Positions 1 through 64,000 are shown, counted from the stretch's first letter. The stretch: 64,000 bases of DNA from Thalia democratica (GCA_965202585.1 OZ241832.1:37572001-37636000), one strand, 5' to 3'. Numbers and translations: made by a program. The notes: generated from the sequence alone by a model not told the origin.

Positions 1-205
1 TTTTCTTTAATGTTTATCAATATTTAGCTTCTAAAAGTGTGAGTTTGATAAACAAATTAAAGTCTGAATTGTTTTAGGTATTAAAACAACTAAACATTGA
101 TAGTACACATTAATTTTCAAACTATTGTTTGACATGTTAATTTATTTCATTTTTGAAATGTCTGTACACTCACAGCACCTTTATATATACATTTACTGTA
201 TATAA

Positions 206-559
206 CAGGGTTGCCACACACTCAGGATATTATGGATATATTTTTTAAACTCAGGCTTACTCAGGATAGTTTTGTTTTTTCATAAAAAGTTCAGGATATG
301 ATTTTATGATTTTAAAAAATCTCAAGACAAATTTAGCTGATCCGATTTCAATGTTTTTATTTCTATATACTCAATATTGTTTAAGAAATTGATTTTGAAT
401 TTTTTTTTTAGCCATTCATCTAGTTCTTTACCCACTCTAAGAAATAACATTGTGTTTGCGCCAGAGGCAAACAACTTTTTTAACGATTTTGAAAAACTCA
501 GGATGGATAGTTCAAGGTCACTCAGAATATAATTTTTGACTCAAATATTGGCAACCTTT
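206..559. mobile_element. MITE with CAGGGTTGCCA-type terminal inverted repeats (TIRs) and TCAGGA subterminal repeats
   Basis: Left end CAGGGTTGCCA at 206; right end TGGCAACCTTT ends at 559. Several internal (C)TCAGGA(T) motifs. Flanks ATATAA / ATTTAA match at 5 of 6 bases. Confidence 0.7.
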
Positions 560-672
560 ATTTAAAGTTTATTATTAAATAGTTTACAAATCATCTAAGT
601 AATTAAGTATATAAAAATCATATTAGTCTTAGCGCTTTATTTATTTGTGTATAATGTGTAAACTTATTTAAG

Positions 673-3600
673 GTGACCAGAACGGAGTAGTGAATGTACC
701 GAGATTAATTTTAAACAACATGAGGTGGGTCAACTATTTTGTTGATCCAAGCAACGTTGCTAATCAACTTCTTGAAACTTGCCAGGTCATGCAGCCGCAG
801 GTAGTCCTTTAAATTTAATTATTGTCTTATTGCTTTTATTACCTAAATTAGTAGTTTTGTTTAAAGTAATTTTTGATTAGAATAATGAGCAGGGGTAGTT
901 TTATCTTTTTATGATGTATTGCCAAGTTGATGACCAATATTACTTAAGAAAAAAATTATAAATTAAGATGAAATAATAAAAAAATACAGTACAATTTGTT
1001 ATGAGACAATAAATGTATTTGATATCATGGTCTGGACAGAATAACAGTTTTGATTTCTTATTAATCTAACTAATTGGTGATAGTTAAAAGAAGAAAGTTT
1101 GAAATGTAATAAATTTTTAAAAAAATACTGTTATATTCAAAAAATTGTGAAAAATTAACACAATAGTCAAATTAACTCGAATCTGGATATTTTTAAACTC
1201 TAGAATACTCATGCAAAATAATTTTGAAATTTTTAGGTTTGCTGTTTTAGTGACTTTCTTATGAATAATTTTAGTAGAAAAAATTGAAATAAAAACTATT
1301 AGTAGTACTATTTTTATCAATATTTAATGTTTTTTTTGTATAACTATGGATTAAAGAATAAAAAAAAAGTGTATAAGTTTAAAAGAAAACAAACAACTAA
1401 CATTCTCTTACCTGCAACTTTTTTTTATTTTAAAAAAATTTTACTTGTTAATTTTTAAACATTTTTATGATATTTTTTGCCTATTTGAAAATTTATTTTT
1501 TATTGGTTGATTTAAAAGATTTTCTTGTTAACTTGAAGTTTTAAAAAAATGACTTCTTTTTTAACAGAATAAGTCTAAACTTCTTTGAGTAACGTTTGTA
1601 GTTTTACTAATTTATTATACTTTTTACAGTTCAACTTATATATCATTGAAATGTTTTAGCATTTTTATCACTTTAAATTCTTTTATTTTATATTTAGTTC
1701 TTGGTACTTATTTATTTTGAGTTCCTTTACTTGTTGGTTAACTATTTAAAATACGGAAACTATAGTATAATTTTTTTTTAAATATAAAGTTGATTGAAAA
1801 TCTTGTTTTTTTTTGTAAGCAGTTGGAAGCCGATGATTTAAAACTAGTTTGTCGAGTTTAATATTTCACCAACACGTTTTTAGCTAAGTACTTTAAATTT
1901 TATATAAAACTTTCACAATATTTATTTATTATTATTGTTAAGGATTTGAAAGGACTGAAATATAATAGTAATGATTAAAAATTACTTCAAATAAAAGTAA
2001 ATGGTAAAAAGTTCTAAATTATATGCACTAATAAAAATTTAATGCTGATATATACTTGTTGATATATGAAAATTGTAGTAGTTGTTCTGTTACTCTAAAA
2101 AAAACTGTTTAGTCGATATCATAACTAGGTTTAACTTTACACCTAAAGTTAAACCTATTTATGAATTTAAAACTGTTCTTCTCAAAAGTCTTTTTCAACG
2201 ATATCTCTAAAACCTTCTAATAATAGTTTATATTTTGTTTTTGATAGTCAAAGAAAAGTATAAAGTCGAGTGGTATTGAAAATTAGTCTACTTCAATTAA
2301 CTTTTATTTTAAGCTTCAGTTCCAGTAACCTTCTGGACATACAACTTTCAATCTAGAAGTAAAGCAAGAATAAATTTACAACAATCATAAATTAAATATC
2401 GGCCTTTAAGTTTTCATTTAAACATGAAAGTTTACAGATAACTTGCGACGTGATAAGCTTCCTGCCCGATGTCCTGATGAGCGTCGGAGATCATTCGGAG
2501 TTGGCGGCCAAGTTGTGCCAAATGCTGTCCAGTTGCGAGGAACAGCAAACACAAGCTTCGCTGTTCGAAGCGCTTTCAAACTTGCAGGTGCTTGATTAAA
2601 AAAAAGTTGTGCCAGTTTTTGATTGATTTACGAGCAGTTTTGTTTGTTTTAACTTTATAATACGCCTGTGCGTTTTTTGTAAGTTTGTACACGTGTTCTG
2701 AAATAAATAAGTTATTTTCACATTATGTAGTCCTAAACATATGATGTCAAGTTTATTAAAATTTGATTTGACAAAAAAAATGATCTTATATATAAATAAA
2801 AATCTAATATCAAATTTTAAAATGTCTTTATCATACACTAATTGTGTTGAAAATTCTGGCCAAGTGTATACTTATCATTTGAATAAATTTATTAAATATT
2901 ACACTCAGGTGAACGACGACGGATGGGAGGAAATTCGTTGCGCCGCCGTGGAATTTCTCTCGACCGCCGAGAGCTCGCACGTCTTTCACGCGGCCAAGTT
3001 CCTGCTGGACAGCTGCAACGACACCGATACCGCTAAAAAGGTTTAAGCTGTTGTTGTGAGCATCTTGTTTTGCAGTTTGTTGATCTGTAACTCTAAACAA
3101 ACTAATTTAGCTACAGTTATGAGCTTGCATCAGAGATGGCATAAAGCATTTCGATTTTACATTTTCTCCTAGCTTTTCAAGGAGAACACAAATGTATTTT
3201 TTAATTACAAGCTTTCGATTAAAAAAACTAACAAATTAAGTCAAGGCTGAGTAAAAAACTCAAACAAATGATTTTCTACTCCTGACAAGTATGGCTTATA
3301 TTATAAGTTAATATTCAGATCATAATGGAGTTGAGGCCACATTTGGACTACCCGGAGCTGATGGAGTCGTTCGAAGAGGACGCGAAATCGGCGCGAATGG
3401 TGACCAAGAGGCTTTCGTCGCAGGTGTTCAGCTCAATCAACACCAAGAACCACTTGTTCACATCGTGGCTGTACAACCTCGAATCTGTTAGTAATATTAT
3501 TCGTTATGAAACCCTTACGACGTTTTGTGCACATTTGATACGTAGTCTTAAGTGTTAAATTTATATTAAAACTTATTGAATATGTGATTGAAAAAGTTTT

Positions 3601-6600
3601 GACAAAGGAGTCAATACGAGATAAAGATACATGTATTAAAAAAAATATTGTAAAATTCAAACAGAGTTATAATTTTTATTGCACTTTGAAAAAACACTTT
3701 GAAAAATCCGTTCACGCTAAAACTCAAACTGTCTGAATTTATAAATAAAAATTTTAATGTTAAAACTTATTTAATTTTCTGCTTTTGAAATAGTAAGACT
3801 ATCATGTAAATATAAAAAATTAGATTCGCTCGCAAACAGCTGAGTAAGGAGCAGTGGAATTGCGGTGACGTCATATCGTCGTTCCAACTTTGCGACGTCG
3901 TGAGTGGTCAGCAGCGAAAGCAAGCAGCCAATCAGCTCATCGGAAAGTTCAAGTCGATGCACATCAGCAAGTCGGTGCTGACGAAGTGCTTCACAGACGC
4001 GGGCCACATCCTGCAGGACCACCACACTTGCATCGCGAAAATCGCCCAAACCATGGTCAGTTGCTTTTTTATAAAAGACTTTTAACCTGGTTGTATGAAT
4101 TCATTTGTTAGTTTGTTTACTTAAACTTTTCGGATAAATTAACTATTTTGTTTTACATTTTAACGACTAGTTACTTGAAAAATTATTTGTTTCGAAACCT
4201 GTTTGTTGTGTTAAGAAATTAAAGAAAAAATTAGAGTAAATGACTGAAATGTTTTAAGACATCGTGTTAGTTATGCTATGCGTATTTAATTTCTAAGGCA
4301 CTAAAATGGTTTCACAACCATTTTTCACATTTTAATATTTGGTTTCACATTCACATACAAAACATTAAGACTGAAGAACTAACAAGCAGTTGTTTGAACT
4401 AATTTTGCACTCAAACTTAATTTGCAGCTGTGGAGCCCCGACTCTAGACTGAAGTCGGTCGCCTCCAAGCTCTACACCCTCCTGCTGACCCACGTCCCGC
4501 CGAACAAGACCAAGCAGGTCCTGCTGGTCGTCCTCGACCACGTCACCTCCAACCCGCGCCCGCTGGAGGTCGACACGGCGCTGAAAGTGCTGTTCAAGGT
4601 GTCGCGCGACAAATGCGAGCTGCTGATTGGCTACTGCGAGCCGCTCGTCGACATGTTCGCGAAACACCTGGTGAACATGAACCTCGCGCAGGTAATGCTG
4701 GTTTTGTTAAATAATGGATTTTTTTTTAATTTCGACTGAGTTAAACAGTGAACTAAAGGAAGAGAATTATTTATTTACAAAAGAATTTAAACAGGTGAGA
4801 TTGTGCCTTTCAGTTCTTGCCACGTTGAGCTGTTTCAAAAGCTCGAAAACTAACGATTTGTATGCTAAGGTTAAAAACAAGCTGCCTTCATTTACTAACA
4901 GGTCAGTCATTGAATCAATCTAACACTTAATGGTTTAAAAGTAGCTGTATTTAGTTTGAGTTGAAGTTTGTTGCTGATTTTTTCAGATGCTTATTGTTTA
5001 TTTAAGAAAAAAATTATGCAGTGAGGGATAAAAACTATGGTTTTCAAATAAAAAAAAACTTCTAAAACTAAACTTAGTATGTTTTGCTTGCAACTTTTTA
5101 CTTAGATAAATATTTTTTATAAACATATATCTCCTGTTTGAATTAAGTACTGATTTTTTAAGTGATAACATTTTTTTAGATTATAATCTCCAAAAAATTT
5201 ACTTCAATATTATTTATATCATAGTTTGCCAGCTAAAATAACTGCTTATACCAAACTGAATCTGTCCTGCTCGCGATTATTCAGTTATGATAGGTAACTT
5301 TATTTAAAACTTATCTCCTGTTTGACTTTAGAACTATTTAGTTTTTCAATTTAGTTATTATTTCATCACGCCATTATGACGCAACACAGCAAGGTGAACG
5401 TGATCGCGGTGTGGAAGTGCATCAGCATGATCACCAAGTCGTCGTCCACGGGCGTCGGCAAGATGCTGAGCAACCTCGGCTTCGTCTACAACCTCGACGT
5501 GCACCTGTGGAGCTTGTTCCTGCAGGAGTTCTGCGTCGCTTGCGTCGACGAGCAGGCGTACCACCGGGTCGACGAAGAGGTTTGTTGGAAAGCGAGAGAA
5601 GTTGATTTAATTTCAAAAGCGTCTTTTCATGTCATGCAGATTTTTTGTTTTGTACTTGTGTCTGAAAACGTTATTAAACAAGTTTAATTTAAAATAGTTC
5701 ATTGTTATGCAGTTTGTTAAAAATATTTATAGAAATATTAATTTAACTCGTATTTATCTAAATGGTATACACAAAAAAATAACAGGTGATTTCGGCCGTT
5801 AAAGATTTTGCAGTGGACAAGTTCAACCAAATTTTAGCCAGTATGAACCAAGATCAGCCCTCGCCGTCCCAATTAGACATGACTTCCAGGTACGAAGGTG
5901 GCGAGTCTTTGAGGACAGTGTGTTTCCATGACAACAGCGGGAGAGTCGACACCAATTTGCTCGTTGCTATGTGCAGAATGGTTAGGTAGGTAGTCAGATA
6001 ATTCTTTTGCCGTTTAATGTCATTCTTTGAGCTACTGCATTAAAAATATTATAAACTAAAGAGTGTATATGCATTTTTTATTTTATTTTAAAATTCAGAC
6101 AAAATCAATGAGTTGTATTTTAGAAGCTATTTAGTTGTTGCTAAGTTTAATTTTTTTTTCTTGTTAAACAGATGCGTTGCCGGTCTGCATTCAGGTGTTA
6201 GCGGTAACTTAGACGACTTCAAATGGTTGTTGGACCATCCGGTGTTGATGCACAGTGAAAAGTATGAAAAAGACGACTGTTTCGAAGATTTAGACAAAAC
6301 TGAAACCGGTAAGAAATGTGTAATGTTCAAACTGTGGCTAACAAATTTTCTTAGTTACAAATAGTCTTTTAAGTCATGGTAATTCGTACATATTCCTGAG
6401 AATATTGAACTTCAAAGTTATAACATGTTCGAGTTAATTTTGAAATTAGCTTTACAGCTTGCTTATAAAAAAATTAAAATCGTATTCATAACTGAAAAAA
6501 GTTTTTCTTTTTATAGGTAACTTTGTACAAAAATTTTACCGAAAAAAAGTTGCTTGTAATATTTCTCGCCCCTGTTATAAATGTACATTAGTTTATTTTC

Positions 6601-9600
6601 AACTGATGATTATAATTACCAACTTTCAAAGTTTATTTAAAGTTCATTGAAGAAGGGTTTTGAACCTGAAAGCTTTTTAAACTTATACCTTTTTAAACTT
6701 AACCTGCAATGAAAGTTTGTAGACTTTTCTAAACAATCAAATGATTTTTTAAATATTATTGATACCGTATAAAATCACAAACAAAAAATTGACTGTGACT
6801 GATTTAAGCGTCGTGTTCAGTTTATAAATCTTTACAAAGGCATGGTCCTCGACAACATGTTCGCCGCCATCAACTGGTACCGGGAGCTCGTGTCGGTGTT
6901 CGCCGCCGAACAAGCGTGCTTGGGTCACGTGCGGAGGGTTTGCGCGCTCCAGTCGAGGTGTATCAGGCTGCTGCTGAAGAGCCAGTACCATTACACGCCC
7001 GCGCCCCTCGACGACACCAACCACTACCCGACCGGGCAGATGTGCTCGAGCATCAAGTCTCAGGTAGAGAGTTTTCTTTGCTAGCTTAGTTGTGCCGTTG
7101 GAATTTAAACGTGTTAAACTGAAAAGTAGCATGAGTAAGAAGCAGTTAAAAGTAATCTTTGCAACATTGTACTACATGATGGATTTGACTTTCAAAATTA
7201 TTTTTATAATTAAAACAGTTTTTTTTTTTATGTTATAAAATTCTATAAGTGTTTTAAGAAAGTATAAATAAAAGTGTATGTAAAATTTCTAAAAATTTTT
7301 TCACTTACTCAATAAACACTATGTTCCTAAACTTTAGTAGTACATTTTTGTATGAAGTTTAGAAAAAATAATAAAGTAATACTTTTGACAAGAAAAAGTT
7401 GTATTATTTTTCTATAGGTAATACAACTGTTTAAAAGATGTTTAACATACCTTTTTTGTTTTAAAAAACTAAAAGCAATAATAAATTTTCTGGTTTGTTA
7501 ACTTAAAACAAAAAAAAAGACGAGTATATTTAGTCACTAAATCGTCAATTTATTCTAGAAAAAGCCTTAAAAAGCTGAGAACTATGCATTCTTTCTCATG
7601 TTTAACAATAATGTTTTGCTATTTTTTTTTTTTTGTAAAAAACTGAAATGTAAATTCAAACCTAATAAAAGTGTTGCATTTTTTTTTCTGTGCAACGTTG
7701 AATACATTTAAATGCACGATTTGTTTTCTCATTGTATAAATAAGTATTACTTTTTATCTAATAGTTTCGATACATTCAAAAATAGTTAAATACCTCTTTT
7801 AATTAGCAAAAGTTTAGCTCTAAAAGTTTGATTCTTTATTATTATAACATGCTTGACAAAGTACACATGTTTTACGAGTTACAAAAAAATGTCAATACAG
7901 AGCAAAGGAATGATGGAAAGCCAGGAAAGCATCAACGGGGACTTCACCATACTCGGCTCCAACGCCAGCTTGAGCTCTTCTGCGAAGAAAAAACCGGGAA
8001 AGAAAACCGCCAAGCAGGAGAAAAACGAAAAGTTCGGCTTCTACTCGTACAACGAGCAAGTTTGCCTGACCGAGTTCAACATGGACGTCACGGCACTTTT
8101 AAAAAGAAAACTGGATCTTGAAAATGGTCAGTGTTCGTTAAAACAATTTTTATCAAGCAGTTTGCTTCATTAAAACAAATATTGAAATTTTCTACAAATA
8201 TGGCTATAAAAAAGTTTGAACTTGCAATTCAGCGGCCGCCGAAAACTCGATCGGGCTGAAAGAGCTGCACCTCCTCCTCTGCGACGTCACCAACAAGATG
8301 AGTCACGTGGGCAAGCGCGCGAACAAGGCGTGCCCGTTCCAGAAGAGCGCGGACGCTTCGAAGGCGTACTTGAAGCTGGAGTCTGTGAAGAGCGAGGAGT
8401 TCTACCGGCGGGTGATCGATCTGACCGCTCCCCTCTGCCGCCACCTCGACTCCCTGCTGGAAGAAATCAAGTCTCCCGATAACGTTGATGAGGTGGATAT
8501 GTATATATAGTTATTTGTTATATATATAAACATACAGTTATTATTATTATAAACTTACAGATATATGTATATTTATTATTCATAATTTTAGTTTGATAAC
8601 TATTTTACTTTGCCGTAAATTTTTTTTTGCTTTAATTATTATACGTATTTAGATTATAAAAATGTAAACTTTGTTAAAAAATTATTGTTATTTAATTTAA
8701 ATGGAGTTTAAAGAAAGTTATGCACGAAGTTGTTCATTTCTAAATAACTGCCATAATGATTAAGTTACAAAAAACAAATTTTACAGGATAGTGAGAACAG
8801 CCAACCATCTTCAAAAAAGCTCAACAACGTAATAATAACCCGGTGTTACCAACTAATCTGTGATATATTTTACAATCTTATGCTTTGGCTAGAATCTGAT
8901 AAACAAAACGGGTACTTTTTTTCATTCGAATAAACATTGGAATTCTAGTTAAATTTTCATATCCACAAATTTTTATAAATTATATTTGAAATTAGTTCCC
9001 CACGTATCAATTTTTAACAACAACTCTAACATAGCTCAACTTCTAGTTTCTTTTATATCTTATAATGTACGGCAATCAAAATGTAGATTAGTTTCGTACT
9101 AAAAAAATTTGTAGTATGTCTCTTTTCATCAGTTAAATAACTAAGTTAAATATTTCTAATACTTTTCAAGTGTTTTTTAACAACATTCTGTTTGTCGATT
9201 AACTTATCAAAACTCATGAATTAATTTAAACGTTTTTTAAACGAAAAAAGATAATTTGATTGCAATACAAGGTAAAACTGACACGATTTTTTTGTACTGT
9301 GCTCTTGAACTGTAGATTTTTACTCACGCAAAATAGGCTGACAAACTTCAAGAAGTTTTACAAGCAAGTGGCTGCCCACTACAACGAAAAACTTTCAGAG
9401 GAAGATGAGAGTTACGAAAAGGAAGCGGACTTGAAAGTTTTCATGGCCTACCTGCAAATACTGCTTCAAAATCTTCCCACGACCGGTAATTGATTGAAAT
9501 TTGTAGTGGTTTTCTCGAGCTTGTTAGTTCCTTTTTCAACTATAAGTATAATACATTGACATCAGAACATTGCTATTTTTTGGGTTAAAAGGTACAACTG

Positions 9601-12600
9601 TTGAATTTTTTGGTTTTTATATATATTATAAAAATAAATTTACCTGGTGTAAGCTTAGAATTTACCTTAAACATTATTTGAGAGACTTAAACCATGAACA
9701 ATAATAAAAGTTATGAAGATGTTTTAAGCTGGAAATTAGACAATAAAATTTAGCTTGGCAAAAGTACTTTAACTTGGCATTAAACATAAATGAAGACAGT
9801 TTGACCATAGAAAAATAAAAAAAAATTGTAAAAAAGTTTGAATTGGTTACATTGTTATCAGGGATAGCGTCGAGTGTGATGCAGCTTCTGTGCAGCGTCC
9901 TGCGAGTTGTCGAGAGTTTCGTTGAAGGGGGCGCCGATAAAAAGTTCAAGAAAATTGTCTGCGGCGGCTGCCATTCGATACTGCAGAAAGACTGGTCCAA
10001 GCTCGACACGGGTGTGTTTTATTGATATGTTTTAGCCTGCATGGGCGCTATTGACAGCTGTCAAAATATTTTTAACTTTATTTTATTTACCCGATTTAGT
10101 TTCTTTTGATTATAATAATCTTGTATCAACAAAACTGATTTATTGCGCTATCACATCGTATTTTTTCGCATATTTTTTTATAATACACCGTTTTAAAATT
10201 TAAAAGACATAGTGTAGTGTAAAATACTTACATAGGTTTATAAATATTATGTACACAAGTCTCGTTTCACAACAGCTTCATCGATTACTTCAATGATGGC
10301 CAGCGTCTTCGACGTCATGCTGCAGAGTAGCCCGGATGTTCTCGACACGGTTGAGCGCACATTGAAGATTACTTTGTGCTCGCTGCTGCCGTCCAGCGGT
10401 AACATGTTGTTCGGCCAGGACGACGACGAAGGCGCCGAAATTCCGGTTTACCCGTGCGTAAACAAAAACAACTTTCACGTTGTTCACTCAAGTCGGTGTT
10501 TTTTTACGTTTCAAAAGTTTGTAAAAAATATAATTGTAGTAAAGTTCAACTTATACTTTATAAGATGTGTTTTAAAATAATTAGATATTAAGTTTACTAA
10601 ATCAATTTAGAACTAACTGGCTAATTTAATAAGAAGTGCTTAAAAAGGTTAATAGCGTGTTGAAATTAAAATTTCTCAGAATAAAACTTGAATTTATGTA
10701 TTGTTTTTAGTAAAAGTATTAACTTAATTAAAATATCTATAAAACTAGCTTGTGATTTTTCCAAAAGTAGTGTGGTAAAAACAGGGCATAAAATCAAAAG
10801 ATTTCTAAAAAATTATTGTTGTAATGTTTTGAGTTCACAAACTTTTAACAAAACACAGAAAGCTTGGAAGTTATTACAAAAGTATCATCAAAGTTCGCGC
10901 AAGTGAAACAAAGTACTAAACCTAACAGTGATTTGCTAGTTGATCTCATATTACAATGGAGTGAAGTCGTAAAAGTTTCTTTCTGTTATTAATTAAAAAG
11001 TTATGTTAAGTCGGAGCTTACAGCAGAAAATTATTGTTAATTAAAAAAATTAATTAAGATGAATATTGAAGCAAATACATGTAATATATATTTCGGCATT
11101 TCGATAATTTTCATTCGATAACTGTAGTTTAAAATAAAACAGCAATTTATAAAATATGCTGATTTTTTTAAAGCTCTATGTTAGTTAAATGCAAATGTTT
11201 GAATTTAACAAACTTTTAATGTTTTATTAAGTTTTTTTTTATGTATTAGCTTTTTTTTAAATTTACAGGTGTTCGATTTATTGATCCGAGTTTTAAAAGT
11301 AATATCAAATAAAAACATGTTGTCTCCGACGCTGAAACATTCCCACTCATTTATCGAGGTTAGTTTATCAAGTATTTTATATTTCTGTTTTGGGCTGTTT
11401 CTAATTAGTTGAAAAATATGTTAATATGGTTTTGCCAATTATGATTCACACCATTGAATTGATCAATGTTTTCTGATAAAAAAAGTAATCAGTTAAAAGT
11501 TTAGGAGAGTAGAACTTATATATGCAGAGACCAATGCTAAATAAAATATATTTATCTTACTAATGTTAATATTCTTTACTTTTAAAGTTTTAGTGCAACT
11601 CCATAAAAATAGTTATATAATACTTAGATTTTACGTTTGTAGCTTAAAAGTATTTTAGTATTATAGAAATAAAGTTAATAACATTTAATAACATTAAATA
11701 ATATTAACAAAATTGTAAATGATAGTTTATATTTCAGAAAATACCAAGATAATACATAATTTCAATTTCAGTTCATTTTTATAATCAAATTTAAATGAAG
11801 TTTATGTTTACTTTAATTTATTTTTGAGTTTGTGAATAAAACTTACAAGCTGCATTTAGTTCAAAAAAATTATTGATTTAATCATAGGTATGTAGAGTTT
11901 TAATGTTTGGTAAATTTTTGAGCTTTTTTTAAGAAAAAAATCTATGATCAACGCTAAAATTTTCATTAATTTCTCAAATTTCGATTAAAATAAAGGTTTG
12001 TATAACGTTAGATAATACTAATCAAGTCATAAACAAATAATTAGTCTGTATTTGAAAAATCTTTTGAGTTTGTTTGAACATAATATGCTCTATTGAATTT
12101 AAACAAAGTTGTTAGTCTACTTACAGATGTTTTTTTTTTGAATTCTAGTAAAATTAAAAGCTTTTAACATGAAAAGGGTAAAAAAGCGCCAAGTTCTTCA
12201 GCAAATCTTCAAATATAAAAAAAAAATTTAAATGACAACAGAACTTCATGAAGCGAGGGATACTGGTGTGCGAGATCGCGTTCAAGCACCACCAGGATGA
12301 CGTCATCAGGGTTTTGAAGAGCATACAGAGCGCCACCAGGCAGCTCCAGCACCTCACCACTCACTCCAAAGTTTGTTGTTATCAGCTGTCTCGTTGGTGA
12401 AATTTTTACATGATTTCATTGTTTGTCGTTTTAGGTAAATGTGCATTTTGTTAAAGGTTTTTCTAATTTACTGAATTTAAAAATTGTTTAGTTTTTTTCA
12501 ATGACAATTTTATTATCATCCGCACACTTTATATTGAAATAGCTAAATATTTACAACTAACTATAAAACAAAAAAATATAAAACCGTAAAATTATATAAA

Positions 12601-13119
12601 AAGGAATTAAAGTATGTATTCATAATTGATTTAGTACATCTTATTGACAATGCAAATTGTGTACAGTTTAAAAAAGAAAAAATATTTAATTTAACCATCA
12701 TTTAACATGAAATTAGGTAACGAAAAATGCAGCATTAACGGCAAAGGTGCCAGCTGTAAAAAGAACTTTGGAAAATTTCGTATTCAGAGTAAAAGCTCTT
12801 CTAACATTCCATAACTGCCATCAGGCTTTCTGGCTTGGAAACCTGAAAAACCGAAATTTAAAAGGTGAGTACTTTAAAATCTTATTTAATTAAGAGTTAT
12901 TAGTTTTTAATTTTTTATACCAAGTACATATTAACTTTGAAACTAATTGACAATATTTAACTGTATAACCTTATAAGAAAATTCAAAAATCAACTAAATA
13001 AACTGTATTTTTCCACATTTTTTGTTATAGGCGATGAACTACCTTCGCAAATAATGGATAGCTCTGATGATAGTGATTTGAACAATAACAGTGAGGAAAT
13101 TATATCTGACAACTTTTAG
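673..13119 (+). CDS. FANCD2: Fanconi anemia group D2 protein, multi-exon, 5' part outside the window
   Basis: In-frame GT-AG exon chain: 673-800, 2438-2587, 2909-3040, 3319-3486, 3840-4055, 4428-4691, 4795-4901, 5225-5293, 5390-5579, 5786-5985, 6172-6308, 6840-7063, 7901-8126, 8233-8492, 8787-8911, 9337-9485, 9862-10011, ~10274-10490, 10859-10974, 11269-11358, 12242-12370, 12717-12864, 13031-13119 (TAG). Peptides match recalled FANCD2 motifs: NVPRLILNNMRWV (human NIPRLIVSQLKWL), EVDTALKVL, LLDHPVLM, INWYRELVSVF (LNWFREIVNAF), AFWLGNLKNRNLKG (AFWLGNLKNRDLQG). Confidence 0.93.
2120..2163. repeat. Near-perfect 20-bp inverted repeat (hairpin) in a FANCD2 intron
   Basis: CATAAC-TAGGTTTAACTTTA-cacc-TAAAGTTAAACCTA-TTTATG: 14-bp perfect stem, 4-nt loop, extends to 20 bp with one mismatch. 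Confidence 0.8.
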
Positions 13120-13522
13120 AACAATATTTGCCAACTATTTTAAGCTTTTTTTTTTTATTTTTTGCTTTAATGTTCAACTTTTATATCTTTTAAAGTAGTC
13201 TTAAACACTTTCATGCAATTAGTTCTTTTACTTTTACTGACGTTTGATTTTAATAATATAAACAAATCGAAGTTATTTCATATTTGATTTTCTAAAAGTG
13301 TTTTATTTTTATGTCCACCTCTAAGACTGTTTGACTTTTTAGCTCTTACTTTTTCGAAAATCATTGAAAACTGTTCCATATAGTTTTGTTAAAACTATAA
13401 GGTTTATGAAGCTTTTGTATACATTTTTATTTTTATACTGTATCATAAAATATATTATTTGATTCTGTGTAACTAAATTTAGTAAATTTTTGTTATAGAG
13501 TTGTTACAAATTAAATAATAGT

Positions 13523-14825
13523 CAGGGTTGCCACTCGGTCAGGAAAAGTCAGGAAAAATTTAAAAAAATGAAAAAAGTCAGGAAAAAATAGGGGGTTTTG
13601 AAAAAAAGTCAGGAAAAGTCAGGAAATTTGATTAAAAAAAAAAGTCAGATTTTGTCAGTTTAAATTTACAAAATTCCTTGTTTTCCAAAGCCTTCAAATG
13701 GTAAAAATTAATTAAAAGTCCTTTAAAGTCAGAAAAAATTCCAAAATTTTCCTAGAAATTTACAAAAATATTTAATTTTATTTCCAATGCCTTCATCATG
13801 TATAAATTATTAAAATATCCTTTATAAAACTGCAAAAATTTTCTATTAACATATTGAACAAGTACACTACTTGAACAATTTGAGTATCAGATTTTGTAAG
13901 CTTTTTAGTATTGATGATCTGTAGCAAAGACACTTCCATAGTGAAATTGTGATATATACACAAAAGTTTATCTAGCATAATTTTAGAATCAAAGTGTTTT
14001 TTGTTTAAGTAAATAATTGAGTTCTTTATTACTAAGCAGTTAGTTTAGTATTTTATGTAACAAGTTAATGTTTATACTGAAGCGGAATGCAGACCAGATG
14101 AAAGAAACCATATCTTAATTAGATGAAGAGGTTGAAGTGCTAATAAAAAAACGGAGAAAACAAATTTTAGTACATACATTTAAAAAACAGTATTTGATTA
14201 AGTTTTTTATTGTTTTAACTGTAAAAGTTCGTTATTGTTTTAAGGTTTGAGTTGTAAAAAAGTCTTATTGATTTAAGGTTTTAATTGTAAAAGTTCCTTA
14301 TATGTCGTTTTGTTTAATCAGATACATTTATGCTAGGAAATTCTAAAAAATTGTGTTCTTTATTGTTTTAAGGTTTCAACTGTAAAAATTTGTTATTGTT
14401 TTAAGATTTTAATTGTGAAAGTTCGTTATTAATTAGTTCAAGGTTTTAATTGTAAAAGTTCCTTATATGTCGTTTGTTTATCTAGATACATTTATGCTAG
14501 GAAATGCTAAAAGATTGTGTCTTTTTTCAGACAAGCTGTGTTTATAAGGTAATAAAACAAGTATTTTGCTGATAGAGATGTTTATTACAAACATCAATCA
14601 TACACAGATGGTTTAAGTGATGTACTGGAAGTTTGATGATAGAATTGAGCAAAAAACTGTTGTTTTTAACCTGTATTAAAATTAGATTGAAAGCTTTATA
14701 TATTTTTAAGTGTTAGATTATGTATTTTAGAATTAAGTTTAATTTAAGAGTTTGATTTAGAAAAGTCAGGAAAATTTTCGTAAAAAGTCAGGAAATTTTT
14801 CTCAGCTTGATCAGTGGCAACCATG
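13523..14825. mobile_element. Non-autonomous DNA transposon, CAGGGTTGCCA TIR family, about 1.3 kb
   Basis: Left TIR CAGGGTTGCCACT at 13523; right TIR AGTGGCAACCATG ends at 14825. AAAAGTCAGGAAA repeats at both ends. Perfect 6-bp flanking direct repeat AATAGT. Internal ~90-bp duplication (~14268-14362 vs ~14437-14523). Confidence 0.82.
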
Positions 14826-15489
14826 AATAGTTCGTCTTCTTATAATATTGAATGTTTATTAATGGTTTATAGACTATTCATAATTTATATGCCTAAATAA
14901 AAAAAAATAAAATCTAAGCATTTTTCTCAGGTGTTTAAGGTCAAACCGTAGTTTTAGTTTTAAGGATTTTTTAAATCAGAGCAATGACTAAAAAAAAGAA
15001 ATTAGTTTATAAAAAGTGATATGAACGAATTATTTTATTAAAAGCGTAGTTAAATTTTTTGATATACTTAAAGTTCCTAACTATTTATATAAAATATAAA
15101 CTGTAGTATTTCTTGTTCAAAGCTTTGTTTGAACTCGATTGAATATGTCTGAGTTTTTCGTTGAATCAAATATTTTTAGACAAGATTCGTTTTACATTTC
15201 GGTTAAAAGTTTACTTTCTAAGCTTTATTTATTATTTTCAAGAAATTGTTTTAATTAAGATTGAAGTATAAAGGATAAAAGATATATTTGAAATTAAATA
15301 TTTTTTTTTTATAATTAAACAGTTTAGTTTTTATACCAATAAGTTTATAGTCACAATACTTAAGAGCGGACCAAGGTGTTAACTTGATAATTTTTTCAAA
15401 AAAAAAGTATGTGTTTGTTGAATGAATGAAGCTAGAAATTCATTTTTTGTACAATAAAATTACAAGCGACTCTAGTCATTTTAATTTGA

Positions 15490-15595
15490 GGTAGAACGAC
15501 AAGCAACCTGACATTTTGCGACCTGATTTCCTCCTCATTAGGACTCGCCAGGCTGAAATAGTCACGGTGATGAACCGTTGTGTTGAAGACTGCTT
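15490..15595 (-). mobile_element. Penelope-like element terminal remnant with a degenerate minimal hammerhead ribozyme
   Basis: Minus strand reads GC-CTGGCGA-GTCC-TAATGA-GGAG-GAAA-TCAG-GTC-GC, colinear with the hammerhead at 28333-28375. The upstream flank (ACAACGGTT..CAC..GACTAT..GCCTG) is also shared. Confidence 0.6.
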
Positions 15596-16237
15596 ACTTT
15601 TGTTATATAAAAAATAACTTTAAGTTATGATAGTTATCTTTAGAACGCAAAACATTTAGCTAGAAAGCACTAGTTTAAGTCATGCGCATTCTGTAAGTTA
15701 ATCTACTAATTTATAGGTGATTTGTGTGTTTTTAAGATATATTTTTTAGATTGTAGCAACTGTTTTATAAATCAATATATAGCCTTTAACTAATTATTTT
15801 TTAGTATCTGAAAGGTGTCGAAAAAAGAAGTTCACGAAAATAACCTTAAAAAATCAATTACAGTTTTACATAAAAAACTAAAAATAAAAAATTATGAATA
15901 GTAGATTCTATAAATACATTACTAGCTCATTTTATTGAAATTAAAATTTTGTATAAAATAGTTCGTTATTTTATATTGCTAATAAGAACTGTTGTTGTTC
16001 TGGTGTATACTGTTAATGTTGTTATTTTGTAAAATATGCAAAAACTTATTCTGTATCTTCGGAAAAGTAGTTTTAAAAACATATTAGGTTACTCTATAAA
16101 CAACTTTTTTCTAAAAAACGACATTTTAGGTACAGTTGCGTTGCATACTTTGATTAACAAGCCAAGTTTGATATTTAAAATACAGGTAGTTTTTGAAAAA
16201 CTACAGTTTTCTATATGACTTTAGATGCAGTTTTAAG

Positions 16238-18513
16238 TAGTGATCTACCGGACCCACTATTTAGGATGTGACCGGTTCCGGATTTAAGATCCTAAATAAT
16301 TTATGTAGCTTCAATAGACAACAAACTTATAAAATTTAGTTATTTTATACCAATAATTAGTAAAAACTGTTTATTGCAATTATTTTGTTAAAAAACACAA
16401 TGTTATTGTCTAAATATTTTATTTTAACAATAGGAAAAAAAAACTATTTGTATGAAATCTCACTTTAAATGTCAATTTCAAGCTACTTATACGACTTAAC
16501 TTGAATTTTGTACCTTTTATGACGTTATAGAAACTTATTGTAGCAGTGCTTTAAAAAATAACGAACTTTTTTTTTGATTATTTTATTAAGTTTTATATAA
16601 TACTTTTATTTATTAAAGTTCAAACTATAAGATGAACAATAACTTCTTTAACAGCTGTTGATGTTTTAAAATATAAAATTAAGTAATTTATTAAATAACA
16701 TTTACTCATATTAACGCCATTAAGCTACAAAGAAACTTTTTCTTGTTTTTTCAAGTTGTATAAGTTTTTTCGCCAGTTTTTGGAAGCAATCGATTTAGCT
16801 TTTGTTCGTAAAGTTGCCAGCTTCTGAAAATAACCTTTCAGAATAAACAGAAGATGCTGACGCCGAAAGATATCTTCTTGCATATCTGACAAAATGTGTG
16901 TATTTTTTCTCGTTTGATTTCCACCAAGACAAGACTTCAGCTTCTTTAACTTCTTCAGCAGATAAATGTTTTTCAGCCAAAAAAAAAATTAATTTCTGTC
17001 ACAATCTCTTGATCAACTGAATCTTGTTGCTCACTTTCGTGAGTGTTGCACTTGCTTCCAATTTAAATGTAGAATAGAACAAAAAAAAATTCGGAACATC
17101 ATTTTTAGGTAGTTGAGCTTTAAGTTTATTAGGCGGTACTAAAAGAACTTGACCACCTTGACCAGTCTCATGACAATTATGATTTTTTAAATTTAATTTT
17201 AGTAGCCTTAAAACCTTCTGTTTGAGATTAGCAGGGAAAATGTTAAGTCGATAGTGCGGATGAACAGCTGATGTGAGTAAAAACAAGTCGTTATCATGAA
17301 GGTTTATTAGTTTGCTGGTATAAATAGTTTAAAACCTTCTTTCAAAAGCCTCTTCTTTATTTTTGCTAAGGCTGTAGAATTACTTTGACCAGGTGGACTA
17401 TAAGCTTTATGATTAAATTCTTTTTTAGTACTGCTGCATGCGGGATTACACTTGACAGCAATGCGTTGTTTTTGCTACACTGCTGCGTTACTATGAAAAA
17501 GGGTTCAAGCAGCTCATTAAGGAGACTAAAAAGTTCCCATTAAAATTTGTTGTTAGCCACACAGTTCTGGACACTTGTTTATAATTTGTCTAGTCTTATC
17601 AGCATAAGGTAGGATGAGTTCCACCTTGTTTTAACATCTTGCACAAGTAGCATAATTTTTACATTGACACTGATAAACCTAATATGACTTGGGTTTTTTA
17701 GTTTCCTGCACGCTGTAGAAGAATGATTTAAGTTGCTAACAGTTTGACGGACTTTGGCTATTAACACACTTATGTTATTTTCTGAAAACAGTTCGTTAAT
17801 TATCAGTTATAGCGTGTGAATGAAATAGGGTGCAGAAGAGATGCTTAGAAGAACATACTTCATCTTAAATATATTGTCGCGCAAAAAATTTGTTAAACTA
17901 TTGCTGTCTCTTAAAGTTTTAGTATCCACAAATTTAATGAGCTGTATTTGTAGAGTTTTTGCATTATATAACATGATTAAATGGGAATAATAAAGTTAGA
18001 ATAAAATTGTAAAGACTTTAAACAAATTGAAACACATCAAAATTTAAATGCATGTTTTATATTAAAAAAGAAAGTATTTAAAGTTTGTAAATAGAACTAA
18101 ATTGTAGAGTCAGTAGAATCAGTAGAATCTGCAAGAAACTTTAAATTAACAATTTACTACTTTTACTTCAATGGATTTATGTACCTGTATGTTTACTAAA
18201 AATAGTTGAACTACTTGATTAGTCTGTTTCGCTTGACTAATTTTCTAAACATTAAATATTCAAAAAAAAAATTATATAAAATTGAAAGAAGCTAATCGTG
18301 GAAAATAAAGTCTTTCCGAACTAACTTGATCCGGAACTGGCCAAATCTCAGCTAAGATCCAGCCGGATCCGAATCTTTTTTGAAATTTGGAACCGGCCGG
18401 TTCCATTTCCGGTTCTTTTTTTAAAACAAGGATCTAGCCAGTTCCGGATCCCGGCAAAAAATAGCCGGTACCGGGCGGGTCCGGATCCGGACCTTGGATT
18501 TGGTAGATCACTA
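16238..18513 (-). mobile_element. Internally deleted hAT (Ac/ZBED-like) DNA transposon
   Basis: Perfect 12-bp TIRs TAGTGATCTACC (16238) / GGTAGATCACTA (ends 18513). 8-bp flanks GTTTTAAG / GTACTAAG match 6 of 8. Dense CCGG/CCGGATCC subterminal repeats at ~18320-18495 and near 16250-16285. Encloses transposase fragments. Confidence 0.9.
16795..17870 (-). pseudogene. hAT transposase remnant, frameshifted and deleted
   Basis: Fragments YFIHTL*LII (CxxHTLQL-like), DVKTRWNSSYLMLIRL, TSAVHPHYR (LDPRFK-like) and LSWWKSNEKKY...ARRYLSASASSVYSERLFSEAG (hATC dimerisation domain), separated by stops and frameshifts. Confidence 0.88.
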
Positions 18514-19644
18514 GTACTAAGTATAAACTAGATCCGTTCCATTAAAAAGCTCGTCAAAGGTGTATATTTTCAGTTATAATATTAATCGTTTTTATAAAGC
18601 ATTTAAGAACTACAAATAAATTTGTTTGATTTTAAGATATTTATTAATGTTTATATATCTTCATAATGTGTTACAGCTTAACTTTGTAAACTAGATACAC
18701 ATTTATAATATTTTAGGTAGCGAGTTATAGAAGAAAAAAAAAAATTATTTTTTTGACATTAGTAGAAACAACTTTAAAATAATAAGCGTAGAAAATATAT
18801 TTCACTGTTAATCAAATAGTTCACTATAATTAAAAACAACACTTGCGTACCAAACTGATAAAACTTAATTAATGACAAAACTTAAACTAATTTGTTAATA
18901 TTATCATAAATAATTAGTAGCTTTTAAATATACAGAAAAAGTACTTTGCTTAGTGAAATGGAAATATGACAAAAATAATTAAATATTTAACACATAAACA
19001 AAATATTGTTAGCGGTATATATTTATAGATAAAAAATATATACCAGTTTTAATGAAAAAAAACAGTTAGATCAATAATTTTACAATACAAAAAAAATCAG
19101 AGTTTGAAAAAAAACCTAATATTTAGTATTTACATTTATTTTCTTATAACTGAAGAGCTTTAAAAGTTTTCAGATTAAAAAAGTAATCCAACAAAACGGC
19201 AGTTTCATACAAATAAAATTGTTTTAAGTTTTGGTAGCTCCTGATGATACTACGGACTATTTTTCATTTTCAACAACAAACACAAATGGTACTTTATCTT
19301 GGAAAACATAAATCTTAGACCCAACATACAGTGCTTTTCTAATATTTGATAATATCGATAAGTTTGGATAATAACAAAATTTGCAAAAAAGGTTAGGGAC
19401 GAATGTTAAATGTATGTGTAGCAAAGTTTAGACTAAAGTACTTTTAATTATTTTTTAAAGCATGAAATACACAAAAATATGACAAATTTCGAAAAAAGGT
19501 ATGTGCAATTACTTGTTTAAAACCATTACACTTAATAAAAAAAAGATTTTTTTGAGGCTTTAAGTATAGAAAATGTTAACTTTTTTTTCAACGTAAAAAA
19601 TTAAAGGTTAGACAAAACCAAATGAACAAAAGACAACATATTTA

Positions 19645-20018
19645 CAGGGTTACCAAAAAACCTGGAACTTTAGAAAATTTGAAAAAACCTAGAATTTTGA
19701 ACAAATATCACTAAAAAACCTGGAAAGATTTATAATTTTAAACTATTTTTACATGTTAAGATGTGAAATGTTAATTTGACTCGAAAAATCTACAACATAG
19801 ATAAAACATTTTATATAATGTTATCATTAAATATTTTTCTATTAAAAAACACATTTAAAGTAGCTTTACATTATCTTTTCAATGTTGTTATAATTTGTAC
19901 TTAAAACAGTTTTTAAACTTAGCTTTAAACTAATAATAGACCCAAAAACGTGTAATTTTAAAAACTTGGAAGAAATTCAGAAAGCCTGGTAAAAACTTTA
20001 AAAAAATTGGCAACCTTG
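19645..20018. mobile_element. MITE, CAGGGTT(G/A)CCA TIR family, with CCTGG(A) subterminal repeats
   Basis: Left CAGGGTTACCA at 19645; right TGGCAACCTTG ends at 20018. Flanks TATTTA / TACTTA match 5 of 6. Confidence 0.72.
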
Positions 20019-20119
20019 TACTTAGTAAAGATTTATTAGATAATTTTTTTAGATAAAAGCAAAAAAAAAAAAAAAAATTAATTGAAATACCTTCTAAATT
20101 CTTGGTCAGTCCTGAAGTT

Positions 20120-20245
20120 TGTTTGTCCTGGACAAGACGTAAAAAAGTATCCAAGTGGTGTACGACTCGATAATCGAAATATTTTTTGTACACTAGTGCC
20201 TATGACCAATTATTCTAAGCGCTTTTTTGTTGCTCAATAAAATGT
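20120..20245 (+). repeat. Dispersed repeat, copy 1 (inverted copy at 37676-37780)
   Basis: Shares exact blocks GTATCCAAGTGGT (13 bp) and AAGCGCTTTTTTGTTG (16 bp), plus CGACT.GATAA.CG, with the reverse complement of 37676-37780. Confidence 0.7.
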
Positions 20246-22919
20246 TATTGTTATCTTAATCGTTGTATAATTTAAAACTTTTAAGTGGATCAGGTTTTGA
20301 TGCCTGAGTCTAACATTGCACAGTAAACAACATAGTAATAATAAGTCTGTTGATTAACATAAAACAAAACTAAACATATTTTGATTCGATAAGTACTTCT
20401 GCAGTTGAAGAATTAAGTTAAATGTTTATAATCATTATAACACAACAAAAAATATTTGTAGTAACATATATGTTATTATCTAACTTCTTTATTTTTATTT
20501 CACCTGGAAAAATTAACAAGTTTTAAAAAATTGAATGATATATTTATACACATTTATGTTATTCTATGTTTTACTTTTATATCGGAATATTTCAATACTT
20601 TTAGCTTTAAGAAAAAAGTTGTAAAAGTTTAACCTTATTTTAAAGTGTTAAGGAAAACAATAACCATTAATAAATTTTTCTATTAACTCGTTAAAAGATG
20701 TTATCTTTTTTTGAAAACAAAAAAAGAATTTGAAAGCTTTCTTATATTTTATCACTCATAAATTCTTATTTGCTTTCTTAGAACATATTAAAATCGATAG
20801 CAGTTTTTTTTTTAATAAGTATAGTAAATAAGTTTTTGATAAATTAACTATTACTCGGGTGTTTTTGAAACTTTGTATTGTACAATAAATAAGCACTTAA
20901 ACATTTTGTCAAAGTATATATTGTATCTTAGATGCAAAAAATATTTTTTATGAAATCTGTGCAGTCCATGGTGTCTTTTTTTGTAAAATATAAGTTAGTA
21001 AGATTCATTTTGTTTACAAATTTTTATAGTTGTTTTAATAAAACTAGTCAGTAAGCTATAATAAATTACAGATTGTTGTTTCTTTAGTCTTTAAACATTT
21101 AATAAAGTTGTTTATTTTAAAAAGTACAAAACCTTCAAAAAATACCTTTGGTGTTTAAAACAATAAGTATAAAGATAACAGTTTTAAATACCAAAGTATT
21201 TATTTGAAATAGAGAAACATTTAAAAATGTTTTTATTTGAGCGTCGTTTTTATTTAATTATTTTTTTAAACTATCTTAATGCTTATTTTGGCAGTACTGA
21301 TTCTTTTTTATTAACAAAAAATAAAAAAAGCTTATCGTAATTCAAAAAAAACATTTTCATTTAAATGAGTGTTTGCTTTAGTTTAAAGTAAAATTAAAGT
21401 TGTTTTAAAGAATTCAACATAATTAATTGGTAAGCCCTACTTGGCGAAACATTGTGTTATAAGAAAATTAGAATAAACAATATATCGTTAGGATATCTTT
21501 GCATATTTTCTAAGTAGGTGCGTAAATATTTTCCAGAAGTTCAAAATTTCCTTACATATAACTGGCTAAATATTATTCTATTAGTTTGTGTAAGGTAGAG
21601 TATAAAATAAAATATAAAGACATATTAATTGAATAAGATGACAACCAAATTTTAGTTTATATGAAAACAGCAGTTATTTTAAAAAACTCGAACTATTGAT
21701 TAACTTAAATGTGTTAATGTACAAGACTATAACCTCTCAAAAATAAAATTAAATACATTTCTTTATTCATATCAAAAATGTAAAAAAAGCTACATTTCCA
21801 AACTTCAATTAAATTTAGTAACATTTTTTTTAAACGTTTAAGCAAATTTGTGAAAGTTTTCATGCTTTACATACTTTTGTATCGTGTGTTTTATGTAGGG
21901 TAAATTTAAATTTTCGTTTCTTGAATTAAATAATTTAAAACTATGATACCAAGAGACTAAAATTATATTAAAACAAAAAACAAAGTAGTTTTTTTCATTA
22001 AAGTAATCAGTATAGTACTATGGGAAACAAATAAATTTATTTAAAAAATACCGTTTAGTTTGGTCGAGTAGTGAAAATTTTTCAGCTTTTTAACTACATT
22101 AAATATAAAATCATTATTAACCTACATTTTTTGGTTTTTAAATTTATTTGGTTTTTGAACTCAACATAACTGATATATATAAACAAGTAGATATTTAAAT
22201 AGGTAAACATTTTTAGGAACTGATACCTTAACTTTGCTTTGATAAACATATAGGTAAAACTTTGCTTAATTGGGTTTGTACAATGAGCTATGTATCCAGG
22301 CAACTTGAGTACCTTATCATGACGTTTACTATTGTTTGGCAATTACTACTTTGTAATTCCGTTATAATAAGTTTGAAGTACTTGAAATTAAATTTGACCG
22401 CCTTTATAAATTTATATCAAAATTTATTTGGTCGCGAAAACGTGTTTCAATTTTGCAATAGTATTAGAAAAGCTGTAACATTTGACTTGCATATATGTTT
22501 TATTTTGATAATTAAACAATTTTTATATAATTGAATTTTTATTTGTTTTTATTTTGTAGATGTTTGATACAGAAGGAATTTTGTTTAAAAATAGATTACT
22601 ATGTATAAATATTTTTAACAAACAGCTTGTTATGTGTTATTTCTAAGCAAGTGTTTTCAACTAAAAGCACGTAAAATATATTATCTTAAAAGTAAACTAA
22701 AAACAAATTAGTTGATATACTGCCAACAAAACCAACTAAAAAGAAAGATAAAAGTCAGTGCTTAAGCTTAAATGATTTTTTTTCCAGCTGTTCGTTGTTT
22801 TTTGATAGTAGACTATAAATAACAAAATAAAAGTTACACAGTAAAGTTAAGAAAAAAATGTTTTATTAGCAGGGAAGATATAAAATTAAAATTATCATTG
22901 TAGCATACATACAAATAAA

Positions 22920-25900
22920 ATGGCACCGTGTATTCAACTGCACAGATTTATACAGCTACAAGACAAAGAACGAAGTCATGTGTTCACCTTCCTCATTGAG
23001 AATCCTCACGAAATTTCAACTTTTGACGTTAGATCGAGGGAATTCAATTTTGCCGGCCACAGGTGGTACGTTTACACGGGAAAGCCAAACAATGAATACT
23101 TTAGGTTTGTTTTGATATTTTTTTATATATCTAATCAAAAGATTAGATATAGTTCGGAAAGTTCTCATCAGAGGAATACAAAGCTAACATAAAATAAGAT
23201 TTTCAAAACTTATAAAAAAAGACGAATCTTTAGTAGTTTAAAATAACTTATCTTATAGTATCTTTGTGTTCTACTAATGGGAATTGCTCGAAATACATCT
23301 AGTTTATTGTATTATGTGTCCTGATTTTTTAATTATATTTCGAGTAAGCAATTTTTCAACTTATTAAATTTGTCTAAATATTTTATTACGACATTTAAAA
23401 ATAAAACATACTAAATGAAACTTAATTTTAGTCAGTTTTAATAAAACTCGAATATATTGAGACATTTTTGTATACATGCTGATATACGTTTTCAAAATGT
23501 TTCGATGGCTGATAAAACAGAATAGTGAGTTGATATTTTATAAAAACTACACGTACTGAAAAAACACACACTTTTTACCGTCTACCAAAGATAGTAAACT
23601 CTTAAATCATAAAAACGAAAAACTATTTGTCATGCGTAATAACGTACCGCTTCACTTTCCAGCTTCTACCTGAGGATAGTCAACCTGGGCAAGGACGTGC
23701 GAGTGCACACGGTTTACTCCTTCAACGTGATCAACCTCATCAATGCCGACAACAACTACATCTACTACAGCCCGCCCCAGGGCCGCATCTTCAGCCGCAA
23801 CGATGACGCGTTGTCGTGGGGATGGAAGGAGTTCATCCGTAGAGAGGTAAACTCAAAACATCCACAGCTCGATTAATTATTTAAAAAATAATGTGTTCAT
23901 TTCTTTCAAGACTCTACTGAAACCGAACGGGGGATTCTTGTTTGATGGAAACAAGGCGTTGGTCGAGCTTGAATGCAAGAACTTCAAGACAGTCATCGAG
24001 GAAACGGTGCAGTTACCTCAGCTGTCCCCGTCACACCCCTTCCCCATGGTCCACACTTCTCCTTTCAGCGTCGGCGGTTTCGCTTGGCAGGTGAGAATTT
24101 TCTGAAAGCTTTTGGGTGAAATTTAGACAAAAGTTGCCGTTAACTAGGTCTTCTATGGATTTAGCAGTTCAGCATGTTTTACTTTAACTTTATGTTTTCG
24201 TATTCTTTCACAATAGATTAACGAAATTCAAAGTTTAAATCTGCTAGGTTGGGAGAAATTTTTGTTCATATGACCTCTGATTAAGAGCACTCAAGTTGAT
24301 GCCAATATTTTAACTATGATTTATTTAAGACAAAATTTAAATTTTTTTACGCATTTATAACTTTTTAAAGACAAAATTATTAGAGTTTTACCATTTTATA
24401 CTATTGTAAGCTGACGATAATATTAGTTATGGTTATAATATAGTTGTTATTGCTTTAACTCGTATTTTTTTAAACAACAACAAGCTGTCCCACTCTTTTA
24501 TATATAAAGGCAGACTACCGACTAACCTTTAACTATCATTATATTGTGACAAGGTTACTTAATAGTAATGTTATTCATTGTTTAATATTTAAAAAAAATT
24601 AAGAACTAACATATTTTTACATATACGGCACGGCGTATTTTTACCTGGGAAACAAATTGTACGAAACAAACAAAGTTGACAGTTTATAAAATAACTGTTT
24701 AAAAGTTCGCTTTTAATTTTATTTTGAGTTATTAGTAGCTCTTAGCAAATAATTATTTTGTTGCAGTTTTCTTTAGTTTTCTTTTTTATATAATTTTCAA
24801 GCAACATTTTTAACTATGGTGGATTACGACGACTTTTTTGTAACAAACCTAGCCTGAAAAAAACACTTAATCTAATAAGTTTGGTCAGCTACTTGAAAAA
24901 GGCTGCCGATCCATGACATGTAACTTTTAACTACAACAGTGATATATATCAAATCTTGAGTTTAGATAAATACCAACCTTTGAAAATTTTAGGTTGACTA
25001 AATTATATTGACAGATCCGAGTGTTTCCTGATGGGCCAGACGAAGAAAACCAAGGAAATGTCGCCTTGTTTCTTCACGCTACGACGGCTAATCACCTCGT
25101 CAGAGTTAAAGCCCGATTTTTGATTGAAGGACAGGTAAATCTTGTTTTTGTTAGCTGACATCCATTAGCTTTTTACTGTAACTTAGATCTTTAATAATCG
25201 GATTGCGTAAGTAAAGGTTTAAATTACTTATAGAATAATTTTTTATATTAAATAAAGTTATGTTTTTTAGGATAAAATATATCAATCTAAGACAATTAAA
25301 GTATTTATATTAAAATATAACATTAAATCTTATACAGCCGTCTCCAGTTGTCTACGAGCACACTTTTCCTCCGAACTGCATCAGCGAAATGCCGAGCGGA
25401 GTGGCTTTTCCTAACGACAGCGAGTTCATGTCTTCGCTGACGGACAACAAGTTGAGGGTGGGAGTGGAGTTCATGTCCGTCACTGAAGTAAGATGCCTGT
25501 TTTAATATATATATATTTATTTATTCATATTTGGCTTATATTCATACAAGCCAACCAGCTTCCGTTTGTTTAGTAACGGTTCAAAGTTGTATAAATTAAA
25601 AATTGAAAAAATCTAACCTTTCAGTGTTTTGGTTAATAGCTTCTAATTTTTAACTAGAACCAGTTAGGTTTGGGAAGTTTGTTTTTGTTTTGGCAAAAGT
25701 TAAATTAATTGCAAGACTCTTGAAGCAACATAACTTTAGCACTGTTGATATTTTCAGCCGAAAACTAAAAAATCACGCAAAAATAAGATAATTTTGAATT
25801 AACTCTACATTAATTTATAGGTAAACGAAGTGCACATAACGCTTAGTGAGCCAACGAACCTACCGACGGTTTGCGTCACTCCTTTCGAAGATCTCACAGG

Positions 25901-28699
25901 GTGTGCCTGGGTAATAAAAACCTTGCAAGCTAGTAAGCTGAAGTTGAAACTCGACCAAAACGAAAAGACAGTGACAGGGCTGATGGAGTTTTATCACAGG
26001 TATACTTAAGCCACCTTTCATTGAGTAAGATAATACTAAAAGAAAATGTTTCTTCAAGAAAATGTTTAAAAGCGACAAAATAATTTTTCAAACAAAATTT
26101 AATTTATATACAGTTTATAAACGCTAGTTTTTATATTTGTATACGCTTTTAAAGAAATGTAAAAATATTTTCAGTTGTTTTTTGATCTAAAATAACTTGA
26201 ACCAAGTTACAAACATATGCTAATCTAAAAATAGCATAAATAATTTTTGATTCTACTAAAACAAAAACCGATGTTTTAGTTTTACTTTATTTTGTTTTGA
26301 TGGAATAAAAGACTTAATTAAATCAATGATTCATTATCTAAAACAAAATTAAGCTATTTTAAAATTAATCTTTTAAAGATTTCATTAATGGTGTGCTTTC
26401 TCTTTTATAAAAAAACATAGAAATATACTCGATCTTAAATTCTTGATAAAAACAACTTTTACCTATAAAAATTTTGTAAAATAAACATTAATCGATTTCA
26501 CTTGTTAAGAAATAGTCATACTGTAGTTTTTTTAATTTTGAACAAAACTTATGTAGAGTATTTCTAACTATAAATGGGCTTTAGTATAAACCGAACATTG
26601 AATTTTGAAGTCAAAAACAAATAGAAATATACTAAACTTTATAACAACTCAAGGTAGATAAAAGCTTAAATGTACAACTATTTTGTCGACATCAATTTTT
26701 TTATTAAAAAGTCAACTTAAAATTTAAAACAAGTCAATAAACAGACAAGTTGCTTGGAATGCTACTTTGGTTTCTCCCGCCTGCGATGACTGCAGCATGA
26801 ATATCGAGCTGAACAAAAAAGGCGTCCTAATTGGCTATTTCGGTGACCATTGGAGCGATGCTGACGTCATAAAGAGCGAAATAAACATCGCGGAAATGAT
26901 AAACGACGACAACTTGTACCGAACTGACGTTGATGACGGTTACGAGAGGTAAATATAAACAATTTTGTCCGATAGTGTATGTTAAGTGTTAAAATATTTA
27001 TAACGGTTATATCCTATTAGATAGGCTTTATTTTTACTTTTAATAGCAAAATGTTACATTTGGTTTATTTATATGTAATCCTTTAACCTCACCAACTTCT
27101 AAAAGTACTTAGCATAGTCAAAAATTGTACTTGAGGTTAAAAACTAAAATAAAAAGTTCCTTTTTTCTTTTAAAAGTTACATTTGGTTCATTTATATATA
27201 AACCTTTAACTTCACCAACTTCTAGGTGTACTTAAGCATAGTCAGAAATTGTACTTGAGGTTAAAAACAAACTTATCAAACATATTTTTTTAACGAATTT
27301 GTTTTTACGCATAAATTAGATTGGAAATATTTAAAAAATTAGTATTCAACTGTTATGCGCACTTTTGGTACTTTAATTAACAAAACTTACATAAATGTTT
27401 AAAGTTTCATTTATTTTATAAAACTAATGAAATTCCCAGGTATTCATATATATCTGTTCACGTAGAAATATTGTCAAATCACCTGCTTTACAAGACTCCG
27501 GCACCATCACCTACTGGGGACAGGGAGAGGAAATTACTCTACAACGCAAGGTTGTTTAAAAAGTTTTAGTTTAAAAATGTTTGGTTATTTTCATTCTAAG
27601 ACAATCTGTTACAGCATTGCAATTATCCAGAGTTTGTTTTACTTTTGTTCGTAATTAGTTTGTAATAATCTAAACCTTATTATTTAAGGTACATGAATTT
27701 AAAACATCTCTTTACTTGTTTGTATATAATACAAATTCTAGTATGTTAGCACTAGTTTATTTGTTGTTATGAATTTTACCTAATACCTCTGATTGAATTA
27801 TTATGTATGAAAACAACTAAAGAAAACACAACTAACTTTTGAAAATAAAACTAAAGTTTAAAAGAACAAGTTTTAACTTAATATAAAAATAACTAGGGAT
27901 GATAATAATTTAAATTCTCATAATTGCTTCAACCGCACTTATTTTATTTTTTTTAGCCAGGATTTATTTCGGCCATCATCAACAAAGTTGAGATGTTTTA
28001 TGCCATCGATAATAAATAGTGAACCGCACGACCAACAACAACAGCATCTGAGACAACCTACGACCAGTTTCGTCTTAGGAACCGTGAAGCTTATTATCGA
28101 TGGCATAAAACATCTCAACTTTATTGATGATGGCCGAAATAAACACTGGCTAAAACTGATTAAACGAGCGTAGAGACTAAAATCTCACATTAAGCTGACA
28201 ATGTCTTAGACGTTGGGCTGTGAACAATTTGGCGGCGTCAATTTTTCAGACTTTACCCACAAACGGTCGCTTTAGTGCATATGCACTTAAGCCTGCTCGG
28301 TTAGTATCACAACAGCGGTTTCACACGACTATGCCTGCCTGATGAGTCCTAAAAAGGACAAAACCGGTCGTAGGTTGTCTCGGATGCTGTTGTTGTTGGT
28401 CGTGCGATGAATTTCAATGTTTATTATTTTATTTCTAAAATAAAATGAGTTGTTAAAAAGTTATTCAATGTAAATTTGTCACAGAAAAGAAAAAGGACAA
28501 ATTCAAACTAAGTATCAGGAGCTTCTGCGGCAGAGGGCAAGTTTGGAGCACAAGTGTCAGCATCTGGAGAGAGAAAGGTCGGAGTTGATGCACAGGACTG
28601 AGGGCAGGACCGCAACTGCCGAAACAATAACTCCTGATTACACGAAACTCTTGTTCGACATGATGGCAGAACTGTCTCGTCGCGCTGGATTTCAAAACA
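22920..28699 (+). CDS. MATH/TRAF-like repeat region and coiled coil (N-terminal part of the fusion model)
   Basis: Repeated MATH-like beta-strand signatures: SREFNFAGHRWYVY..FSFYLRI, SWGWKEFI, TSPFSVGGFAWQIRVFPDG..GNVALFLH, PFEDLTGCAWVI..RQVAWNATL. Followed by heptad-like KYQELLRQRASLEHKCQHLERERSEL. Resembles a recalled, uncharacterised invertebrate tandem-MATH family. Confidence 0.7.
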
Positions 28700-31600
28700 G
28701 TCAGTATTTAGAATTTTTTCATGAAAAAACATCAGTTTATTGCAGTAGCATGATTAAAACAATTATTTTGTATGTAACTAAAGGGAGTATTAACTAAAAG
28801 TGAAATATATTTCTATTATAAAAAGTATATAAACTACCTTTATTATGTTCTCTTACAGATTTTTTTTTGATTAATTTTATTATATAAAGCATCCATCATT
28901 TTAAATAATTCAAATGATTGAAAGTTGTTAAATATAGACATTAAGTTTATAAAAACATTTTTTTGTTTACACTAAAGAACTAATGTTTACGAACTGCAAT
29001 AAAACTGAGCATTTAAAAGTAAACTGTGCAAACTTAGTAAAACTAAATAATAATAATAAATTCAAAACAGTGGTACAAAACGAAGAAAATTTTTCAAAGC
29101 AATATCAACCACCAAATAAAAAACCAGAAAAAGAATTGCAAAATGCTTATGCAGTCTATAGAGCTAATTTCGAAATGTAAATGTTTTTTTTTTCAAAAAA
29201 TTATGGTCAAAATTTTAACAAAATTTCTTTCAGGTTAGTAAAAGACTCTAGCTTTGATGAAGATAATGTAAAAATTCTAGAAGAAAAAGTAGAGTCTTTA
29301 AGTATAAGTTTAAAAAATTACTTGCAATCGAAAACAGGACTACGAATAACCAAAACTGTTATAGGAGGTAAAAAGAAAACAGACATTTTTTGGTATAAAA
29401 AATTTAAATGTTAAGACTTTTCCATCATTATATTTTGATTTTTCCACAGACAAAAATAGGTTTAACTTAATTTGTTCTAAAACAAAGTCTAATTACTAGT
29501 TAGTTGTAGAACCTATTAATTTGTTATAAAAAAAAAAATATATATAAACAGGTTCAATAGGAACGGGCACTTGTACTTGTAACAGAATCGATGCAGATAT
29601 TTACATCAGCTCACCGGACATTCCGTACAATGGTCACTCTACGTGGCTTCCTTCTTTCATAGTTGCCATCATGACTACGTTGAAATCCGGGTGTGAAGAC
29701 GGAGTGTTGAAAGATTTAAGCGAGTTTTATTGCAAGTGAGAAACGCATTAGAGAAAGTATTAGTTCAAATATCTTGATATCGGTTTATCATTAACAAATT
29801 ATTATGGTAAGTTAACAAATAACATGGCACTTCAGGTTAAGAATTAGATGTTTGAGTTAAGTATGAATATATTGAAAAATGTTAATATTTACTGTTTTTA
29901 TGTTAGAACTGACTATTTTCATTTATTTAAAGATTAATGTTATCTAAACTTGCATTCTTAGTTTAATGCTATTTAATACTACTTTGATTTTGTTTTTGAT
30001 TGATGATATCAAGTTTTATTTTATTAGTTAATATACTATTAAAATGTTATTTATCTTTAAAAAATTAACGTTACTCAATGTCTCAAGTTGTATAACAGGG
30101 ATAATCATACTTAAGTGTTATTTATAACTTAATATAAAACAATTTTAAACTTATTTCTAAAAGTATTTGCAAAAAACATTAAGTTACAAATAGAGCATTT
30201 GAAAAGTTGACAAAAAATGTTTAAAAAACATAAACTTTTGTTAAGCATAAGTTTCACAACTTTGCTTTCAAACCGTGATAAAAGAATAATAGCAGAAAAA
30301 ACTAAGAAATACTGTTTTTAGTCCATAGCTGAAATAAACGGTACGAGTTTTTACAAAATTACAACGTTTGTAACTGTAAAAAGTGCTTTGTAATGAATGT
30401 ATTTTCATACGCAAAATTACGTCATTTGTTTTATACAGTTGTTTTTAGCAATATACTTAAAGAAACTCAAAATATTCAATGTTTGTTACGAGTTATAATT
30501 GAGTTACACCATAAAAGTTGACTTAAAAATGCTCATTTTTACCATTTAGAAATCGGAATAGTTATAAAACCCGCCAAAGAATTTAAAAACCTTGCTTTGG
30601 AAACCAAAAAGTACTTTGAAAAAAAAAAAAAACTTTTCATGCAATTCCTATACGGTTGCTTAATAACTAAATTGTCTATATTTAAAGAGTTTTAGTAAAT
30701 AAGCAATTGTTATTGAAATTTTATTAGTATTCAACAGGCTTATTTTTTAAAAGAGTATTAGATATAAATTAACAATAAACGTTTATTAAGTGATAAACAA
30801 AAAAATGTTTGCAAACACGTGTTAGAGTACACAAATATTTAATTTATTTTCAATTCGCTTGATTTTTAAAAAAAAGTCAATACCTACTGAAAGTTAAACA
30901 CAGTTTTTAAAAATAAACAAACGAAACAGCGATTACTCGATACAAATGATGCTGGAGGGCACGATAGAAATCGACTTGTACCTCTCCTACGACTGGACGC
31001 ACCGGTCGGAAAGTAGGGGCGACCAAAGTCCGACGGGGTTCGGGTACGAAGTGATGTACGAAGAATTGTTGCGTCAGAGGACTTCCGACAACTTGTGCTG
31101 GTTCGCTTCGGACGCCGCCGAACTGCAAGTCAAGTTCGTCAACGAGCAGAGTGAGGAGGTTTTGTTTTTTTGTTTTATAAAGTGCAAAGCTTCGATTTTA
31201 TTTTATATAAACATTAAAAAAAATTTACTTTACAACCCAACAAAAAATTGCGCAAAAAAAATTGCACATGTTGATAAAAAAAAAACTAAATAATCTCTGG
31301 CTTTGAAAGTCTGTAGTATAAAGGATTTTGTCTTAAAGTATCATTTTATTTGTTTTGACATGTTTGTATTTATGAAGTAATAACCAAAAGTTTATTTGGA
31401 AAAAAAAATGCCAATTTTTGTTTTATTAACTTTTTTTTATGTAATAAATTTCACATAAATGTTAAACATAACTTCATACTTGCAAAAATTCATATTGATA
31501 AATACTAAAACTATGACTTGAAACATCAGTAAAATTTAAAACCAAATTACATTAAAAAAAGGCTTTTTTACAAAAAAAAAATTGTAGAATTTCCAGTAAA

Positions 31601-34600
31601 AAATTTACAAAATTTTGCAAAAAGTCATTGTAAACTTTTGATTGTTACGTCACTCATTTTTTTAGTTTTATTCTTCTTAGGTTTTGTTTTGTCGGGGTAG
31701 TAAGAGACATCTTTTTAGTATATTAATTTTTAAATAAAGAAATAGATCGACATATAATTTTGGTAAGATATTCTTAAAATTTCTAGTAGTTTAAGTAGAT
31801 AACTTTGTCCGTGGACGTGTTAGCAAAATACGTAGTTTTTTTGCATTTTTATACATAAATGTTTTATCGCATAAAAGTTGTAAAGCAAAAAACAATAAAA
31901 GTTTCAGGTCTTACCTACTTTAATCAAGTCCATTGACCATACAAACTTATAAGCTTCGAGTGTTGAAAGTTAAAACACTCGTGTCAACAACAAGCTTTAC
32001 TTTTATTATACTCAACACACAATTTACTCCCCGTACGCGGAGTGTATGATCCTCCAAAGCTCCCTGATCGGATCGTCAATGCCGACGTCGTTCTCTCCCG
32101 TCCCGTTTCCCTGCTGGCCCCATATAAGCGCGCCCGTTATCGTGTGGCAGTTGTAATTCTCAACACCTTCCACATCGCCCTCCTCGTAAACAACTTCATT
32201 TTCAAAACCCACCCCGTCGTCGTTCCTCCCCACCTGCACAGTCGAGTTCTTCCCCAAGTTCGTGGTCACGAACAGCCGGGCGTCGCTGTAGAACCCCTCG
32301 GTCGACCCGCTGTGCCCGAACACCTTCGTTATCCTCGCCCTCAAACCTCTGGTGCACATCCACTCATATTCCTGCTCCCACCCCATGCTGTACCCCGCGG
32401 TGTTGCTCTTCGTGGCGTTGCCCTCACCATCTTGCGTGGTCATCAGCATCTTCCGGAAGTTTTGGCGGGAAAGCGGCCCGGCGAAGTCGTGGTTCAGGTC
32501 GCGGTGGTACATGGTGGCGTAGACGTCGAGGAACTTTTGCAGGTCGCCCGACGTCGAAGTCACGCCTTCCGAGGGCTGCTTGTAGCCGAAGTCGACTTTC
32601 TCGGCGTTGAAGGCCTCGAAGTTCCTGGTTTGTTTTTTCGCGAGAACGGGCACGGAAAAGGTTTTGTCGACTTTTACTTTCGGGTCGTACTCTTTGTTTA
32701 GCAGTTCGGAAAACTGCTGGGCCTTTTCGAGTTGCCATTTCTCGCTGACGTTACCACTTTTCAGAGGTTCGAAAAACCCGTACGGGACTTTGAAATGATT
32801 TGCGTCATAATTTGTGTTCAGAAGGCCGATGTTTAAAATTTCTTTTGTGGCCAAGTCCGTGAAGCTCTCGTTTTTTATGTGGCTCAAAATCAGGCCTGCC
32901 AGGTTGAAACCGTTGTTGGAATATTCAAACTTTCCGGGTACTACTTGCAACTTCTTGTAGTCGAGCATGGACATGAGCTTCTCCTTCTCAGATTTGCTGA
33001 ACAGGTTTTGAAGGTGCCAGCTCTCCTCCTGGTACACGAGCCTCGCCTCATCGTAGTAATGCTCCCACCCGGACAAGCACGACGGCAGCAAGCGGTAGGG
33101 CCATCTGTTTCTATCAGTCCACACTCTTACACGGTTCTCAGGTTCACTGCCGTCCTCTTTTTCACCCTCGTCTTCCTTATCCGGTGGTGGCAAAATTTCC
33201 ACTTCATTGAAAGAATTGTCCTTCAGCTCTTTGACGTACCTCCACGTGTCTTGCTGCAGCAAACCGTTTTGGCACTCCTCCTCAACCCTTCCAATCACGT
33301 GACTCGTGAACGGCTTGCTTATGCTGGCGATGTTGCCCTTGAAGTCCTTGTCGGCGCTCACGGGGTTCTCGGCGCTGTGGTAGCCGAACCCCTCGTGCAG
33401 CACCCGCTTGCCCTTGTTGGCGAAGCAAAGGGAAAGTCCCGGACCCGCGAACTTGTTCCTCAGATGCTGGGCGAAGAGCTTGCACGAGTCGATGCAGTTC
33501 CTTCTCTCGTGCTTTATGATTTTTTGAAGGACTTCGTCGTTTGCTTGCATTTTGGGGCGGGCGATTTTGGAGGTTTAACTTGTGCTACATAAGAATAAAT
33601 AATGTTGTTTAGTAAAAATAAGTGAAAGTTTTCAACTGTGGTATTGGTTGTCAGGCGCGTTAAATTACGTGTTTACTCATTTTTTAATGAAAAAAAGTAT
33701 TTTACAAAATTAACAGATTTTCATTGTCAAAGGAAATATAGCTGCTAACTTTTTTTGTCAAAATAAGTGATCAAAATAATTTTAACTTAACTTTCACACA
33801 GTTTTGACATTAATTAAATAACGTTCTTTTATTACTAGTTAAAAGTATTTAAGTCTTTTTTAATAAGCATTGAACTGAATGTTTATAAATTTATGTTTCT
33901 AAACTCTTATTGAAATTAGTTTCAAAACAAGTTCTCTTCAGAAAAGGTCTCATTCTACCCAATACCTTATCATCTGGTGATCAAAGTGGTACGATCGAAC
34001 CTCTGTGTTATCTTGAGCTTTTCTCACGACAGATTAAAGGCTAGGATTTGGTTAAATATTAAACACAACCGTAATGGTTAAAATACTTTTACAAAATATA
34101 AGTTTCGCTTTGCAATACTTAAAGTTTTGAAACTGAAATTGACTAGTAATACTTTTAAAATTATTAAAAAAAAACTTTGCTAACTAACAAAAATAACTTA
34201 ACTAGTATTTGTTTAACGGAAAATTAATGTTGAAAAAAGTAACTGCATTATGATAAAATAGTTGTACTAACTGATATCCTTAATATTTTTAAGTGAACAA
34301 AATAAGATTAACAAGTACTTTCCGACAAATTCATTAGCCAACAAAATAAAGTAAAATTCAATCTAATGATTTTTGCAAAATAAATACTACTATATTTAAG
34401 TTATGACCTTTAATTTTACCTTAACTGAAATAAGTTAGTCTTTTTTTAAATATTCTGTCAAAAAACTATTAAAAAGTTGAATTACTTTAAACAAACTCAA
34501 GATTCTTTATATTACAACTACATCAATTTGTAGATGTAAAGAAATATTTTGTTTCTAAAATGGTCAAAATAAGTAAAAAAGTGTTAATGTATAAAGTTAC

Positions 34601-36599
34601 AATTTTTTAATAATTATAACTACTTTTTATCAAAAAAAAAAGCTATTCTATTGCCTCTGCTCGAGTTGCTCCCGCTCGAGTTATTCCTGCTCGAGTTATT
34701 CCTGCTCGAGCTCAACTTCTTACTACCTGTCTTATTGTTCTCGCATTGCAGTGAATTCTATACAAAGATCGTGATTTTTAACTTACATGGTGCTGAAAGT
34801 TCATACAGCTCCATCATTAAGCCATTCAACAAATGTCTGTATTGAAAAATTTCTACATATTTAACATGCAGGTTGAGCTTGCAGCTCCAATTTTACAAAA
34901 ATTTCAAATATAAAATATAAAGATTAAAAAATAAAATAGTAGCAGAAAAGTATAGAACGGTCATTTCTACATTTTGCTGTATTTTTTGTACAAGTTCTTG
35001 ATTATATATCTTTCTTGTTTTTTAAATTAAATATTAAATTTATATATTAAACATATAAACTTAACCGTTTGTTAACAAAAGGTTCTAGCGTAACTAGTTC
35101 GCTGGAATATATAATAATAACAAGTTATACAGTAATAAAAGAAGGATACTGTAAGCGTAATAAAAGAAGGATACTGTTTAATTTGTTATTATTATGGTAA
35201 ATTTTTTTATTAATATCTATAAATTTAATTGAAATAGTTTCAATTTAGAAAAAACTATTAACTAATAAAGCAAATTTTTAGGTCTAATCGTTTACTGATT
35301 TCAAAATTAACTAAATTTTTAAAGGTTATTGCTTGGTTTTATTTGTTAAAATTAAACTATTAAGTTTTACAATGTATTTAAGCTGTAGAAAAACTGAAAT
35401 AATTTAGAAATAAAAACAAACTGTGCATTACAGTTACAAGTATAAAGCAATGAAAATACATAAAGAAAGAAAAAATGTTATTACTCGTAACTGCATCCTA
35501 ATTATTACATATTTCACTATTAAAAACAACAAATGTAGCATTTATTAGAAAATCAACATGAGTAAAAATTAATTCATAGTTCAATTAAAAACAACAGGTG
35601 AAGGATGTCATAAAAATACTGAAGCAGTGGCGCAACTCGTGCGACTGGAAGCAGGCCAAGTGGAAGCCACCAAGCTACCTCATATCCCTGCTTGTCATCC
35701 GTTGCCATGACAGCATGATGACGCACAGCTCTTCGCCAAGGAGCAACTTCAGAAGATCGCTGCTGAAGAACTTCGTCAAGCTGGTGCTCGCGACGTCGAA
35801 CAGCAACAAGTGACATTTTATTTTTATTAGAAATAAACTTTTAATGTTATGTAAGTAAAGAAAAGCGTCTACTTTTTTTTAAGGTTTTTCACTAATAAAT
35901 TTTTATAATTTTTGGTTGCTTGTAAATTAGAAATTTGAATATTAAAACATATCATTAACTTAGGTTGTACTTTTTATTTCAATTAATTGAAGGTGCTTGA
36001 GACCAAATAATGTTTTCAATAAGCCGCCTTTATCCCCACACAAAAACTTTACTTTCAAATGTTACTAATTTGATACTTTTTATAACAAAGTTTTACGTCT
36101 AACTTATATAAGCATAAAAGTTTATTGTGTGTTAAGGTTGAAAGTGTTGTAACTAATCGACGTTTTCAGTCGTACAAAACTTTTGTTTCATTCAGTATCA
36201 GTTTAAAGTTTTTCTATAACAATCATTTATTTTTGATAACTCAATAAAAAAATTACTTTATATAGATGAAAGTTAACTGTATGTCTGTAAAGTTATCATA
36301 TTATTTATTGAACAAACGTTTTAACTCCCAGCGGCTCGTCGTCGGTGGTCAAGCTTTCCTGGTCCCGATTCTACGACACGGACGACTTCAACATCGAGTA
36401 CAGCGGCAACACCGGCCACGACTGCCCGCCCATCGTGCAGGACCCGGCCAACCCGGCCAACAACGTCGCCGAGCGGCCCGTCAGCTGGATACCGTTCAGG
36501 AAGAACCTGGAAAAGTGGGCGCAGAACCTGCAGCTGGTGAAGGAGCGACCCCAGATGAGCTCGGCGTCGATAGACATAAACCGAGTGAGGATCAAGTGA
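22920..36599 (+). CDS. Predicted fusion protein: tandem MATH/TRAF-like repeats, coiled coil, then an OAS-like 2'-5' oligoadenylate synthetase domain (886 aa)
   Basis: GT-AG exons 22920-23104, 23663-23846, 23911-24090, 25015-25134, 25338-25487, 25821-25999, 26745-26948, 27440-27550, 28485-28699, 29071-29176, 29234-29367, 29552-29735, 30930-31158, 35598-35809, 36332-36599. Total 2661 nt, phases compatible at every junction, no internal stop. An optional 30-nt exon at 27957-27986 also preserves frame. Confidence 0.72.
27053..27268. repeat. Intronic direct duplication of about 92 bp (27053-27144 and 27176-27268)
   Basis: GTTACATTTGGTT(T/C)ATTTATA...CACCAACTTCTA...GCATAGTCA.AAATTGTACTTGAGGTTAAAAAC occurs twice. 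Confidence 0.85.
28026..28405 (+). mobile_element. 5'-truncated Penelope-like retroelement remnant (inverted partial pseudo-LTR, ORF tail, pseudo-LTR with hammerhead)
   Basis: Inverted arms 28026-28080 and 28347-28405 (GCACGACCAACAACAACAGCATC(T/C)GAGACAACCTACGACC(A/G)GTTT). Short ORF tail HLNFIDDGRNKHWLKLIKRA* resembles the end of Penelope GIY-YIG ORFs. Hammerhead motif in the right arm. Confidence 0.72.
28333..28375 (+). ncRNA. Minimal type-I hammerhead ribozyme with core G12 replaced by A (predicted inactive)
   Basis: Stem I GCCUGC/GUAGGU; core CUGAUGA (28339-45); stem II GUCC-UAAAAA-GGAC; AAAA instead of GAAA (28360 = A); palindromic stem III ACCGGU; GUC cleavage triplet at 28367-69. Confidence 0.75.
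29234..36599 (+). CDS. OAS-like nucleotidyltransferase domain (C-terminal part of the fusion model)
   Basis: ITKTVIGGSIGTGT..RIDADIYISS (GGS plus DxD), SIQMMLEGTIEIDLYLSYDW (third Asp), ELQVKFVNEQSEEVKDVIKILKQW, KPPSYLISLLVI, PPIVQDPANPANNV. All are OAS-family signatures in the expected order. Confidence 0.9.
32024..33550 (-). CDS. LACTB-like serine hydrolase (beta-lactamase/penicillin-binding fold), 508 aa, intronless, nested in an OAS intron
   Basis: Uninterrupted ORF with GPGLSLCF..VLHEGFGY, IASISK (SxxK), RLLPSCLSGWEHY (LACTB RLLISHLSGIRHY), FEYSNNGF (YxN), GVTSTSGDL, FGHSG. Lies within intron 31159-35597 on the opposite strand. Confidence 0.88.
   Translation of the reverse strand: MQANDEVLQKIIKHERRNCIDSCKLFAQHLRNKFAGPGLSLCFANKGKRVLHEGFGYHSAENPVSADKDFKGNIASISKPFTSHVIGRVEEECQNGLLQQDTWRYVKELKDNSFNEVEILPPPDKEDEGEKEDGSEPENRVRVWTDRNRWPYRLLPSCLSGWEHYYDEARLVYQEESWHLQNLFSKSEKEKLMSMLDYKKLQVVPGKFEYSNNGFNLAGLILSHIKNESFTDLATKEILNIGLLNTNYDANHFKVPYGFFEPLKSGNVSEKWQLEKAQQFSELLNKEYDPKVKVDKTFSVPVLAKKQTRNFEAFNAEKVDFGYKQPSEGVTSTSGDLQKFLDVYATMYHRDLNHDFAGPLSRQNFRKMLMTTQDGEGNATKSNTAGYSMGWEQEYEWMCTRGLRARITKVFGHSGSTEGFYSDARLFVTTNLGKNSTVQVGRNDDGVGFENEVVYEEGDVEGVENYNCHTITGALIWGQQGNGTGENDVGIDDPIRELWRIIHSAYGE
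34657..34716. repeat. Four tandem copies of a 15-nt unit (CTGCTCGAGTTATTC)
   Basis: ctgctcgagttgctc ccgctcgagttattc ctgctcgagttattc ctgctcgagctcaac. Confidence 0.85.
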
Positions 36600-37675
36600 A
36601 GGTTTTGATGAAAGATGCTGGAAGAACTTTTGAAACAGGGTTGAAAGGATGGGGATTTACATTTGTTTCTTTCATTCGTTGATTGTTTTTAACAGAGGCT
36701 TATCTACGTTTTAGTTAAAAGTTAAAAAAATGTTATAAATGCTTAACACTTTTAAAAATTTTTAGTTAACAGTTTAGTAAAAAATTATTGAAAAAGTTCA
36801 GTTTAAAACATAAAAACTTAAATCTTTTATTAAAAATTACTCATTATACTACTTTCTTTTAATAGCAAGTATTTGATAGAAATTATGAACCTCATATTTT
36901 GATAAATATTTTATTCTAATTATTTCCTTAAACAAAACTTTTCTATATCCGAAGTAAACAATTTAAACTTAGTTGCTTCGATTTTGATAACGCTTAATAT
37001 TCAAAAATGTAATGCTAAAAATTTTTCAATTGATTTTTATCAGCTATAGTAGTATATACTTGAAAAATAGATTATCTTAAACAATTTATAGTCTTTATAT
37101 TACAAACCTTAGTAGTTTAGTAAACTGTTATTGCTACAAAAGATTGTTACAAGTCTATATATGACTATATACTGAATGAAAATTAGCTAGTCTGAATGTC
37201 AATCAAAATTAAGTACTTTTATTATTAAAAAATAAAATACCATTTATAAAAGTTATTGAAGTAAACAAAAACAACTACTTAAACTTATACTTGTCTTCGT
37301 ACTTAAATTGTGTTTTTATTTCAATACTTTTTAAAAAGTTTTATTGTCAGCAAATATTAGGTAGTTTCACCATCATACAATATGCATAGTACACCGAAAA
37401 ATTTATCAAGTTTAAATTTTTGAAATACGAGTTACTCTGTATACGGTGTAGCGTTTACGGCTTTTACTAAAGCTCTTTAAGTTTTCAACCGCATCCTTAT
37501 TTTTACTTCTACAACAATGCTTTGTACATAATTTTTAAGCTCAATGTATGTAGTATCCAAACTATATATATTTTTTTAATATTGGGAAAAAATAGTGATG
37601 TAGCCCATAGTAAAGTGATAAACTATGGCCTTTTTTAGCAAATTTGACGATAAAATATCATTTATTACTTAAGTA

Positions 37676-37780
37676 TCATTTATTAAACAACAAAAAAGCG
37701 CTTAAAATGTTTGATTATTAGCGGTTATCAAGTCGCATACCACTTGGATACAGTTTAACGTCATTGTCAAGTACAACAAA
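37676..37780 (-). repeat. Dispersed repeat, copy 2 (see 20120-20245)
   Basis: ACCACTTGGATAC at 37739-37751 and CAACAAAAAAGCGCTT at 37688-37703 are exact reverse complements of blocks in copy 1. Confidence 0.7.
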
Positions 37781-39744
37781 TATTTTATTAATCTTATAAA
37801 ATAACGTTCTACATATTATTTCGGCTCAAGTTTTTATAAAACTAACTATTTATAAATAAGTCGTTGATTCACTGATCTTTGTATATCAATAAATATTAAA
37901 AATAGGAATTACAGTAAAACTAATTAGTATGCATTATGCCGATGCACAGTGTTTTTTTACAAATAAGTTTACTTTTTAGAAGTAAAATAATTTAAGTAAA
38001 CTACAATTACTTTTTCAAAGTTGTAGCATTTTTTATTCATTAATGAACTGAAAATTTAAAGTATAACTTTTACAGATTTTTATAAAAATATTTAAATTTC
38101 ACCAAACTAGCTTCTTTATTTTAAAACAACTTTTTTCACATCATCTTTTAATTTAGTGTATCTTGTTTCATAGTTAATATTTCTTTTTACATTAGTTAGT
38201 ATAGGTGGTGCTGCGGACCAGAGAACATTGGTAAATTTTGTCCATTTTTCAGTAAATACAACAAGTCTTTCAAAAAGTAGTTCTCTTTAAGATATAGTTC
38301 ATTTTATTTAGCAAAGTATTTTACTGGTGAGGTCAAACTGGTGATAATAAAAAAAAACCGCAAACTGTTAAATTTTTGTACTTAAAGTAGTTAATCATTA
38401 AAGTTTTCTAATCAGTTTTCAAGTTAGAGAAATGTAATATGATAAATAAGTAGATAAAAAACTGCTTTAATGCTACTCATATAAAAAAATAACAAGTTTT
38501 AAAATAAAACATCTGAAAAACTTAAATAAGTATTTTTCCTTATAGTCAACTAAATAGTTTTTTAATTTAAAAATCCAAAACTGATGATTGTTTCTTTTAA
38601 TTTATTTAACTAAGATAGTAAATGTTGTCCCAACCATCTAGTTTTAAACTATTAAAAAAAAATATTTTATATTATATTACAACCTCTAATTATACTTTAA
38701 CCATAGTTTACTATAACCTAGTCGCGACATTGTATTTTATGATATTATCATTGATATATTACAGAAATATTTAATCACTATTCTCAGTTTAAATTAAATA
38801 TAAAGTTCCTATTTAATTAGTAAGTATGACTTTGGTCAAAGTTAAAAATACACATACATCTATACTTTTCAGTAAAATATGTTAGCAGCTTATAAGTTTG
38901 GTTATTTTTACTAACAAAAAATTGCTCGTGTATTACATTGTATAGAAAAAAGTCTTTGCGGACCGCGGTAACTTTAAAATTTTTTCATTAATCAACATAA
39001 AAATACTACATGAAAGAAGTGCGTAAATTTACAAATATAAACTAAGATTCTAACTGAATACTTAAATCAAAAAAAACTTTTAATGTTTGAAAAAAGTATG
39101 TTTTCAGCCTACAGTGGCCGCAGATTTAGTTTCAGGGCCAAATTTGGCCCGCAAATTAGCTCAACAATTTTCAGATATATAAGCTTCATATGCAAATAAC
39201 TACTTAGAAACATCAAATAACTTTGATAACTTACTTTAATTTTTTACCTTATGTAATCTTTCAAAATAATACTTGCTTGTAAATACTATACTATTCTTTT
39301 GAAAAGAACTAATTTATTTATGACAAAAAAAAAGATACTTTTCCATATTTTTAACAGAAAATAAAATTCCTTTGCTTGTTTTTGGTATGGACAATAAAAA
39401 ACATTATCGCTTTGTGTATTTAACCTTCGCATAAAACTAAAAAACCTAACTGAAAACATTATAAAAAAGTGTAATTTATATTAAAATTAGATAATAGTTA
39501 TACAAACTATATATAAATCAATTCATTTTCAAACAATAAACCTTTATAACTGAATTAATAAGAAATTCATCTTAATAAAACGAAAAGTGTTAAGGTAGTT
39601 CTCTAAAAAATAATCAAACTAGACTACATTCTTCTTTTTTAAGTTTTCATAGTGTGATAACTTCTACAAATGCATTTTAAAGTAAAAAAAAAACACTTAA
39701 AACATCAACATGCTTGTCAGCAAAAGCTCATCCAACTTTTCGTT

Positions 39745-42700
39745 TTAACGAAAAATACTGATAAAGTTGTTGGAAGTGCAGTGCGGGTCGTTGTGGCTTT
39801 TCTCCATCGATTCGCACTTCATCAAAAAGTAGGACAACCTGGAAATAAAATTTCATGAAAATAAAAACTAAAACAGGTTTTAGACGTTGCTTTACTCTTT
39901 TACTTTAAGAATCAAAAGATTATAAAAAAAAAACAACTGCTGTAGAAAATTTTAAGACATTTATAAATTGGTGAGATAAATATGGAAATAACATGAAAAT
40001 TAAAATTCTTTGTAATATGTTTATGGAGCCACATTTCGAAAAGTGATACTTTTTTTTAAATAAATATGCTTATGCAGGTCTTAAGAATAAGATTATGATG
40101 GTAAAAACTTTAAAAATATATTTATAGAAACAGTTAAATAACTAAAAACTATCATATTTAAGTATAATTTAATTGTTATTTTAGCCATATCTAAAGAAAT
40201 TGTTTAAAGTTTTAGAAATAAAAAAGCTCACGTGAGTCTAATTAATAAGTTTATAGTGATAGAAAACTGTTTAACATTATTTATTAGATAATTAAGAGAG
40301 ATAATTAAAATTATGTGAGATAATTAACAATAGTTTTGACATTTAAGTTGTCAAAATTTAAAAAGTCATGCACCCAATAAATATTCACATTATAACTAGT
40401 TAACTAAAAAAAGAGAGTTGATTTTATCTGCTCAATGTTTTAAAAGAATTATAAATAGTTTCTTAATTTATTCTAACATATCATTACAGCTTATATCGAA
40501 AACAAATTCAAAGTAATCTTTGTAAGTTTAAAATTTTTTTTTTGTTTCTTACAATAAGTAGTTATATAATTATCTAGTTTGAATAAACAAAATTCTGAAA
40601 ATATAGCTGGATAAAATTGAAAAAAAAAACATTTTAGCTTTTAGTTTAAAAATTTTCTCAAACCAATTTAACAAAAAATGAGTAATTTTGGAATACATAC
40701 CAAAATTAAGCATTTTTAAAACAATTTAAGTCGCTTTTATAAAAAGCAAATAAAAACCAATCTCACTAATTATACTCTACAACATACAAAAAAAACTTTA
40801 TGTTTCAAATTTATACTAAAAGTACACAACAAACAATCAACGTAATACTAGTGCAACGTATTAAAAGGCTATTAAATATTTTAAACCTGGGTATGGCTTC
40901 TCTAGAAGGCTTCAGAACATCGTCGTTTTCTGAAATGTAACATCGTTTTTGGAAATGCCTGGAAACTTTGCTCTTGAAGCTCTGAAGATATTTGTCTTCT
41001 TCTCGACTGCACTTTCTTTCAACAATCTTCAAGTCGACCAAAACCTGTAAAAAAATGTATATTGATACTTAAACATGATTATTACACATAAACTTAAGAT
41101 TATCAATAAAACTGGTTTTTGTAGATTATAGTATTAGTTAGAAGTAAAAGTAGTTTAAAAACTTAATTAAAGAACAAATTGGGAATAGTTAAATGGGCTT
41201 TGCTGTTACAGATTGGTACTAATTTGCTTTAACAGATTGCTATAATTTTTAGGAAATTGGCTTTAATAAATAAGTTCTTTATCATTATTTCAAGCGTAAT
41301 AATGAAGTAATACAATATTTTCATTAAAAACCTACTTTGTTCGTAAAAAACACTCTAGGACAAATACCAAGTTACTTATAAGTAAAAGTTATGTTGATAG
41401 CAAATAAATAAAGAATAGTATGTAAATAAGGTATTATAAATAGTGTTGTTTAAACAAGTAAGTGGCAATAACTTGACCTAAACTCTCTTTGAAATTAATA
41501 GTTAGAAAAAAACTGTAAAAATGTCTTTACACCAAAACTTTGACATTAATTTTGTAAATTAATAAAATAATGGAAATTTGATTTCCGAATTAATACATCA
41601 AAAAAAGAAAATAAGCAACCAGAAATCTAATAAATTTAGTAAGTAGCAGTTTTATCTGCCTTTTCAAACATAAAAACTTATTTATGGTGAAGTAGAAATT
41701 TAAGACACATTTGTCTTTAAACTTGTAATAAATAAAAAGTTAAGAACTTACATCAATCATTTCTAACACCACAACTTTTTGAGCCATACTTGGCATTTTC
41801 CCAAACAGATACTCGATTGTACAACTGGGATTGTTAAAAATCTGCAACATTTATTAAATTCAGTTGTTGATGTACAATTAAAACTTTGAAAAAACTAATT
41901 AAATTTAAAAACTAAACAGTTAAATATAACTAACTAAAAAAATATTTTAAAAACAGCACACTAAACGTAAATAGTATTTAAAAAGTTAACGTATTGATAA
42001 TATGTTAATTAAAGAATTTTAAATAGAAATGTAGTATTAACATATTAAACAATAACTATTTCGCGTATACTCATCACGACAGTTCAAATAATAACAAGTT
42101 TAATTCTCATAAAAGATTATCTAAATTGAAAAAAAGTCTGGTTAATAAGATTAATTTTTTTTTTTTTAAGTTAAAAAAGTACTTGTTAAAAAAGAAAATT
42201 CACAACCAATAAAAAATAGCCACATTTTAGCTAGTAGCTTCTTTTAAGCATATGTGTTTTTAATTTTGAAGAAAATAAAATAGTTCATGTAGGTGTACTT
42301 AAAAAGATTATAATAGTAAAAAAAATAGTAAGAAACATTTGTAAAATCATATAATTCACAATAATTACTAATTATTAGAATTTGAATTGTCGGAATTAGA
42401 ATTTCAGTTACTCTTATATAGTCGTGCATCCGTGTATATTATGTTATGAAATGTTAAGAAATTGTAAAAATACATTAATTTTGTTTTAAACAAATTACAG
42501 CTAGATTTAGTTGTCATATAAAAGTTATATTAATCAACTAAAAGCGAGTAAATAAAATTCAAAAATGTAGAGTCTAAAAAATAAAAATTTACGTCAGATT
42601 TCGTTCAATTTAGACATATTGTAGTTTTATTACTTTTGACGAAACCTTAAGCAAAGTTGACGACATATATGAGTCTTTTACATAATTGATATAATAAAAA

Positions 42701-45700
42701 TCAAGTTAAATTTCTTTAATTAATCAAACTGATACAAGATATACTTGATTAAGACTTTAAAGATATTATTAAGACAACTAACATGTTCAAACAAAGCAGC
42801 AAACATTTGCTTGGCAGGTCTGTACTGCACTTCACCCGTGTTCAGAACGTGCCACGGCCGGCATATAAACTTGTTTTCATCTCTGCAAGCATTTCGTATT
42901 TTTAAAAAATAATTAATGACATTGTTCAAAAAAACGCAAATACTTTTCAACAGCGAGCCATTTTCACTACTACATTTTTTAAATAAATTTTCAATTGAAT
43001 TTTTAAGTTTTGTTTTTCGATGTTTATTTTCATAAAACTAGTTCATAATTTTCAACTTGAAACTTAAATTCAAAACAACAAAATCAAGTGAGAAAAAACT
43101 GTTTAAGTAAATTTACACTTTAGACTTCATACAAAAAATTTAATTTCTATCCAAACTGATAGGATTTAGTAACATTAGTTTATGTGATGTTATATGCTGT
43201 ACGCAGTTTATTAAAACATTGCAACTATTATTAAAAAAATATATCGCTAACTTGTTTGGAGACACAAACCAAGCTGAAGCGTGTTCGTTCAATACAAGTC
43301 TCCGCCTGTTGTTTATTGTTCATTTATTTATTACTTTAAATAAACTAAATATTTTAGAATAACTTTAAAAATATACTGATCAAAAAAAAAAAATTAAAAC
43401 TAAATATTTTTTTAAACAAATCTCCGAAACCTGATTAAACTCTTGAAATAAGAGATCTAGAATAAGGGGTAAAGTTTAACTAAATTAAAACTACCACGAA
43501 CTACAAACCAAAATAGAATTTAAATACTCACACAAAATTTCCAACGCTGAAAACGGCTTTTGATTGGACGAGCAGGTCTATGGAACGTGTGACGTCGTCG
43601 CGGAAAACACCTCGCTTCGCAATTATATTCACCAGTTTGTACTGCGGATAACCTTTTTGCAAAAATGTTTTTTTGATAGAACCGTTTTTTCAATATTTCA
43701 AAAGTTCTTCACCCAGAACAACGTTTATTAATAAAGACATAGCAATGAATACACAACACAGACCACTTTGATGATAAAAAGCATTTTTTTAAGCTAAAGC
43801 TGGTATAGCATTTTTTCCAAAAGTAACATAACGATGACCAAAAAAACGGTCAACAGCTTCTTAATCAACTGCACCACTCACCGATTTCCGGCTCGTCTTT
43901 CGTTTTCCTCTCGAGAACCTTGAGCAGGAGCGGGGCGACGTCGTCGTGCTTGTGCACCGCACCGTCTTCCGGCTCGTACTTGACCGCGCGCAGCTTCTGC
44001 AACGCCTCGTCGGTTAATCGAAATAGGTCGTTGTGCTGGAGCATGCCGGTCGAGTCGGCGCCGCACAGAACTCCCTCCATGCCCGACAAGCTGAACTCCC
44101 GCTTCGTAGTCGAGCTGGAAATTTACACTTTAGTGTTTGCAGTAGTGTTTGAAATGCATTCGTTTCAGTTTTTAGTTGTCAAAATACTTTTACTTTATTC
44201 GTATAATTAATAAAAAAAATCTTTGCTCCACTTTTTGCAATTACATTCGATTACTGATAAAATGTTGCGGAAGATAAAGTCGTATGACACAAGTTAGAAA
44301 ACTTATGGTCCATAATAAATAGTTAAGATTTTTGAACTTTAAATTCTTATTATCAGGCACAAATATTAGTGAGCATTGAAACATAGCTTTAAAAGACGTA
44401 TATATTTTAATATATATATGTAAAATACTTTTTATTCTATATGTTGCCTATAATTAAAACTTTTTCTAGTATTACAGACAATCTGACTATTGAGGTGGCA
44501 TTTTTTTCAAACTATTTTTGTCAAATATGCCTTATGATCTTATGAGCACAGATATTTTGACAATCACCGATTTATTAAGACTGAATCAGCCTAAAACCAT
44601 TTTTATCAAACAGTTTGGACTGATAGTAGTATTGCTGGTATCAATAATTAAGTTTAAAAAAGAATTAAATTTTGTAGCATCTAGCATTGTAAGATTTATA
44701 TTAAGATGATATTTTACTCAAAACTTAATAAAATACCAGAGCTTGGCAACAATATCAACTGATAATTGTAAATAAAAATAAATATACTTATTAGATAGAT
44801 CACACCTACTTTTAAATTAAAACAACTAACCTATAATGCGAGCATTTGTTGGTTTTTCCACGCAATTTACCCGCTTTCTTGTTTTCAAGATAAAGTTCAA
44901 AACTGTGAATTGGGGGTCTCTTGTGATTGCCTTGTAATTCCTTTGGCCATTCAGGCGTCTAAGTAACAATTTATTTTGTTAAGAAACTATGCGACTTTTA
45001 ATTAAAATAAATATAAAAAGAAATCGTTTAAGCCAGTAGCTTATTACTTTACATGTTTTATGTTAAGTTTTGCAGTGTTTGTGAGTTTTTACCAGATAGT
45101 GAAGAAAGATTTAATTTAACTAATACTTACTCAAAAAAAAAAGTTATATACAAGTGACTACAACAAGATTAAAAATTTCCATAATATTTTTAAGTGAAAA
45201 CTTACCTTCTCCTTTAGAATCTTCTTTTCCAGCTCAGAATTATTTCTAAAATAATTTAAATTTGTTAACTACTTGTGTTTTTAGTTAAGGTAATACTTTT
45301 ATGTACTTACTTTTTACTTTTGAAGTCGATGAAAATATTCAGAGCTTGTGAAAAATACAAACCTGAAATAAAATTAGTTTGCAAGGTATACAACAACTCT
45401 GACAAAACTGCTATCTAATAAAATATGTTATTTAATGAGTACAAAACAAACTAAAAAAAGGGATTAAAAAAATAACTTGTTTATGATAACGTAATAAATT
45501 GTTAACCACTACTACTCATAACAACTTGTATGTTATAATATTTTTATTTCAATATTGTAACATACTAACCGACAGCAACCGGTAAAAATCCTGCATCTTT
45601 GCTCCTATGAACTTTAACGTGTTTGCGATCGTTCATCAGGTTCAAAAACTTGCTGGAAGCGAAAACCACGTCTTTTATGACGTCAAAGTTGTACATTCTG

Positions 45701-48700
45701 GTGTCACAATAACTATTTAGAATAAACAATAGACCCAAATAAATTAAGAACTATTTAGTTCATTGAATTAATCTTAGGTTTCTTAAATTGTGGTTCAATG
45801 AATATTTAAAACAGTCGATATTAAGTTATAAATTGAGTTATTTCAAAAAAAAAGTATTAATATTTAAATTAAATTAAGCGTTTATTTATGATATTTCAAA
45901 TCAACTTAAGTAAATAAACTGTCTATTTTTTTCTTTATTTAACTTTAAGCAAATAGTTTAAATTTAGTTACAACTAAAAAAATGGAAGATCATCTACGAA
46001 AACTCCCAAATTAGCTTCGTTTAAATCAGAACCAATTTTATTTATATAAATAATAGCTTTAAATAAGCATGCCTGTAAAAGTTATAGAGTGGGTATGATC
46101 TTCTATGGAAAGGAAGATAAATTGCTTTTTTGTTTTCTTCGGTAGATTTGGGCTGCTTTTTCGCGACAACACCTACAATTATTAATAACAATAAAAATTC
46201 TGGCTTAAATAGTTTGTACCAAAATTTATTACTTTTTTTAGTATAACAATTTTCTATTTTATAGTGAATGGCATATTTAAAAAACAAACTATAAGTTGAC
46301 CAAAACTAATTATAAATTTTAGTAACAAAAAATTATTGTACCACAACATTTCTTTATATATTTAAAAAGTAATGAGGTAAATGAGTAATTGAGATGTCTT
46401 TTAGTGTAAAAACTAATTTTAATTTTGAAAAATGATTTGGATTTAATTTTAGACAATTTAATAAACTTAATTTAAAAACTTTATTCAAAAACTAAATAAA
46501 TTAATTAAGAAAAATTTTGCATTGTGTACTATCTTGAAATTAATAAAACATAAATGACATTGAAAACAAAAGAACAGTTTAGGAATTCTTTTTAGAAATG
46601 AAAAAGATACTGTACGGTATATGAAACAACCTTTTGCCTGTAAATCTTTAAAAACCTCTTCTATCACTACGTCTGGAATGTTCATAGCTGAGTTTAGGGA
46701 CTGAAAAGTATTTTGGTAATTACATCATAGAATTTTATTGAAAGTTTACAGAGTTACCTTGTACTAGTTTTTTTTTTGTAAAAAACTTTAACAACAACAG
46801 TATATCCTAAATCAGATGATGGAAGCTAAAAAACTTGATCAACATAGTAAAACAACAAACACTGGTAATTATTTTTTTGCCCATTTGTAACATGCAAACT
46901 TTCTAGTTTAGAAAAGGCAAACTATCAAAAATATTAAATTATCATTAAACTATCAAGTATAAATTGCAAAGTATTTATTTTTCTGCCAAACCTTCCTGGC
47001 TTTGTCGTCCATGAAAAAGCAGCAGTACACGACGTTCTCCGCCACCCCCTTCAGCACGCAGTTGGTCGTCTTCAGCCCGGTCAGGCTGTGCTTCGGCTTC
47101 GCTTGGTTGACGTACACTCCGGATTCGATCAGCCTTTGTTGTGTTGTTAAAAAAATATTACAATTTCAAACTGAGCCAAAAAAAACCTGACTGTTAATCT
47201 TAAGTTTATCTGTCGTATAGCGTTGAAATTTATACAAATGTTTGTTATTTAAAAAAAAAAACCTAACCTGTTTTTGATGCAGTTAACAGAGTCGGGAATG
47301 TCGTAATTGAGCTCGTTCCCCTGGTTTCTTTCCCTGACAAACTCCAGCACTCTCACGTACAAGTTCTCAATTTGCTTGAATTTTTGAATATGAGGTATAG
47401 CAACAACAAAATATACATCAAACCAACAAAGCAAATGAACGTAAAATAAAATTAAAACTTTTAACCACAAGCCGAGTGACATTTACAAAACTTTTCACTG
47501 TTTAAAAATTAACTTTTAGTCAGTTCAATAAACTTTTAAATTGAGCTAATTTTTAAAAATTAGTGACTTGTAAATCAGGCAATTAAATGCTCACATTTTT
47601 GTCGTTAGAGAGTTTCACAAAGTCTTAATAATAAATAAATTTATATGCTTTTATTCAAACTATAAAAAAATAACAAAATACCTCTGGGTTGTTTTTATCT
47701 TGAAACCCTTCAAAAAACTGTTGCTTTTGTTCTTCAGTTACCGAAGTGATGCAGTCGTGCATGAGCATGCTATAACTAAAAAAAATCAAATATATATTTT
47801 AAATAACTATTTAAATATTAATTTTACTAATGTTAAGTTTTAACTTACACTTAAAACTCGCTTAACTTCAGTATAATTTTTATATTATTAATTTCTTGTC
47901 TCTGGCTATATGTCTTCAACATAATTTAAACAACCTCTTATAAAAAAGTAAAACAGCATCTGATAAAGTATGAAATTTCCTAAAAAATAAATACATGTAG
48001 ATTACATGTATTACTTGTGACCAAGAAACGTTTGTTACCTTCCTAATTGTTGTTAGTTTTATGATGGGTTGCTTATGGTGACTACAAGTTATGATAAACT
48101 GTAAAAAATCTGATCTAACAATTTACAATCAAAAACACACACGAAACATTTACTACAACAAAATGCAACTTTTAACTACTTGAAGACGTGAACTTTGTTA
48201 GCGGATTTCTGCATGAGGTGGTGGCTCCTTCTTCGCAACGAGTCGAAGTTGACGAGTTTCGCGTCGGGAAAATTTTGAAAGTACAGCTTGCAGACGAACG
48301 ACCAGGAAACGACCGTCAAATGTCTGTTTTTCTGCTTTTCCACTTTCAACTGTGCAAAACAAGAATGCGTCGACAACAAAACAACATTGAGAACAGGAAG
48401 CATTTTAATTTTTTTTGCACATTGTTTACTGAGCGCTTATGCTTAAGGTAGCTGGTAACAAGTTGTAAAAAGCAGCTAACAAAGTTTTGTATGAGGCCGG
48501 AGGTGACGCAGCAGTGAATGAGGAAGTTGTCCTGATCGTAGCTGCAAAACTTGGTCCTTCTCCTTCCAGCGCTTTCGGAATTTTCAATCATGTTCTTGCC
48601 TATTGTTTTCTGTATTTCCTCCCTCCTTCGCTGTTAACGTGTAATGTAAATTTCAGCAGAAATGTTGAAAAAAAAAATTAAACCAAACTTATTCCAGGCA

Positions 48701-51700
48701 GAGCATTTCGACTCTTACCTTGTAAATTTTATACTGAATTTTTACAGCATATAAAACAATAATATTTTTATTAAGTTTAATACAGTCTCTAAAAGATACT
48801 TTTAAAATTGGTAATAAAAAAGTAATGTAAACAATGTTTTTTGTTGTACAGTAAGAAAATTTTATCAAACATTAAAATAAAGTTTGTAGTTTAAAATATA
48901 ACTGCTGTAGATTTGTTTAACTTTTAATTTTGTTTTTCATCTTTAAACTTCTATAAGAAGCTTACATTAAAGAAGTAGTTAGACACTTTTATTTTCGTTT
49001 GACAGTTATCAGGAAGTCATTATCAAAAGTTTCTAAAAAAACAAAAATATTACAAAAAGTTTTAAAAATAATGTTAATTTTGTTACATTTTCAAAATTAA
49101 AAAAATTGAGTATTTAAACTTATTTAGACACGTCAAAGCTTTTTTGGTTTAAAAACTAAAAAGAAGTTATCTTTACCAAACAAATGAGTAACAATTTTTC
49201 TTCAAATTAAAAACAATAAAACACTTACTTTTTTAATATCCAACTTGTTTGGTTGCTTAGGCTTTTTCTGTGATAGAATATTTAAATATAATAAAGTAAA
49301 TGTTAAGAAATTAAACAAATCAAATTTAAATAAATTATAACTTTAAATATTATAACTTGTTAAAATAAAATAATCATTAAGAAAAATTAAACCTATTTAT
49401 AAAATCTTCCATTTAATTCCCATTGTAAAAATATTTCAAGATAATATTAACAATAAAGTTATAAACTAAATTGCAAAATTCCAAAACTGAGTACAACTTT
49501 AAGATAAATTCAAGAATTCCAAAAAAACTGTATTGCTTTTTCAAACTAACTATTTACTGTGTTTATAGAATTAAAATAATATATCAATTATATTAAGTTC
49601 AGTATTTAACACTATCAACTTTCTCATTATTTCTAATCAGTTATAGTTTTTTTCCGGTCACACAAAGTTAGTTTTAAGAAGATAAGTTAAAACTAACTCG
49701 TTTCAAAACTTTTGATTGATTTTTAACAACGGCTCCACCTGGAAATTGAATACTGTTTATATAACAATTTTCTTTTTTTTTTCTCAACTATTATTATCAA
49801 ACTAACTTGTAGTGGGTGAGTATAAAAAATTTAAGCAGATTATTTTTTTTCTTACAGGTTATAAAGTTAGACTAAGGTAAAGAACAAGAAGGTTTATTTA
49901 TGTTTACAATTATTTCATTATTAAGTATAGTTTAGATAGGAAATAAATAAATAAAAAATAGTAAAAAATGTTAGAAATAAAGTTAAAAAAATAAAATATT
50001 ACATTTCTTACGAACATGGTTGTCACAAGGATATTACAGTCAAAAACTTATCAACTATAACCTTGATTTTTATAAACTCTGATGTTTTCAAATAAATTGA
50101 ACAGTAATATATTTTTGCTGTAAATAAGTAAAACCGAAAAAAAAGTTGTACATTTTTTGAATTAACTATCTTATAAGTTTTATGTGATGCCAGTAAACTT
50201 TTACGAGAATTTTTTTGACAGCCTTATAATTATTTTTTTGAATTTAGTCAATAAAAATATTAAAAAAGTTATTAGTGTATTTATTTCTAAACTTTTTATA
50301 CTGACTTTAAACTTATCTTAATAGTTTAATTTTGTTTTTCATTTTTATGCTTTAACGCCAATTAAAGATTATAATAAAACATATTGAAAAATACCAAATT
50401 TTCATCAAACTTGTCAAATTTAAAAACTATGCTTTTTAAAAAAAACGGTTTTAAAAAAAATGAACTAATCGTTTTAAACAATCATTAAGACATTAATAGA
50501 AACATTAGTATAAGCCAAAATCTTAGTTTTATTTAGACAACAAAAATTTCATCACGGACTACTTTTTTTTCAGCTAAAATACTCATTATAAAAGTTGTAA
50601 ACTTACAGTTAAGCCTTTTTAACTTTGCTTCTTTTTTAGTTGAATCAGTATTTTTCCTTTTCAGATTTGGTTTTTCTTCAGCAATCTATTTTAAAAACAT
50701 TTTAGCGAAAAAATAAAAAACTTTAAAGACGTAAAAATCGTGATGGATTTCAAAACGCTCAAAACTTTAAAGCAGGACTTCCTAAACTTTATTTTTTCTA
50801 AAGGCCCCTTTTGAACAAATTAAAAAGCTATGCCTCCCTCCAACAAAATTTCTCAGAAGAATACCATTAAGACAGCCTAAGACCTTTATTTTTCTTACTC
50901 ATCATCAACTCAAGAAGTGTAAGTTTCAAACCATGACCTCATGGTCCCCTGTGAATTATGTTTCATGCCACCCCCTCCTTTAGCCCCATAAAGTTCTGTA
51001 ATGGCCCCCAAGGGCGCCACATAGCCCAGTTTGGAAAACCCTGCTTTAAAGCAAACTTGATATAAAAATATACTGCGTTGCAGCCAAATTTATTCAGGTG
51101 TATTTGAAAATGATAATATTTTTGAGTATTTTTGGAATTAAAACATAAACATAAGCGAACATGCAAAATTAATTAATTGAGAAAGACCAAACAGCTAATT
51201 GTTTACTAAACATTAGTTAAATTCTTTAAGATAGATCATAAAAATAGTACATCAAACAAAGATAGTGTATGTAGCAATTGAAAATTTGCAGACAATTTTT
51301 CAAACATTAGTGTTGATTAGACTTCAATTCCCAGGAGTTGTACAAACAAATAACACTCGTATAAGTATTTAAGTGATGAAACAATCAAAAATACACTACA
51401 AATTTAATAAAAATATTAAATATGCTAGCTTGTGATAAAAAAGCACACAATCAAAGTTAGTCATTTTCACGGTACAACATGCTCACAGACACGATGCGAA
51501 AACTAACCTTCAGCTTTATTTTTAGAGCGGGTTTTGTCTGTAAGGAATAAAAACAATAATAGTTGTTTAAATAATTTAAATAAAAACATTCAACAAAACA
51601 AAAAAAAAAATTATACAATCCTACCTTTTTGCCCACGCGTTTCCAGTTTCTGTACAAATGCACGAAGAGAGATGAATCCAAACCGGCAGCCCCAAGACCA

Positions 51701-54700
51701 TCGCCCGGTTGAGTTCCATCATCTTCTATACTTGTCGTCCTGTTTTCGCATAAATAAGTAAAAATTGAAAAAATGTTTGTAAAACTTGCCTTGCCTATTG
51801 TTAAAAACTTTAAAAGTTTTTACATATCATTATAGCATCTCATGTCACCCTTTTAAGCTCTTCATATTTTTGTAAGACGGTTCTAATGATTTTAACCTTA
51901 TGTTAAACCCACAAACCCATATTTTAGCGATTTTTAAAAAGTGTATAAACATCCTTCCGAACAACAAAAACTCACAATGCTACGCTAACAAAACTTTATT
52001 TGCAAACGAAAACTCACAGCTTTATGTGCATGCTGACGAACTGCTTCATCTTCGCCTCCTTCCGCGCCGCCTTCTCCTCCAGGTTGGCCTTCAAATGCTC
52101 CCGCCTGTTCAGCTTGGTCGTCTGGCTGTACTTCTGCAGGTCGTACCAGTAGCTACGGACGTCCTCGTACTCGTTCAGCCGGTACCAGGTCACCGGGTAC
52201 TCCTGGTCGGTGGATACCTTGCTGTAGCTGCGGTTTTGTTTGAAAGGGTTTGTTTTGGTTATTTTTTTATAAGAAATCGGCTGTTCACCTAGTAGCTGGG
52301 GTAAAATCTAGCTTAAAGACTTACAGCAACTTTTCAATCTAACATTTGAAACCCTGTTACTTAAAAACTTAGTAGCGCTCTTTTTATAAAACGATAAAAT
52401 AATTTTAATTAAAATTTTAGTTTTAATGTCTATAGTACTACCGGTTTAATAAACAACAGAACTTTACTTAAACTAGAATATTTAGAATTTTAAATACTTA
52501 TTGTTTTATTAATTATTATAAACATCTTATTGATTGACTTTTTCTTACAATTATGCTATAGAAAAAGCAATCTACTTAAATATTTATGCCAAAAAAAAAC
52601 AACAAACTTTGGCTTAGATGTAGAAGTATCCTTCAATTTCAAAGTTTTGTGGACATAGACCTTCTCCTGATTAAATAAAACTTAAAGTTGAGTAACGTAT
52701 ACATCTAAGAATTTAGAATGCAGTGCGGTAAATGTAGAAGTGCAAGTTTTAAAGTTTAGAAATATTTTTATCTATGACTACAAAAGGAAAAAGAGTAAGT
52801 GAAAAAAATAAAATATAATTTTTTTAATTAATTAGTAAAACACCGATATTTACAGCAAAAATAATCAAAAGTAGCTTTGTTCTATTTCAAATAGTAAGAT
52901 AATATTTTTTTTAATGTTATTAGGTAAAAGTATTAACAACTACGTTTATATAAATAGCACTTTTTTGCAGAAACTCCGAGCAAAAATTATTTTTTAAGTG
53001 TATACAGTAAGGACCGTATAAAGCTACTTCAGCTGTAAAAATGATTACTTTTGGTTTACAGCTAAGATTTATTATACTTTTAAAAATTACATTTTTAGAA
53101 ATAAGACAAAATTATACATAAAACTTATATTTTAACTGAGATAAGAAATAAAAAGAAATAAACTTAACAAACAAAAAAAGAATAAAAATAATTGTTTTAA
53201 CTTTGTTAGCAGCGCTTATTTAAACTTGCATCAAGTTGTTTGTTTATCAAACTAACATCTACTGTGTTGCCTCGGGTTTTCCTGTGGGTCCTCTGGGTGA
53301 TCAAGCCCATGAAGCACAATCGGTCCAGTGTGTCGTAGAACGAGCTCAGGTAATCTCTAAAATTCCAACTGATATGATAAACAACTAACCACTTTTCTAA
53401 GTTTAATGTTAAATGCAAAAAAAAAAGTCACAGATGATTAAAAATTTTACTTCATCAGAAAAATAAAGTTTAAGAGCTTTAATAGAGCTTTCTAGCTGCC
53501 AATATAATATATTTTTTTTTAATAATCAAAGTTATTAATACCGGCTTGGAATGATATTTTCAGTCCTAAGGGGAAGTTGACGTACCAAGTAGTTTATTTT
53601 TTCCGGATCAGTCAAATACTCCATCAGAGCAGTCTGATAAAAAAAATGATATAATTACAATTTAGCAAAATAGTATGAATGCGTACAATTTATTTTTCTA
53701 AATATTATTAATTTTTTTAATAAGATTTAGACAAGTACACTGTGTTGATTCTGCATTTGGGAGTAGAGATCTTTGTTTATTGTCTTTAAAAAACTATTTC
53801 TATAACAACATATTCAAAAAACACAACTCTAACTTTTATCTAAAACTCACACAAACATTAATAGCATGAGCAATTTAGTACTGTAATTCAATTTAAACCG
53901 TAAAAACTAACAGAAACGTTGATGTCGTGAAAGCTGCACAGTATCGAGAGCGGAAGCTGCGCAATCAGGTCTCTGATGGTCAGCCAACCGGGCTCGGCCG
54001 ACGGTATCGGCGGGAGGTACCTGCAATTTGACAAAACAGTAAACTCAAAGAACGGCAGTTTCAGTTGAACTCTGCGCGACTCTTACCTTTTCCAGCCCCG
54101 GAACTTTGCGTTCGTGTATATCTCGTTGAAGCAGTGCATGCGGCTCTGGTCCGGGTGCCCGTAGGCCAGGTACCAAATGTACTCGTGGATCAGCTGAAAG
54201 TTTAAAGTTTGCAACTAAAAATGCATAAGGCGATATTTGAAAATTGAGTTACCTGGGCGCGGCCAAACTTTGCTTTGCGGCACAGATCTTTGTCCGTTAT
54301 GAGCTTGGACATCTTCTTGAGGTCTTCTTCTTTTACCAACGGAGCGGGCTTGTTACTCGAGATCGGCTAAAATTACTTATAAGTTATTATGCTTTCGAGT
54401 AAATCAAAAATTGTAGTTGGTATTTGTAAATCAAATCTTAATTTTACCAGGCTGTCACTGCTGTGTAAACGCGAAACTAACCAATAAATCACTTTGTCTT
54501 CTGTAGTCGTTCATGTAAAGTTTAAATTTGCTACTGTGCTTTGCTTGCTCTATGTCCTTTTGAGTGGCACATTTCGATATGACATATTCAACCTGAGATT
54601 TTTCAAGTTACTTTTAGCTAACTTTAAGTTTTATAAATTTAGACATACAAAGTTAAGTTTAGTAGCCTTCAAGAAATAAACCAGACTAGTAAGTGAAAAA

Positions 54701-57700
54701 TTTATCAGTCTAACAGTACAAAATTTGCTTATCTTTTATTATTTGATATAATTATAATCATATTAATAGCAACATAACGTTCAACTAATTTATATTTTAG
54801 TTGGCTTTGTTTCAGTTTTATGTATAAATTAAAATTAATGTTTACTATTTTTAAAAAAACTGCGTTTGGTGGTATTTCGGACACAAACAGAAATCTTGTA
54901 GATGATCAACTTTAATTTTTATTTGTTCCCATACGAACTATACTTTGTAAATTCAATTTTACACGCGCTTTTTTACAGTTTTTACGATTGCAAACAACAA
55001 GCAAAACAAATACCATTTCTCGAGACTCTCCGAACTCAACTTCAATTTTTCTGCGCTCCAAATGGCCTTGATCTTCCAACTTGTCCAAATAGCGCTTCAA
55101 AGTCTTCTTGTCTAGTTTTTCCTCTAAAAAACGTATTGTGAAAGTTATTTATTTTGCTACAACTTTTTAAAGGATTTTGTACTATTTACAACTTTTTAAA
55201 GGATTTTGTATGTTTTATAACTTATAAAAGGATTTTATATTTTGTTGTAACTTTTTAAAGGATTTTATATTTTCTACAACTTTTTAAAGGATTTTATATT
55301 TTTTATAACTTATTAAAGGATTTTACATTTTTTATAACTTATTAAAAGATTTTATATTTTGTTATAACTTTTTAAACGACTTGTATGAAAATGTTAAAAG
55401 TCACACTTTTGCTCTTCAATCAATATTCCGTTATGAGTTTTGCTTTCAAACTTTCTGCCCTTTACACAGACGAAGTTATTTACTCACATAAATTGAGATT
55501 TTTTTCAGGATGGCTTTATAAAGACCATAAATAAACTTTTAATAATAAAAATTATAGCTTGAATAAATAACTTTTTTAACGGACTCGTTGGCAATAACAT
55601 GATTTTATTTGTTTTTACCAAAAAAATCTTAACTGATACAAACTTCAAAGTTTTAATTTATAATGCCAAAAAATGACTACCAGATTTGATACGTATTGTG
55701 TTTTAGCTTAGTGCTACCTCGCAGCTCATGGCTTTCGATAAATACTCTATAAAAGCGATATAAACGGCTACAAAAAATATAAATTAGCAGTAAACTTTTT
55801 CAGTGGGCAGTAGTATACTAAACTATGCTTATCAACCATGAAAACGCTGCTCCTAGATTCATCAATTTACTATACATATCTATTAAATGTATATGTGTAT
55901 ATCACTTTTAGTTTCTGTAGCAATTTGTGTAAAGAATTTATCAGCAACAGCAATTTATTACAAATTTTCACTATACTCACTATAGTTATCACTGCTTGAC
56001 AAAGTTCAAAGTTACGTACAATGAGGAAAAGTAGGGTTTTGATAATATCAATGAAGGTGATATGCTGTTTTGAATGAAAAACAAAGCTAAACGCTTTTCA
56101 AAAGCTGAATTTATTAATGCTTTAAAACTTTAACAAACAAAACTCTGTTCAAAAAAAAAATCATAAGAAACGTAAAACTAGTACTTCTATCTGGGAAAAG
56201 TTCGAGCTCCTTTTCTTGACATTCTTTCTTGATCAATGTTGTTCCTTCGACGACTTTGTGCTTCTTCATGAACTGAAGAATATATCCTTGTCTTTGCAAC
56301 GACTTGGCAGTTTGAACTTTTCTCTGGAACAGTTATTTGTGTTTAGGTAATATAATCACAGCTGCAACAGTTAGTATACACTCAAAAGTATTAAAGTTAT
56401 CACATAACTAAAACGATACTTATAGTTTTCAGTGACGCGTTTGTTAAACTTTAACTAACCAAATCACTTGTTGTTGTTGAACTTTTTTCCGGTGACTTTG
56501 TGTTGTTTCTGTGAAAAAAAAAAGATTAAAAATTGTCAAATATTTTACACTTAATACTTTTTTTAACCTAAAAAAGGTAAAAATACAAGGAATACTGTTT
56601 TTTCTAGCCATGTCAAAAATCGAGTGGTTAAAAAGTACAAACACTTTCAAAAAATTACAAACACGCACACTAAGGCAACAGCCATTTCCGGTTCTTCGGG
56701 TCGAGCAACTTCTTCGGGTTCGTCATGGTCGATTTGCTTTGCGAAATCGTCGAACGTAACAGACGGCAGCCTGACGTTTTTCAACTGTTTGCTGCCGCTG
56801 CCGATCTGCGCTTCTATCTCAACCGCCAACTCGGACTCTTGCTCCCTGATGCTTTCCTCAGTTTCTAACAAAATTTAGAAAACTGTATGAATTAGAGTGC
56901 TCTATACATGAGATCTTAATCATTAAAATTATATAAATTTTTTTTTAAGCTCTGTAGATCTATTCAGGAGAAACAGTTTCAGCCAAAGTAAAAATCGTTG
57001 AATAAAATTTTGAATAAAAAAAAAATTACAAAAATTTTTCAAATAAATTTCCTACACACATGTGGCAATACAACACGAAAAAAAGGCCCTTACTTTTTAC
57101 GATTTCGTTGTAGTCGGTTTTCGCTTTGGCCATCTGCAACGTTAAGAGGCTCTTGTGGGCCACAGAGTTCGGGATGAGCCTTTTTTCGCGCTGACTTTTT
57201 TTGTCGACTATCACCGACTGTTAAATAGTTTTTGGGATTTAAAAAATCCATAGAGATTTTTTTTCTGGAACCAAAACTTGTTAAGCTAAATTAGACAAAA
57301 GCGTTAGGATTCCTATAAAGAAGTAATAGTAAAATAAATTAAAACTTCTCTGCATCAGTTTATAATTTTAGCGCTACAAAGAAATTTTAATCAAATTGTA
57401 TTTACAAATCATCAGTTTATAAACCTATATTACTATTGATGCTTAGCTTTTGCTATTACTTACTTATCAATTAGCAAAAAGCGTGTTATATAAAAAACCA
57501 AACCGTAACAAAATATAAGAAGCTACGCTAGCGAGTTTATATAAAAATGCAGTTTATACGTTTTTAGTTAACAAACTTTGAACAGTTTGGTTCTGTCGAG
57601 CACTCGGAATATGTGACGAGCTTCCAACTTTCCGAACAACCGAATTAAATCTTGCAGGTCGTTCTGACTGCAGCCGGCCCCCGCCTTGGTCATCACTGCA

Positions 57701-60700
57701 AAGTTTATTTGTTTAAAAACGCACCTCGATTTTTTTACCTGTTTAACTTTGTCCCGCGCTAGTGTTTCTTCTAGGCTTTTGAAAAACTTTTTGGGAATTT
57801 GTTTTTCAAAACTGAAAACAGAAAAACTTTTAAATATGTAACAGCAACCTGAATAGAAGCTAGTATACGTACTAGCTGGACCACACAATCAAAATTAATG
57901 AACAGTTTTTTTTTCAAACCGATGGTTTTATTTTATAATTAATTGTTCTAAAAACCAAACCTTCAACTTATTTTAAGTTTTAAATCAGAGGTTTTATAGA
58001 TTTATGGTGTTATTAAATAAATTGAGAACTTAAAAAAAACTTTTCTTTACAATACAACAAAATGAATTAAAAAGAAAGTATTTTATTTACTATAAATACA
58101 AAAATTAACTTTTTAATATGGTGAAAACTTTACTTAAAAAATCCTTAGTACTTTTTTTATCAGTATCATGTCAGTATTAAATCAAAAACTTCTACTCATG
58201 TTGCGTAAGTACCAATGATAAGGTACTTTAGCAGCATAAATAAAATTTGAAAGAATGTTTATAAATCTTCATAAAACTAAGTAGACCTGGACAACTATAT
58301 CCTTATACTAGTTTAATTCTTATAAACGTTAGAATTATTACGAAATAGCGTGAAACAGTTCAACCTACGCTTGTGAAAATGAACAGTAAAAACGCACCGT
58401 ATCTGTAACACTGGGTGATGAGACTGAACTCTCTTACGCAGTCGGGCGCGTCGTTCGCTTCGTCGTGAGAACACCTGACGCTGCTGATGTCTTTCACTCC
58501 GTTACTGTTGCTCTGCTCCCCGCCACTTTGCTGTTTGTCGATAAAAGAATAAGAAAAAAAAACAAGAAATTTAATTCTCATGTGAGTAAATTTATGTTAA
58601 TACTTTTTTGAAGAATTTCCATGTTGTTAGGTTTGTTTACTTTTTGAGAATACTTCTACTTTTTCTATAAAGTTTGTACGTATAAAATAAAAAATATTTA
58701 TTTAACTCTATACTGTAGTGCTAATTTTTTTTTTGCCTTTCTTATGTTTATTTTAACTTTTGTTTTTTTAGGGATTTCTTTATACATTCTTCAAAAATAA
58801 GTTATATTTATATCTACAAAACTAAGCAGAAACAGAACAAATAAACTTTAGTAAATAGACCCTGAAAAATTTACAGAGACAATCGAATCATACTCACATC
58901 ATCATACACCGCATGCTGAAACATTCTGTTATTGCTAGAATATTTCAATTTTTTCGAGACATCTTTTATTTCGCCTTTAGCTACTAGTTTGTTTTTCATT
59001 TTCTTGAAACGAGCATCTTTAATATTCTGAAAACATTGAAAACAATGTAAGTGACGTTTTTAAGTAATCAAAACAAATAAAATCTTATAACCCACATAAG
59101 TGCTTTTGATGAGAATAAGAAAAAACAATTAGTAGCTTACACTGTATATTTTAAGTTTAAATATAAATGACGAGCATAAGAGAAGCCCCTAAGTGACGGC
59201 AAAAGTGGGCAAAAGTGATAAAGCATGGTTTTCATATTTTTATAGAAAATCAAAATACTTGAAAAAAATATAAAAAAGCTTAATTTTTACTATTTAAGTA
59301 CTAAATTTGATTTGAGAAAACTCTTAGTGCCAGCTTCTAAAAATACACTTGAAATAACGTAAGGTATGCCATCATCCTTGTTACACAAAATCAAACACAT
59401 ATATATCTTAACATAAAACAGCACTCATCAAACCATTATTTTCTTCAGGTTCACCCAGGACATCGACCCGTCTTCCGTTTCCTTCAAAATTTTCTTCACC
59501 CTCTCCCTGAACAGCTGGAACGGGTTGGGCAGTTCCCGCCATTTCGTGGCCAGCTGGAAGAGAATCTGGTGCGTCATCTTGCCCGTCAACGGACTGTGAA
59601 ACGAATTGATCGGAATATAAAATTATGCATGTATTGTCTTAGTGAGTAAACAGAACTTCTTACGGTATTTTGAAACTACTTGGGCATATTGCTTCAAATA
59701 ATAGTAGGTGTGAATCATTTAAAAACTAGTGTCTAAAACAAAAAATGTGTTTTAACATTTGTTATTTGCACAATAAAAAGTTTTTGAATAAATGAAAGTT
59801 TGTGCAGTTTCTTTTTTGACTTGTTTCTTATTACACAGTAGTTTAGAGCTTTTTAGCATGATGATTATTTTATACCTCAAGTTACTCTTTTAAACTTATT
59901 ATTATTGAAAACCAAACAAACTTCATGTAGTCGTGACTCTGCTTGTATATGAGGTTGCTTTCCACCAGCTCGTTTGTAATAAAACTTGAATGAGAGTTGT
60001 TTGAATCGCTATTAAAATGAAAATATTTTTTAAAGGTCGTAATATCAAACAGTACTGTTTCAACTTACTACTAGGGTATAAAAATACTCAAAGTTGTAAA
60101 AACTTTTTGTATGTCTAAGATCATTGTAAAATGGGTGCACGACTATTCAAATTCAGACAATTCAAAATCCGGCAATTCAATTTTTAAAATTAAATTGAAA
60201 GGGCCACAGTTAAAAATGTAATGTATATTTGTCAAATATAAAAAACACATATGTAGGTCTTATTAATATTCACAAGCCAATTTTGCTTTTTGCAAATCAT
60301 TATATATTTTTTGAGATATGTCTTAAATTAAGTAAAAAACATATTTATTTCTAGTAATTTTAAAATATCTTAAAAAATATTTAAGATTTTGTAAGAAAGA
60401 AAAAGTTGCTTGTAGATATTAATAAGATCTACATAAGTTTTTTTTTTTTTTTCAAATTTATATTATTTTTTAAGATATAGCCTTTAAAATATTTTTAAGA
60501 ACTTGAATCGTCGGAATTTGAGTTGTGCGAATTTGAATTGTCATGTAACCATGTCAATGTGATGTCAATGTAGTTTGTAAGAATGTAAAATCATTGTACC
60601 AAGATAATCTAACATAATTATTAAATGAAACTAAACCAAAGACGAATTGAATTTAATTTGCTTTGAATTTCACCCTGAAACCTGGACCTTCCAATTCTTT

Positions 60701-62767
60701 CTAATAAGCAGTACTGCTTGTCTTTTTGATTGTCGGCAAACTGCAACAAAAATTAAAGTATTTACTCTCAACATAAATGCGGTTTTAAAGATTGTTTCAG
60801 TTTGTATAACCATGTTGTATACCCAAAAATGTACAAAGGCGATTACAACATACATAAAACTTCAAATGACATGAGTTTATTTAAACATATAGTTTTATTG
60901 TTAGTATGTTTTTTAAGTAGTTTAAAAAACCTATATATACAAAGCGTTTTTTTAAAGCAGCACATTTCAGCTTAAGCTATTATGAGTTATTTTTTATAAA
61001 ACGTTACTAGAAAATTCACCTTCTTTCTAACATTAAGTTGGCGTTTAAATTAAGGCTGTAAAAGTGTGTACAAAAACTTACTCCATAATGTCCAAGGACG
61101 CTACTTCTAAGGTTTTGAGATGCAACTATAACAATTTTTCTCAAACCAAATCTGGTTTCAAAAGTAAGTAGTAATATATTATTTTATTCACTTTTTACTA
61201 TTATACACTTTTTAGTAAAAACAAATAAATACAGCACTTGAATGTTTTATCTTAAAACATTAATTTAAAAACCATCAAATTTACAAAACAAAGAATTATT
61301 TAATTTTCAATCTAAAAAGTTTTATCTACACTAACTTACTAAGAATTATCAACAATTAGGTTAAAATATTTACAATTTTATGTAAACCTTTCAAAAAAAA
61401 AAATTGTTATGTATGTAGAAAGTTTAAAAATAATAATTTTGTTAAGAACACTACACAGCTGATTTTTTTTTTTCATTTAAAAAAACTCATTTCATTAATA
61501 ATATAAAAAACATCAAAACTTATGTTAAAGTAAAAAACCTTTCAATAGCTACTTCCATTGACATACTTTTTACATCAGAATTTATATTCTCTCTTTCTTT
61601 AAAATTTTTACACGATCCCTGTAAATAGTTATACAAAGCATTAATTTCTTACGTAAACTTTGTAATTTACAGGTAATAAGTGTATATTAACAAAAAGATA
61701 AATTAATATATTTTATTTTGAGTCTATAGATCTTTTAACTTCGGTTTCTCAAACTTGTTACGAATTTGCCATAAGATCTATTAGGAAATAAAACTTGTTA
61801 TATGTAAAATCTCTAGTTTTAATCTATAAATTAAAATACTTTTGTAAACAAAACTTTTATTCATAAATGACTTAAAACTTTTTTAAATATAGTCTAAAGT
61901 TTTATTACTAAAATAATATTTTCTTAGCTGTAATATAGTAACTATAACAATAGTTACGCTATGTATACTTCTTTGTTGAAGAGATGATAAAATTTTCATT
62001 AGTTGACAATTATATCTATTATATTTCTAAATATTTATAACAAAACAATATTTATAACTGCACGACCACCATCAACATTCTATGCGATGAAAAACGCAGA
62101 ATTTCGCTTGGATTGTTGTTAATGATCATGCAGTTAAGTATAAATAAAACATCTTGAATTTACTGACTATGGTCATAAAAATTACTACTACTGAATATTT
62201 TGAAGTGAAAATATGGAGTTCGAAAAAGAATATCATTAAAAGAAAATTATCAGCATTTACATTTTTTTATTTTGCGATGCTATTCATTTAAAACCATTTT
62301 AGTAATTTTCAAATAGTTAACTTTATGTAATTGTATCCAAATTTTCTGGTTCAAAAAGAATAGTAAAAAATACAATGTTCAGAGTTCAAACTTTTTTATA
62401 AAATAATTCCTTTAAAAAATAAAATACTATAATTTTGTTCATTGTCATGATACAATAGTTACTTGAATTTTTCAACAGCTTCGCTTATCTGTATGAAATA
62501 AAGTTGAATTTTTTAAATCTAATGCAGTATAAAGGGTATAATATTACTGTAAAAATAATATAAAAAAGAAGCTAAAAGTTTGAACGTGCTTAAGTTAAAG
62601 TTTTTTTTATGTACAGATAAAAAATTATAGACTTGTTATAAGAAAATCTTACCTTCACAGGAAAGTTGGAAGGAACGGGATGAACAGGGTAGATTTCATC
62701 CAGCTGATCCAGCTCGTCAGGGGCACAAGCGGTGTGATACGCAGCTTTCTCGTCAAACCCCTGGAAC
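39745..62767 (-). CDS. GTF3C1: General transcription factor IIIC subunit 1 (TFIIIC220), about 30 or more exons, 5' end not identified in the window
   Basis: Phase-checked 3' exons: 39745-39838 (stop), 40887-41044, 41752-41841, 42783-42882, 43252-43305, 43532-43652, 43882-44114, 44831-44958, 45206-45245, 45311-45362, 45570-45697, 46073-46172, 46631-46700, 46992-47133. Further exons continue to 62653-62767. Peptides match recalled GTF3C1: DEIYPVHPV, KIVIVASQNLR, LIHEYIWYLAYGHP, RYLPPIP..GWLTIRDLIAQLPLSI, LDRLCFMGLI, DVRSYWYDLQ, YLPFHRRSY, FICRPWHVL. Confidence 0.92.
50773..51043. mobile_element. hAT-Charlie-type MITE in a GTF3C1 intron
   Basis: Ends CAGGACTTCCTAAACT / AGTTTGGAAAACCCTG (CAGGGGTTCCCAAACT-like). 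Perfect 8-bp TSD CTTTAAAG on both sides. Confidence 0.88.
55151..55380. repeat. AT-rich minisatellite, unit about 29-30 bp, about 7-8 copies, in a GTF3C1 intron
   Basis: Contiguous units of TT(T/C)TA(T/C)AACTT(T/A)TTAAAGGATTTT(A/G)TATT with no spacers. Confidence 0.9.
60133..60550. mobile_element. MITE with about 48-bp imperfect TIRs, flanked by AT
   Basis: Left GGGTGCACGACTATTCAAATTCAGACAATTCAAAATCCGGCAATTCAA; reverse complement of the right end GGTTACATGACAATTCAAATTCGCACAACTCAAATTCCGACGATTCAA. AT dinucleotide on both sides. Confidence 0.72.
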
Positions 62768-63478
62768 CTTTATAACAAAACTCAGATTGTAAACTCAGTT
62801 TTTGTTATACATTGTTTGAAGAAATCAGTTGTTTATTGCTCATGCTTTGCAAACAACATGAAAAATAATACAGTACTGGATGGGGTACATAAACCTTTGG
62901 ATAACAGTTGAAAAAAAGTTTTAGATTATATTAAACTTTATTGACAAGTTTTGACACAGCATTAGTCATTATGAAAATAAAAGTTGAAAAAATAAGTAAA
63001 ATAATGTCAAAATCTTTAAAGTACACATTCATCATACCAAACAAACATTAATGTAATAACAAAATAACTGACTTAAATAAAAAACGAACCATATAAACGA
63101 GTATGTATAAGTAACACATTATTAACAAAACAAAAGTAAAGAACTAATCTAAAACTTTTAGTAGTTGGTTGATTCCGATTTAATTAATTGTTTATTTAAA
63201 ATAAGATTAGAGTACTTATTATAAATTGGTATAGCTTTATTAATACTAGTCTCAAATTTATTACCTTAATTTTTTATTATTTCTAAATTGTCAACTATTT
63301 ATCTTTCATTTGTACATTAAGTACAATTTATAATGTGATCTGACACAGCTGTTGAACTTGTATTTTTAGTTTTTTGACACTTTTTTACTTATTTATTTCT
63401 AATTTTATTTTGATGTTATAGTTTAAAGTCTCAATAAAGTTTAATCAAATGTTAAATTTTATATATCTCTGTTTAAAA

Positions 63479-63540
63479 CAGGGTTTGTGCGCGAAATTTT
63501 TTTCATTTAGCCTGAATGAGACCACTTTAGCCTGACATTT
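63479..63540 (+). mobile_element. Probable left end of another CAGGGTT-type MITE
   Basis: CAGGGTTTGTGCGCG followed by two TTTAGCCTGA repeats, the same layout as the other CAGGGTT elements. No right end found in the window. Confidence 0.35.
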
Positions 63541-64000
63541 TTTTAAAGTAAGGAAAATCCCCTTTAACAGTTATCTTAGGTATTGGGGGGTCTTGATTAA
63601 AACTACTGTAGTCTCTGACTTTAACCAGCTTTATCTCAAAAATATTTTGAGCTTTACAAATCTGAAAAAAGTTAGCTTAGTTACAACTCAATAAAATAAG
63701 ACTAAGTTGTGAAAAGGGTGATTGAAAATTTTAAGAAAAAAATTAAAAGAGTGACTGTTTCAAATACAGTCTACATCAAGTTTTCCAAACTTTTTTTTCA
63801 TAAGGACCATTTAAAAAATAAAAAAAGTTTAAAAGTTTTTAATAAACTTTAATAACTAAACTATTATTATTGTATAAATACTTATACTAAAAATAAGTTG
63901 ATCACTCTCAATATCAAAAAATGTCTGAGCAAATCAGTTAAAATGAAATTATTTTTTTAAATTGAGTTGAATTTTTAGTCTTAGAAGATAAAAAATAAAG

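Follow-up and report, generated by a model that had tools for sequence, protein, structure and literature searches.

The locus at positions 22920–36599 of the Thalia democratica window (the window being the whole stretch of 64,000 nucleotides analysed) raises the question of whether a 2'-5'-oligoadenylate synthetase (OAS) is here part of a single protein that begins with MATH-type domains and a coiled coil, or whether two neighbouring genes give this impression, and what such a protein would do. Reconstruction of the splice sites and translation of the plus strand gave 15 exons forming one open reading frame of 886 amino acids plus stop (2661 nt; Table 1). All 14 introns of the rebuilt model are of the GT..AG type and the phases at the three bridge introns (27550/28485, 28699/29071 and 29176/29234) are 2, 1 and 2: the exon number, matching phases, stop-free frame and bridge peptides on which a sequence-only reading had based its proposal of a fusion were all reproduced. 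The ATG at 22920 is closely preceded by an in-frame TAA (22887–22889), and a hidden N-terminal extension is therefore absent. The exons are short and GC-richer, with the 64-kb window as a whole being very AT-rich (~24–38% GC per 2-kb bin); a search of the whole window against Rfam at gathering thresholds returned no match. A FANCD2-like gene lies upstream of the fusion gene, and the window also holds a nested beta-lactamase-like ORF.

Table 1. Exons and protein features of the Thalia democratica locus in window coordinates (L006, orthologous genomic contig; L002, metatranscriptome contig of a third species; X1, X2 and X6, RNA contig sets)
Feature	Position	Strand	Residues	Content and support
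Exon 1	22920–23104	+	1–62	start codon and first half of MATH 1; 80% aa identity to L006
Exon 2	23663–23846	+	62–123	second half of MATH 1; Pfam MATH_2; junctions in RNA
Exon 3	23911–24090	+	124–183	last part of MATH 1, first part of MATH 2; 70% aa identity to L006
Exon 4	25015–25134	+	184–223	MATH 2 core; Pfam MATH_2
Exon 5	25338–25487	+	224–273	end of MATH 2; 73% aa identity to L006 (tblastn); junctions in RNA
Exon 6	25821–25999	+		third N-terminal domain
Exon 7	26745–26948	+		third N-terminal domain
Exon 8	27440–27550	+		end of third domain (to 27494), near-invariant motif, start of zipper
Exon 9	28485–28699	+		zipper (to 28596), then linker
Exon 10	29071–29176	+		linker
Exon 11	29234–29367	+		end of linker; OAS lobe from 29301
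Exon 12	29552–29735	+		OAS nucleotidyltransferase lobe
Exon 13	30930–31158	+		OAS nucleotidyltransferase lobe
Exon 14	35598–35809	+		OAS1_C lobe
Exon 15	36332–36599	+		OAS1_C lobe, stop codon
Third N-terminal domain	25821–27494	+	274–419	exons 6, 7 and part of 8; beta-rich, conserved; 69% identity to L006; junctions in RNA
Near-invariant proline-rich motif TPAPSPTGDRERK	27495–27533	+	420–432	exon 8; unchanged in L006, a single G-to-A substitution in L002
Leucine zipper	27534–28596	+	~433–475	across exon 8/9 junction 27550/28485; junction in X6 and X1 RNA
Fast-evolving linker	28597–29300	+		end of exon 9, exon 10, start of exon 11; 26% identity to L006; junctions in X2 and X6 RNA
OAS nucleotidyltransferase lobe	29301–31158	+		end of exon 11, exons 12 and 13; 43% identity to L006; junctions in RNA
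OAS1_C lobe	35598–36599	+		exons 14 and 15 with stop codon

Two independent samples supplied the RNA contigs on which splicing was assessed: X6 stems from an organism-A run, X1 and X2 from a marine metatranscriptome of 2016. These contigs are assembled from short reads, and a single contig across two genes proves no single transcript. For introns 1–8 (22800–28750 examined), GT..AG joints were found in both X6 and X1, and for introns 1–2 also in X2: they include junction 23104/23663 (X6 and X2) as well as junctions 23846/23911 and 24090/25015, which flank exon 3. One X6 contig (record 13, 1266 nt) carries exons 1–7 and one X1 contig (record 3, 297 nt) covers exons 7-8-9, the shorter side of the bridge joint 27550/28485 being supported by 42 nt in X6 and 102 nt in X1. 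Further downstream (26700–31200 examined), X2 record 9 joins 28580–28699, 29071–29176 and 29234–29369, whilst X6 record 23 (1434 nt) starts 42 nt before exon 9 and runs through 28483–28699, 29234–29365, 29550–29735 and 30930–31160: its 106-nt gap between exons 9 and 11 has the exact length of exon 10, and its loose end at 31160 reads into the first bases of exon 14. In case of intron 14 (35809/36332) the support is one of length, the 520 nt left over in X6 record 23 corresponding to exons 14 and 15 plus ~40 nt. The contigs thus account for all 14 junctions, and the three bridge junctions, which the sequence-only reading had singled out as critical, are spliced in X6 together with X1 (27550/28485) or X2 (28699/29071 and 29176/29234).

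Could the apparent fusion nonetheless arise from two adjacent or overlapping genes, one encoding the MATH domains with the coiled coil and the other the OAS, through read-through or through contigs chained at exon 9? The RNA support does consist of assembled contigs, the OAS exons have a somewhat greater X1 depth (31–36) than the MATH exons (19–25), and the only annotated relatives, the "2'-5'-oligoadenylate synthase 2-like" protein P0022 (370 aa) and H2XZL5 (P0004, 293 aa) from Ciona intestinalis, are annotated as OAS only. However, both junctions of exon 9 are spliced and in frame on single contigs, with X6 record 23 beginning in exon 8 and extending to the 3' end, and exons 7-8-9 together on X1 record 3, and X6 depth is alike on both halves (27.9 and 34). 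Two specific transcripts had been named that would speak against the fusion, one ending after about 28797 and one with a separate OAS start at ATG 28983, and neither was seen among the X1, X2 and X6 RNA: depth is 0 at 28814–28964, and the adjoining bins 28663–28813 and 28965–29115 contain only the share of depth occupied by exons 9 and 10 (in X1, 31 x 45/151 = 9.2 expected from the exon share against 9.25 observed). Both a separate OAS gene from ATG 28983 and a transcript ending in the retained intron 9 after 28699 are ruled out by this pattern. Sequence differences between RNA and window can also be read in the frame of the model: at 52 listed exon positions, 43 changes are synonymous and nine non-synonymous (26:3 in exons 1–8, 6:3 in exons 9–11 and 11:3 in exons 12–13), an excess indicating purifying selection on this frame throughout, bridge included.

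An exhaustive phmmer search with exon 15 among 1.84 billion protein representatives returned only 15 matches, none of them of ~880 aa: the best were fragments, namely the Ciona UniRef entry P0004, a Logan transcript (P0003, contig L001), a JGI metatranscriptome product (P0002, contig L002) and an ENA fragment. The closest named proteins come from Ciona intestinalis, with a more distant relative in Branchiostoma, a pattern that marks the genome as most probably that of a tunicate. Contig L002, from the metatranscriptome of a third species, holds a single ORF in which the exon-7 tail is followed by exon 8, the zipper, the linker and the N-lobe of the OAS; its exon 8 is 92% identical to the window in amino acids and unalignable in nucleotides (no blastn match to the window), and on this comparison it is a different species transcribing the same fusion. 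In the L001 transcript, the conserved exon-9 tail (PDYTK.LFD..) is likewise in frame with its OAS. Scanning for the exon-8 motif (two-row alignment) identified four near-identical genomic contigs from a JGI metagenome (L004–L007, 44% GC), which carry exons 1–9 and 12–15 in the same order and on the same strand within ~10 kb; in L006, where the equivalents of exons 10 and 11 were located too, the orthologue comprises 15 GT..AG exons and 875 aa with no internal stop. Phases agree with those of the window in 14 of the 15 exons, intron 6 sitting 36 nt further downstream. Neither the FANCD2-like exons of the window nor its downstream exons or nested beta-lactamase-like ORF found a match in L001–L007. 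The OAS half of L006 (aa 502–875) is 65.5% identical to Ciona P0022 and that of the window (aa 498–869) 42.5%, and thus the fusion spans considerable tunicate divergence; by these alignments, at least two other species share the conserved arrangement.

The orthologues also bear on the possibility of two separate genes: L006 maintains frame and phases, L002 reads through in one ORF in another species, and Ciona P0022 begins at a Met aligned inside the equivalent of exon 9 where L006 has none, which is what a 5'-truncated model would give. P0022 indeed looks like such a truncated gene model when aligned in this way. Together with the spliced junctions this leaves two separate genes as a very improbable explanation, and we proceed with a single fusion gene, beside whose full-length transcript there may be an additional minor OAS-only isoform, e.g. 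starting within exon 9 where P0022 starts.

Turning to the composition of the N-terminal half, Pfam MATH_2 was matched by exon 2 (profile positions 53–116 of 136, E 0.014, 16.0 bits) and by exon 4 (positions 35–76, E 0.076, 13.7 bits), and the L006 exons matched at the same, collinear profile positions (exon 2: E 0.0016, 19.1 bits; exon 4: E 0.0053, 17.4 bits). The scans were run on single-exon peptides, and since every exon holds just part of a domain all four matches (13.7–19.1 bits) lie below the curated cut-off of 32 bits; apart from weak coiled-coil-type matches of window exon 9, MATH_2 was the sole family matched among the 18 peptides from exons 1–9 that were scanned. The exon sizes are compatible with two complete MATH domains of ~135–150 aa each, with several strand motifs that may resemble the SPOP type, and the sub-threshold matches point to two MATH-type domains in this half of the protein. 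For the third domain (aa 274–419), exon-level Pfam scans of window and L006 gave no match, and hhalign comparison of the three N-terminal domains for internal repeats revealed no significant likeness: the best pairing was domain 2 with domain 3 (E 0.04), in which the third-domain strand "TPF..L.GC.W" is weakly matched to a strand of MATH 2. PDB profile searches with the single exons 2, 3 and 4 yielded chance matches only, and ESM Atlas returned nothing useful for exons 2, 6 and 7, the exon-2 positive control included. The tandem MATH/TRAF-like repeats of the sequence-only reading are accordingly probable for two domains, which are matched below the cut-off in both species; the third domain has no family.

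The TRAF-like character suggested for this architecture was not borne out: no exon of the window or L006 gave a Pfam match to RING, zinc finger or BTB, the protein begins directly with MATH 1, and its MATH domains lie N-terminal to the coiled coil. A coiled coil between the N-terminal domains and the OAS is present as proposed, in the form of a zipper of five heptads (I-L-L-L-L at 7-residue spacing) with weak matches to coiled-coil families; leucine-type heptads were also visible in L006 and L002 in an alignment read by eye. The linker that follows is set apart by its GC3 of 0.15–0.20, compared with 0.5–0.95 elsewhere in the gene.

In case of the C-terminal half, exon 15 alone reaches 23.7 bits with Pfam OAS1_C (PF10421), above the cut-off of 19.9 (profile positions 109–176), exon 14 matches positions 43–82 (E 0.03), and the relatives score 63–71 bits. 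The nucleotidyltransferase active site is defined by G-[GS], followed some 10 residues later by [DE]-h-[DE]-h, and a third carboxylate; the translation contains the corresponding residues GGS (aa 589–591), DAD (aa 603–605; 29590–29598) and Asp 666 (30973–30975), the latter in an IEIDLYL strand. Structural matching was performed with the relative P0022 in place of the window's own spliced protein, to whose OAS half it is 42.5% identical: P0022 matched solved structures of OAS2 (1.4e-16), OAS1 (4e-11) and OASL (4e-6) and no other fold. Domain, active-site and structural evidence combined place the C-terminal half firmly within the OAS family, in agreement with the synthetase originally proposed. 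Pfam gave no match to a ubiquitin-like domain after OAS1_C, the ORF ending 17 aa beyond the stretch aligned to P0022 (aa 869 of 886); nor was there a match to the Mab-21 domain, OAS1_C being the sole match in the OAS half of the window and in the relatives. The OAS half presumably belongs to the OASb group, as the OASa group is confined to jawed vertebrates (PMC10400998).

Membership of the family leaves room for a real fusion in which the OAS module serves mainly as a non-catalytic RNA-binding or scaffold unit, as in human OASL, with signalling left to the MATH-zipper part. Loss of catalysis does occur within the clade, GGS and D-x-D being replaced by GGG and D-T-T in the L001 relative, and OASL provides a precedent of an inactive OAS joined to interaction modules (PMC10400998). 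Against this, the window has kept GGS, DAD and the third Asp, and G-S and D-x-D are present in L006, L002 and Ciona P0022/P0004 alike; we hence regard a non-catalytic module as unlikely and treat the OAS half as a putative active enzyme in what follows.

With vertebrate OAS1/OAS2 (4ig8, 1px5 and 9h1z, to which P0022 matches at 1e-16 to 1e-10) the Thalia protein shares the nucleotidyltransferase lobe with G-S, D-x-D and third Asp followed by the OAS1_C lobe; vertebrate OAS1–3, however, consist of OAS units only, whereas here one unit follows ~560 aa that comprise the MATH domains, the zipper and the linker. The OASL class, which has C-terminal ubiquitin-like domains, likewise joins an OAS unit to protein-protein interaction modules (PMC10400998). 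The two differ in that OASL carries two C-terminal UBL domains and is inactive in human, whilst the Thalia protein has MATH domains and zipper at the N-terminus and intact catalytic residues; as its ORF stops right after OAS1_C, the class features of OASa/OASL are absent. Branchiostoma "AK5" gene models (P0013 and P0016–P0020, 1030–1222 aa) are likewise predicted to have a long partner N-terminal to their OAS unit, the latter belonging to a related clade (32% identity), but this partner consists of three adenylate-kinase domains and not of MATH domains.

Typical TRAF proteins contain RING, zinc fingers, coiled coil and MATH, with coiled coil and MATH forming trimeric peptide-binding adaptors. 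The MATH-type domain beside a coiled coil is common to both, yet the TRAF-N coiled coil precedes a single TRAF-C MATH domain, whereas the Thalia order is MATH, MATH, third domain, zipper and OAS; there are two or three MATH-type domains, neither RING nor zinc fingers, and an enzyme is attached. By its domain order the Thalia fusion protein is not a TRAF. It also differs from SPOP and other MATH-BTB adaptors in lacking BTB (no Pfam match), and from the cGAS-like receptors of the Mab21 family, which have a Mab-21 domain, in that its OAS half matches OAS1_C and the PDB matches of P0022 are to OAS only.

Immune enzymes fused to adaptor domains are common in invertebrates, and both the OAS family and other OAS fusions are known already. 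What would be new is the MATH-zipper-OAS arrangement, which the protein sets and literature searched do not show: the exon-15 query found no MATH+OAS protein among the 1.84 billion representatives (a query that independent fusions in other phyla would escape), and the literature searched contained no description of a MATH-OAS fusion, in line with the earlier impression that the architecture was undescribed. A search for long OAS fusions (567–1804 aa) with the OAS region of the amphioxus protein returned only the Branchiostoma adenylate kinase-OAS proteins, and protein searches with the L002 and L001 products only four short OAS proteins of tunicate or metatranscriptome origin.

What could the function of such a protein be? 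Short linear peptides are the ligands of MATH domains in TRAFs, SPOP and USP7, and a parallel zipper would place two or three OAS domains next to one another. The two halves evolve at different rates: identity between L006 and the window is 0.81 for MATH 1, 0.80 for MATH 2, 0.69 for the third domain and 0.67 for motif plus zipper, as opposed to 0.26 for the linker and 0.43 and 0.48 for the N- and C-lobes of the OAS. This combination of a slow MATH-zipper half with a fast enzyme half suggests a fixed docking and oligomerisation module that carries a diversifying catalytic or RNA-sensing module. Dimers or trimers would form through the zipper, and short peptide motifs, on a pathogen protein or on a conserved host partner, would be the sites to which the slowly evolving MATH module docks the enzyme. 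The OAS module, which evolves rapidly, would produce 2'-5'-linked oligoadenylate-type nucleotides, probably upon RNA binding. Nucleotide signalling would thereby be tied directly to a scaffold for protein interactions, in animals that lack the OAS-RNase L pair of vertebrates; the oligomeric sensor linking second-messenger synthesis to an adaptor scaffold, as envisaged in the sequence-only reading, is in this respect a reasonable proposal. Taken as a whole, the data are best explained by a single genuine gene of the order MATH-zipper-linker-OAS that encodes a partner-tethered, oligomeric OAS-type enzyme, to which we assign a probability of roughly 60%: an oligomeric, tethered enzyme is favoured because of the peptide binding by MATH domains and the clustering by zippers in known families.

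The same conservation pattern can be turned towards a catalytic fusion without an immune role, i.e. a housekeeping or developmental nucleotidyltransferase, e.g. for RNA 3'-end modification, that is targeted by its MATH domains to a conserved cellular partner. The high conservation of the MATH half (80% identity, near-invariant motif) suits a fixed host partner better than it suits an arms race, the locus has ordinary genes as neighbours (FANCD2-like upstream) and the transcripts were found in unchallenged field samples. The enzyme half, on the other hand, belongs to the OAS family proper and evolves much faster (0.43–0.48 identity), as defence genes commonly do; neither of the two arguments settles the matter, and we consider a non-immune role improbable. 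A bolder version of the tethered enzyme would have the MATH module itself act as the sensor, either of viral or pathogen peptides or by being freed from its own PAPSP pseudo-ligand, after which clustering via the zipper would activate the OAS, triggered by protein and not by dsRNA, with the signal passing to a receptor other than RNase L. This we hold to be rather a long shot; if true, it would constitute a protein-triggered OAS in the closest invertebrate relatives of vertebrates.

For the partner-tethered OAS-type enzyme that we favour, the significance lies in the question of how OAS-type enzymes signal outside jawed vertebrates. RNase L is absent outside this group, and a yeast test found no coupling to it for vertebrate OASb proteins, which are of the non-vertebrate type (PMC10400998). 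Public tunicate annotation contains only a truncated, OAS-only version of the gene, and surveys of domain architecture would therefore have overlooked the fusion. With MATH domains and a zipper covalently attached, this conserved and expressed OAS gives a tangible entry point to OAS signalling: the ligands of its MATH domains and the partners of its zipper are candidate upstream or downstream components, reachable in tractable ascidians.

Comparison of the MATH-zipper-OAS fusion gene with its orthologue on L006, a metagenome contig from a second species, reveals that intron 6 (window 26000-26744; L006 3400-3961) lies 36 nt, or 12 codons, further downstream in L006, with the phase unchanged in the other exons compared; the position in the window is confirmed by RNA. 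Exons 10 and 11 (29071-29176 and 29234-29367) stand apart in composition, exhibiting a GC3 of only 0.15-0.20 and an intron-like GC content of 28-29%, compared to GC3 values of 0.4-0.95 in the remaining exons. These two exons code for the least conserved region of the protein (26% identity to L006) and also encode the start of the OAS fold.

Intron 8 harbours an inverted-repeat element with a sub-threshold match to the type I hammerhead ribozyme. The copy number of this element is enormous, with a word depth of about 260,000 in the DNA run X5, and the RNA is also rich in it. At position 28360 the hammerhead copy in the window displays an A as opposed to the G found in nearly all RNA contigs (assembled short-read transcripts), and it is this G that restores the CGAAAC core of the hammerhead; a second, partial core is present on the opposite arm of the inverted repeat, near 28060-28080. 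Intron 13 houses an ORF of the beta-lactamase/serine hydrolase family, antisense to the OAS gene and with a GC content of 47% against roughly 28% in its surroundings. This ORF is missing from the orthologous intron in L006, which is far shorter than that of the window. Upstream of the fusion gene lies a FANCD2-like gene, for which the Pfam matches are weak but collinear (exons 3816-4082 and 8220-8507), and no immune gene cluster was seen around the fusion gene in the window.

Features within the window and in a related transcript contig
Feature	Location	Strand	Evidence
Inverted-repeat element	window about 27950-28450, intron 8		word depth in DNA run X5
Type I hammerhead ribozyme motif	window 28333-28375	+	Rfam RF00163, 28.9 bits (below the gathering score of 34), E 5e-5
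Beta-lactamase/serine hydrolase family ORF, 508 aa, no introns	window 32024-33550	-	Pfam PF00144, 4e-22
FANCD2-like gene, multi-exon	window about 2400-12400	+	Pfam FancD2
OAS relative, Logan run SRR27980872	L001:262-1251		motif reading

In the case of L002 (769-3056), a metatranscriptome contig from a third species, the reading frame moves from 2 to 3 near nt 770-800, inside the OAS domain, and beyond a low-complexity stretch there follows a second ORF of 412 aa with a RING finger (Pfam zf-RING_2, 1e-4); the contig may represent either a polycistronic transcript or an assembly artefact that joins separate transcripts (a chimera).

OAS units related to that of the fusion gene are also found in Branchiostoma (amphioxus), where predicted models of 1030-1222 aa (P0013 and P0016-P0020), annotated either as AK5 or as uncharacterized, contain three adenylate-kinase domains followed at the C-terminus by an OAS unit (NTP_transf_2 and OAS1_C). 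Gene prediction yields such putative adenylate kinase-OAS fusions in more than one Branchiostoma species as well as in hybrids. The OAS relative on the transcript contig L001 is probably a catalytically inactive copy, since GGG and D-T-T replace the GGS and D-x-D motifs of the family.
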